From Azolla caroliniana (taxonomy: Eukaryota > Plantae > Polypodiophyta): a stretch of DNA of 64,000 bases. The position numbers and the translations under genes are program-made. This document shows positions 1 to 64,000 of this stretch, one piece after another; position 1 is the stretch's first letter, and each line of letters starts with the position of its first letter. The DNA lies in NCBI GenBank assembly GCA_043228905.1, contig JBHGNT010000018.1:7254001-7318000 (forward strand). The letters run 5' to 3'. The notes beneath the pieces are model-generated. The model did no database searches. It saw only the letters and a program-made list of their open reading frames with translations, and was not told the origin of the DNA.

Positions 1-370
1 GTAAAACAGAGAACAACAGAGAGAGAGAGAGACAGAGAGAGCAGAACGTAATTTCGAAATTATATCAAGACTCTGTACACACACTGTGCTAAGTAGCACT
101 ATTTATACAAGTCCTCTTGGGACTGACAGAAGTACCATGTACTTCAATGCTCACACGAGCATCTGACACTTACTACGAGACTATAGCTACCTAGTAGTCT
201 ATCCTATACTAGACTTCCGATTGGACTTCCGGTTACGGATTGCACCCGGCCTCCACTGCTTGCCGGTTCGGTTGCTCACCGTCATACCGTTCCGTTTCGC
301 CCGCTCCGTCTCACTTACCGGCTCCGGCTTATTCAGCCGATCCGGCTCCGGTTGAGCTTGCCGCTCAACA
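1..370 (-). repeat. 3' LTR of Copia A1 (partial)
   Basis: Minus strand starts TGTTGAGCGGCAAGCTCAAC, as do the LTRs at 31990 and 37313. Shares the GAGCATTGAAGTAC...CTTCTGTCAGTCC...GGACTTGTATAAA block. Confidence 0.9.
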
Positions 371-382
371 CTCCCCCTCAAG
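371..382 (-). promoter_or_regulatory. Polypurine tract of Copia A1
   Basis: CTTGAGGGGGAG immediately precedes the LTR TG on the minus strand. Confidence 0.9.
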
Positions 383-466
383 CTCAACTTGAGGTGGGGT
401 CGTAGTGTCGACCTCTGTGGCAGTCGATTCTTCCAACCGACTTCTCCTGGCGTCACTCCGCCTTGC

Positions 467-3400
467 TCACGCTCCTCGTCCGGTCCGGTCCCGTTTGCCG
501 TGACCCCTTTGGTTCTGCGCGCATAGACCCTCTCGGTCGGCATGTCTGCTCAATAGGCCCTTCTCAGCACTCACGTTGCTGTGACTCCGGCGCTTGCCGA
601 GCCGTCGGTTCTCCCACGATGGCAACGACTTCTGTTGTGTCCGTGTCCCCTTGGCCTTTAGTCGATCCGACTCATCCGGATCCATCTGTTGATCCGAGTC
701 AGCTTTCTCCGACTTGTTCCAGGTCTTGTCCGAATCGGTACACTCCGATTCGACTTTCGGCTTCAGGCCTCTCACCACATCGGACCACTTCCGTGTCTTG
801 GCCTTCTCCATGCTTCCCTCGGCTTCTTCAACCGGTGAACCGAAATCAAATTCTTCATTCGACTCCGCATCATGGTCAGTACCGTCGTGATGACCTCCGC
901 AGAACATGCACTTCTCTTCCTGAGTGCACAACTCTTCTTCACAGCCGCTTACTCTAACCTGTTCGGATGTGTCGACTTCCTTCGTCGACTCAGCTTCCTT
1001 CATCTTCTTGTCTCCTCTTCTTCTGGCTCTCCCCTTACCGACGGGTTCAACCGGTTTAGAGACTTTGCCCTTGCTTCTCCCCCTCAAGTGCGGCACGTCG
1101 AGATGCTGAACACCAAACATGTCGGTAAAGTACTGCAACTTGTCCGATCCGAGCGGCTTGGTGAAGATGTCGGCAACTTGCCGATCCGTATGAACATACC
1201 GTAGGTCAACTTCACCGCTCAGGACCCGCTCACGCACGAAGTGGTAGTGCACCTCGATGTGCTTTGTGCGAGCATGGAACACAGGGTTCCTGGCGAGCTG
1301 CAAGCTGCTCATGTTATCGCAGTAAATCGGGACCGGGGTCGGTACCTCGATCCGCAAGTCTCGCAGCAGTTGCCAAAGCCAGACAGCTTCACAAGTGGCA
1401 ACGGTAGCGGCTCGGTACTCAGCCTCAGTGCTTGACAAAGCCACTGTGGGCTGCTTCTTGCTGCTCCACGCAACGGCCACGCTACCTATGGAGAACATGT
1501 ATCCGGAAGTGGAACGGCGATCAGACGCATCGCCGGCCCAGTCAGCATCTGTGTAACCGACAAGCTCTTCGGGTATACCTCGCCGGTATAGCAGTCCCCG
1601 GTCCTTAGTGCCGCTGACATACCGTAATATACGTTGCGCGCACTGAAGGTGCTCCACAGTCAGCTTCTGCATGAACTGACTTACCATGACGACCGGATAG
1701 CTGATGTCAGGTCGGGTGATGCTTAAGTAGATTAGGCTTCCGACAACCTGTCGGAACCATTTCTCATTGCAGGCCGGTCCGGAGTTGGGACGGAGCTTCT
1801 GGTTCCGGTCCACGGGTGTGGAGACAGGTCGGCAATCCGTCATGCCGAACTTATACAGCATATTCAACACGTAATGTCGTTGTGAGAGCAATATGCTGTT
1901 GGGGGTCCGGATCACTTCTATCCCAAGAAAATAATGAAGGTCCCCCAGGTCCTTCATTTCGAATGCGTCCGACAACTGGGACTTGACGCGGTTGATTTCG
2001 GGAAGACCCGGTCCGGTGATGACTAAATCATCCACATACAAGAGTATACATACCGGACCGTCAGAGCCTTGCCGGATGAACAACAAAGAGTCTGACTTAG
2101 AGACAGCAAACCCCAGCTTACGCAACCGGTGCGTGATCTTCACGTTCCAAGCTCGGGGGGCTTGCTTCAAGCCATAAAGCGACTTCTTCAGTCGGCATAC
2201 CGCCGATTTGTTCATCTCCGATTGAAATCCGGGGGGCTGAGTCATAAAGACTTCTTCTTCAAGCTCTCCTTGAAGGAAGGCGTTCTTCACATCCATCTGG
2301 TGAAGATGCCACCCCCTTGCCACAGCAACCGCCAGTACCACACGAACCGTCGTCATCTTCGCCATAGGAGCGAAGGTCTCGTCGTAGTCGATTCCGTGGG
2401 TCTGCGCGTATCCCTTCGCTACTAACCGGGCTTTGTACCGGTTAACAGAACCGTCGGCGTTGTTCTTGACCTTGTACACCCACTTGCATCCGATCGATTT
2501 ACAGTGACGAGGAGGATCAACTAGGTCCCAAGTTTCGTTGGCATCGAGTGCCCGCATTTCTTCGTCCATAGCGGCACGCCAATTTGCGTCCTTTGCCGCT
2601 TCTGCGTAGCTCTCCGGCTCACGCACTTCTGTTACCTTAGACATGTACGCATAATGATGCGCCATGTATTCATTGTACCCGTACCGCATGACGGGATCCT
2701 TCTGGCGGGTTGATTGGCGCAACACACCGTCACCTGATTTGAGGCCCTTCTTGGCCAGTTCGGTCTTCGTTGCCGAAGATTCGCCTTTCTCCTTTCCGGA
2801 GTCGGATACGCACCGATCCGACTCATCGTTGCTGGTTTCGAATTCCGGCATCTTCCTCTTCCCCTTCTCTTTGCGCATAAACCGTTTCCTTGGTTCCTTG
2901 CGCGGGGAGAGCACAACAGAGTCTCCACCACTTGTCGTATCTTCATCTGACTGGTCCAACCGACTCAGTCGCTCGTTCGGGCCACTCAACCGCAACGATT
3001 CCGGACTCTCATCTTGAGTCCCGGCTTCATCATCCTCTTCCAAGGCTGATTCAGGCTCACTGGCCTGATCTTCCGGCATTGGGTCGGGATCGGAAGTCGA
3101 AGTCGGTACGGAGTACCAGGATGCCGATTCATCGAACTCGACATCCCGACTAGCTCGGACTTCCTTCGTCTGGGGGTTATAGCACTTATACCCCTTTTGC
3201 TCTGGAGCATAGCCGACTAGGATGCATTTTTCGGATTTTGCATCCAGCTTTCTCCGCTTCTGATCCGGCACATGCACATATGCTATGCTATCGAATATCC
3301 GAAGGTGTCTTAAGTTCGGCTTGCGCCCGAAATACAGCTCATGAGCTGACACCTTGTCACCAATGCGGTTTTGTATGTAGACAACCGTCTGGACCGCCTC

Positions 3401-4537
3401 CGCCCAGTAGAACTGGGGCATGCTCTTCTCCTCCAGCATTGTCCTTGCCGCTTCAACGAGTGTCCGATTCTTCCTTTCGGCCACACCGTTTTGCTCCGGT
3501 GTGTATCTACAGCTGAACTCTCGCCGAATTCCCTTCTGCTGTAGATAACTAGTGAATTGGCCGGAAAAATATTCCTTTCCGCCATCCGATCGAAGGCATT
3601 TGATCTTCCTCTCCGATTCCCGTTCCACCATCTTTTGGAGGCTCCGGAAACAGTCGAAGACTTCGCTCTTCCGCTCAGTGAGGTAGATCCAAGTATGTCG
3701 AGTATAGTCGTCGATGAAGGAGACGAAGTATCGGCTCCCGCCAAGGCTTACACTTTGTGCCGGTCCCCACACATCCGAATGGATGAGATCGAGCTTGTTA
3801 TGGCTCCGGTTCCGTTCGGTGTGGAATGGAAGCCGGTGTTGCTTCCCAAGTTGGCAGGCTTCACAAATTTCAGCTCTCCGGCCGCTGAACTTCGGCAAAC
3901 CGAAAACGACTTGTTTCGTTTGCAGGTCTTGAAGCCTCCGGTAGTTGACGTGGCCTATCCGCTTGTGCCATAGGTCGATGTCCAACTCGACCTTCTGTCG
4001 TTTCGCGAACAGAGCGGTGCCAATGTCATTAGTGTTGAGGATAAACATCCTCCCGTCTCTGCGCTCTTGCGCAATGACTTCGCCCTCATCCTCAATGAAG
4101 CACCTGAGGTGCGTAAACCGCACCTGCATCCCCTGGTCGACAATCTGACCGACGGACACCAGGTTCTTCGTGATCGTCGGAACGTGTAATACGTTCATCA
4201 GCTTCCCTTTCTGTCCGACGTGGCTCAGAGGGACTTCTTTGACGTGCACGATTGGGTGAGGAGTGTCATCTCCGGTTTCGACTACTCCTGGTTGATCCGG
4301 TTTCTCCAGAAAGGAGAACCACTCTTTGTGGCTTGTCATGTGGTTCGATGCGCCGGAATCCTTCGTACTCGTTCTCGTTGAAGGCGTGGAGGGTTTGCGT
4401 GTCCTGGTCTTCCGCCGACAATCGAGCCATCTTGAAGAAGTCGAGGGCGACATCTTCATCTTCCGAAACCATGTTACTTCCGTTTGAAAATCTTGCCCTC
4501 GACAGCATGTCAGCCATGGCGTTCTTCTTCCCTGCAA
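467..4537 (-). CDS. Copia Pol (PR C-part, GAG-pre-integrase, integrase, RT, RNase H, ~200-aa C-terminal extension); the first ~59 aa are off-frame Gypsy sequence
   Basis: Motifs [105 protein letters not shown]. No internal stop. Confidence 0.88.
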   Translation of the reverse strand: MQGRRTPWLTCCRGQDFQTEVTWFRKMKMSPSTSSRWLDCRRKTRTRKPSTPSTRTSTKDSGASNHMTSHKEWFSFLEKPDQPGVVETGDDTPHPIVHVKEVPLSHVGQKGKLMNVLHVPTITKNLVSVGQIVDQGMQVRFTHLRCFIEDEGEVIAQERRDGRMFILNTNDIGTALFAKRQKVELDIDLWHKRIGHVNYRRLQDLQTKQVVFGLPKFSGRRAEICEACQLGKQHRLPFHTERNRSHNKLDLIHSDVWGPAQSVSLGGSRYFVSFIDDYTRHTWIYLTERKSEVFDCFRSLQKMVERESERKIKCLRSDGGKEYFSGQFTSYLQQKGIRREFSCRYTPEQNGVAERKNRTLVEAARTMLEEKSMPQFYWAEAVQTVVYIQNRIGDKVSAHELYFGRKPNLRHLRIFDSIAYVHVPDQKRRKLDAKSEKCILVGYAPEQKGYKCYNPQTKEVRASRDVEFDESASWYSVPTSTSDPDPMPEDQASEPESALEEDDEAGTQDESPESLRLSGPNERLSRLDQSDEDTTSGGDSVVLSPRKEPRKRFMRKEKGKRKMPEFETSNDESDRCVSDSGKEKGESSATKTELAKKGLKSGDGVLRQSTRQKDPVMRYGYNEYMAHHYAYMSKVTEVREPESYAEAAKDANWRAAMDEEMRALDANETWDLVDPPRHCKSIGCKWVYKVKNNADGSVNRYKARLVAKGYAQTHGIDYDETFAPMAKMTTVRVVLAVAVARGWHLHQMDVKNAFLQGELEEEVFMTQPPGFQSEMNKSAVCRLKKSLYGLKQAPRAWNVKITHRLRKLGFAVSKSDSLLFIRQGSDGPVCILLYVDDLVITGPGLPEINRVKSQLSDAFEMKDLGDLHYFLGIEVIRTPNSILLSQRHYVLNMLYKFGMTDCRPVSTPVDRNQKLRPNSGPACNEKWFRQVVGSLIYLSITRPDISYPVVMVSQFMQKLTVEHLQCAQRILRYVSGTKDRGLLYRRGIPEELVGYTDADWAGDASDRRSTSGYMFSIGSVAVAWSSKKQPTVALSSTEAEYRAATVATCEAVWLWQLLRDLRIEVPTPVPIYCDNMSSLQLARNPVFHARTKHIEVHYHFVRERVLSGEVDLRYVHTDRQVADIFTKPLGSDKLQYFTDMFGVQHLDVPHLRGRSKGKVSKPVEPVGKGRARRRGDKKMKEAESTKEVDTSEQVRVSGCEEELCTQEEKCMFCGGHHDGTDHDAESNEEFDFGSPVEEAEGSMEKAKTRKWSDVVRGLKPKVESECTDSDKTWNKSEKADSDQQMDPDESDRLKAKGTRTQQKSLPSWENRRLGKRRSHSNVSAEKGLLSRHADREGLCAQNQRGHGKRDRTGRGA

Positions 4538-5022
4538 TGTGACAGATCTCTGGGTTTAAAGACTTGATGTAGGCGATCCACCTTAGCATAGCAAGATCTG
4601 GGGTCGCACATCCCGAGACCATTCCGAGAATTGGGAGACAATCTGTCTCTATTATCACTTCTGACCCGATCAGGTAATCTTTGTCCGTCTTCACTGCCGA
4701 CACAATACCCCAAAGTTCCCGCTTGACTTGGCCATATCTTTGTTGCCGTTCGCTGAGAACCTTTGCTCCGAACCGGACGGCATATCGCGCATTATCTTCA
4801 CCTTCTTGATTGATGACCCACCCGATTCCGGTTGGGCTCGTATCTACGGTCACGTAAATTGGTTTTCCTTCGGCATAGCCGGCCTTCCTTAGTGCCGGAG
4901 CTTCAAGAAGTAGTTTCTTTAATCTTCGCATCGCCTTTGTGTGCTCGTCTCGCCATTCGAACTTTATTCTTTTTTTTAGTAGTCCATATAACGGTTCGGC
5001 GACATGAGCGTAGTGAGGAATC
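4361..5022 (-). pseudogene. Gypsy RT-thumb/RNase H fragment, same lineage as element C
   Basis: IPHYAHVAEPLYGLLKK...VTVDTSPTGIGW...RELWG...TDCLPILGMVSGCATPDLAMLRWIAYI...NAMADMLSRARF matches 45690-46330. Confidence 0.85.
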
Positions 5023-5783
5023 GATATAAAGAAGCCAGAGGAAAGGACTGGCTACTGCAAACACTGACACCACGATCTGACCTCAAGTTGAGCTTGAGGG
5101 GGAGTGTTGAGTGAGCAAGCTCAACCGGATCCGGATCGGCTGAATAAACTAGAGTCGGATTGGTATCTGGATTGGTTTCCAGATAATATCCGGAACCAAG
5201 GGCCGGATCGGACACCCGTATCGGATTGAAACCGGTAGGCCGTTAGAGGCCTACAGATCCAGCCTAGTACGTAGGCATATTTTTGGGAGTCAGTGATAGT
5301 CGGTCATATGAGCATTGAAGGACTTGTCAGTACTTCTGTCAGTCCTTTATGGACTTGTATAAAAGTGCTCTCTGAGCACATTCTATGTACACACAATATT
5401 GAGAGTATCATTTTAAATAGAGTTTTATGTTCTGCTCTCTCTCTCTCTCTCTCTCATGTGTATGCTTATTCTCTATGTTAAGCTTCCATTAAACCTTCTT
5501 CTCTTTATTGTTACTATCCGGAAGAGCCGGTTTGGCATAAGCTTCCGCACAGTAACCTTCACAAGTTCGTTATCCAATTGGTGATGTATTAATCTTGTTT
5601 CTCAAATCTAAAGACGAGGATTCAATCTTAATCTCCCTCTCTCTCCATCTCAATCTTTCTCTCGCCATATCAATCTCTCTCAATCTCTCTTAAATACTTT
5701 CTTGCTAAAGCTAGTATAAACTTCATATCCTTCCGGTCTAGGACCTTGACGGTTCCGTCTCACAATCCGCACGTAGTGACGGA
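5023..5783 (+). mobile_element. 3' tail, PPT (about 5093-5104) and 3' LTR (from 5105) of a plus-strand family-A Copia; the LTR probably ends at CTTTCA 15719-15724 beyond the G1 insertion
   Basis: GACCTCAAGTTGAGCTTGAGGGGGAG|TGTTGAGTGAGCAAGCTCAACCGG matches 37288-37335. Similarity to the other A LTRs is clear to about 5500. The distal boundary is inferred. Confidence 0.7.
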
Positions 5784-6219
5784 TGTTAACTCTTAGGGTC
5801 GGACAATGGCCTAACACAGGGTGTCTATGGAAGACACTTCACCAAAGGGGTGTTACGGCAATAGGATTAGACTCAACGATTAATCCGACTTAATTAGGCT
5901 ACTTAGCAAGATCGTCCTTAATAATCACACGCGTAAGATATAACACTGAATGCAGAACGACAATTAACACAGAGAGATAAAAAACACTAAGCTTTATTAA
6001 TTAACCGCTGCTCATTACATTGTATCCGGGCCTTTAAATAGGTTTCCGGTTTGTATTACAAAACGGTGTCATTCGCACCTGTTCGGGATCGGTCCGGATC
6101 CGGAACGGCATACCGATTCCGGTCCGTCCGTCCACACTAATAGCTTACTTACAACCATTCCTTAATAATTAAATAACTCCTTCGTTTCACACTCTGGACT
6201 CCTATGCCGGCCGGTAACA
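5784..6219 (-). repeat. 3' LTR of G1
   Basis: TGTTA...TAACA termini; about 10 mismatches (counted by eye) versus 15278-15713. Confidence 0.95.
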
Positions 6220-6261
6220 CATGCCACGCCCGTGGGACAGTACCTTGTACGCCGAATCCAC
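6220..6261 (-). other. tRNA-Arg 3'-half-like motif at the PPT position of G1
   Basis: Element sense reads GTGGATTCGGCGTACAAGGTACTGTCCCACGGGCGTGGCA-TG-LTR, with no purine run. Homologous to 29500-29541 and 15966-15995. Confidence 0.75.
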
Positions 6262-6274
6262 CATCCGACCCTTG

Positions 6275-9049
6275 CTATTCTTCGTCCGAAATATCCAAAA
6301 TGCTTTGTTCAAGAGTCTCCAATGGTTCATCTGGAATTGGTTGTTGTTGTGGTTGCTGCTCTATTGATGGCTGCTGCGACTGGTCCTTTGGTGGCTGTTG
6401 CGGCTGCTCCTCCGTTTGTTGCTCTGACACCGACATTTCCGTCGTAGTGGTCTCCGGTTGACTGGTTCCGGCTTGGCCCTTGGCCGGCGACGGTTCCTCA
6501 TCACTAAGGTTAACCGTTGCCGCATCCCGTGCTTTTTCTTCCCGAACCCGGGATCGCTCGTAGCTCTCAAACTGGATTTGAGCGTCCAGCCTATCATCGT
6601 CTAGCTGAGCTATGAGTTGCCGGACTTGCACCAGTTGCTCATCCGCCAGGACTTGGAAGTCTTCAGCCAGCTCGTCCCGTATGGTAGTGAAGTCCTCGGA
6701 AGTCAACGTGTAACAATCATCTCCTTCCTTCCGCCAGTTTGCCACGTCTGCCCGTAGCAATTGGAGTTTCGCCGTATTTTGTGCCCACTTTGTCCACCAT
6801 CTTACGGAGCTTTCGTCAATCAAGCGTTTTGTCTGATTCAGCCATTCCCGGAGGATGCACTAAATCCGGCCCGTTCCCATCTGCGATTTGATCTCTGCAG
6901 CTTGCCGTTCCTCCTTCAATTGCTTGATGATTTTGACGTTGTCTTCCGCCTGCTCCTTGTAATGCGTCAATTTCCTTTGATATGTGCTTTGTAATTTTTG
7001 CAATACCGTTGATGCTCTCTCCTTTTCTTCCTGCTGCTGCCTCTGGAGCTCCATCCAGACCTTCTCCGCCTCGTCCAACCGTCTTGTATTTTCCGCTCGT
7101 TCGTCGGCGAGCACCGTCGCGGCCCGATCAACTTCCTGCTGGAGCTCGACCACCCGTTCCTTATGCTCCGTTTCCAGCCGTTTGTAGTTCCAGTGCAGGT
7201 GCTCAAAATCATCTGTCTTTTGTTTGAGCCGTGCGTTGATCTGTCGACAGGCCCGGTCCTCGCGGAGCTCTTCCTTTAGCCGTTCAATTTCCGTTTCCGC
7301 CGTCTTCCGCAACTTGTCCTTTTCCTGCAGCACTTTGTCTTTTTCCTCCCTTAGCCGGTCGTACGCTTGATGGCCTTTCCGGAGGCTCTCCTCTACCCGG
7401 CGGAGGTTCTCAACAGTCTTCTTTAATTCTTCTTCGGCCGCTATCTTCAATTCCCGTTCCCGGCTCCTTAGCGCTTCTTGTGCGACAAGTTCATCTCTCA
7501 ATTCCGCAAGCTCCTGGGCTTGCGCTGCATCTCTCTCTGGAACGGTTTCCGTTGCCGGGGTCTTATTAGTATGTACAGGTTGGTCTGGTTCTTTATTCTG
7601 TACACTTACCGGAGTCACCGGTGATTGGATCTGTGTTGCCGTTAAGGCCATTTTGGCCATTTCTGTCGTGACCTGATCCAAGTCTTTTTCAAGGCACCGG
7701 ATTCTAGACCGGGCCGTCTCTAGTTGTTCGGTTGTGACGAGCAACCGTTCGCTGTGCGCTCTTTCTTCCGCCTCAATATACCCCACTGCTTCGGCAATCT
7801 GTTCGCCTATCCACCGGAGCCACAGGCTACCGGTGCATTGTTGTTGCTCTTGCACAGAGGTTCGACAGATGGGCTCGCTTGTAGATGGGAGGTCCCGCCT
7901 GATTGCGCCGAGTTGCAATTCCGTTTCTGCCCGTGGACCACCCTGCTGTCCTGGTTCCCCTTCTTCTTCTTGGTTGGCCGAGGGAGGCTGCATTGACCTT
8001 TCCGGCTCTCGCGGAATGGGACTTGCAGGTGGTGCCAGTGGTGTAGGGGCTTCTGATTCCGGTGCCATGCGCACCATTTCCGGTTCCTCCCTTGGCGTGG
8101 GAGTCTCAGTATGGGGAGCAGGTGTTCCCTCCGTCTGAGGTTCCGAATGTTTCCCGGCTGCCTCAACTGTCCTTGCCGACGACCGTCGCTAGAGTTGCTC
8201 CGTAGGCTCCTCCTCTATTTCTTCCTCCTGAGCCCCAACATTGAGTTTCGACGCCAAGGGGTCCGCTTCGCTATTCACCGGTCGGCGGGGTGTAATCTTT
8301 ACGGGCCGTACCGGTGGTTCCTCCTGCGCATCCGTTGGCCGCTTCCGGCTGGCGCTCTCCTTTCCCGCCTGTTCTGCGTCCACAACCTTCCCCTTAGTGG
8401 ACTTAGAGGCCAACATCTGTTGTCTTTTGGAAGCAGTCTTTGGGGTGCCGTCCGCCACTCTTCCCCGCTTCTTGGGCTCGACGGGCTCGACGGGTGGCAC
8501 AAGCAAGGTGAGCCAATGCGTTACTGCGTGCCATATCCTCCGTCCGTCTCGGCCTTCTTTGCCATCTTTTCCTCTGACGATCTCGATCGCCGCACACAAA
8601 CCGTCTGCGATCAATACTGGCCAATCCACCTTCATCCCTTCATAGGTGGCGATGATCATCCCTGCCCGGTTCTGCGGCATGACAGGGGGTCTAGGGTACA
8701 CATGGCCGTATTCATGGAGCACACGGGCAATCTCGCGGAACAACATATCTCCACCGCCTTGTGTCCGGTAGCCCTTGCTGGCTAGGGAGTACTCACCAAA
8801 ATACTTGATGAGTTGGTCCGAGGTCGGATTGTCGATCGTGAATATGCCTCCCTCTGGAAGGCCTGTTAACACATGGATCGCCTCATCCGTTATGACCTCT
8901 GTGTCGATTTCTTTGATCACCTTGTCGGTTTCTTTGATCACCTTGTCGGTTTCCTTGTGTGGCGGTGCCTCCATAATCGTCCAGAAGCCCTTGAGCCCGT
9001 GTTGCTTTAGCCATTTCTTGGCGGCTTCCGACAGAGTTTGCGGGTCCAT
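6275..9049 (-). pseudogene. Extra ORF of G1 (~924 codons, 2 premature TAG): globular N-terminal domain, long coiled coil, acidic C-terminal tail
   Basis: ORFs 8189..9349, 6860..8077 and 6275..6823 are all in one frame, separated only by single TAG codons. Homologous to 21572-23398 plus 28734-29488 in G2. Start assumed at MDPQTLSE (9049). Confidence 0.8.
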
Positions 9050-9444
9050 GTCTGTGTCGAGGTCGGATTGTGGTGGCGAGGTTGGATGGTGATGAGAGTG
9101 AGAGTGAGAGAGTTCAGAAAGTGGGGGTTCTTTGTGCGTAGGTTCTCGTTTGATGATCTTCCAACGCCTTGGTGCTTCTGTGCTCTTGGGTTCGCGAAAG
9201 TAGAGGGTCTCCACGCGCAATGGTTTTTCTCTATGCATTCTGGTGTCTTTTTCGAGCGTGTGCACGTCGTGTACTAAAATAGCATTATGTCTTGTGGTGG
9301 CGCTTAAATGCCCACTACGTACCTTTTCGCTCCTCGCTCTCTCATCCATTCATACCTCGCTTTTGCATGATTACTTCGCTTTTTTCTTTTTCTTTTTTTG
9401 GATAAATTTTAATGTGGTGTGAGGTTAGTTGTCCGTTGGTCCTA

Positions 9445-12400
9445 TCAGACCCTTGCCGTTGCCTCATTCTCCCCTGTTACCGGCTTGCCGTCTCCTCCGT
9501 CTTGGTGGTTGCCGTTCCCCTCACAGGTTGCCGTTTCCTCACCGATTCCCGATCCGGTGTCGGTCCTTTGCTAAAATGGGTTCTTGGGCATCGATCCTCT
9601 ATATGGCTTCAATCTGAATCCGTTGACCCATTTGCCTAGCACTTCGCCGGCAAGTGTCCCTAACTGGTAGGACCCATTATACTCACGTGTCAGCCAATAC
9701 GGGCCGGTCCATCTAAACCGTAGTTTACCCGGCATCTTGCCCATCCGGGTCTGAAATACCAACACCGGCTTGCCGATTGCGAACATTTTGTCATTTCCTT
9801 TCCTGTGCCAGTCGACAAATGCTTTCCGTCGCCGTTGTTCCAATTCTAAGTGCAGGATGCTTGTTAGTCGTTGTTCCTCGAGTTCACACAACGCTGTTAA
9901 CCGTATTGCCTCCGACTCCTTCTCGTTCAGCTGTTCCCGTAGTTGGATCCGTAAGCTTGGTACTTGGAATTCCACCGGCATGACCGCCTCTAGTCCGAAC
10001 GCTAACCGGAATGGTGTTGTTCGGATGCTCGTTTTGTATGCTATCTGGTATGCCCAAAGTGCGCTATGTAGCTTGGTATCCCAATCCGTTTGGTTTTCAT
10101 TGACGATCTTCCGGAGGATATTCTAGAGCGTTTTGTTCGTCGACTCAGCTAACCCGTTTTCTTGTGGATAGTACGGTGTGCTCCGTTTATGGACAACGAC
10201 ATAGAATGTCGTCAGGCTTTCAATCACTTGGGCGAGAAAGTGCCCCCCTTGGTCGCTTATTAATTCGATTGGGCATCCTTAACGGCACCAGATGTATTCG
10301 TATAGAAATTTTGCCGTTGACGCAGCGGTGTTGTCTCTTAAGACTTTGGCCTCCACCCATTTCGTGCAGTAATCCGTCGCGACGATGACGTACCGATTAC
10401 CTGTTCTCATTGCCGGTGGTTTGAACGGTCCAACAAAGTCCAGCCCCCACTTCTGGAATGGTTCGAGTGGTAGTACAGGCTGGTGTGGAATCCGAGCCTC
10501 CTCCGTTGGCTGGCCCATTGGCTGGCATAGGTCACATTCTTTTGCGTACAGTACAACGTCTCTTAATGTAGTTGGCCACCATAGGCCACTTTGCCATATT
10601 TTCCTGGCCATCGCATCTCCGGCATAGTGACCTCCGGCAACTCCGCAGTGGGCTTCCCTCAGTATGAGGTCCTTTTCATCGCTGCGCACAGCCCTTCTCC
10701 ATATGCCGTCCGCGCCCTTGTGGTAAAGTGTGTCTCACAGTAAGCAGAAATGTCGGCTTTGCACCGCCAGGCGTTTCCTTTCATCCCGGTTCATCTCCTC
10801 CGGAGGCAGTCTTGTGCTCAGAAACTGGTGCATATTTGTGAGCCACTTGTCTTCCTGGGCCACCGTCTCATCTGCTGCCGTTTCCGTAGTGACTCGAAAC
10901 AGCTCCGCATCTGGAAACTCGTCCGCTATTCCGTCGCCCGTCTCTCTGGACTCTAATCGGCTTAAGTAATCCGCCACGGCATGCTGTATACCGGGTCGGT
11001 GGAATATTTCGAACTCAAATTCCTGTAACAGTAAGGTCCACCGGGCCAACTTACCGGCGAGTGACGCCTTGGACACCAGGTAAAGGAGTGTCGAATGATC
11101 TACATGGAAGGAAAACTTCCTTCCCAATAAATAATGCCGAAACTTTGTCACACTGTAGATCATCCCTAGAGCTTCCCGTTCCGTGGTAGAGTAGTTCCGT
11201 TCCGCTTGGGATAGCTTTCGGCTGGCATAGTACACTGGCCGGTACCACTTTGGCTCCGTAAGCTGCATCAGTGCGCTTCCGATTGCGATGTCAGAGGTGT
11301 CCACGAACACATGAAATTCTTTACTCCAATTCGGAGGCTGCACTACTGGTGCTTGCCACAATAGTACCTTGAGGGCCGTATACGCCCTATCCTCGGTGTC
11401 CGTCCACTGGAATGGTGTTCGAGGTACCGTGGCATGCAACGGTGTACCCAGGTCGGCCAAGTATCGGAGCATCCGGTTGTGCCACCGGATCTGGCCTAAG
11501 AACCGGCTCAATGCCTTTGCCGTTGTCGGCGTCGGTGCTTCTAATATGGCTTTCACTTTGTCCGGGTGGACTGCAATACCTTCCTGGCTCACAATATGTC
11601 CTAGTAAGGTTCCACTGGACACGCCAAATACACACTTCGCCGGATTCAAGCTTAGTCGGTACGCTCTACACTTTTCTAGACAAAGATGGAGGTGCTGAAA
11701 ATGGTCCTCCTCCCGGTTATAGACGGCGAAATCGTCAAGGAAAACCTGCATAAAAGCCGGGATATATTCACCAAAGATTTCCATGATGATTCGTTGAAAT
11801 GTTGCTGGTGCGGTTTTGAGTCCGAACATCATCACCATGGCCACAAACACCCCCATTCGGTGACGAAAGCCGTTTTCTCTTGGTCGTCGGGGTGCATCCG
11901 GATCTGATTATACCCGTTGAATCCGTCTAGAAATCTATAGACCTCATGGCCGGCGACGGCATCCAACACTCCATCTGTGAACGGAAGTGGAAACGCATCT
12001 GTTACCGTAGCTGCATTGAGTTTCCGGTAGTCCACACAAACTCAGATTTTTCCATTCTTCTTCGGTACAACTACGATCGGGCTCAGCCATGTCGCTTTCT
12101 TTACCGGACGGAGAAAGCCAACTCTTAGCAGTTTGTCGATTTCCTCCTTGACTTTGGCGGCATAATTGGGATTCATCCGGTACCGTCTTTGTGCCACTAG
12201 TTTTGCGTCCTTGCTCAACTGAATCTGATGCCGGTATAACTGAGGGTCGAGCCCTCGCATGTCTTCGTACGACCAAGCAAACACGTCACGAAATTCCGTG
12301 AGCAGTGTGATCATCGCCGTTTTGTCTTCGGACTTCATCTCCTTGGCGATGTGCACCGGTTTTGCTTCGTCCGTGGTCCCTAGGTTCACGTCTTCAAGTT

Positions 12401-15224
12401 GCGACACTTTTACGCGCTATGAAACGGCCATTTCCCGTTCTAATGCTTCCTGTGCTTGCCGTAACTCTCGGATTGCGTCTTTATCCGGTTCTGCTTCAGT
12501 CTCTTCCGGCTGCGGTAAGTATGGTGCTACTGCTTCGGCAATGTCAATTTCGAAGAGGGGTACGATCTTTGGGTTTTCCTGCAAGTACTGAGCTTCTTCT
12601 TCGTCAGCTAACCCTTCTAGCATGTTGACGCACTCTGCATACAATGGTGTACATTCCTTGCCAGTGCTCGTCCTTGGCTGTGTTAGTACCCGTACCTTGG
12701 CTTTTCCTCGCCGGAAGGTAATTATATTTTTCCTCCAATTCTGTTTGATATGTGCCGTTTTCAACCACGGCCACCCCAGCAATAGCGGGTATGCGCCTTG
12801 TGCCTGTAATTGTAGCACTACTGCCGAGATGTGAAATGTATGACCGCCAATGGTGACTTCTAATTTTCGTATTAATCCTGTCGGCCGCACTGAGCTTGTA
12901 TCAGCCATCTGTAACTAGAACGAACACGGCTCCCACTCGTGGATTCCCAAGCCATCACACGTCCGGAGGCTTATTACATTCACCCCGGAGCCTCCGTCTA
13001 TTACTGTGTTGGGGAGTTCTTTCCCTTTTACAATGGCAGTAATTACCGGACTGTTGGTGTCCACCACCGTTGGTCCCTCCTCCGGATTCGAGAAGAGTAC
13101 CGGTGCCGGTGATGATTCTCCTTCCGTCATGGCTGTCTTCAGTCCTTCCGTGAATCTCGGCACGAGCTGTAGGAGTCTTCCTAGTGGCAGCGTAATCTGG
13201 CATTCTTGCAACGCCTGCCATGTCTCATTCTCGGAGTGACTGCCGCCGGTAAGCCCTGCGGTGTTCTCCTTTTGCCGTTGTAAGTCTGTGACATTTTGCT
13301 CATTTGCTTTCTTCACCCATTCTGTCGCTTGCTTCCGGATGGTCTCCTGCGTCTCCCATTCCTTGGCCATGCCCTTTGACCTTGTGGTCACCTGCAGCAG
13401 ATCTGCCACTTCAGGGACTACCATATTTACTGTTGGTCGTTTGTCATAGCTCTTCGCCGGGCATTGATTATTATAATGGCTTTCCTGTCGGCAGTAGTAG
13501 CAGTAGGCTTTCCGGGTATTGCTGGATTCGGCATTGTCTGTTGTACCCGAGGCAGGTCCCGTGGTAAGCGCGGGATTTTGGGCCGGTTGGCTGCTTGAAG
13601 CTCCTTGTTCTAGATCCCGTGGGTAGCCGCCTTTTTTGAAATGTCGTTTTTTGTTATAGTTCTTCTTATTGCGGTACTCTTGACGAGGTTGGTCGTTATA
13701 TCTGCCGTATTCCTCCCGTTGCTGACGATACCCGGGGGAGTGCTCCCGGTCGTAATGTTCGTATCGTCTATTGTAATCCCAGTACCGATCATATCTATCA
13801 TACCGGTCGTAGTTATCCCGCCGATCACAGTACCAGACATCATTCTCCCGTCGATCGCCATACCGGACATCCTGTGCCGGTCGGTCGCGGTCCATTCGCC
13901 GCCAGCGTTCCTCTTCTTCATCCCGGCTGCTGTGTGGCTCTATTTGTCGGACGGGCGGTGCTTGCCGGTTCAATGTATTATACTCGCACCTATCCGTCGT
14001 ATGGCACTTGGATTGACAGATTACACATTGCGTTCTCATAGTGCATTCTAGTGCCGAGTGTCCGGAATTCAAGCAGGTTGTTCACTGTATTGCTTGCCGA
14101 AACCGGAGGTCTTCATCGGACAGTAACGCCCGTTGGAATGCTCCCAGTGTGAGCCAGGAGCTTGTCTTTTCCATCTCTCTCACCCGGTCAATGACCTGGT
14201 CAATGGTAATTGCGCGGAAGTCAATTACCGTGCAAACCGTGCGTAGGGGTTCCCGGAGTGCATTTAGGAATATAGTCCGTAATTCCTCCTCCGGGGGTGC
14301 GCGGGCAAGCTGACTATGCATCCGTTGAAACCGGATGACAAACTGGGGAATGCTCTCTCCTGCCTCTTGTCGGATGGTATAAGACAAGCCCATCATTTCG
14401 GTCTGGTCCACCTCCTTTTGGAAAAAATGCAAGAATTTAGCTTTTAAATCTGCGAAGGTGGTGATAGTAGACGGGTCCTACGTCGGGCGCCATCTTGCTG
14501 CCGGTCCTTCCAATGTGACGCCAAATTCCGCTATCTTAGAGCGTTCCTCTTCCTCCTGGGTCAATCGCTGGGACACATGGTTTGCTTCCCATGTCTTTTC
14601 AAAGGAGTGAACATGAGCTTCCGCATCCGGATCATCTCTATACTTGGAGTACTAGAACGGCATGTCGTCGTCCTGTATTGGTGCGCGGGCTGGTGGTGTT
14701 GGAGGTCGTTCCTGGTTTTTCTCCGGCGTTGGTGGTCTTTCCTCTTCTTTTGGTGATGGAGGCCTCTCCTCCTCGACTTCCGGTGTCGGAGGTCGCTCTT
14801 CCTCTGCTTCTGGTTCTGGAGGTTCCAGCCTTAGCATTTCCGGTTCCAGTGTCGGTAAGGTGTCCGATCCTTCGTCCTCCAGTCCGCCCGGGGTTTCGTT
14901 GCTGCTACGGTAGTTCGTGTGCACGCTGTATTCCCCTTCGGAATCTGATTCATACGTTGAAAAGGCTTCTGCTTCCCCTTCTCCGCTTGCCAACGCCTGG
15001 AGAAGGGATTCGGTTTCCCGGAGGCTGCTTAGGCTGTTGCCGTCGTCCGGGTGCGATGTTTGCTGTAACCAGAGGGACTCCTCCGCTACTCTCCGGATTA
15101 CGTTGGAAAACGAGCGATCCGCTCTAATTTCCTGCGTCGCTGGCTGGAAAGTCTCACGTCTCCTTTGCCTTTCGGCAAGGCGTCGAGTTCGATCTGTAAC
15201 CAAGTCGTGCGTTGATCTAGTCAT
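9445..15224 (-). pseudogene. gag-pol of G1 with stops and frameshifts
   Basis: Retrotrans_gag-like segment, CCHC knuckles (CVICQSKCHTTDRC, CYYCRQESHYNNQC), [75 protein letters not shown]. Confidence 0.92.
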
Positions 15225-15259
15225 CCATTCGTGCCCTCGTTCGCTGCAAAATTAGGAAT

Positions 15260-15270
15260 CGTGATCGCCA
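15260..15270 (-). promoter_or_regulatory. Primer-binding site of G1 (tRNA-Arg-like)
   Basis: TGGCGATCACG follows the 5' LTR after a CAGTTTT spacer and is complementary to a tRNA end ...CGTGATCG-CCA. The Arg(CCG/UCG) assignment is from memory. Confidence 0.7.
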
Positions 15271-15277
15271 AAAACTG

Positions 15278-15713
15278 TGTTAACTCTTAGGGTCGGACAA
15301 TGGCCTAACACAGGGTGTCTACGGAAGACACTTCACCAAAGGGGTGTTACGGCAATAGGATTAGACTCAACGATTAATCCGACTTAATTAGGCTACTTAG
15401 CAAGATCGTCCTTAATAATCACACGCGTAAGATATAACACTGAATGCAGAACGACAATTAACACAGAGAGATAAAAACCACTAAGCTTTATTAATTAACC
15501 GATGCTCATTACATTGTATCCGGGCCTTTAAATAGGTTTCCGGTTTGTATTACAAAACGGTGTCATCCGCACTTGTTCGGGATCGGTCCGGATCTGGAAC
15601 GGCATACCGATTTCGGTCGGTCCGTCCACACTAATAGCTTACTTACAACCATTCCTTAATAATTAAATAACTCCTTCGTTTCACACTCTGGACTCCTATG
15701 TCGGCCGGTAATA
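15278..15713 (-). repeat. 5' LTR of G1
   Basis: Near-identical to 5784-6219. The outer terminus is mutated (TA instead of TG on the element strand). Confidence 0.95.
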
Positions 15714-15724
15714 ACGGACTTTCA

Positions 15725-15996
15725 AGACAACGTTTAAGCGACAAGGAATCGGAAAAGATATGGCTGGCAGCTTTATGTGAATTAGAAGAGCACCGGATAG
15801 CCAGTGTGCTACAATTGGAACTAGAGCCGAAGAAGACGGGAATGCCGGAGATGGAAAGGACCAACGTGAGGAGAAACTAGAGTAGGAGCAACAAAGTGAG
15901 GAACCTCTCGAACCCCTTGACCAGAGTTTCTTGGACATACTTGATGAAGAGTAGTGGAGCTACCCATGGGTTCAACGTACAATGTACTGTCCCACA
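15725..15996 (+). pseudogene. Heavily deleted relic of a third G-family element (IN C-terminal piece, end of extra ORF, tRNA-like motif)
   Basis: RLSDKESEKIWLAALCELEEHRIASVLQLELE, then EPLEPLDQSFLDILDEE*, then ATGGGTTCAACGTACAATGTACTGTCCCAC. Confidence 0.75.
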
Positions 15997-18900
15997 ATGC
16001 CATACCAATATCCGAAGTATCGGGATGACCCGGACGTGAAGGCCCATGTATACGTGTTTCTCCAAATTTGGGAGGCGAATCATGTCTCCCAACGACTGAA
16101 CGATGCAGAGGTAGAATGATCAAAAATTGCGGAATTCGGCATGACTTTGGAGGGACCCGCGACACGTTGGCACTCCAAGCACCTTCCCGGCAACATCGCC
16201 ACGTTTGAGGATTTAAAGACTACATTTCTACGCTTCTTCGACAGACAGGTGGATCAAAGAGAGATTGTCGACCAATTTTATATGACACCACAGAACCCGT
16301 CCGAAACCATTCAGCAGTTCGTTATCCGGTTCCAAACGATGCATAATCAACTCACTAGAGCACCGCTAGAAGCTGAAGCGAAAGTGGTATTTTTGGCAAC
16401 ATTCCGGGAACCTCTCCGAACCATGTGTGTGGTCATAGATTTTCGGACCAGTAGAATAGACCAGGTAATTGATCGGGTCTGGAAATGGGCAAAACGAGTT
16501 TGTGGTTGACGATGGGAGCACTTCAAAGAACACTCCCCATCGAACAGGACCTACGCTTTCGCTAGGCGGTCCAATGCATGACGTGCCTTAACCCTGGGCA
16601 CTCAACAATAGAGTGCACGATGAGATCACAGTGCATGCTATGCCATTCTCGGTCACATACAATGGGCCGCTGCGAGTACAACCCGCTGAATCAACAAGCT
16701 GCACTAGTTCAGCACATCGAGACCCGGAATGACCAGGAGGACAAAGAAGAATGATTTCGGTGAGACGATTGCTACCGATAGGTACAAGACGTTCGATATA
16801 GTGACCGACGGGAAGATTATGACCAAGACCAGAGCGAGAGAAGCTGCGACTATAATGGCGATCGTTATAATCGAGATTACTCCCCCGGCTATGATCGGAG
16901 AAGAGAGGATCAATGGGAAGACTATGAAGACCGGCGCCGGCAAGGATCCCGGAACAACCGATGCTATAATAAAAAATGGAACGCTCGGAAAGAGGATCGT
17001 CGGGAACCGGCAAAGGATGACCAACGAGAGCTAGACAAAAGCATAACTAGTGCTCAAACGGAACAAAGAAGAGTAGAGGAGCTTAACCGGATAGTATCCG
17101 GATTTCAACCTGGTAACATGCAAAAAGCAGAGTCAAGCAATATACGGAAGGCGTATTGCTACTATTGCCACCAGGAGGGACACTATAGCAACCAATGTCC
17201 GGTAAAGAGTCATGACAAATGACTGGCAGTCAACATGGTGGTCACGGAAGGGGCGGACATCCAGCAAGTCACCACTAGATCGAAGGGAAAGATGGCTAAA
17301 TGGGAGGTTGAGGAAGCTATCCGCAAACAAACTACGTAGTGGATTGAAACGGCAAACGAACAGAATGTCACCGAATTGAAGGAGCAAAGGAACGCATTGG
17401 AGGAACCTACAGAGACGAGGCAGCAGGAAAACCCCACTTGGCGGGCATTACAGGAATGCCCGATCATGCTACGACTGGGTCGGTTACTGCAATTGGTGCC
17501 CCGATTCACCGATGGGTTTAAATCAGCATGGGTCCCACCAACCCCCACACCGGCTCCGACGTTCTTTTCGAATCCGGAGGAAGGGTCGGTAGTGGTTGAT
17601 ACCAGCAGTCCCGCAATCACCACCATTATCAAAGGACGGGAAGTACAGGGGACGATCATCGATGGCGGATTGGGAGTAAACGTAATTAGCCTACAAACAT
17701 GCAATACTCGTGGAATCCAACAATGGGAACCATGCCCGTTCTTGCTCCGGATGGCGGACACCAGCTTAGTACACCCGACCAAATTGATCCGGGATTTGGA
17801 GGTAACAATCGGAGGCCATGCTTTCCGGATTTCTGCGGTTGTCCTTCAGTTGAATGCGCAGGGAGCATACCCACTGTTGCTGGGACGACCATGGTTACAG
17901 ACCGCCAACATCAAACAGAAGTAGCAGAAGAACAACATTATGTTTCGAAGGGGGAAAACTAAGGTAAGAGTACCCATGCACCCTCAAGCGGGCCCAGGCA
18001 AGGAAGTAACACCGTTATCTACTGGAAGGGCTTGCCGATGAGGAGGTAGATCGCTACCTTGATGAAAACCCAGGGATAGTCACTCTATTCGAAGTAGACA
18101 TAGCAGAGGCAGTGTCCCCATATATTGGGAAATCGGAGGATGCTGGTGAGGAGCCGGATAGGGACACGATTTGGGAATTGCGACAAGCACAAGAGGCCCT
18201 AGAGCGAGAGATGGCAGTATCACAACGGGTGAAAGCATCACAGTTGGAAGAAGTGAATCTGGGAACCAACTAAGAAGCAAGACCGGTGCAAGTGGCCAAA
18301 GAAATGCCACGGGAGGAGAAATCAGCAATGATCACATTATTGAAAGAATTCCGGGACATATTTGCGTGGTCATATGAAGACATGCGGGGATTGGACCCGC
18401 AATTATATCAACACTAGATTCATTTAAGCAAGGATGCGACTCCGGTAGCGTAGAGATGTTACCGGATGAATCCGAATTATGCGGCTAAAGTAAAAGAAGA
18501 GATCGACAAGTTGCTGCGGGTTGGGTTCATCCGGCCGGTGAAGAAAGCCACCTAGCTAAGCCCGATCGTGGTGGTACCGAAGAAAAACGGAAAGATCTGG
18601 GTCTGTGTGGATTACCAGAAATTGAATGCTACCACTATCACTAATGCATTCTCATTCCCATTCACGGATGGAGTCTTGGATGCAGAAGTAGACCATGAGG
18701 TGTATAGCTTCCTCAATGGATTCAACGGGTATAACCAAATCAGGATGCACCCGGATGATCAGGAGAAAACAACGTTCGTCATTGAATGGGGAGTCTTTGT
18801 CGCAGTCGTGATGATCTTCGAACGGAAGACGGCACCGACAACGTTCCAACAAACCATCATGGAAATTTTTGGGGAATTTATCCTACCGTTTATGCACATG

Positions 18901-21170
18901 TTCTTGGATGATTTTGCGGTGTACAACAAGAAAGGAGAACATCTTGACCATCTCCGGTTATGCCTGGAGAAATGCAGAGGTTACTGGCTAAGTCTGAACC
19001 CGGCAAAATGCGTATTCGGGGTAACCAACGACACGTTACTAGGCCATATTGTGACTAAGGACGGGATTGCGGTGGACCCGGATAAAGTTAAAGCCATTTT
19101 GGACGCACCGACACCAACATCTGCCAAAGCTCTGAGCCATTTTTTAGGGAAAATCCGGTGGCATAGCCGAATGCTCCGATACTTGGCCGATCTTGCGACA
19201 CCACTACACACAACTGTACACCAGACACCTTTCCAATGGACACAACCGGAGGATAAGGCATACCATGCGCTCAAAATAATGTTTTCCCACGCACCGGTCA
19301 TACAACCCCCGGATTGGTCGAAGGAATTTCATGTGATCGTGGACGCATTTGATATCGTGATTGGCAACGTTCTTATGCAGCTCACCAAATCAAAGTGGTA
19401 CCGGCTGGTTTACTACGTTAGTCGAAAGCTCTCCCAAGCGGAACAGAAGTATTCAACAACGGAAAGGGAAGCCTTGGGAATGATATATAACGTAAAGAAG
19501 TTCCGTCACTATTTGCTGGGATGAAAATTCTCATTCCACGTAGATCATTCGGCTTTACTTTACTTGGTTTCCAAGGCATCTCTAACTGGCAAACTAGCAC
19601 GATGGATGTTGCTTCTATAGGAGTTCGAATTCGAGATTTACCACAGACCGGGAGTACAACATGTGGTTGTGGATTACTTGAGCCGGTTAGAATCCGGAGA
19701 GGCAGGCGACGGTGTCAAAGATGACCTTCTGGATGTGCAGTTGTTCAGGGTAACAACGAAGAATACGATGGACGAGACAATGGCCGAGGAAGACAAATGG
19801 CTGACGAATATGCATCATTTTTTAAGCACCGGATTACCTCCGAAAGAACTGAACCGGGACGAACGGAAGCGGTTGGCGGTACAAAGCCGACATTTTTGTT
19901 TACTACAGGATACGTTGTACCACAAGGGAGCGGACGGTATATGGCAAAGAGCTGTTCGGAGTGATGAGAAGGAGATCATTTTACGGGAAGTTGATTGTGG
20001 AGTCGCTGGAGGACATTATGCCGGAGAAGCAATTGCAAAGAAGATATGGCGAAGCGGATTGTGGTGACCTACAAAAATGAAGGAATCAATTCGGTATACA
20101 AAGGAATGCGACTTATGTCAACAGATCGGCCAACCAACGGAACAAGCAAGAATGCCACACTAGCCGGTGTTACCATTGGAGCCATTTCAAAAATGGGGAT
20201 TGGACTTTGTCGGATTGTTCAAACCTCAGGCAAGGCAGACCGGGAACTAGTATATCATTGTAGCAACAGACTACTGCACCAAATGGGTGGAAGCAAAGGC
20301 ACTCTGGGATAATACCGCGACGTTAACGGCCAAGTTCCTATATGAGTGCATTTGGTGCCGGTATGGATGCCCGATAGAACTGATCAGTGATCAAGGAGGA
20401 CATTTCCTCGGTCAAGTAGTAGAGAGCTTGATGACGTTTTATGCGGTCGTACACAAGCAGAGTACACCTTATTATCCACAAGCCAACGGATTGGCCGAAT
20501 CCACCAACAAAACCTTGCCAAACATCCTCCGGAAAATAGTCAATGAAAACCACACTGATTGGGACACGAAGCTGCAGAGTGCGTTGTGGGCTTACCGAAC
20601 CACATAGAAAACAAGTATTCAGACAACACCATTCCATTTAGCTTTCGGATTAGAAGCGGTCATGCCGAGAGAATTTCAAATTCCGAGTTTGCGGATTCAA
20701 GTACGGGAAAGGTTAAGTGAGAAGGAATCGGAGAAAATTTGACTAGCGACATTGTGCGAATTAGAAGAACACCGGATAGCTAGCATTCTGCGGTTGGAAC
20801 TCAAGCAAAGACGATAGAAAGCGTTCGTCGACCAGCACCGGAAGGGAACGAGAAAATGTTCAGAATCAGCAAGTCAGTGTTAGTATTTCAGACCCAGATG
20901 GGCAAAATGCTAGGCAAGCTACAGTTCCGGTGGACAGAATGGTACTGGATAACATGAGAGTTTAACGACTTGTATTAGCTAGGTACGCTGGCCGGCGAGG
21001 TTGTGGAAAAATGGGTAAACGGTTTCCGACTAAAACCGTATTACGGACCAATGTTGCAAACATGTTTAAACAACCAGATGCTGACGCAGAAACCGGGAAC
21101 GGCAGGCGGATAACCAGTAACAAGGAGGAGGAACATACAACGGATCCGGTGTTGCCGGATACAAGGGTTT
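15997..21170 (+). pseudogene. gag-pol of G2 with many stops
   Basis: PR IIDGGLGVN, RT 18568-19524 (VDYQKLN, FLDDF), RH YSTTEREAL, IN ISDQGGHF and YPQANGLAE. Confidence 0.9.
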
Positions 21171-21571
21171 AGAATACCATGCACAAAAAATAGAAAAAGA
21201 AAAAGAAAACCGTCATGTAGGGGCGAGGAGTAAACACGTGAAGTAAAGCCACCATGCAAGTGAAAAAAAAATTAAAAAAATGAATGTAGGCCATTAAAAA
21301 ATGAACGGATACCTCGAAACAGTGTGACATAAGTCATTTAAAGCCACCACACGTCAGACAGCCACTATTAAAAGCACACGACGTGCGTGCGCGGGACTCG
21401 AGAAAAGGCGGCAAGAATGGGAACACAAAACCTTCGCATAACGAAGTCTCTCTCAGATACATAGCACTTAGCACACAAAGACAGATACAGGTGATTAGGC
21501 GAACGCCAGAAGCTACCACAGACACACCAAAGCTCTCCACCAACACCAAAACAGAGGACACATTGGAGCCC

Positions 21572-23398
21572 ATGGCGCTTTCCGAGATGGCCAATAAATG
21601 GTTCACGCAACATGGCTTGGAGGGCTTCCTACGGATAGCAGAGGCACCTCCGCACGAAGAAGCGGAAAAGGTCACGAAGAAGATCGACCTAGAAGTAATC
21701 ACGAAGGAGGCCATCCGCCCCTTAATCGGATTGCCAGAAGGAGGGATCTACTCCATTGAGAATCCTTCCCCAGAGACGGTGACGAAGTTCTTTGGGGAGT
21801 ATTCCCTGGCCAGCAAAACGTACCGGACACAGGGCGGCGACGACGCCTTGTTCCAAGAAGTAGCTCGTGTGCTCCACAAGTATGGGTTTGTGCACCCTCG
21901 ACCCCTGGCAATGCCAAAGAACAAAGTTGGATTCATCATCGCCACATACGAAGTGGAAAAGGTGGATTGGCCCGTAATCATCATTGATTGTTTGCGAGCG
22001 GCCATACAATTGGTGGTAGACGGCAAGAAATGGCTCAATGGCTCACTCTCCTGGTACCGCCGGTGCTGACAGAGGCACCGATAGAGCAACCGGTTAGACC
22101 TCTTAAAATCAAATTGCGTGGGCAAGAGCAAGAGCCGCCTAACTTGGCTCAAGGGATAAACATGAGAACCCAAGAGGAGGAGGCAGAGGAAGAACCCGCC
22201 GACACTCCCCTACGTCGCCGGAAGAGAAGTAACGCAAAGTAGAAGGGGGATGAATCGGGACCAGTAAAAGACAACACACCGACACCCTACTCCAAGGAAC
22301 TAGAGCCAACGAAAGAAACGGAGCCTGATCGGCCAGTAACGGCAAGGGAAGTACCAATCTCAGTGGGTCGACAAGCACAACAAGAAAAGGAGTTGCCGCT
22401 AGAAATAACAATCCAACTAGGGGTTGTGGCGAAAGCAAAGCCAACACCACAACCAGAACTGGCAAGGCAACATGGCACCGACAGTCAATGGCTGCGATGG
22501 ATCGGAGAACAGGTTGCCGGGGTTGTAAGCCAAATGGAAGCAGAAGAGAGAGCACAACGGGATTGGTTGTTCGCCACAACCGAAGAACTTGAGAAGGCCC
22601 GGTCAAGGATTCGGAGCATGGAGGAGGAAATTGAGAAGGCCAAAGCAGACACGGCCAGACAGGTCAGTCAGGGGCCGACAGGACCAAAATCGGTGGCATC
22701 GATGATTGAGTAGACAGATAACACGCCTGTAGCTCCTACAACACCAAACACAAGCATTACACAGGAGCAAGAACTCTGCACTCTCAGGGAAGAGTTAGAA
22801 GCCCAAGGGGCTGTGAGGGCTAGAGAACGAGAGCAGAAGAAGGTAGTGAAGGAGGAGAAATGAAGACTTGAAGAAAATCTCCGGAAAAGTTGCCAATTAA
22901 ATGACCGGTTGAAGGAAGAAAAGGAGAAGCTGCTACAAAAGAAGGATAAGCTTCGGCGATCGGTGGAAACCGAAATGGAGTGGCTCAAAGAAGAACTCTA
23001 ACAGCAGAAAGACTGGGAAGACCGCGCCCGACGCCAAATAAACCAAAAGTTGAAGTAGAAGACGGAGGATTTTGAACGACTGCACCGGGATCAGAAGTAT
23101 TTCGATGCGGAGCACAAGAAGTTGATGGCAGAAGGTGACCGACTGTAGGAGAAGCTAGGGGAACTCCTGAAGGATGTCAATAGGGCAACGAAGGCATTGG
23201 CAGAAGAACGAACCAAGGCGGTCGACATGGCAAAGGCATTGGAAGAAGCGACAAGGGATCGGATGGAGCTCACCCGACAACATTATGTGGAGACGGAACG
23301 AGCAAAGATGGCACTGAATAGAGTTTAGACCACTTATCAAACTAAATTCCTGGAATATGAGATGCAGGCACAGGAATCTGCGGGTCTGATAAAGAAGT
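21572..23398 (+). pseudogene. Extra ORF of G2, N-terminal part
   Basis: MALSEMANKWFTQHGLEGF...GLPEGG...FFGEYSLASK...KVDWPVII and SQWLRWIGEQVA align with the G1 extra ORF. Confidence 0.8.
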
Positions 23399-24005
23399 TG
23401 TTGGGAATCAACGCTTCGATTCACCTTCTTCCCTCGGCCACAAGCGAGTAATCGCGGATCAATGCAGCAGAAAATAGGAAATACAGAGAAAGACACGATA
23501 CACAGGGATTAACGTGGAAAACCCTATACGGGAAAAACCACGGGAGTGCGAAACTCCAAACCAAACTATGCACAGAGAAATATACAATGGCGAGCTGCAA
23601 GGCAACGACCTTGAGCTCGCTGTCCTCGCCACAGGCGGCGGAAATACACAGAGGCGTCTACCTCTTCCTCTCTCGCGCTCTATCTCTCACTCTGTCTCAC
23701 GGCTGCTCCCTCTTCACTCCTCTTGAGTGGAAAAACAGAAAAATGAGAAGCAACAGAAAAACTGTTTGCCCTAAGTCATATTTATACTTATATGACTTTG
23801 GGCTATTTACAACTATAGCCTCAGGGGGCTCGTAGCGAACATATTCACGGATATGTCCCTGCATCCGGATCGCTCTCCGGGTACATTCGTCATCCGGCAC
23901 CGAAGCCGGGGTCTTCGTCATCCGGATCCGAAACCGAAACCGGGCTTGTCGGCATTCATCTCCGATATCCGACCATCCCATCCGAAAGGGACCGAAATCC
24001 CAACA
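23399..24005 (-). repeat. 3' LTR of Copia T
   Basis: TGTTGGGA...TCCCAACA terminal inverted repeat. Confidence 0.96.
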
Positions 24006-24018
24006 AACTCCCCCTTCA
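24006..24018 (-). promoter_or_regulatory. PPT of Copia T
   Basis: TGAAGGGGGAGTT abuts the LTR and overlaps the stop codon. Confidence 0.92.
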
Positions 24019-27000
24019 CTTCGGCATGGGATGTCTTTCCAATCCGATCCTCTTCCGGCATGCTTCCAGCTTGTCGGGTGTGAGCACCTTGGTCAGCATA
24101 TCCGACCCGTTCTCGTCGGTGTGGATCTTCGTCAGCACGAACTCCTTGTCTTCTATCCTTTCCCGGATCCAGTGATATCTTCGCTGGATGTGCTTCGTCC
24201 GGGAGTGATAGGCTGCGTTCTTCGCAAGGTGGATGGCACTCTGACTGTCGCAGTAGAGTCGGTACTCCTCCTGCCGGATACCGAGCTCTCTAATGAAGTC
24301 CTTCATCCATATTATTTCCTTGCCGGCTTCAACAGCTGCCATGTACTCCGCCTCCGTGGTTGACAACGCAACCGTCTTCTGCAGCCTCGACTGCCACGAA
24401 ACAGCTCCCCCTGCATACGTCATCACATACCCTGATGTGGACCGGCTGGTATCTGCATCAGCCGACATATCCGAATCGGTGAAGCCGTCGAGTTCGGGCT
24501 TACCGGAGCCGAATCGGAGGCACACGTTTGCCGTGCCCTTCAGGTATCGGAGTATCCACTTGACCGCGTTCCAGTGCTCTTTGCCGGGATTGCTCATGTA
24601 CCGGCTCACCACTCCGACTGCATATCCTATGTCCGGTCTCGTACACACCATGGCGTACATCAAGCTCCCGACTGCTGAGGCATACGGCACTTTCATCATA
24701 TCCTCCTTTTCAGCCTTTGTCTTGGGACTTTGCTTGCTGGACAGCTTGCAGTTTGTCGGGAGGGTCGATCCGACCGGTCTTGCTTCCGACATGTTGAACC
24801 GTTGAAGCACCTTTGTCACGTACTTCTCCTGTGACAGCCACAACTGCTTCTTCTTCCGGTCCCGGATGATGTGCATCCCTAGTATTTGCCTCGCCGGACC
24901 CAGGTCCTTCATTGAGAAGGTTCGGTGAAGAGCCTTCTTCAGCATCCGTATCTTGACCTGGTCCCGTCCGACGATCAACATGTCGTCCACGTACAGGAGG
25001 AGTATTAGGAAGTCTCCTCCTTCAAACTTCTTCACAAACACGCAGTGGTCGGACTGCGTTTTGAGGTACCCTTCGTCGGTCATGAAGGAGTCGAACTTCC
25101 GGTACCATTGCCGGGGAGCCTGCTTCAGTCCGTAAAGGCTCTTCTTCAATCGGCATACCAGGTGCTCCTTCCCTTTCTTCTCGAATCCTTCCGGTTGCTG
25201 CATGTAGATCTCTTCATCGAGGTCACCGTGAAGGAATGCCGTCTTCACGTCCATCTGTTCTACCTCGAGGTCCATGCTTGCCGCTATGCTCAGCACCGTC
25301 CGGATGGAGGTCATCTTCACTACCGGGGCAAATATCTCGTCGAAGTCGACGCCCTTCTTCTGCTGAAACCCCTTCACCACGATCCTGGCTTTGTATCTCG
25401 GGGGGTTTCCGGCATCTCCCGGTTTCAGCTTGAACACCCACTTGTTTCGCAGTGCCCGCTTTCCTTTCGGCAACTCCACAAGTTCATATGTGTGGTTCTC
25501 ATGCAGGGAATCCATCTCGTCCTGCATGGCACTCAACCACCTGCGGCTCTGGGTGTCATGCTTTGCTTCTTCAAAGCTCTCCGGCTCCCCCTCGTCGGTT
25601 AGCAACACGTGCTCTGGTTCCGGAAATCTCCGGGGGGCTCTCCTCTCTCTTAGAGGATATCTCCGTTCGGGAGCTTCGGTAACCGGTTCTTCCGATTCTT
25701 CTTCTTCATCCGAATCCATTTCGGGATCGGGGCCGGTTCCGGTATCATTTTCATCTTCTTCGGCCGGTTCTGTTTCTTCACCGTCTTCGGCCGGATCCTC
25801 GAGTGTTAACCGGTCCCTTGCCGGTCGGGACTGCTCCTCGTAGAGTTGATCCTCACCGATCGACTTGGAGCTCTTCATCTTCTTCTCCGACTCCCAGTCG
25901 GCGAGTGTCTTGTCCTCCATGAAGATGATGTCTCGACTCCTGAATATCTTCTTGTCGACCGGGTCCCATACTCGGTAGCCGAACTCGTCGTCGCCGTAAC
26001 CGAGGAATATGCATGGCCGGGTCTTAGGATCTAGCTTTCCTCTCCGGTCCTTTGCCACATGCACGTATGCGAGACACCCGAACACCTTCAGATGCCGGTA
26101 GGACACTTCCTTACCGGTCCACACTCTCTGCGGCGTGTCTCCGTCCAAAGGAACTGAGGGTGATCTGTTTATCACATATGTCGCCGTCGACATTGCCTCA
26201 GCCCAAAACCCCTTGGGTAATTTCGCATGCGCCAGCATACTTCGGACCCGCTCCATTATGGTCCGGTTCATCCTCTCGGCCAGCCCGTTCAGTTCCGGCG
26301 TCTTCGGCACAGTAAACTCGAGCCGGATTCCCTTCGAGCGACAGTACTCCTGGAACTGCCCCCGGTATTCCCCTCCGTTATCCGCTCGTATCGCTTTCAG
26401 CTTCTTGCCGGATTCCCTTTCCACTCTCGCGTGGAGTTCTTTGAAGACGGACAACACTTGGTCCTTTGTCTTCAACGGTGCCGTCCACAGCTTCCGGCTG
26501 TGATCATCAATGAATGTCACGAAGTACTGGGCTCCGCCATGTGACTTCGTCTCTACCTGACACACGTCAGTGTGCACCAACTCCAATGGTGCGCTACGTC
26601 TCGTCGGTGGCCTTGAGTGGAAGGAGGTTCGGTTCTGCTTACCGGCCAGGCAATCGGTGCACTTCTCCAGGTGCACGTGCTTCACTGGGATGAGGTTGTC
26701 TTCTGCAAGCCTCTTCATCCCCTTCTCACTCATGTGGCACAGTCTTTTGTGCCACAGCTCACCGGCAGTGTCGGCTGCCACATTCAGCTCTTCCGGACAT
26801 AACCGGGCATTCATCAGGTACAGTGTGTTGACCTTCCGGGCCCGAACCACTATCAAGCTCCCCTTGCTGAACTTCATGACACCGTTCCGGATGCTACCCG
26901 TGTAGCCTTCATCATCTAGCCTCCCGGCCGAAATCAGGTTCAATCGGACCTCCGGAACGTGTCGGACATCTTTCAGCAGCATTTTGCATCCGGTCGGGGT

Positions 27001-28092
27001 TGTCAACCACACGTCTCCTATGCCGGCAATCCGGCACGTACCTTCATTTCCCATCCGAACACAGCCATGCTCGCCGGCTGTGTAGGATGAGAAGTATCTT
27101 CTCTCCGGGGTCAGGTGGAACGATGCTCCGGAATCGACCACCCAGGTCGTCTCATCGCCGGCAACGTTTAGCTCACCTTCTTCGGTGATGAGCATGATTT
27201 CTTCCTCACTTGCCGCGAGTGCCGTTGTTCCTTTCCGGTCTTGCCCTCGCCGATCCGAACCTCTCCGGTCCGTGGCTCCCCGGTATGCACCGTTTCTCTC
27301 CGGTGACTTCTTCGAGTCGGTGTCGTCGGCTCCGTTGTCTTTTCGGTAATGCCGACAATTCTTTCGGAAGTGCCCCGGCTTCCCACAGTGGAAGCATGTG
27401 GGCCTTCCTCTTGACTGCGACCGGGTCCCCGACTTCTCCCGTCTTTGCGGACTCCGGTTCCATTGTCTTCCCCGATCCGATTCGGTAAACAGCATCTTCG
27501 GGTCGGAGGCCGGTTCCTTATCTCTCCGACGCGCTTCTTCATTCAGAATACTTGTCTTTACAGTTTGTAAGGACAAGTTATCTTCGGTGCACGAGGTGCT
27601 GAGAGTCACCACCAAGTTCTCCCAGCTTTCCGGCAATGTACACATCAGGATGATGGCTTGCATTGCATCCTCCAACGGGAACTTGATCGCCGCAAGCTGG
27701 TTCACGAATCCCATGAACGTGCTTACGTGTTCCACCATACTCTCGCCGTCCCGATACTTGAGATTCACAATCTTCCTCATCAGGGAGGTCCGGTTCAACG
27801 CATTCTTCCTCTCATAGAGGCCAGACAGCTTCTTCCACATCTCGTATGCGTTGGTGTCGTTCGCCACATGTTGCAGGACGCTTACGTCGACATATTGTCG
27901 GATCGTCGCTACGGCTTTCCGGTTCAGGAGCTTCCACTCCGACTCAAGTACCCCCTTCGGTATTTCCGACCTGTCAATCGGTTCGTACAGGTCCCGAACA
28001 ATCAGAAGATCCTCCATCTTGATCTTCCAGTCGGCGTAATTCTGTGCATTCAGCACCATCATCATCGGCTGCCCGCTGCCGCCGCCTTCCAT
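24016..28092 (-). CDS. Copia Gag-Pol polyprotein, 1358 aa
   Basis: ATG at 28092 (MEGGGSGQ), just downstream of the PBS. Motifs CFHCGKPGHFRKNC, WVVDSGAS, WHKRLCH..CTDC, VHTDVC, ADNGGEY, MDVKTAFLHG, LLYVDDML, FTDSD, RTKHI. Confidence 0.96.
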   Translation of the reverse strand: MEGGGSGQPMMMVLNAQNYADWKIKMEDLLIVRDLYEPIDRSEIPKGVLESEWKLLNRKAVATIRQYVDVSVLQHVANDTNAYEMWKKLSGLYERKNALNRTSLMRKIVNLKYRDGESMVEHVSTFMGFVNQLAAIKFPLEDAMQAIILMCTLPESWENLVVTLSTSCTEDNLSLQTVKTSILNEEARRRDKEPASDPKMLFTESDRGRQWNRSPQRREKSGTRSQSRGRPTCFHCGKPGHFRKNCRHYRKDNGADDTDSKKSPERNGAYRGATDRRGSDRRGQDRKGTTALAASEEEIMLITEEGELNVAGDETTWVVDSGASFHLTPERRYFSSYTAGEHGCVRMGNEGTCRIAGIGDVWLTTPTGCKMLLKDVRHVPEVRLNLISAGRLDDEGYTGSIRNGVMKFSKGSLIVVRARKVNTLYLMNARLCPEELNVAADTAGELWHKRLCHMSEKGMKRLAEDNLIPVKHVHLEKCTDCLAGKQNRTSFHSRPPTRRSAPLELVHTDVCQVETKSHGGAQYFVTFIDDHSRKLWTAPLKTKDQVLSVFKELHARVERESGKKLKAIRADNGGEYRGQFQEYCRSKGIRLEFTVPKTPELNGLAERMNRTIMERVRSMLAHAKLPKGFWAEAMSTATYVINRSPSVPLDGDTPQRVWTGKEVSYRHLKVFGCLAYVHVAKDRRGKLDPKTRPCIFLGYGDDEFGYRVWDPVDKKIFRSRDIIFMEDKTLADWESEKKMKSSKSIGEDQLYEEQSRPARDRLTLEDPAEDGEETEPAEEDENDTGTGPDPEMDSDEEEESEEPVTEAPERRYPLRERRAPRRFPEPEHVLLTDEGEPESFEEAKHDTQSRRWLSAMQDEMDSLHENHTYELVELPKGKRALRNKWVFKLKPGDAGNPPRYKARIVVKGFQQKKGVDFDEIFAPVVKMTSIRTVLSIAASMDLEVEQMDVKTAFLHGDLDEEIYMQQPEGFEKKGKEHLVCRLKKSLYGLKQAPRQWYRKFDSFMTDEGYLKTQSDHCVFVKKFEGGDFLILLLYVDDMLIVGRDQVKIRMLKKALHRTFSMKDLGPARQILGMHIIRDRKKKQLWLSQEKYVTKVLQRFNMSEARPVGSTLPTNCKLSSKQSPKTKAEKEDMMKVPYASAVGSLMYAMVCTRPDIGYAVGVVSRYMSNPGKEHWNAVKWILRYLKGTANVCLRFGSGKPELDGFTDSDMSADADTSRSTSGYVMTYAGGAVSWQSRLQKTVALSTTEAEYMAAVEAGKEIIWMKDFIRELGIRQEEYRLYCDSQSAIHLAKNAAYHSRTKHIQRRYHWIRERIEDKEFVLTKIHTDENGSDMLTKVLTPDKLEACRKRIGLERHPMPK

Positions 28093-28106
28093 TTTCTGCA
28101 ACAGTC

Positions 28107-28118
28107 GCTCTGATACCA
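28107..28118 (-). promoter_or_regulatory. PBS (tRNA-iMet) of Copia T
   Basis: TGGTATCAGAGC, 3 nt after the 5' LTR. Confidence 0.95.
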
Positions 28119-28121
28119 GTT

Positions 28122-28728
28122 TGTTGGGAATCAACGCTTCGATTCACCTTCTTCCCTCGGCCACAAGCGAGTAATCGCGGATCAATGCAGCAGAAAATAG
28201 GAAATACAGAGAAAGACACGATACACAGGGATTAACGTGGAAAACCCTATACGGGAAAAACCACGGGAGTGCGAAACTCCAAACCAAACTATGCACAGAG
28301 AAATATACAATGGCGAGCTGCAAGGCAACGACCTTGAGCTCGCTGTCCTCGCCACAGGCGGCGGAAATACACAGAGGCGTCTACCTCTTCCTCACTCGCG
28401 CTCTATCTCTCACTCTGTCTCACGGCTGCTCCCTCTTCACTCCTCTTGAGTGGAAAAACAGAAAAATGAGAAGCAACAGAAAAACTGTTTGCCCTAAGTC
28501 ATATTTATACTTATATGACTTTGGGCTATTTACAACTATAGCCTCAGGGGGCTCGTAGCGAACATATTCACGGATATGTCCCTGCATCCGGATCGCTCTC
28601 CGGGTACATTCGTCATCCGGCACCGAAGCCGGGGTCTTCGTCATCCGGATCCGAAACCGAAACCGGGCTTGTCGGCATTCATCTCCGATATCCGACCATC
28701 CCATCCGAAAGGGACCGAAATCCCAACA
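28122..28728 (-). repeat. 5' LTR of Copia T
   Basis: Near-identical to 23399-24005. Confidence 0.96.
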
Positions 28729-28733
28729 GAAGT

Positions 28734-29488
28734 TAAAGGACAAAAAGCAGGCTGCGGAGGACAAATCCAAGATGGGGCTCGGCCGGATCCACGCCATTGT
28801 GCTGGGATGGAAAGAACGAACAAAGAGTATGATTGGTGAAAGCTCAGTGCAATGGTGGTCAAAATGGGCACAACAGGTGGCGGAATTACAGACGCTGCGA
28901 GTGGGATGTGGAAAACCGGAGAAAGGACGGTGACAACTTCTACAAGATGGATGCAGAGAGGATTGTAACCATCTGGGAGGAGTTGTCGAACGATTTCTTG
29001 TCCCTGGCAGGGAACAAATAGCAGTTGTAAGGCAACTAGTAGAACAACTAGATGATGACCAACTTGGCACTCAACTCCAGCTCGAGCGATACGAATGGGA
29101 GCGAAGACAGTAGATAGCATCACAAATGTAGGCGGCAATTAACATCAGTGATGGAGAGCAATCTTTAGAGCAACCACCAAATGTAGCCGGGAACGGTGAA
29201 GGCCAGCCAAACGAAGCCCGAGTGGAACAGCCGGAAGAAGTCAAACCAAAGGAGGTAGACAAAGCCCCAGTGCAGCACTAGGAGGAGCAAAGAACGAAGG
29301 AGTCGAAGCCAGAAGCGCCGGTACTAGTAGAGTTAGATACGAACAGAGTCGGAGAGCAGGCCGAAGACCAACAACAACAACAGCAACTACAACCGGAGGA
29401 GCAATAGCAGAAGCCGATGGAGCAACTACCCAATAAACCATTGGAACCCCTGGACCAGAGCATTCTGGACATTTTGGAGGATGAATGA
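28734..29488 (+). pseudogene. Extra ORF of G2, C-terminal part
   Basis: Resumes after TSD GAAGT with KSKMGLGRI...WWSKWAQQVA and ends PLEPLDQSILDILEDE*. Confidence 0.8.
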
Positions 29489-29497
29489 AGGGGGTAA

Positions 29498-29541
29498 CTG
29501 TGGGTTCGACGTACAATTTATTGTCCCACGGGCGTGCCATG
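29498..29541 (+). other. tRNA-Arg(UCU) 3'-half-like motif ending in CCA, at the PPT position of G2
   Basis: CTGTGGGTTCGA-cgtacaatttatt-GTCCCACGGGCGTGCCA-tg-TGTTGG(LTR). Confidence 0.8.
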
Positions 29542-29980
29542 TGTTGGCCGGTTAGGCCAGAGTATGAAAGGGGAATCGGTTTTGGGAGTTGTAATTAGAT
29601 AAATTATGATAAATATAAATTCAGACAGACGGACGTGGAATCGGTATGCCGATCCGGATCTGGACCAGTTCGTAGCCGGTTGCCGGTTGGCACTATTTTG
29701 TAGCACAACCAGATACCTATAAAAGGATCCGGAGATGATGTAATGGATGATGGATAATTAATAGAGAAGTGTTGTATCTTTACATATTGTGTATCTTGTT
29801 AATACCGTTCTGTGCTTAATGTGATTAACATAGGCGTGTATCAAGTTAATCATTCCGGAGAGTGACCGGGAAGGATCGGTCCTCTATCACGGTTTGCACA
29901 TTCCTTACCGTACCACCCCTTTGGTGAAGTGTTCTAAAGGGACACCTTGTGTTAGCGGCTTGTCCAGCCCGGTGACAACA
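29542..29980 (+). repeat. 3' LTR of G2
   Basis: TGTTG...CAACA, 439 bp. Shares CCCTTTGGTGAAGTGT...GACACC.TGTGTTAG with the G1 LTR. Confidence 0.88.
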
Positions 29981-30401
29981 ATAGTCGACTCTCTCTATCT
30001 CCTTCAAAGTAGTCTTCTGTAATCTAAATTGCCACGACACGGCTCCCCCAACATAGGTCAAATCACATAACATGGTGGGGATCCATGGGAGTCTACATCC
30101 CTCAACATGTTTGAGTCGGTAAAACTTCGAGGATAGGTTTTCCGAAACCATACCCGACGCATACCTTTGAGGTTCCTTTCAAGTACCTTAGTATCCATTT
30201 CACTGCTACCCAATGTTCTTTTCTTGGATTACTCATGTATCGGCGTAATTCTCCCACAACAAATGCTATGTCTAGTGTCATACAAACCATAGCATACATC
30301 AAAATGCCGACGGGCAAGGCATACAATACTGTTCTTATCTCGGCCTCGTCCTTTTCGTTCTTCAGACATTGTTTGACATTCATCATGCAGTTTGTCGGCA
30401 A
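29981..30401 (-). pseudogene. Old Copia F, RT C-terminal/RNase H fragment
   Basis: VGILMYAMVC...YMSNPRKEHWVAVKWILRYLKGT and TYVGGAVSWQFRLQK. Probably continues at 59573. Confidence 0.8.
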
Positions 30402-30729
30402 TACAGAGCCGGCAAGGAAATACTATGGATCAAAGACTTCATCGATGAGCTAGGGATCCGGCAAGAGGAATACTGGCTCTATTGCGACAATCAAAGTGAC
30501 ATCCACCTTGTGAAGAATGCAGCATATCATTCCATGACGAAGGACATCTAGAGGAGGTACCACTGGATCTGGGAGCGAGTGGAAGATTGAGAGTTCGTGT
30601 TGATGAAGATCCACACGGAGGAGAATAGGTCAGATATGCTGACCAAGGTGCTGACGCCCGACAAGCTGGACGCATGCCGGAAGCGAATTGGACCAACTAG
30701 ACATCCCATGCCGGAGTGAAGTGGGAGTT

Positions 30730-31325
30730 TGTTAGGATTTCGGTTCCTCCGGATGGGATGATGAAGGCCCGATGAGAACCGGATGATGAGTACCCGGCAA
30801 GGAAGACCCGGTGAGAACCGGATGATGAAGGCTCAATGAGAACCGGATGTTGCAAGCTCGGTAAGGACCTCTCACCGGATGAAGGGACATATATGTAAAT
30901 ATGTTCCAGAGTGCCCATTGGGGCTATATTTGTAAATATCCCGAAAGTCATATTAGTATAAATATGACATAGGGCAAACTCTTGGTTAGTAGTTGTCATT
31001 ATTTTCTTGTATAGAGTTATTGGTGTAACTGCTGTATAGAGCATAGCTAAGGGAAAGAGAGAGAGACAGAGTGAGTCTCTATTGTAATCGCCGCAAAGCG
31101 AAGATTGTGAGCACCAGGTCGTTGCTTCTGTGTTCCCCTGTTGTATTCTCCTTACATAGTGATAGTTTGGAGTCCGTGGGCTCCCGTGGTTTTTCCCGTT
31201 TAGGGTTTTTCACGTTAACATCCTGTGCATTCTCCACTTCCACTTCTCCATTTTATTGTGTTTGATGATCATTAAGTGATCTAAGTCTCGGTTGTGGCTG
31301 AAGATTATTCTGCATATTCGCGTCA
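30730..31325 (+). repeat. LTR of Copia B, with an upstream PPT and a downstream PBS
   Basis: GAGTGAAGTGGGAGTT|TGTTAGGATTT...CGTCA|ATCAGGTATCAGAGC. Confidence 0.9.
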
Positions 31326-31355
31326 ATCAGGTATCAGAGCAAAACGACATAGGAA

Positions 31356-31989
31356 ATGGAAGATTTATTTCGCGGCATGTTGAAGCTCACTGGCTCCAAC
31401 TACTCAGTGTGGATGTCAAAGATGAGGGACATGATCATGGTCAAGGATCTCTGGTTGCCGGTTCAGTTCGGGGACAAGAGACCAAAGAAGATCGACGCCG
31501 AGGTGTGGGAGGCGATGCACATGAAGACAACGGCATACATCTGGTGCTTCAACGACATCAGCCTGTACAACAACTTCAATGAAGACAACAAGTCTCATGA
31601 GCTCTAGAAGAAGATCGGCATTATGTTTCAGAACAAAAATGTTGTTAATTACGTATCGGTATTCCCGAAGCTAGTGAGGCTCCGGTACCAAGATGGCTCC
31701 ACCTTGGCGGAGCACATGAATGCCTTCCAAGGGCTGATTCACTAGGCAACATCGTTGGTAGTACCTCTCGCCAATGAGGTACTAGCATTGCTCCTGCTCG
31801 GTTGCCTCCCAAATAGCTAGGAGACGTTAGTTGTCACTTTGGGCAACGCCAAGCCAGAAGGGAAACAATTATCCCTAGCAAGAGTTAAGTCGAGCTTGCT
31901 AGATGAGGAGGCGCGTCGGAAAGACAAGGATACAAGCTCCGACTTCAAAGTGCTCCTTACCGAATCAGAACGCGGAAGACAAAGGAACC
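31356..31989 (+). pseudogene. gag of Copia B (N-terminal part)
   Basis: MEDLFRGMLKLTGSNYSVWMSKMRDM..., homologous to 51046-51680; contains stops. Confidence 0.85.
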
Positions 31990-32388
31990 TGTTGAGCGAC
32001 AAGCTCAACCGGATCCGAATCGGCTGAATAAGCCTAACCTGGATCGGCATCAAGAAGGGTGAGTCGGTGAGCTGGGGAGCTGGTTAGCTAGATGAAGCAG
32101 TAACTGGAAGCCAAGTAGCAGCTAGTCTACTAGGGAGTTAATATCTCGTAGATAGTGTCAGATGCTCGTGTGAGCATTGAAGTACACCGTACTTCTGTCA
32201 GTCCGGATGGACTTGTATAAAAGTGTTCACTGAACACATAGGATCTACAGACTGAGTAGTATTTTTTGAATTGAGTTTCTGTGTGCTCTCTCTCTATCTC
32301 TGTCTCTCCCACGTACTGTTAAGCTCTCCATTAAACCTGTTTTCTGCTTTCTATTTTCTATTGCTTCGGCACGCTATTTGTTTCTACA
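31990..32388 (+). repeat. 5' LTR of A2
   Basis: TGTTGAGC...TTTCTACA. Confidence 0.93.
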
Positions 32389-32480
32389 TGCTATCAGAGC
32401 GCGAGGGTTGAGAACCTTTGCAGTCGACATTCGCTTTCGCAAGAAGAAAACCTAACCTTTGTAAAGAACAAAAAAAAAAA

Positions 32481-35400
32481 ATGGATAGAGGAATGGCTAG
32501 CTCGCTCCCGGTGGAGAAGCTCAAGAGATCCAACTACGCGTCTTGGTCATACACGATGCACTAGTACTTGCTTAGGCATGGGTATTGTAGCTATGTCGAC
32601 GGAGCTAATGACACAACACCTGATGTGGCACACAAGGACCTCCCGGTGTGGGAACAATTGACAAGAAGAGTGATGTACTGCATTGCGTCCAGTGTCGGAG
32701 ACTAGCTACTGAGCCACGTCTGAGATGCCAAGACGCCGAAAGAGGCTTGGGGAAACCTGAAGAAGGTGTTCGCCGCAAGCACTACATCCCGGAAGCTGCA
32801 ACTCTGACAGGAGTTAAGCAATGTCCAGCAGAAGGACATGTCGGTGGCTGATTACACGACCCGAATCAAAGAGATATGTGACTCGCTTGCCTCTATCAAC
32901 GTCACAGTAGAGGAAGACGAGATGGTATAGGTCTGTCTTGGGGGCCTCGCGTCTAAATTCTGAGCTTTCTGGACACCAATATGTACGAGGGAGAATACAC
33001 CGTCATTTTTCGACTTACAATCGATGCTCCTTGTAGAGGAGAACCACACCGGTGCGTCAACAAGTGCACCCACTGACAGCCGGATGCTGTACATGGAGGC
33101 GGAGGTGGGTCGGCACGCAATGGAGGCAGCCGGCAAGGGCAAGACCAACAGCACAGAGACCGTGCCGACAGCAATTCCGGGACCTCCACAACCAGGGGGA
33201 GTCAAGGTGGTGCCGGAGGCCGGCAAGACAAATCCGCCATGGAATGCTATTACTGTGGCAAAAAGGGCCACAGAGAAAGCGAGTGCTTGAAGAAGCGCGC
33301 CAATTCGGACAGATCTGGAAACGACAAAACCGGTCAGGAGAACCGACAAAGATCGCACTACGCGGAAGGATCGAAAGGATCCGGAACCGGGAAGACCGGT
33401 AAGGGGCCAGCCTTGGTGTTGAAGCACGAGCCAAATTCGATGAAGAAGACCACTTCCAAATCGGAGGAAGTGTGGTACGTTGATTCCGGTGCATCAAATC
33501 ACATAACGAACCACAAAGAGTGGTTCTCCTTCCTGGAGAAACCGGAATAACCGGGAGTTGTCGAAACCGGAGACGACACTCCTCACCCAATCATGCATAT
33601 TGGTGAAGTCCCATTGAGCCATGTCGGACAGAGGGGGAAGCCGATGAACGTATTACACGTTCTGACTATCACGAAGAACCTGGTGTTGGTCGAACAAATT
33701 GTCGACCAGGGAATGCAGGTGCGGTTTACGCACCTCGGGTGGTTCATCGAGGAGGAGGGCCAGATTATTGCGCAAGGGCGCAGAGACGGGAGGATGTTCA
33801 TCCTCGACACCAATGACATTGGCACCGCTCTGTTTGCAAAAGGACAAAAGGTCGAATCGGACATCGATCTCTGGCACAAGCGGATCGGCCACGTCAATTA
33901 TCGGAGCCTTCAAGACCTGCAAATGAAACAAGTTGTTTTCGGTTTGCAGAAGTTTAGTGGCCGGAAGGCCCAAGTATGTGAAGCCTGCTAGCTCGGGAAG
34001 CAACACCGGCTTCCATTCCCCACCGAATGAAACCGTAGCCGTAACAAGCTCGACCTTATTCATTCGGATGTATCGGGACCGGCACAAAACGTGAGTCTTG
34101 GCGAGAATCGATACTTCGTCTCCTTCATCGACGACTATAGTCAGCACACATGGATCTACTTCATTGAGCGGAAGAGCGAAGTCTTCAACTGTTTCCGGAA
34201 CTTCCAAAGCATGGTGGAACGGGAATCGGAGAGGAAGATCAAGTGCCTGCGGTCAGATAGCGGATAAGAATATTTTTCCGGCCAATTCAACAGTTATCTG
34301 TAGCAAACAGGAATTCAGAGAGAGTTCAGCTGCAGATACACACCGGAGCAAAATGGTGTGGCCAAAAGGAAGAACCGGTCGCTTGTCGACATGGCAAGGG
34401 CAATGCTGGAAGAGAAGAGCATGCCCCATTTCTACTGGGTGGAGGCGGTCCGGACGGCCGTCTACATCCAAAACCTGATCGGTGACAAGGTGTCCACGCA
34501 TGAGTTGTATTTCGGGCGCAAGCCTAATTTGAGGGACCTTCGGATTTTCGGCATCATAGCATATGTGCATGTGTCGGATGAGAAGCGGAGGAAGCTAGAT
34601 GCAAAATTGAAGAAGTGCATCCTCGTCAGCTACTCACATCAGCAAAAGGGGTATAAGTGTTATAACCCCCGAACGAAGTAGGTCCGAGTTAGCTGCAATG
34701 TTTGAGTTTGATGAGACGGCATCATGGCATGCCTTACTGACTCCGACTTCCGACCTCAACCGGATATCGGAGGATGAGGCTAGCGAGCCTGAACTGGTCC
34801 AGATAGAAGATGATGAATCTGGGACCCAAGAAGAGAGTCTGGCATCGTTTCGGTTGATTGAATCCGACTAGTCAGACGCGGAACCGGCGAGTAGTGAAGA
34901 CTCTGTCGTGCTCTCCCCGCGCAAGGAACCGAGGAGACAGTTGACGCGCAAAGAGAAGGGGAAGAAGAAGATGCCAGAAAATGAAACCAGTAATGATGAG
35001 TCGGATCAGAGCGGATCCGACTCCGGAAAGGAAAATGACGACTCTTTGGCACCGAAGACCGAACCGGCCAAGAAGGGTCTCAAACCGGGTAACGGTGGGT
35101 TACACCGGTCAACCCGCTAGAAGGAAACTGTTAAGCGGTACAGGTACAATGAGTACATGGCGCATCACTATGCGTAGATGACCTAGGTGACAGAAGTGTG
35201 TGAGCCAGAGTGCTACGTAGAAGCGGCAAGGAATGCAAATTGGCGTGCCGCTATGGAGGACGAGATGCGGGCACTTGATGCCAATGATACATGGAACCTG
35301 GTTGACCCTCCCCGTCACAGTAAACCAATCGGATGCAAGTGAGTGTACAAGGTAAAGTACAACGTCAACGATTCAGTTAACCGGTACAAGGCCTCGTTAG

Positions 35401-37300
35401 TGGCAAAGGGATACGTGCAGACCCATGGAATCGACTACGACGAGACCTTCACTCTGGTAGCCAAGATGACGATGGTTCGTGTGGTGTTAGTAGTTGTTGT
35501 GGCAAGGGAGTGGCATCTTCACCGATGGACGTGAAGAATGCATTTCTTCAAGGCGATCTAGAAGAAGAGGTCTTTATGACCCAACCTCCCAGTTTTCAGT
35601 CGGAGATGAACAAGTCGGCTGTATGCCGGTTGAAGAAGTTACTTTATGGCCTAAAGCAAGCCCCCTGAGCTTGGAATGCAAAGATTACGCACCGGTTGCA
35701 TAAGTTGGGGTTTGCGGCCTCCAAGTCCGACTCTTCGTTGTTCATCCGCCAAGGTTTGGACGGTCCGGTTTGCATCTTGTTGTATGTTGATGATCTAGTC
35801 ATCACCGGACCCGGACTTGATGAAATCAGCCGAGTGAAGTCCCAGCTCTCAGACGCATTTGAGATGAAGAACTTGGGGGACCTTCACTATTTCCTTGGAA
35901 TCGAGGTGATCCGAACCCCTGATGGCATATTTCTCTCACAGAGACACTATGTGTTGAATATGCTATACAAGTTCGGCATGACGAAATGTTGCCCTATTTC
36001 TACACCCATGGACCGGAAACAGAAGCTCTGTCCCAACTCCGGACCGGCCTACGATGAGAAACAGTTCCGACAAATTGTCAGAAGACTTATATATTTGACC
36101 ATCACCCGACCCGACATTAGCTATCCAGTCGGTGTGATTTGTCAATTCATGCAGAAGCCGACCGTCGAGCATCTTCAGTGCACGCACCAAATACAGCAGT
36201 ATGTGAGCGGCACGAAGGACTGGGGACTATTATACCGGCGAGGTATAACCGAAGAGCTAGTCGGCTACACAGATGCCGACTGGGCCGGCGATGCATCAGA
36301 TCGTTGTTCCACTTCTGGCTATATGTTTTCCCTTGGTAGCACGGTTGCTACGTGGAGCAGCAAAAAGAAGCCAACAAGGGCTCTATCGAGCACTGAGGCT
36401 GAATACCGGGGCGCTAACGTTTCCAACTGTGAAGCCATTTGGCTTCGACAACTGCTGCAAGACCTGTGGATCGAGGTGCCGACCCCAATCCTGATCTACT
36501 GCGACAACATAAGTAGCATGCAACTCATCAAGAACCCCGTATTCCATGCTCGCACAAAGCACATCGATGAGCATGTCCCGAGCGGTGAAGTCGAACTTCA
36601 GTATGTTCATACGGATCGGCAAGTTGCCGACATCTTCACCAAATCGCTCAGATTGGATAAGTTGCAACACTTCACCGAAATGCTTGGTGTTTAGCATCTC
36701 GACGTGCCACACTTGAGGGGGAGAATGGGCAAAGACACCATCAGAACAGGCAAAGGCAAAGAGACTGCCAATTGCACCGGTGGGGGAAGAACCAACAAGG
36801 GGAGAGACAAGAAGAAGAAAGGAGTTGAGTCAACAAAGGAAGTTGACACATCCGAACAAGTCAGAACAAGTGGCAGCAGAGGTAGAGTCAAGAAGGACAG
36901 AGCCGACCAGAAGAAGAAGGCCAAGTCCTGAACATGGTCCGATGTGGTGAAGGGCATGGAACTAGAAGACAAATTGGGAGCAACCGATTCGGACAAGAGC
37001 TAGAACGAATCAGAGACAACCGATTCGGTTCTACAAAAGGATTCAGAAGAACCGGATCAATTCAAGGCCAAGAGGACAAGAAGGTAGCAAAAGTCGACGC
37101 CAACACGAAGGGATCAGCGAATCGGCAAAAGCCAAAGTCACAACAGCGAGGGAAGTCGAGGTGCGCAGGAATAGAAGGGTCGCGACAAACGGGACCGGAC
37201 CGGACGAGGAGCGTTTGCGAGGCGGAGTGACGCCTGAAGGAGCCAGGTGGAAGGACCGGCTGCCATAGAGACTAACACTACAATCCGACCTCAAATTGAG
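32481..37300 (+). pseudogene. gag-pol of A2 with many stops and frameshifts
   Basis: SNYASW, CYYCGKKGHRESEC, WYVDSGASNH, LWHKRIGH, LLYVDDL, YTDADWAG. Confidence 0.9.
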
Positions 37301-37312
37301 CTTGAGGGGGAG

Positions 37313-37687
37313 TGTTGAGCGGCAAGCTCAATCGGATCTGGATCGGCATCCAAAAGAGTGAGCCAGTGAGCTAGGGAGCCGGTTAGCTAGATCAAGCAGT
37401 AACCGGAAGCCAAGTAGCAGCTAGTCTACTAGGGAGTTAATATCTCGTAGATAGTGTCAGACGCTCGTGTGAGCATTGAAGTACAACGTACTTCTGTCAG
37501 TCCGGATGGACTTGTATAAAAGTGTTCACTGAATACATACAATGTACAGATTGAGAAGTATTTTCTGAATTGAGTTTCTGTGTGCTCTCTCTCTGTCTCT
37601 TTCTCTCCCACGTACTGTTACGCTCTCCATTACCCCTGTTTTCTGCTTTCTATTTTCTATTGCTTCCACACGCTATTTGTTTCTACA
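37313..37687 (+). repeat. 3' LTR of A2
   Basis: Matches 31990-32388. Confidence 0.93.
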
Positions 37688-37703
37688 GAGCCAGAGTCCC
37701 TAG

Positions 37704-38328
37704 TGACGGGAACTGGACGTTCCTTATGTCCAACACTCGGCCACAACCGAGATTCTTTTCATACACAGGAAAAACGGGAAATAAAACACGATACAAACGA
37801 GAGGAAGATACACACACACACTACACAGGAGGTTTACGTGGAAAACCCCAAACTAGGGGAAAAACCACGGCAGCCCACAGGCTGCAAACTTTCACTATGT
37901 ATGAATGTACAAAATAGTGAGTTCTCGAAGGCAACGACCTCGGACTCACGCTCTTCGCCACAGGCGGCGGTTACAACAGAGGCAACGACCTCTTTCTCTC
38001 TCTCTCTCTCTGTACACTATTACGTGCTCTCTCTTCTTCTTGCACCAACAAGAAAAGTAACAACAACAACAATTGCTAAAAGTTTGCCCTAAGTCATATT
38101 TATACTAATATGACTTTTCGGCTATTTACAAATATAGCCTCGATGGGCTCTCAGAAACATATTTACGAATATGTCTCTTCCTCCGGTTCATACCGGGCCT
38201 GCACCATCCGGCTCTCCGTAGCCGGGTACTCCTCATCCGGTTCAGGCCTCGGCCTATCGGCCTCGGCCGAGTTTGTTCGTCGGCACTGTTCTTCTCTCTT
38301 CCCATCCGGAGGGACTTGTTTCCCAACA
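37704..38328 (-). mobile_element. Solo LTR of the Copia D/E-type family
   Basis: TG...CA ends, TSD CCTAG (37699-37703, 38329-38333). Shares GTCATATTTATACTAATATGACTTTTCGGCTATTTACAAATATAGCC with the D/E LTRs. No PBS or PPT beside it. Confidence 0.93.
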
Positions 38329-38333
38329 CCTAG

Positions 38334-41300
38334 AACTGGGAAAAGTCGGGGACACGGTCAAAGTCAAGGGGAAGGCCCACTTGCTTCTACTATGGGAAGT
38401 TGGGCACTTCCAAAAGAACTCTTGGCATTTCCGGAAAGACAAGGAAACCGACAGTATAGAGTCGAAGCGGTCATCGGATAGGAACGACAAAGACCGGAGA
38501 GGACCGGACCGGAAGGGAACGATGGCAATCGTGGCAAGTGAAGAAGAGTTGATGCTCATCACCGAGGAGAGTGAGTTAAACCTTGCCGACGACGAGACAA
38601 TGTGGGTTGTCGATTCCGGAGCGTCGTTTCACCTTCCTCGGATCGGAAATGCTTCTCATCCTACACAGCCGGTGATCACGGTTGTGTCCAAATGGGGAAT
38701 GAAGGTACATGCCGAATTATCGGCATAGAAGACGTGTGGCTGACAACACCAACCGGATGCAAGTTGCTGCTGAAGGATGTTCGACTGAACCTAATATCAG
38801 CCAGTCGGCTAGATGATGAAGGCTACACAGGTAACATCGGGAACAGTGTCATGAAATTCAGCAAAGGGAGCTTAATAGTGGGTCGAGCTCGGAAAGTCAA
38901 CACTTTATTTGATGAATGCTCGGATATGCCGGGAAGAACTGAACGTTGCATCCGACACTACCGGTGAGCTGTGGCACAAGAGACTGTGTCACATGAGTGA
39001 GAAGGGGATGAAGAGGCTTGCCGATGACAACCTCACTTCGGTGAAAGACGTGCATCTTGAGAAGTGCACCGACTACCTGGCCGGTAAGCAAAACCGAACC
39101 TCCTTCCAATCAAGGCCACTAATGAGACGTAATGCACCACTGGAGTTGGTGCATACCGATGTGTGTCAAGTGGACACGAAGTCACATGCTGGATCGTAGT
39201 ACTTCGTGACGTTCATAGATGATCATAGCCGGAAGCTGTGGGCCACACCGCTGAAGACGAAGGACCAAGTGTTATCCGTCTTCAACGAGCTCCATGCGAG
39301 AGTGGAAAGAGAAACCGGCCGGGAGCTGAAGCCGGTTCGAGCAGATAACGGAGGAGAATATCGGGGGCAGTTCGAGGAGTATTGCCGCTCGAAGGCAATC
39401 TAGCTCGAATTTACCGTGCCGAAGATGCCGAAACTCAATGGGCTGGCCGAGAGGATGAACCAGACCATAATGGAGAGGATCCGGAGTATGCTAGCACATG
39501 CCAAGTTACCCAAGAAGTTTTGGGTTGAGGCGCTGATGACAGCGACATACGTGATAATCAGATCACCCTCAGTACCCTTGGACGGAGACACGCCGCAGAA
39601 AGTGTGGACCGGTAAGGAAGTGTCTTACCGGCATCTAAAGGTGTTCGGGTGTCTCAATTACGTGCATGTCGCAAAGGACCGGAGAGCAAAGTTGGATCCA
39701 AAGTCCCAGCCTTGCATATTCCTCGGATTTGGCGATGATTAGTTCGGTTACAGAGTGTGGGACCCCATTGACAAGAAGGTGTTCCGGAGTCGAGATATTA
39801 TCTTCATGGAGGACAAGACTCTTGCCGACTGGGAGTCGGAGAAGAAGATAATGAACTCCGAGTAAATCGGTAAGGATCGGTTTAATGAGATTTGGACCCA
39901 CCCGGATAAGAGCCGGTTCACACTCGAATAACCGGTCGGTAACGGTGAGGATACCGAACCGACCGAAGAAGGAGACGAAACTGAAACCGGAACCGGACAA
40001 GACCCTGAATCGGATTCGGATGAAGAACAGACGTAGGAGCCGGTTACCGAAAACCGAAGACGGAGATATCCTCTCAGAGAGAGAAGAGCGCCCCGAAGAT
40101 TTCCAGATGCAAAGCATGTGTTGCTAACCGATGAGGGGGATCCGGAAAGCTTCGAAGAACCTAAGAGAGACACCCAAAGCCATAGCCACAAGTTGTTGAC
40201 TACCATGCAGGACAAGATGGATTCCCTGCATGAGAACCACACGTATGAATTGGTGGAGTTGCCGAAAGAAAAGAGGGCACTCCAAAACAAGTGGGTGTAC
40301 AAGCTGGAACCGGGAGATGCCGGAAACCCCCCGAGATACAAAGCCAGGATCGTGGTGAAGGGGTTCCAGCAGAACAAGGGCGTGGACTTCGACGAGATAT
40401 TTGCCCCGGTAGTAAAGATGACTTCCATCCAGACGGTGTTGAGCATAGCGGCAAGCATGGACCTCGAGGTAGAGCAGCTAAACGTGAAGACGACGTTCCA
40501 CCATGGTGACCTCGAAGAGGAGATCTACATGCAACAACCGGAGGGATTTGTGAAGAAAGGGAAGGAGCACCTGGTTTGCCAGTTGAAGAACAACCTCTAC
40601 GGTTTGAAGCAGGTTACCCGGCAATGGTACCGGAAGTTCGACTCCTTCATGACTGACCAAGGGTACCACAAGACACAGGCCGATCACTGCGTGTTTGTGA
40701 AGAAGATTGAAGGTGGAGACTTCTTGATACTCCTCCTGTACGTGGACGACATGTTGATCGTCGGACGAGACCAGGTCAAGATACGGATGCTGAAGAAGGC
40801 TCTGAACCTGACCTTCTCAATGAAAGACATGGGTCTGGCAAGACAGATACTGGGGATGCATATCATCCGGGACTGGTCAAAGAAGCAATTGTGGCTGTCA
40901 CAAGAGAAGTACGTGACAAAGGTGCTTCAGCGGTTCAACATGTCAGATGTGAAACCAGTCGGATCAACTCTCCCGGCAAACTGCAGGTTATATGGTAAGC
41001 AAAGCCCGAAGATGAAGGTAGAGAAGGCGGATATGATGAAGATACCATATGCCTCTGCCGTCAGGAGCTTAATGTACGCAATGGTGTGTACCCGATCGGA
41101 TATCGGATATGTAGTCGGAGTGGTGAGCCGGTTTATGAGCAATCCCGGCAAGGAGCACTGGAACGCGGTAAAATGGATACTCCGATACTTGAAAGGCACC
41201 TCAAGCATGTGTCTCCAATTTGGCTCCAGCAAACCCCAGCTTGACGGGTTCACCGATTCGGATATGTCGGCTCATGCGGATACCAACCGGTCAACATCTA

Positions 41301-41458
41301 GATATGTCATGACATATGCGTGGGGAGCTGTTTCGTGGCAGTCGAAGCTGCAGAAGACAGTTGCGTTGTCAACCACGGAGGCGGAGTACATGGCGGTTGT
41401 GGAAGCCGGCAAGGAAATACTACGGATGAAGGACTTCATCGATGAGCTAGGGATCCGG
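38334..41458 (+). pseudogene. Zn-knuckle, PR, IN, RT and RH start of Copia B
   Basis: WVVDSGAS, WHKRLCH, VHTDVC, ADNGGEY, and ORF 40118..41482 with LLYVDDML and FTDSD. Contains stops and frameshifts. Confidence 0.9.
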
Positions 41459-42079
41459 TGTCGTGAAGAAAACCGGCCATAGGCGGAATCCGAGAGAAAG
41501 CGTGTAAACCGGCCCCTACACGGATGGACGCGTGACTGGATACTTTGTACACGAACCAGTGGATGTGACTACTAGGCCGCGCGCATTTATTAAGGGGGGA
41601 TTATGCGTATCCCGGTCAGAGGGGAGGGGGACAAGGAATAAAGAAAAGAGGAGAAAGGAAAACAGGCATCGCGCGCGAGGAGGAGGGGAAGCATTGCGGC
41701 AAAACGGAAGGCGGAGCTCTCTCTTTGACTCGGATCGTCGCTCTCTGCGGGTGTCGGGATGTCGCTGCCTCTGCTTCGTGGACAGCCTGTGTGCTTCTAG
41801 CAGAGTTGCTCCCTTTCCCCTTTTGTTTCTTTGAGTCGTGCGACTGTCGTCGGTGTGCGTGAGTAGGGTCCCCGTGTCGGGTCCGTCACCGCTTTGTCGG
41901 TTGTAACTGTCGGAGTTTGTAATCTCTTGCCATTATAATTAAGTGTTACGTTCTATATCTCTCTTTCTCGCTCCTACGTGTCGGTGAATCTCTCTCTCAG
42001 TCTCTCTCTCTCTCGCTCCTCGGTCCAAGACCCCCGTGGTCTCGCCCCTTTCTACACGTACACGCGTAACAACGCGACA
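41459..42079 (+). repeat. 5' LTR of C
   Basis: 621 bp, highly similar to 47756-48375. Confidence 0.94.
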
Positions 42080-42123
42080 TCTTTGTTGAACCCGACATGA
42101 AAGGGCGGCAAAGGAGTCGAAAG

Positions 42124-45100
42124 ATGAGGGGATCGGAGCTAGCAGATGCAATGGCGGTGGCCGTCGACCGGCTGGTGAGCGCTTGTGAGGGAACGGGTAC
42201 CCTCGACAGAGCCATTGAATCGATCGTCGGCTCTATAGGCCGTTTCGGAGGGAAAGACGCCACAAGTTATTTGGAGGCTTACCGGGCCGAAATGATCATG
42301 AGGGATATCCCGGTGGACAGGCGACTGTCCAGATTCCCTCGGGTGGTGACGCCGGGCATCCATGCGGAGGTGCTCGAGGTGTTGGCCGGATGCTAGACTT
42401 GGGAGGAGTTCGAACTGCAGCTCCTCGAGAAGTACGGGTTTGACGACTTGCTCCGGCTATCGAGGCGGGACTTCATGGCGTGGGTGGAAAGCCCCGGAAA
42501 AGGGAGGAACACGTCGGTGCTCCTCTAGGAGTTCGAAAAACGGTTCGCACGGCTCTCAACGCTGGACCGGACGGTGCTCGAAACGAGTCGAGTGTTGTTG
42601 TTTGTCAAGTCGATGGATGCGCTCGACAGGAAAAAGGTGGGTCCCCTACTGGAACCGGACGAAGGGCTCATGACGGATTGGGCCGTTTCGACAAACGGCG
42701 CGATTGGAGCGATGGAAGCACGTCGGGGTCGGGGCCGGTCCCGGGGAGGAGGCTCGAGGAGCCGATTTCGGTTCCGGCTGGGAGGAAGGAAGAGACCCGA
42801 ATCTGGCCGGAGTCGGGGTCGGCATCGAGCGACGTGATCAAAGGCCCATCTGGAGGAGCGGCTCTGGAGGAGCTAACACAGATGGTGCGCGACCTACAGA
42901 TCGCACAGGCCCGGAGAGATGGCGGTGAACAACCTCGCGACCGGAGGCCGCTGGCTGGGCAGCGGTGCATGTGGTGTGACACGATCGGTCACATTCGGAA
43001 GGATTGCGCGGATTTCGCCGACGCGCTCAGGACCAACGTGGTGTACCTCTGGAACGGGCGGGTGCACACGAGCGAGACCCGGAGAGCCCTAGAACTGAAT
43101 ATGGGGCGCGGCGGAATGAAGAGGTTGATGGGAGAGGCTGTGGCACGGCACGTCGAAGCCGTCAACTACTCGGTGTCGGCGGGAATTCGGGTTAGGGGTG
43201 ATGAGACCCGGAAGGCGAAGGACTCCGGATTCTGGCCGCTAGTGCTAGAAGGCCTCTTCGGAGTTCGGCTGAGGAAGGAAGAGGCGGACCGCGCAGAACA
43301 GCGGGTCCAGGAGGTCACCGGTTGGGACGATCCGGTCGAAGAGAAAACGGGCTTCGTAGAAGCCGCTTGCCAGAACTATGAGGTTCTGGTGGAGGACAAA
43401 CGAGCAGGAAAGGCCGGAGGGGTTGGCCCCCCGAGTTATGAGACCCAGTTCGGACTGAGACTGACCGATGCCGGCAACCTAGGCGTGCTGGATGGGAAGA
43501 AGCAGGCGAGGTTTCAGTTGAGCACCGAAATCGAGAGAGGAACGGACCTACAGAAGGTCCTTGAAGAGCAAATCCTCGACAGTAAAGTAGAGTTGTCGTT
43601 GCGGGAGGTGTTGGGAATCGCCAAGAGGGAGTTCCACGACTCTATCGTAGACTTGGTGAAGCGGAAGAGGCTCTCGACGGAGCCGGAACCGGAGAATCCG
43701 GTGGAAGTGCGGACCACGCACCTGGAAAATGGAGCCCTGGAAGATGAGCTGGCGGGAAGCCACTACACGAAGCCGCATTGGGCCAGGGCGACTACAGAAA
43801 CCCCTGTACGGATCGGCAACGTTCTGGAACCGGTGGTGGCGTTGGTAGACCATGGATCCGAAATCAACCCGATGTCCATGAATTTCTACAAGAAGGGTAA
43901 ATGGCCGATCAACACCAAGCATGGCTAGAAGATACGGGTAGCGACGCGCACCACGGAAGAACTACATGGGGCCTGTCCGAACGTACGGGTGAAAATCGGC
44001 GATGTCGAGATCGACCAACACTTCTTCGTGCAGGAGACGTCCTCGCATCTGGTTATACTAGGAGAGCCATATATCACGGCGGCACGGATGGAGACCAAGG
44101 TGCTGGACAACGGTTCAGCCTATGCAAGAGTCAAGAGCCAAGACGGGCGTCACTCGGTCCAGTTCCTAACGGTGCGACCAAACCACGAGCGTAACCGCAA
44201 GGACCTCGGCAGCGAAACCCGAGGGGATTTTTAGAGAAGGTTGTCAAGGCGTGGGGCCACGATAGTCTGGACACCCGGGAAGAACCCCACAAATGTACAG
44301 TACGAAAGAAGACCTGTACCATAGGTAGGAAATTTTGGTTCTCCGACAGCGGAGGTTGTACTATAACCAGCGGCAGCGGCAGGGAGAGGAAGCGAGCGGA
44401 GGAGCGGCTCAGGGGATGCGGAGTCCTCTTCCCCGACGAGGACATCAGCGGCGCCATGGAGGTGGTCTCTTTCGACGACACCTTGGGCGAACTACGAAAG
44501 GTGATCGGTGAAGACCTTAGGGAAGACTGGACTGTTCTAGTAGGGTCGATGGGAATGTAAGAAGTCATCGTAGACTTCGGGGAAAGGATCGGGTTGGATC
44601 GGACGGCCCGCGTGGATACGAAATACAAGACTGTGGACCGGAAGGTGAGGCCAGTCGCGGCACCCTTGCCGGAGGGCAGTGAGGGGCGGATAAAAGGGGT
44701 CGCATTGGACCCAAGTTTACGAAATCCGGCTGGCATAGGGCACCAGTTCACCGACATAACGCTACAGGAGCTCAAGGTCGGTGGGGGCGGCTTTCTATTG
44801 CCGGCGGAGGAGGACCAGTTTCGGATAATGCTCGGGAGGCACGGGAAGGCTTTCGCATTATCACCGGAGGAGATCGGGTGCGTAGACCCGACAATTGTCG
44901 AACCGATGGTGATCTTCACGGTACCGCATATACCATGGAATCTCAAGCCGATTCCGGTGTCGAGAGCTCACATCCCGAAGTTGATGGAGCTCCTAAAGAA
45001 AAAGGTGGAGATGAGCATCCTCGAACCGTCGAGTGCCCCGTATTCGAATCGGTGGTTTACGGTGCCGAAGAAGAACGGCATGCTGCGCTTCATCCAGGAC

Positions 45101-47686
45101 CTATAACCGGTCAACAAGGTGACCATCCGTAATGCAGGGATCAGACCGACCATAGACGAGTTCGTGGAGGCCTTCACTGGAAGGTCGATCTATTCTGTCG
45201 GTGATCTGTACTCGGGGTACGATCAGTTCCAACTAGCCGTGGAGAGCAGAGACATTACGACGATGCGGACTCCTCTCGGCCTAGTGCGGATGTGTACCCT
45301 GCCACAAGGAGGGACGAACTTAGTGGCTCACATGGTGAACGCGATGAACAAAGTGCTCAGGGATTGTATCCTGGACATCACCATGCCATTCTTAGAAGAC
45401 ATCCCGATCAAGGGATGCCCAGTGGAGAAAAGGGACGAGGCAATTTCGTGGCGTCCCACATCGATGACTGCGAGAAGGTGCTGCAGAGACTAGAGCGTGC
45501 AAGGCTCACCTTCTCCGGGGAAAAGTCGGCCTTCGCACAGTCGGAGATCTTGGTGGTCGGACACCTGTGCGGGCCTTACGGTAGGAAACCATCTCCGGCA
45601 AAGGTAGAGGCCATCTCCGCGATGAGGAACGTTTGCGGGTCGGTCACGGAGGTCCGCAGATTCTTGGGGGCATGCGCGTTCTACCACATCTGGATCCCGC
45701 ACTACGCACATGTCGCGGAACCCCTCTACGGACTATTGAAAAAGGGGCGTAGCTTTGAGTGGAGGACAGAGCACACAGAGTCGGTTCAGAGACTAAAGGA
45801 GGTGCTTACTGCAGTGCCGGCTCTCCGTAAAGCTGTTTACGGCAAGGATGTTCCCATCTGCGTAACGGTGGACACCAGCCCGACTGGGATCGGGTGTGTA
45901 ATCAATGACGAGGACAAGGGTGGCGTACGATTCCCGATCCGGTTCAGGGCGAAGTTAAGCGAGGGTACGCCCAAGTTAAGCGCGAACTTTGGGGTGTCAT
46001 TTCGGCGGTCAAGGCCGACAAGGATTATCTGATCGGGACGGAGGTGATTATCGGGACAGACTGCCTACCGATACTCGGCATGGTTTCCGGATGTGCGACG
46101 CCGGACCTAGCGATGCTCCGATGGATAGCGTACATTAATTCCTTGAACCCGGAGATACGGCACATCTCCGGAAAGGACAACGCCATGGCTGACATGCTTT
46201 CGAGGGCAAGGTTCAACGACGAAGACGGCATGGTTTCAGAAGACGAAGCAGTCGGCGAGGACTTCTTCGGGTCGGCTAACGTAACGACAAGAAGGAAAGG
46301 GAACACTCCGGCGCTTAACGAATTTGACAAAAGCAGGACGACGGGGAGTGGCTCCAAATTGGGAGGTTCCTAGGGACGATGACGCCGAACGCAGCATGGG
46401 CTAGAGAGGAGGCGAGCCGGATACGGAGGAAGGCGTACCGATTCTTCCTGCAGGACAGGTGCATATGGAAACACCTAAAGAAGAGAAGCGGCATCCCACT
46501 CCGAGTAGTGGCAAAGAAAGAAGAACAGGGGAAACTACTGGCGGCATTCCACGAGAGCCCATGGGCCGGACACCGCGGAACGTGGGACACGTTCGAGAAG
46601 CTGAAGGAGAAGTACTGGTGGCCAGGGCTATAGCAGAACGTGCATCGGTTCGTAACGACTTGTGAAAGCTGTCAGGTGCACTCTGTAGTCCGACATCGGG
46701 ACGAGCTACACCCGACCTACCCGCCTACGGTCCATTTCAAGTGGATGGTGGACTTGGTGACGATGCCGATGGGGGTAGGACAGATGCGATACCTGGTGCT
46801 TGCACGAGAAGACTTAACGAACCAGGTGGAAGGCTGTGCACTGCAAAGCAAGACAACCGTAGCGGTATGCCGGTTCCTGATCGAAGAAGTAGTGTCTCGG
46901 TACAGGTGCGTCGGGAGGATCGTGGCAGATCGGGGAGAGCTGGATGCGCGGGAGGCCGAGGAGCTGTTCGACCGGCTAGGTGTCAAACTCTCCCTCACCA
47001 CGGCGTACAATCCAGAGGCGAACGGAAAGGTGGAACGTGGGCACAGACCGATTGTAAAGGCGTTGGTGCGTGGATGCGGTGGGCAGGTCGGGAATTGGCC
47101 GCGACTCCTTCCTTACGCGCTATGGGCGGACCAGACTACGCATAGTTCGGTGACAGGGTTTATGCCGGCGGAGCTAATGTACAGACAAAAGCCGATCATG
47201 TCGGTGGAGCGGACGGTTTCTTCGTGGGCAGTGGTAGATTGGAAGGACGAAACGAGCCGCGAGGAGTTGCTGGTGACGCGGATTCGGCAACTCGAGCGGA
47301 GGCTGGAAGACGTGATACGGGCGAAGGAAAGGCTGCGAATGGCAAGGGAGCGGAACAAGGTCCGGTTCAACCGGACGCACCGATTGTGACCAAAGAAGAT
47401 CGAGGAAGGCAACTGGGTCTTGGTATACGACAACAGCCTCGACAATCAGCACAAGGCGGTGCGAAAGTTTGCTAGGAGATGGTTCGGGCCCTACATGGTG
47501 ACCAACGCGAACGACAACGACACGTACCACCTCGCGGAGCTCGACGGGACACGGTTAGCGGTGCCAGTGGCCGGAAAGCGGATCAAAGCTTTCAAAAAGC
47601 GGTTCGAAGACGAGCGGGAGCCTACGAGCGGGAGCGACAACGACGATCAGTTCGGGTCCGGCGGAGAACCGGAGAGCAACGAGTGA
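42124..47686 (+). pseudogene. gag-pol of C
   Basis: CMWCDTIGHIRKDC, PR LVDHGSEIN, RT YSNRWFTVPKKNG..FIQDL..DLYSGYDQF..LPQG..FLEDIPIKG, RH VDTSPTG, IN GHRG..CESCQ, MVDLV, VADRGE, NGKVERGH, WFGPY. No chromodomain seen. Confidence 0.9.
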
Positions 47687-47755
47687 GGCCGGGTTTCTTC
47701 GATATCTACCCGTCTCTGGCGCATACCGGTGGATGCGCGGTTTGGTGGAGGTGGA

Positions 47756-48375
47756 TGTCGTGAAGAAAACCGGCCATAGGCGGAATCGGAGAGAAAGCGC
47801 GTAAACCGGCCCCTACACGGATGGACGCGTGATTGGATACTTTGTACACAAACTGGTGGATGTGACTACTAGGCCGCGCACATTTATCAAGGGGGGATTG
47901 TGCGTATCCTGGTTAGAGGGGGGGGGACAAGGAATAAAGAAAAGAGGAGAAAGGAAAACAGGCATCGCGCGCGAGGAGGAGGGGAAGCATTGCGGCAGAA
48001 CGTAAGGCAGAGCTCTCTCTTCGACTCGGATCGTCGCTCTTTGCGGGTGTCGGGAGGTCGTTGCCTCTACTTCGTGGACAGCCCGTGTGCTTCCTGTAGA
48101 GTCGCTCCCTTTCCCCTTTTGTTTCTTTGAGTCATGCGACTGTCGTCGGTGTGCGTGACGAGGGTCCCCGTGTCGGGTCCATCGCCGCTTTGTCGGTTGT
48201 AACTGTCGGAGTTTGTAATCTCTTGCCATTATAATTAAGTGTTACGTTCTATATCTCTCTTTCTCGCTTCTACGTGTCGGTGAATCTCTCTCTCAGTCTC
48301 TCTCTCCCTCGCTCCTCGGTCCAAGACCCCCGTGGTCCCGCCCCTTTCTACACGTACGCGCGTAACAATGCGACA
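47756..48375 (+). repeat. 3' LTR of C
   Basis: Preceded by GGTGGAGGTGGA (PPT-like, 47744-47755). Confidence 0.94.
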
Positions 48376-49111
48376 CCGGCAAGAGGAATACCGGCTCTAT
48401 TTCGATAGTCAAAGTGCCATCGATGGTTGTTTACGTACCCGTATTTAACATTTAAATACGTATAGTACCTCATCATTTGTATAGTACGTACTATACCTCA
48501 ATGTTGTTCAGCCAGGAACTACGCGCTCCCGATGAACAACGCTCGGCCACAACCAAGCTTAGAATCAAACACAGAAAAAAAACGGGGAATGAATACACGA
48601 CACAAAGGAGAGAAGAGTACACAGGATGTTTATGTGGAAAACCCAAACAAGGGAAAAACCACGGCAGCCCACAGACTGTGAACTATCACTATATCACAAT
48701 GATTAGAACAGTGAGCTCACGGAGGCAACGACCTCGTGCTCACGATCTTCGCCACATGCGGCAGTTACAACAGAGGCAACGACCTCTTCATTTCTTTCTC
48801 TCTCTCTCTCTCTCTCTTTCTGTACACTATTGCGCTCTAATCTTGCGCCAATAAGAAATGACAACTAATTCTTTTCTAAAGTTTGCCCTAAGTCATATTT
48901 ATACTAATATGACTTTTCGGCTATTTACAAATATAGCCCCGATGGACTCTTAGAAACATATTTACGAATATGTCCCTTCATCCGGTTAGCACTCTTCACC
49001 GGGCCTGCATCATCCGGCGCTTGCCAGGTACTCGTCATCCGGTTCTCACCGGGTCATCCGTAGCCGGGCACTCCTCATCCGGAGGGACCTGTTTCCTAAC
49101 AAACTCCCCCT

Positions 49112-50240
49112 TCACTCCGGCATGGGGTGTTTTACTAGTCCAACCCGCTTCCGACATGCATCCAGCTTGTCACGTGTCAATACTTTGGTCAACATATCTT
49201 ACCCGTTCTTGGCCATGTGGATCTTCGTCAGCGCGAACTCCTGGTCATCTACTCTTTCCCGGATCCAGTGATACCTACGTTGGATATGCTTCGACCGGGA
49301 ATGGTAGGCCGCATTCTTAGCAAGGTGGATGGCACTTTGACTATCGCAATAGAGCCGGTATTCATCTTGCCGGATACCGAGCTCTCTGATGAAGTCCTTC
49401 ATCCATAATATTTCTTTGCCGGCTTCCACAACCGCCATGTACTCCGCCTCCGTGGTTGACAATGCAACCGTCTTCTGCAGCCTCGACTGCCACGAAACAA
49501 CTCCCCCAGCATATGTCATTAAATACCCAGATGTAGACCGACTGGTATCCACATCAGCCGACATGTCCGAATCGGTAAAACCGTCAAGTTGAGGTTTACC
49601 GGAGCCAAATCGGAGACACATATTTGAAGTGCCCTTCAGGTACCGGAGTATCCACTTGACCGCGTTCCTGTGCTCCTTGCTGAGATTGCTCATGAACCGG
49701 CTCACCACTCCGACTGTGTATCCAATATCTGGTCGAGTACACACCATTGCGTACATTAAGCTCCCGACAGCAAAGGCATATGGAACCTTCATCATATCAG
49801 CCTTCTCTACTTTCGTCTTCGGGCTTTGCTTATCAAATAACCTGCAGTTTGCTGGAAGTGTCAATCCGACCGGTTTCGCATCTGATATGTTGAACTGCTG
49901 AAGCACCTTTGTCACGTACTTCTCCTGTGACAGCCACAATTGCTTCATTGACCGGTCCCGGATAATATGCATCCCCAACATCTGTCTTGCCGGACCCAAG
50001 TCTTTCATTGAGAAGGTCCGGTTCAGAGCCTTCTTCAGCATCTGTATTTTGGCTTGGTCCCATCCGACCATCAACATGTTGTCCACGTAAAGAAGGAGTA
50101 TCAGGAAGTCACCTGCTTCGAACTTCTTCACAAACACGCAATGATTGAACTGCATCTTCTGGTACCCTTGATCGGTCATGAAGGAGTTGAACTTCCGGTA
50201 CCATTGCCGAGGGGCCTGCTTCAACCCGTAGAGGCTCTTC
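49112..50240 (-). pseudogene. RT C-part and RNase H of D
   Basis: ORF 49199..50224 with LKQAPRQW, LLYVDNML, FTDSD, RSKHI. Confidence 0.9.
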
Positions 50241-51016
50241 TGTTGGGAGACAGGTCACTCCGGATGGGAAGGGAGAAGAACAGTGCGGATGACGAGTACC
50301 TGGCTTCGGAGAGCCAGATGGTGCAGACCCGGTGAGAACCGGATGACGAGTACCTGGCTTCAGAGAGCCGGATGGTGCAGACCCGGTGAGAACCAGATGA
50401 GGAGTACCCGGCTATGGAGAGCCGGATGGTGCAGACCCGGTGAGAACCGGATGAGGGCTACCCGGCTACGGAGAGCCAGATGGTGCAGACCCGGTGAGAA
50501 CCAGATGAGGAGTACCCGACTACGGAGAGCCGGATGGTGAAGACCCGGTGAGGAGTGCTCACCGGAGGAAGAGACATATTCGTAAATATGTTTCTGAGAG
50601 TCCATCGTGGCTATATTTGTAAATAGCCGAAAAGTCATATTAGTATAAATATGACTTAGGGCAAACTTTTGTAGAGTTGTTGTCATTCTTGTTTGCGCAA
50701 GATCAGAGCGCGTAACTGTGTACAGAGAAAGAGAGAGAGACAGGAAGAGGTCATTGCCTCTGTTGTAACCGCCACCTGTGGCAAAGATAGAAAGCTCGAG
50801 GTTGTTGCCTCGATGCTTTACTATTGTACACTGTAACATAGTGATAGTTAGCAACCTGTGGGCTACCGTGGTTTTTCCCTAGTTTGGGTTTTCCACGTAA
50901 ACATTCTGTGTACTCTTCTCTTCAATGTGTCGTGCATTCATTCCTGTTTTTGTGTGTATGATTCTAAGCTCGGTTGTGGCCGAGCGTTGCGCATAAAGAA
51001 CGTGTAGTTCTCGTGA
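50241..51016 (+). repeat. LTR of E with five 54-bp tandem units (about 50285-50555)
   Basis: Unit CCGGATGAGGAGTACCCGGCTACGGAGAGCCGGATGGTGCAGACCCGGTGAGAA. Confidence 0.92.
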
Positions 51017-51045
51017 AGTGGTATCAAAGCGAAACAACACAGAAA

Positions 51046-54000
51046 ATGGACGATTTGTTGGGAGGCATGTTCAAGCTCACCGCCTCCAACTATTCGGTAT
51101 GGAAGTCGAAGATGAGGGACATGCTCGTGGTTAAAGATCTTTTGGTTGTCGGTTCAGTTTGGGGACAAGAGAACGGACAAAATCGACGCGACGATATGGG
51201 AGGTGATGCACATGAAGACAACGACATACATACGGTGCTCCATCGACATGAGCCTATACAACAACTTCAATGAAGAGAGCAAGGCTCATGAGCTCTGGGA
51301 GAAGATCGGCATTATGTTTCAAAACAAAAATGTTGTTAATCAGGTTTTGGTATTCCGGAAGCTAGTAAGACTCCGGTACCAAGATGACTCCAGCATGGCG
51401 GAGCACATTAATGCCTTCCAGGGGCTGATCCACCAGGCATCATCATTGGAAGTACCTCTCGCCGATGAGGTACTAGCACTACTCCTGCTCGGTTCCCTCC
51501 CGGATAGCTGGGAGACGTTGGTTGTCACTTTGGGCAACGCCGGGCCGGAAGGGAAACGGTTATCCATAGCAAGAGTGAAGTCGATCTTGCTAGATGAGGA
51601 GGCGCATCGGAAAGATAAGGATACGAGCTCCGACTCCAAAGCACTCCTTACCGAATCGGAACGCGAAAGACATAGAAACCGTAGTCCCCAGAACCGGGAG
51701 AAGTCAGGGACACAGTCAAAGTCAAGGGGGAGGCCTACTTGCTTCTATTGCGGCAAGCCCGGACACTTCCAGAAGAACTGTCAGCATTTCCGAAAAGAAA
51801 AGGAAACCGACGGTACCGATTCAAAGCGGACCCCGGACCGGAACGTTAAAGATCGGAGGGGGCCGGACCGGAAGGGAACAACGGCAATCGCGGCAAGTGA
51901 AGAAGAGTTGATGCTCATCACTGAGGAGAATGAGCTAAACCTTGCTGGCGACGAGATGACCTGGGTGGTCGACTCCGGAGCGTCGTTCCACCTTACCCCG
52001 GACCGGAAATGCTTCTCATCCTACTCAATTGGTGATCACGGCTGTGTCCGGATGGGGAATGAGGGTACATGCCGAATTGTCGGCATAGGAGACGTGTTGC
52101 TGACAACACCAACCGGATGAAAGTTGCTACTAAAGGATGTCCGACACGTTCCGGAGGTTTGACTGAACCTAATATCAGCCGGTCGGCGAGATGATGAAGG
52201 TTACACGGGTAGCATCCGGAACGGTGTCATGAAGTTCGGCAAAGGGAGCCTGATTGTGGCTAGGGCCCGGAAGGTCAACACATTGTACCTGATGAATGCC
52301 CGGTTATGTTCGGAGGAAGTGAACGTGGCATCCGACACTACCGGTGAGCTGTGGCACAAAAGGTTGTGTCACATGAGAGAGAAGGGGATGAAGAGGCTTG
52401 CAAATGACAACCTCATTCCAGTGAAAAACGTGCACTTGGAGAAGTGCACTGATTCTTTGGCCGGTAAGCAAAACCGGACCTCCTTCCGACCAAGGCCACC
52501 GATGAGACGTAATGCACCACTGGAGTTGGTGCATACTGATGTGTGTCAAGTGGACACGAAGTCACATGCTGGATCGTAGTACTTCGTGACATTCATAGAT
52601 GACCACAACCGGAAGTTGTGGGCCACACCGTTGAAGACGAAGGATCAGGTGCTATCCGTCTTCAAAGAGCTTCACGCGAGAGTGGAAAGAGAAACCGGCC
52701 GGAAGCTGAAGGCGGTTCGAGCAGATAACGGAGGTGAATACCGGGGGCAGTTCGAGGAGTACTGTCGCTCGAAGGGAATCCGGCTCGAATTTACCGTGCC
52801 GAAGATGCCGGAACTAAACAGGCTGGCCGAGAGGATGAACCAGACCATAATGGAGAGGGTCCGGAGTATGCTAGCGCATGCAAAACTACCCAAGAAGTTT
52901 TGGGCTGAGGTACTGTCGATGGCAACATATGTGATAAACAGATCACCCTCAATACCCTTGGACGGAGACACGCCACAGAGAGTATGGACCGGTAAGGAAG
53001 TATCCTACAGGCATCTGAAGGTGTTCGGGTGTCTCGCGTACGTGCATGTAGCTAAGGACCGGAGAGGAAAGTTGGATCCAAAGACCCGGCCATGCATATT
53101 CCTCGGTTACGGTGACAATGAGTTCGGCTACCGAGTGTGGAACCTGGTCGACAAGAAGGTATTCCGGAGTCGAGATATTATCTTCATGGAGGACAAGACG
53201 CTCGCCGACTGGGAGTTGGAGAAGAAGATAATGAACTCCGAGTCAATCGGTAAGGATTGATTCTACGATGAGCAGACCCAACCGACGAGAGACCCGTTAG
53301 CACTCGAAGAACCAGCCGGTTACGGTAAGGATACCGAACAGGCTGAAGAAGAAGTAGAGGAAGCCGAATCCGGAACCGGCCAAGACCCCGAATCGGATTC
53401 GGATGAAGAGCAAATGGAGGAGCCGGTTACCGAAGCCCGAAGACGGAGATATCCTCTCAGAGAGAGAAGGGCCCCCCGGAGATTTCCGTATGTAGAGCAT
53501 GTGCTGCTAACCGATGAGGGGGAGCCAGAAAGCTTCGAAAAAGCGAAGGATGACACCCACAGCCGCAAATGGTTAAGTGCCATGCAGGATGAGATGGATT
53601 CCCTACATGAGAACCATACGTACAAATTGGTGGAGTTGCCGAAAGGAAAGAGGGAACTCCGAAATAAGTTGGTGTACAAGTTGAAACCGGGAGATGCCGG
53701 CAACCCCCCGAGATACAAAGCCAGGATCGTGGTGCAGGGGTTCCAGCAGAAGAAGGTCGTGGACTTTGACGAGATATTTTCCCCGATAGTAAAGATGACC
53801 TCCATCCGGGCGATGCTGAGTATAGAGGCAAGCATGGACCTCGAGGTAGAGCAACTAAACGTGAAGACGACATTCCTTCACGGTGACCTCGAAGAGGAGA
53901 TCTACATGCAACAACCGAAAGGATTCGTGGAGAAAGGGAAGGAGCACCTGGTTTGCCGGTTGAAGAAGAGCCTCTACGGGTCGAAGCAGGCCCCCCGGCA

Positions 54001-55093
54001 ATGGTACCGGAAGTTTGACTCCTTCATGACCGATCAAGGGTACCACAAGACGCAGGCCGATCATTGCGTGTTTGTGAAGAAGTTCGAAGCAGGCGACTTC
54101 CTGATACTCCTTCTGTACATGGACGACATGTTGATCATCGGACGGGACCAAGCCAAAATACGGATGCTAAAGAAGGCTCTGAATCGGACCTTCTCAATGA
54201 AAGACTTGGGTCCGGCAAGACAGATGTTGGGGATGCATATCATCCGGAACCAGTCAATGAAGCTATTGTGGCTGTCACAAGAGAAGTACATGACAAAGGT
54301 GCTTCAGTGGTTCAACATGTCAGATGCGAAACCGGTCGGATCGACACTTCCGGCAAACTGCAGGCTATCCGGTAAGCAAATCCCGAAGACGAAAGCAGAG
54401 AAGGTGGATATGATGAAGTTTCCATATGCCTCTGCCGTCGGGAGCTTAATGTACACAATGGTTTGAACCCGACCGGATATAGGATACGCAGTCGAAGTGG
54501 TGAGCCGGTTTATGAGCAATCCCGGCAAGGTGCACTAGAACGCGGTCAAATGGATACTCCGGTACTTGAAGGGAACTTCAAATATGTGTCTCTGATTCGG
54601 CTCCGGAAAACCTCAACTTGACGGTTTCACCGATTCGGACATGTCGGCTAATGTGGATACCAGCCGGTCTACATCCGGGTATGTAATGACATATGCAGGG
54701 GGAGCTGTATCATGGCAGTCGAGGTTGCAGAAGACGGTTGCATTGTCAACCATGGAGGCGGAGTACATGGCGGTTCTGGAAGCCGGCAAGGAAATATTAT
54801 GGATGAAGAACTTTATTGGAGAGCTCGGTATACGGCAAGATGAATACCAACTCTATTGTGACAGTCAAAGTGCCATCCACCTTGCTAAGAATGCGGCCTA
54901 TCATTCCCGGACGAAGCATATCCAGCGAAGGTATCACTAGATCCGGGAAAGAGTAGATGATCAGGAGGTCGCACTGACAAAGATCCACACGGCCGAGAAC
55001 GGGTCAGCTATGCTGACCAAAGTGCTGATACCCGACAAACTGGATGCATGCCGGAAGCGGATCAGACTAGTAAGACACCCCATGCCGGAGTGA
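51046..55093 (+). pseudogene. gag-pol of E with stops and a frameshift
   Basis: ORF pieces 51146..52120, 52229..52579, 52586..53260, 53414..54466 and 54641..54940 are in Copia order. Confidence 0.92.
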
Positions 55094-55103
55094 AGGGGGA
55101 GTT

Positions 55104-55771
55104 TGTTGGGAGACAGGTCCCTCCGGATGGGAAGGGAGAAGAACAGTGCGGATGACGAGTACCTGGCTTCGAAGAGCCGGATGGTGCAGACCCGGTGAGA
55201 ACCGGATGAGGAGTACCCGGCTACGGAGAGCCGGATGGTGCAGACCCGGTGAGAACTGGATGAGGAGTACCCGGCTACGGAGAGCCGGATGGTGAAGACC
55301 CGGTGAGGAGTGCTCACCGGATGAAGAGACATATTCGTAAATATGTTTCTGAGAGTCCATCGTGGCTATATTTGTAAATAGCCGAAAAGTCATATTAGTA
55401 TAAATATGACTTAGGGCAAACTTTTGTAGAGTTGTTGTCATTCTTGTTTGCGCAAGATCAGAGCGCGTAACTGTGTACAGAGAAAGAGAGAGAGACAGGA
55501 AGAGGTCATTGCCTCTGTTGTAACCGCCGCCTGTGGTGAAGATAGAAAGCTCGAGGTTGTTGCCTCGATGCTTTACTGTTGTACACTATAACATAGTGAT
55601 AGTTTGCAGCCTGTGGGCTGCCGTGGTTTTTCCCTAGTTTGGGTTTTCCACGTAAACATTCTGTGTACTCTTCTCTTCACTATGTCGTGCATTCATTCCT
55701 GTTTTTGTGTGTATGAGTCTAAGCTCGGTGTTGGCCGAGCGTTGCGCATAAAGAACGTGTAGTTCTCGTGA
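55104..55771 (+). repeat. Second LTR of E with three 54-bp units
   Basis: 668 bp versus 776 bp for the first LTR; the 108-bp difference equals two units. Confidence 0.92.
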
Positions 55772-55903
55772 TGTGGTATCAGAGCGAAACGACACAGAAA
55801 ATGGACGATTCGTTGGGAGGCATGTTCAAGCTCACCAGCTCCAACTATTCGGTATGGAAGTCGAAGATGAGGGACATGCTCGTGGTTAAAGATCTTTGCT
55901 TGC

Positions 55904-58511
55904 CACTATACTCAGCTCCGTCCAGATGGAGGTCATCTTTACTACCGAGGCAAATATCTCGTCAAAGTCCACGCCCTTGTTCTGCTGGAACCCCTTCACC
56001 ACGATCCTAGCTTTGTATCTCGGGGGGTTTCCGGCATCTCTCGGTTTCAGCTTGTACACCCACTTGTTTCGGAGTGCCCTCTTTTCTTTCGGCAACTTTG
56101 AGAGGATATCTCCGTCTTCAGGCTTCGGTAACCGGCTCCTCCATTTCCTCTTCATCCGAATCCGATTCGGGGTCTTGGCCGGTTCCGGTTTCAGCTTCCC
56201 CTACTTCTTCTTCTGCCGGTTCGGTATCCTCACCGTAACCGGCCGGTTCCTCCAGTGCTAACCGGTCTCTTGCCGGTTGGGTCTATTCATCGTAGAATCG
56301 ATCCTTACCGGTCGACTCGGAGTTCATTATCTTCTTCTCCAACTCCCAATCAGCGAGCGTCTTGTCCTCCATGAAGATAATATCTCGACTCCGGAACACC
56401 TTCTTGTCGACCAGGTCCCACACTCGGTAGCCGAACTCATCGTCACTGTAACCGAGGAATATGCATGGCCCAGTCTTCGGATCTAGTTTTCCTCTCTGGT
56501 CCTTAGCTACATGCACATACGCAAGACACCCGAATACCTTCAGATGCCGGTAGGACACTTCCTTACCGGTCCAGACTCTCTGTGGCGTGTCTCCGTCCAA
56601 GGGTACTAAGAGTGATCTGTTTATCACATATGTCGCCGTTGACAGTGCCTCAGCCCAAAACTTCTTGGGTAGTTTTGCATGCGCTAGCATACTCTGGACC
56701 CTCTCCATTATGGTTCGGTTCATCCTCTCGGCCAGCCCGTTTAGTTCCGGCGTCTTCGGCTCGGTAAATTTGAGCCGGATTCCCTTCGAGCAGCAGTACT
56801 CCACGAACTGCCCCCGGTATTCTCCTCCGTTAGCTACTCGAACCGCCTTCAGCTTCCGGCTGGTTTCTCTTTCCACTCTCGCGTGAAGCTCTTTGAAGAC
56901 GGATAGCACCTGATCCTTCGTCTTCAACGGTGTGGCCCACAACTTCCAGTTGTGGTCATCTATGAATGTCACGAAGTACTACGATCCAGCATGTGACTTC
57001 GTGTCCACTTGACACACATCAGTATGCACCAACTCTAGTGGTGCATTACGTCTCATCGGTGGCCTTGGTCGGAAGGAGGTCCGGTTTTGCTTACCGGCCA
57101 AAGAATCAGTGCACTTCTCCAAGTGCACGTTTTTCACTGGAATGAGGTTGTCATTTGCAAGCCTCTTCATCCCCTTCTCTCTCATGTGACACAACCTTTT
57201 GTGCCACAGCTCACCGGTAGTGTCGGATGCCACATTCACTTCCTCCGAACATAACCGGGCATTCATCAGGTACAATGTGTTGACCTTCCGGGCCCGAGCC
57301 ACAATCAGGCTCCCTTTGCTGAACTTCATAACACTGTTCCGGATGCTACCTGTGTAGCCTTCATCATCTAGTCGACCGGCTGATATCAGGTTCAGACGAA
57401 CCTCCGGAACTTGTCGGACATCCTTCAGCAGCAGCTTACATCCGGTTGGTGTTGACAACCACACGTCTCCTATGCCGACAATTCGGCATGTACCTTCATT
57501 TCCCATCCGGACACAGCCGTGATCACCGACTGAGTAGGATGAGAAGCACTTCCGGTCCGGGGTAAGGTGGAACGACGCTCCGGAGTCGACCACCCAGGTC
57601 ATCTCGTCGCCGGCAAGGTTTACTTCACTCTCTTCGGTGATGAGCATCAACTTTTCTTCACTTGCCGCGATTGTCGTCGTTCCCTTCTGGTCCGGCCCCC
57701 TCCGGTCTTTACCGTTTTGGTCCAGTGTCCGCTTCGAATCGGTACCGTCGGTTTCCCTGTCTTTTCGGAAGTCCCGACAGTTCTTCTGGAAGTGTCCCGG
57801 CTTGCTGCAATAGAAGCAAGTAGGCCTCCCCCTTGACTTTGACTGTGTCCCTGACTTCTCCCGGTTCTGGGGACTACGGTTTCTATGTCTTTCGCGTTCT
57901 GATTCGGTAAGGAGCGCTTTGGAGTCGGAGCTTGTATCCTTATCTTTCCGACGCGCCTACTCATCTAGCAAGCTCGACTTCACTCTAGCAAGGGATAACC
58001 ATTTCCCTTCCGGCCCGGCGTTGCCCAAAGTGACAACCAACGTCTCCTAGCTATCTAGGAGATAACCAAGCAGCAGTAGCGCTAGTACCTCTTCGGCGAG
58101 AGGTACTTCCAATGATGTTGCCTGGTGTATCAGCCCCTGGAAGGCATTAATGTGCTCCGCCATGCTAGAGCCATCTTGGTACTGGAGTCTTACTAGCTTC
58201 CGGAATACCGAAACCTGGTTAACAACATTTTTGTTCTGAAACATAATGTCGATCTTCTCCCAGAGCTCATGAGCCTTGCTCTCTTCATTGAAATTGTTGT
58301 ATAGGCTCATGTCGATGAAGCACCGTATGTACGTCGTTGTCTTCATGTGCATCACTTCCCATATCGTGGCGTCGATCTTGTCTGGTCTCTTGTCCCCGAA
58401 CTGAACCGGCAACCAAAGATCTTTAACCACGAGCATGTCCCTCATCTTCGACTTGCACACCGAATAGTTGGAGCTGGTGAGCTTGAACATACCTCCCAAC
58501 GAATCGTCCAT
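55904..58511 (-). pseudogene. Gag-PR-IN-RT start of D
   Basis: ORF pieces 58047..58511, 56979..57650, 56283..56972 and 55886..56155. Internal deletion near 56098. Confidence 0.88.
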
Positions 58512-58909
58512 TTTCTGTGTCGTTTCGCTCTGATACCACTTTGATAGGAACTACGCGCTCCCGATGAACAACGCTCGGCCACAACCAAGCTTAGAATGAA
58601 ACACAGAAAAAAAATGGGGAATGAATACACGATACAAAGGAGAGAAGAGTACACAGGATGTTTACGTGGAAAACCCAAACAAGGGAAAAACCACGACAGC
58701 AACATATCATTCCATGATGAAGCACATCCATAGGAGGTACCATTGGATCCAGGAGCGAGTGGAAGATTGAGAGTTCGTGGTGACGAAGATCCACACGGAG
58801 GAGAATGGATCAGATATGCTAACCAAGGTGTTGACGCCCGACAAGCTAGACGCATGCCGGAAGCGAATTGGACTAACCAGACATCCCATGCCGGAGTGAA
58901 GGGGGAGTT

Positions 58910-59572
58910 TGTTAGGATTTTAGTTCCTCCGGATGGAATGATGAAGGCCCAGTGAGAACCGGATGATGAGTACCCGACAAGGAAGACCCGGTGAGAACCG
59001 GATGATGAGTACCCGGCAAGGAAGACCCGGTGAGAACCGGATGATGAGTACCCGGCAGGGAAGAACCAGTGAGAACCGGATGTTGCAGGCCTGGTGAGGA
59101 CCTCTCATCGGATGAAGGGACATATACGTAAATATGTTCCAGAGTGCCCACTGGGGCTATATTTGTAAATAGCCGGAAAGTCATATTAGTATAAATATGA
59201 CCTAGGGCAAACTCTTGGTTAGTAGTTGTCATTATTTTGTTGTATAGAGTTATTGGTGTAACTATTGTACAAAGCGTGGCATAGGGAAAGAGAGAGAGAC
59301 AGAGCAAATCTTTGTTGTAACCGCCGCAAGGCGAAGATTGTGAGGATGAGGTCGTTGCCTCTGTGTTCCCCTATTGTATTCTCCTTACATAGTGATAGTT
59401 CGAGTCTGTGGGCTGATGTGGTTTTTCCCGTTTAGGGTTTTCCACGTTAACATCTTGTGCATTCTCTTCTGTTTGTGTATTTACTTCCACTTCTCCATTT
59501 TACTATGTTTGATGATCATTAAGTGATCTAAGTCTCAGTTGTGGCCGAAGATTATTCCGCATATTCTCGTCA
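58910..59572 (+). repeat. 3' LTR of Copia B with three 39-bp tandem units (about 58953-59070)
   Basis: GAGTGAAGGGGGAGTT|TGTTAGGATTT...CGTCA. Unit GAGAACCGGATGATGAGTACCCGGCAAGGAAGACCCGGT. Confidence 0.92.
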
Positions 59573-60600
59573 GAAGTCACCTTCATAATACGTTTTTACA
59601 AACACATAATGATCAGCTTGTGTTTTATGGAACCCATGTTTCAGCGTGAAGGATTCAAACTTCTTGTACCATTGGCATGAAGCTTGTTTCAAACCATACA
59701 AGCTTTTCTTTAGTCAACACACCAAGTTCTCTTTTCCTTTTTCCACAAAGCCTTTGAGCTGCTCCATGTAGATTTTTTCATCTAATTCTCCATGCAAGAA
59801 TGTTGTTTTGATATCCAACTATTCACTCTCCAGATCCAGACTCGCTGTTATGCTCAAAACAATTCAGATGGATGCCATTTTCACAACTGGAGCGAATATA
59901 TCGTCAAGTTGACACCCTTTTTCTGTTGAAATCCCTTCATCACAATGCGGTCTTTATATCTGGGTGTGTTGTCAAATTCTCCACTTTTCACCTTGTAGAC
60001 CCATTTATTTTTTAGTGCTCTCTTCCCTTTCGGCAACTCAACTAGGTCATAGGTGTAGTTTTCATGGAAGGAGTCCATTTCATCTTGCATTGCACTTAGC
60101 CATTTCTATTTATGCACATCAACTATGGCTTCGTCATAGCATTCCAGCTCACCTTCATCAGTCAAGAGGATGTATTGACTGGCATATTGAGTCGGTGCTC
60201 TCCTTTCTCTGAGTGGATATCTCCTGCCTCCCATTATCGGCTCAAGTTCAAGTGTCTTTGTTGACTCTTCATTTGGCTCGGGTTCATGCATGTTGGTCGG
60301 TTGTCGGAGTTCTACTAACTCTGACTCATATGCCTCCATTGACTCCTATAGTTTTGTTGACTCCGACTCATATGCATTAGTCGGTTGCTCCGAGTCGACC
60401 ATCTCGGATTCTACTGTCTCGACTGGATATCTTCTAACAGTCGACTAGTTTTGTGTTCCAAGTCTGCCGAGAAGACAACCCCGACTACTTTTGTTTCCAA
60501 TCTTTGATTGTCTTTTCTTTCGTAAACCTATGTCTCAACTCCTCACAACCTTCTTATCGAGAAAGTCCCACAACCTGTTCAAGTACCCTTGGAATATGCA
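59573..60600 (-). pseudogene. Old Copia F, IN C-terminus and RT N-part
   Basis: RRYPLRERRAPTQY, MQDEMDSFHENYTYDLVELPKGKRALKNKWVYK, KSLYGLKQAS.QW. Confidence 0.8.
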
Positions 60601-61165
60601 TGGTCAAGCAATCGGCGGTGTTCACCTCGGTGTCGATCTTCCGAACTTTGAGCTTCTTCTCGGTTACTAGCTCCCAAATATAATGATACCGCACCTCAAT
60701 GTGCTTCTTCTTCACATGATAGACAGGATTATTGGTGAGGTGTATTGCGCTCTGTGAATCGTAGTAGATGGTCGGTGCTGGTCGATCAATTCGGCTCGTA
60801 GAAGTTGGCTGTCAATCAATGCAGCTAGATCACTTCCTTTGCTACCTCTGATGCTACTATGTACTCAATGTGATTTGTCTTCTCATGGATACGATGATAC
60901 CGCGCCTCAATGTGCTTTTTCTTCTCATGATAGAAAGGATTATTGATGAGGTGTATTGTGCTCTATGAGTCATAGTAGATGGTCGGCGCTAGTCGATTGA
61001 TTCAGCTCGTAGCCAAGAAGTTGGCAGTCAATCGATGCAGCGAGATCACTTCCATCAGTGCCTCCAATGCTGCTATATACTCAGCTTCTGTGGTAGAAAG
61101 AGTGCACTCTTGAAGCTTTGACCTGCATGATATAGCACCTCCATCATAGGTGAAGATGTAGCCAG
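60601..61165 (-). pseudogene. Degenerate Copia RNase H relics, locally duplicated
   Basis: SGYIFTYDGGAISC..KLQECTLSTTEAEY and ..NPVYHVKKKHIEVRYH. Two related copies start near 60683 and 60893. Confidence 0.65.
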
Positions 61166-61507
61166 AACACCGACCAGAGCGTTTCTGGATACGTACCGGT
61201 CAGGGAGCACTCGAGCTCGCCTACTCGAGTGGAAGCCTTGCACTAAAGATGGGCCTTCTTACCGAAGCGCAATAGCTGTCTGCCGCCAATCGGGGAGCAC
61301 TCGGGGTCGCCTACGCGAGTGGGATCTTGCACAGGAGACCCTAAAAGAGCTACAAATGGAAACCCTCAGAGCATGCAAGCTCTAAACCAGACTAAACCTT
61401 AACCAAATATGAAGAAGAATACCTAAAAGAAACCCTAAAAGAAAGTAAGAAGAAGAGAAACTAACATACCTTCGACCTAAGTGGTAAACCCTCCTAACTT
61501 AAAATGG

Positions 61508-62425
61508 GCAACCCCTTTACAAGAGACCCCTCCCTCCTTTTATAGTCCAAGGAGGAAGGGACGTTACAATGTGGGTTAAATATCCCCTTGTTAATTTATA
61601 CACATTTTCGAATGTACATGTGCACACGGTGCACATTGCCGACTTTGCCCATTCCACCCGATTCTCGTGTGCGAGCATCTCTTGTGAGTGCTTGGCTTTG
61701 TCATTGGCCACATCCAAGTGTACTCCTTGGTTCTCGACTAATCACTTGTCGATTGAGTTCCCTCTCGTGTTGGGGTTTCAGTGTTGTTCTTACTTGTTGC
61801 ATGTTAACAGTGCCCGAGCTCGCGTCTCAAGTCCCGTTCCGACCCTTGTTGCGTGCACTCTCATTGCCAAGATTTGCATTTACCTGCTCACAAATCAACA
61901 CAAGTTCTTCTTCACCTTTAGCCACGATAGAAATCCCCGTTTCCTCATAAATCTTTCTGGGTTCAACATGGTTTGAGACGCCTTTGTCTCTATTAAGATG
62001 TCGACAGTCTTTTTGGAATTGTCTAGATTTCCCACGATAAAAGTGTGCGGAATACTGCTCGGCCACAATTGAGTGTCAATCACTCAATGGAAGAAAGTAG
62101 AAAAATAGAAATAAGACGACACAAGATGTTAACTTAGAAAACCCTGATTGGGAAAAAACATGAGAGCCCACAGACTCCAAACAATCACTATGAGACAAAG
62201 GATACAATGTGAGACTCAGAGGCAACGACTTAAAGCTCTATGTCTTTGTCAACCGGTGGTATACCCTCCTAATTCAAAATGCGCAACCCCTTTACAAGAG
62301 ACCCCTCCCTCCTTTCATAGTCCAAGGAGGGAAGGACGTTACAATGTGGGATAAATATCCCCTTGTTAATTTATGCACATTTTTGAATGTACATGTGCAC
62401 ATGGTGCACATCGCGACTTTGCCCA
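61508..62425. repeat. ~140-bp direct repeat (61508-61650, 62283-62425) flanking Copia gag and LTR relics
   Basis: GCAACCCCTTTACAAGAGACCCCTCCCTCCTTT.ATAGTCCAAGGAGG...GTACATGTGCAC occurs twice. Between the copies lie a decayed zinc knuckle (61827..62066, minus) and a GCTCGGCCACAA LTR-like piece. Confidence 0.65.
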
Positions 62426-63469
62426 TACCACTTGGTTTTTTCACTGTGGTCGGAAATCTTCACGATATCCGCCCCTACCAAAATCGCACATTGATCGGTA
62501 TAAGCTACGACAAAAGTGAAGTGTGAGGGATTCTGACCGCAGTGAACAACCGGTCTTCCGTAATCCCCACCCCAACTACCGCATCGGCTTCAGCCGGTCC
62601 CAAACCGTCGACTCATTCCAGCCTCTAGGTAGGTCGTTTTCCGTGACCCCTTTCTTACGCGTGCTTCCACCTTTGGCCCTTCGATCGACAGTATGCACAC
62701 CCTTCGTTCTGCCGTTTTCCTTCTCCCGGGAGTTCGTTTCCTTGGTTGGCGGGGATGTTGTTGATATGGATGAGGGCCATTTCTTGTAATGCAACAAGAA
62801 CACTCACTGTCTTTTCTGATCTTGGTTTAACAAAGAGGATGGGATCGTGAAGAGAAGGTTTCTTTGTGTTTTGTCCCATTTCAGGGTTTGTTAGGATTTT
62901 CTATGCCATTCAAGCCTTTCAAGTTAGGGTTTTCTGAGGGTGGCATAGAACCTAGCCCCTTTGTTTGAGTTTCAGTAAGAGCTTTGGCACGTCATCAACG
63001 TCATCTCCAACGAACCCAGTTTCCTTCCTTTCCATGCTATCTTTTTCTTTGCTTTGCTCCCAGACATAATTATCACGATCTTGTTTTCCATGAATACATT
63101 CAATCATCCTTCCCTCTAAAACCATCATCCCTGACCTTCTTTCCATTCATCCTTCCTTGCTCTTCTCTTAGCTCACCCTCCTGTGCAATATTCAATAGTC
63201 ATACATTTTGCATATATATACCATGTACACCCGCAATTATATTTGCAACAATCCCACTCACCTATTCTGTAATAATTGAAAAAAACACACACAATTTGTC
63301 TGCATTGTAATCGGCAATTGATTAAAACCATCATTTCCATGTAATTAATTTTTGTCTTCATTGTAGTTCTTATCATCAATACCGTAAGCTAGTAGTTATG
63401 GATTCCATGGAAGAGGAGAAGATATATGTCAACGTTTGAGAGAGATCTCTGATGACGAAAATTGGTCAG

Positions 63470-64000
63470 ATAGCGGCTGAGTGGCGGTCGACTAGAGGCC
63501 AGATAGTATCGGTCGATGGCCAGACAGTGGCCGACAACGGCCAGATAGTAGCAGCCAATGGCTGGAGTGGCCGACAATAGCTAAAAAATGACAGTGATTG
63601 GTCGGACAGTGGTCAACAACGGCCAAGTGCGGGTGGTGATTGGTCGAGTGGTGGCCAAACAACATCCAAGTGGTAGCCCAATAGTCGTTGGACAACGACC
63701 GAGTGGTGGCAGAATAACGACGATTGGCTAGAGAGTGGCTGACAACGGTCGAGTGCTGGTCGAACAATGGCGATTGGCCAAGTGATGGCCAAACAACGGC
63801 AAACAATGGCCGAGTGGTGGCACCTGGCCGGATAGTGGCCGACAGTGGCGGCCGAACAACGGCCAAATGAAGGCTGGATAGGAGCAGCTGAACAACGGAC
63901 GAGTGAAGGCCGGATAGCAACAACCGACGGCTGGACAATGGCAATTGGTCGGGGAGTGGCCGACAGCTGCTGAGTGGCGACAACGATTGGTTGGACAACC
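63470..64000. repeat. Degenerate short-period GTGGCC/GACAACGGCC low-complexity repeat
   Basis: Recurrent GTGGCCGACAACGGCC(A/G)GATAG variants continue to the window end. Confidence 0.7.

What the first reader, a model, noticed from the sequence alone, without database searches (positions are those of the whole stretch)
29498..29541. Gypsy family with a tRNA-Arg 3'-end look-alike (second, inverted PBS) instead of a polypurine tract
Seen: immediately 5' of the G2 3' LTR there is no purine run. The sequence is CTGTGGGTTCGA-(13 nt)-GTCCCACGGGCGTGCCA-tg-LTR, which on the other strand reads LTR-ca-TGGCACGCCCGTGGGAC, a PBS-shaped site pointing inward. The motif recurs in G1 (6220-6261, CCA changed to GCA) and in the relic at 15966-15995, although the G1 and G2 LTRs are well diverged. 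G1 also has a normal 5' PBS (TGGCGATCACG). Knowledge, from memory: plant tRNA-Arg(UCU) ends ...TGTGGGTTCGAGTCCCAC(C/T)GGGCGTG-CCA, so the match covers the T-arm, acceptor strand and CCA, with a 1-nt gap and a loop insertion. LTR elements normally prime plus-strand DNA from an RNase H-resistant PPT. Inference: this family primes both strands with tRNA-Arg isoacceptors, or uses an element-encoded tRNA mimic as the plus-strand primer. I recall a two-PBS arrangement for the nematode BEL/Pao element Tas but know of none in plant Gypsy lineages; I cannot verify novelty here.
Basis: partly seen in the sequence, partly recalled or inferred. Interest (0 to 1): 0.8.

Follow-up and report, generated by a model that had tools for sequence, protein, structure and literature searches.

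The report
tRNA replaces retrotransposon's polypurine-tract primer
A large group of plant jumping genes has no purine tract where the second DNA strand normally starts; it carries there a split, mirror-image binding site for an arginine tRNA, and rare faulty insertions keep an exact copy of that tRNA at the element's left end, so a host tRNA likely starts the second strand as well as the first.

Summary
Confirmed and strengthened. Before the G2 3' LTR lies a copy of host tRNA-Arg(UCU) positions 48-76, lacking one C, split between A58 and G59 by a 13-nt covarying hairpin, then CCA-TG-LTR; no purine tract abuts the LTR. The site occurs 2,173 times in this genome, across many LTR subfamilies, and in four public runs with four organism labels. 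The 5' PBS is mostly tRNA-Arg(UCG). Key evidence: of 71 exact tRNA 18-mer+CCA sites, 9 (6 events) sit at LTR left ends in the same register; in two whole elements the 5' LTR carries the exact tRNA copy (18 or 57 nt) while the 3' LTR keeps the element-type motif. These are the fossils expected if tRNA-Arg(UCU) primes the plus strand and is occasionally not removed. Against exclusivity: 8 of 11 motif-LTR-PBS loci carry 100-360 nt of the element's own 3' end, and one LTR follows a motif cut within itself. No biochemical test was possible. The scan noted this motif before in seven other windows of this genome; the fossil junctions were not in the snippets seen. No paper found in nine searches; the Tas precedent is recalled only.

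The parts
29498..29509 (+). Match to tRNA-Arg T-arm 5' strand and T-loop (positions 48-58; first base mismatched)
   Evidence: mean 8.5 of 10 matches in 86 copies against 4.1-4.5 in upstream control windows
29510..29522 (+). 13-nt insert between tRNA A58 and G59; small hairpin in the family, decayed in this copy
   Evidence: two central pairs Watson-Crick in 161 of 182 cells, shuffles 106 +/- 5, max 123; GTAC/GTAC, GTGC/GCAC and GGG/CCC types (relatedness not controlled)
29523..29539 (+). Copy of tRNA-Arg(UCU) positions 59-76 with CCA, lacking one C; on the minus-strand DNA an inverted primer-binding site
29540..29541 (+). 2-nt spacer TG, absent at the left end of normal insertions (inferred removed by integrase 3' processing)
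   Evidence: 5' LTRs start directly after a 5-bp TSD
29542..29980 (+). G2 3' LTR (TG...CA)
29476..29494 (+). Purine-rich last codons of the extra ORF, 47 nt from the LTR, poorly conserved; not a canonical PPT
   Evidence: (commonest-base share at most 0.64 in columns -60 to -43)
15993..29491 (+). G2 internal region (gag-pol, extra 3' ORF), decayed, its 5' LTR lost by deletion, interrupted by a Copia element at 23398-28728
15966..15995 (+). Relic motif cut after the first 7 nt of the 17-mer and joined to G2 gag by a 3-nt microhomology
5784..6219 (-). G1 3' LTR
6220..6261 (-). G1 copy of spacer, 17-mer (one private change), hairpin and T-arm match
15258..15270 (-). G1 5' PBS (tRNA-Arg UCG type with one mismatch, or Arg CCG over 11 nt), 7 nt after the LTR
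15278..15713 (-). G1 5' LTR, 97.9% identical to the 3' LTR; 5-bp TSD at 15714-15718 and 5779-5783

Best explanation
These Ty3/gypsy elements lack a polypurine tract and carry before the 3' LTR a split copy of the tRNA-Arg(UCU) 3' end, and a host tRNA-Arg(UCU) likely anneals to its complement on the minus-strand DNA and primes the plus strand. Shown: the site, its conservation, its hairpin, the matching host tRNA, the separate Arg(UCG) 5' PBS, 5-bp TSDs without the spacer, and exact tRNA copies joined in register to LTR left ends. Inferred: after RNase H clears the RNA, tRNA positions 59-76 pair with the 17-nt site (one C bulged) and positions 48-58 pair beyond the extruded hairpin; RT extends through the spacer and LTR; RNase H normally removes the tRNA and integrase trims the spacer; when removal fails the minus strand copies the tRNA up to A58 or further, which is what the fossil junctions record.
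For: (1) 2,173 element-type sites, control 0; 30 of 30 first-listed loci are element 3' ends followed by an LTR; 37 LTR-start clusters among 86 copies. (2) T-arm match conserved although not in the search pattern, flanks not. (3) Predicted duplex with Arg(UCU) -45.5 kcal/mol on average against -29.7 and -31.4 for Arg(UCG) and Arg(CCG), RNA parameters as proxy. (4) C2 element: 57-nt tRNA copy (54 nt 100% identical to gene L009, plus non-encoded CCA) + TG + 5' LTR + Arg(UCG) PBS + gag-pol, while its own 3' LTR follows the element-type motif. (5) C20 element: exactly 18 nt (G59-A76) + TG + 5' LTR + Arg(UCG) PBS, the stop expected at m1A58 (PMC13191261, passages). (6) Four more left-end events, with the family's own spacer where it could be checked (L098, L309), L305 and L344. 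(7) Internal control: the undisputed minus primers leave the same kind of copies at right ends (L143, L144, L146; 21 sites oriented by BLAST). (8) A58 read as T or G in 5 of 18 read-through copies against 0 of 10 tRNA genes, one of them left-end copy L305 (suggestive only, small numbers).
Against: No cDNA end or primer was observed directly. 8 of 11 loci with motif-LTR-PBS carry about 100-360 nt of element-type 3' end before the 5' LTR (two confirmed as whole elements with their own 3' end duplicated), so plus strands can likely also start upstream, or these are broken tandems. L374 has the element-type motif cut about 40 nt from an LTR start (1 of 30 loci). Exact tRNA copies could arise by the minus strand switching onto a packaged tRNA; for L344 the minus primer is itself Arg(UCU) and L098 and L309 are rearranged solo LTRs, so only C2, C20 and L305 are clean. 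Substitutions in the T-arm match show no preference for wobble-preserving changes. m1A58 should hinder pairing at 58.
Confidence: 0.8

Rival explanations
1. The element's own RNA ending at CCA survives RNase H because of its hairpins and serves as a structured PPT substitute; the tRNA likeness is ancestral or helps RT recognition, and exact tRNA copies come from occasional template switches onto packaged tRNA.
For: Covarying hairpin; T-like stem predicted in cis in 33 of 86 copies; one LTR preceded by a motif cut within itself (L374).
Against: No acceptor stem in cis (5 of 86; partner hexamer 1 of 86); 0 of 11 motif-LTR-PBS loci are cut within the motif; it does not explain why Arg(UCU) is present and copied in elements whose minus primer is Arg(UCG) (C2, C20, L305), nor the lasting match to the T-loop.
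Confidence: 0.11
2. Plus strands start at heterogeneous RNA remnants upstream (including the purine-rich ORF end) and the tRNA site only fixes or trims the left end, or pairs with the 5' PBS to hold the RNA ends together.
For: 8 of 11 motif-LTR-PBS loci with 100-360 nt extensions at differing breakpoints; purine share 0.65 at -60 to -45; in sister families with an Arg(UCU) 5' PBS the two sites are complementary and form inversion chimeras (7 sites).
Against: Normal insertions start exactly at TG after a 5-bp TSD (14 of 15 pairs with at most one mismatch), which needs a fixed start; the purine stretch is not conserved; in the main family the two sites are not complementary; tRNA copies are joined exactly at CCA-spacer.
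Confidence: 0.06
3. A tRNA fragment was captured once next to the LTR and is carried along without function.
For: tRNA copies do get captured at cDNA ends in this genome (71 sites).
Against: The match and the hairpin are kept, with compensatory changes, across families whose LTRs and flanks no longer align, and in other organisms' contigs; no other primer site is visible.
Confidence: 0.02

Closest known systems
Canonical LTR-element priming: tRNA at the PBS, PPT before the 3' LTR (Ty3, HIV-1, Arabidopsis elements; PMC5371799, PMC13191261, PMC7197481, passages read)
   Same: tRNA-primed minus strand, LTR bounds, 18-nt stop at m1A58 with minor read-through products, spacer trimmed on integration
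   Different: No PPT; an inverted tRNA site stands at the PPT position
Ty1 bipartite PBS (PMC5371799, passages)
   Same: Two tRNA-pairing segments separated by a small internal loop
   Different: Here the bipartite site lies on the minus-strand DNA before the 3' LTR and is predicted to prime the plus strand
Tas of Ascaris (BEL/Pao; Felder et al. 1994, PMID 7525414: not held, recalled only)
   Same: Recalled as proposing tRNA-Arg priming of both strands from sequence
   Different: Other superfamily and kingdom; could not be checked; the ICTV Belpaoviridae profile (PMC8742986, whole text) lists a PPT for the family and names no exception
Plant non-chromovirus Ty3/gypsy, Athila side of OTA (PMC6317226, passages and supplement MOESM5)
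   Same: gag-PR-RT-RH-INT, no aRH, no chromodomain, 5-bp TSD, about 10 kb, extra 3' ORF
   Different: PBS is tRNA-Arg rather than mainly tRNA-Asp; no PPT; RT placement not tested against labelled references
tRNA-independent variants: Tf1 self-priming, copia half-tRNA (PMC5371799, PMC10085805, passages)
   Same: Show that primer rules can be rewritten in a lineage
   Different: They change the minus-strand primer and keep a PPT

Membership tests
Ty3/gypsy (Metaviridae-type) LTR retrotransposon | LTRs TG...CA with TSD | tested here: met
   G1 TSD; 14 of 15 LTR pairs with 5-bp TSD at 0-1 mismatch
Ty3/gypsy (Metaviridae-type) LTR retrotransposon | Domain order gag-(PR)-RT-RH-INT | tested here: met
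   Pfam on one unaltered copy: gag, zinc knuckle, RVT_1, RT_RNaseH, Integrase_H2C2, rve in that order; protease seen only as a motif by eye
Ty3/gypsy (Metaviridae-type) LTR retrotransposon | PPT before the 3' LTR | tested here: not met
Tat (OTA) | Additional archaeal-type RNase H | tested here: not met
   no second RNase H family at E<=0.1 on the 1,952-aa frame
Chromovirus | Chromodomain, mostly tRNA-Met or self-priming | tested here: not met
   no chromodomain hit; Arg PBS
Phygy / Selgy | 4-bp TSD; tRNA-Trp or tRNA-Ala PBS; no extra ORF | tested here: not met
   5-bp TSD, Arg PBS, extra ORF
Athila (OTA) | 5-bp TSD, no extra Pol domain, extra 3' ORF | tested here: met
   extra ORF has only lead-level likeness to PF03078 ATHILA and PF20167 clusters (scores 0.86-0.87), no Pfam hit
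Athila (OTA) | PBS mainly tRNA-Asp/Asn/Ala | tested here: not met
   tRNA-Arg(UCG) or (UCU)
Athila (OTA) | RT/RH/INT phylogenetic clade | not testable with these tools
   REXdb protein file not readable; nearest named RT-RH hits are unlabelled liverwort proteins at 40-43%
Element-encoded folded tRNA mimic | Acceptor stem formed in cis | tested here: not met
   5 of 86 by predicted pairing, 1 of 86 by partner hexamer; ARAGORN finds no tRNA in the window

The most novel reading that the evidence does not exclude
A whole clade of plant Ty3/gypsy elements replicates with two host tRNAs and no PPT: tRNA-Arg(UCU) is loaded on single-stranded minus DNA through a strand exchange with a DNA hairpin junction and primes the plus strand, with genomic fossils giving the first physical trace of tRNA-primed plus-strand synthesis in any LTR element.
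Probability: 0.72. Interest if true: 0.9.

Novelty: new variant of a known kind. Interest (0 to 1): 0.83.

Why it matters
PPT priming of the plus strand is treated as general for retroviruses and LTR retrotransposons. A successful, high-copy lineage without it would show that RT can start on a tRNA:DNA hybrid and that RNase H can define both cDNA ends by tRNA removal. It predicts co-packaging of two tRNAs, a second target for tRNA fragments, and mis-annotation by PPT-dependent LTR finders. The fossil junctions make the claim testable from genomes alone and give exact substrates for an in vitro assay.

Tried and rejected
Rejected: the motif as the ordinary 5' PBS of an opposite-facing element (G1 has direct LTRs, TSD, gag-pol polarity and its own 5' PBS). 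Rejected as left-end fossils: L008, L055, L097, which share the CCA-TG-TGT shape but were read as LTR right ends from orientation cues and likeness to aligned right ends. First guess of the Arg(UCG) gene pattern found nothing; a looser one did. Wobble-bias test: 63 transitions over 8 G/T sites against 21 over 2 C/A sites, no support. 5' LTRs of G2-type copies: found for 1 of 7 within about 20 kb, right ends not cleanly resolved; 3' ends found for 3 of 8 extended loci. No match in viral contigs. No RNA holder listed; contigs cannot show molecule ends. 41 of 121 metagenome loci were not used (flanks fetched for 80 only). 40 of the 71 exact-tRNA sites had no informative match in my LTR library and were not oriented by alignment. 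Papers not held: PMID 7525414 (Tas), PMC311226, PMC11337404. Nine literature searches listed no paper whose title or abstract start describes tRNA-primed plus strands; PMC3118150, PMC554778 and PMC4580426 (passages) say nothing on Tas priming. Neumann 2019 supplements MOESM1 and MOESM3 were unreadable and may bear on lineage placement. No RT tree was built.

Full report
Observation. The sequence is as described. At 29498-29541 the G2 element reads T-arm match, 13-nt insert, 17-mer ending in CCA, TG, then the LTR at 29542-29980. The gapped pattern has 1 match in the window and none in 100 shuffles. G1 (5784-15713, minus strand) is a whole element with 97.9% identical LTRs, a 5-bp TSD, a 5' PBS and the same motif before its 3' LTR, which excludes reading the motif as the normal PBS of an opposite-facing element. 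The relic at 15966-15995 is cut after 7 nt of the 17-mer and joined to G2 gag. Two Copia elements in the window have ordinary PPTs.

Host tRNAs. The genome holds tRNA-Arg(TCT) genes without encoded CCA. The motif equals positions 59-76 of the mature tRNA minus one C, and positions 48-58 beyond the insert; the insert falls between A58 and G59. That A58 is m1A and stops RT after 18 nt is established for retroviral primers (PMC13191261, passages). The 5' PBS of the main family is a 13-nt match to tRNA-Arg(TCG) (22 of 30 counted PBSs exact). Some sister families use Arg(UCU) at the 5' PBS.

Family. The element-type site occurs 2,173 times (reversed-pattern control 0). The first 30 loci are all element 3' ends followed by an LTR; 30 BLAST-selected G2-type copies agree. 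80 metagenome loci show further families, and contigs of four runs under four organism labels cover the motif most deeply. In columns not fixed by the pattern, the T-arm match is conserved (8.5 of 10 against 4.1-4.5 in controls) while upstream columns are not. The insert is a 4-bp hairpin with three stem types; its two central pairs are Watson-Crick in 161 of 182 cells against 106 +/- 5 in shuffles, a control that ignores relatedness. Of 36 motif loci tested, 15 had a 5' LTR within about 10 kb; 14 of these 15 have a 5-bp TSD with at most one mismatch, and none keeps the TG spacer at the left end. Domains are gag, RT, RNase H, integrase with no second RNase H or chromodomain, followed by an extra ORF: non-chromovirus, Athila-like in build but with an Arg PBS (PMC6317226 passages and MOESM5). 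The host appears to be a land plant; it was not identified.

Fossils of the primer. If a tRNA primes the plus strand and is not removed, the minus strand copies it, leaving exact tRNA sequence, CCA and spacer before a 5' LTR (inference from the standard cycle). A search for the exact 18-mer plus CCA gave 71 sites, all examined. Nine sites, six events, abut an LTR left end. C2: a 57-nt copy, TG, 5' LTR, Arg(UCG) PBS, gag-pol, element-type motif, 3' LTR; LTRs 99.5% identical, no TSD seen, locally triplicated. C20: exactly 18 nt, TG, 5' LTR, Arg(UCG) PBS, preceded by a partial LTR joined at a 2-nt microhomology, with a near-TSD. L305: 56 nt with A58 read as T, then an LTR with an Arg(UCG)-type PBS. 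L098 and L309: 18 nt with the 5-nt spacer proper to that family. L344: a two-LTR junction array. One further site (L351) joins the 18-mer to internal gag-pol behind an LTR right end, read as a mis-primed plus strand (inference). 21 sites are right ends by BLAST orientation, 40 were not oriented. The undisputed minus primer Arg(UCG) leaves like copies at right ends (3 of 6 hits), which validates the reading of such junctions. The exact copies have the C that 2,173 element sites lack, carry CCA, and stop at 18 nt or further in, so they derive from mature tRNA rather than from element RNA or tRNA genes.

Evidence against. Of 11 loci with motif, LTR and 5' PBS in a row, 1 is tRNA-type, 2 are long tandems, and 8 match element 3' end over only about 100-360 nt; for some the limit may reflect my reference set, two were confirmed against their own 3' ends. 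These suggest upstream starts from RNA remnants or broken tandems; none is cut within the motif. L374 is one case cut within the motif. A switch of the minus strand onto a packaged tRNA could also give exact copies. The wobble test was uninformative.

Mechanism. Best reading (0.8): tRNA-Arg(UCU) anneals to the minus-strand DNA over 17 plus up to 11 base pairs with the hairpin extruded (predicted co-fold), primes through the spacer, is removed by RNase H, and the spacer is trimmed at integration. Shown are the anatomy, conservation and junctions; inferred are annealing, priming and removal. Rivals are an element RNA stub primer (0.11), upstream priming with another role for the site (0.06) and neutral capture (0.02).

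Known systems and novelty. Canonical elements use a PPT (PMC5371799, PMC7197481, PMC10085805, passages); Ty1 has a bipartite PBS with an internal loop but for the minus strand. The Tas proposal of two tRNA-primed strands is recalled, the paper was not held, and the ICTV profile read in full names no exception. Nine searches found no description in plants. I class it as a new variant of a known kind: an ordinary gypsy machine with a different second-strand primer. Seven unreviewed notes of this scan report the same motif in other windows of this genome, and one reports a single fungal element; they are not independent support.

Noticed in passing
L307, L308, L314, L326, L330, L336, L343 (G000): Inversion chimeras: element 3' tail, T-arm match and hairpin joined through an exact tRNA 18-mer to an LTR right end in reverse, as if plus-strand strong-stop DNA paired with the 3' motif instead of the PBS when both sites use Arg(UCU). 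May explain why the largest family uses two different isoacceptors.
   Followed up: partly
L305, L322, L342, L346, L350: Genomic tRNA copies with A58 read as T or G, a likely fossil of m1A misincorporation by the element's RT.
   Followed up: partly
L294, L316, L341: Near-full-length (70-76 nt) CCA-bearing tRNA-Arg copies attached to LTR ends: retro-made tRNA pseudogenes that ARAGORN can call as genes (L013).
   Followed up: no
L087 / L123, G000:C1 about 13.13 Mb: Short (about 3 kb) element with Arg(UCU) sites at both ends, one base from the 5' LTR and inverted before the 3' LTR; probably non-autonomous.
   Followed up: partly
window 41459-48375: Another gypsy element (621-bp LTRs) with neither a TGG PBS nor a clear PPT at its inner LTR edges; possible self-priming type.
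   Followed up: no
window 6275-9349 (minus) and 21305-29491: Extra 3' ORF of over 800 aa in sense orientation, no Pfam hit, weak lead to ATHILA/Transposase_32 clusters, ending in a conserved acidic tail just before the motif.
   Followed up: partly
L010-L012, L018, L021: Clusters of degenerate, CpG-depleted tRNA-Arg(TCT) gene copies.
   Followed up: no
L146 (G000:C597): Two family LTRs joined head to head through an Arg(UCG) primer copy (fold-back junction).
   Followed up: no
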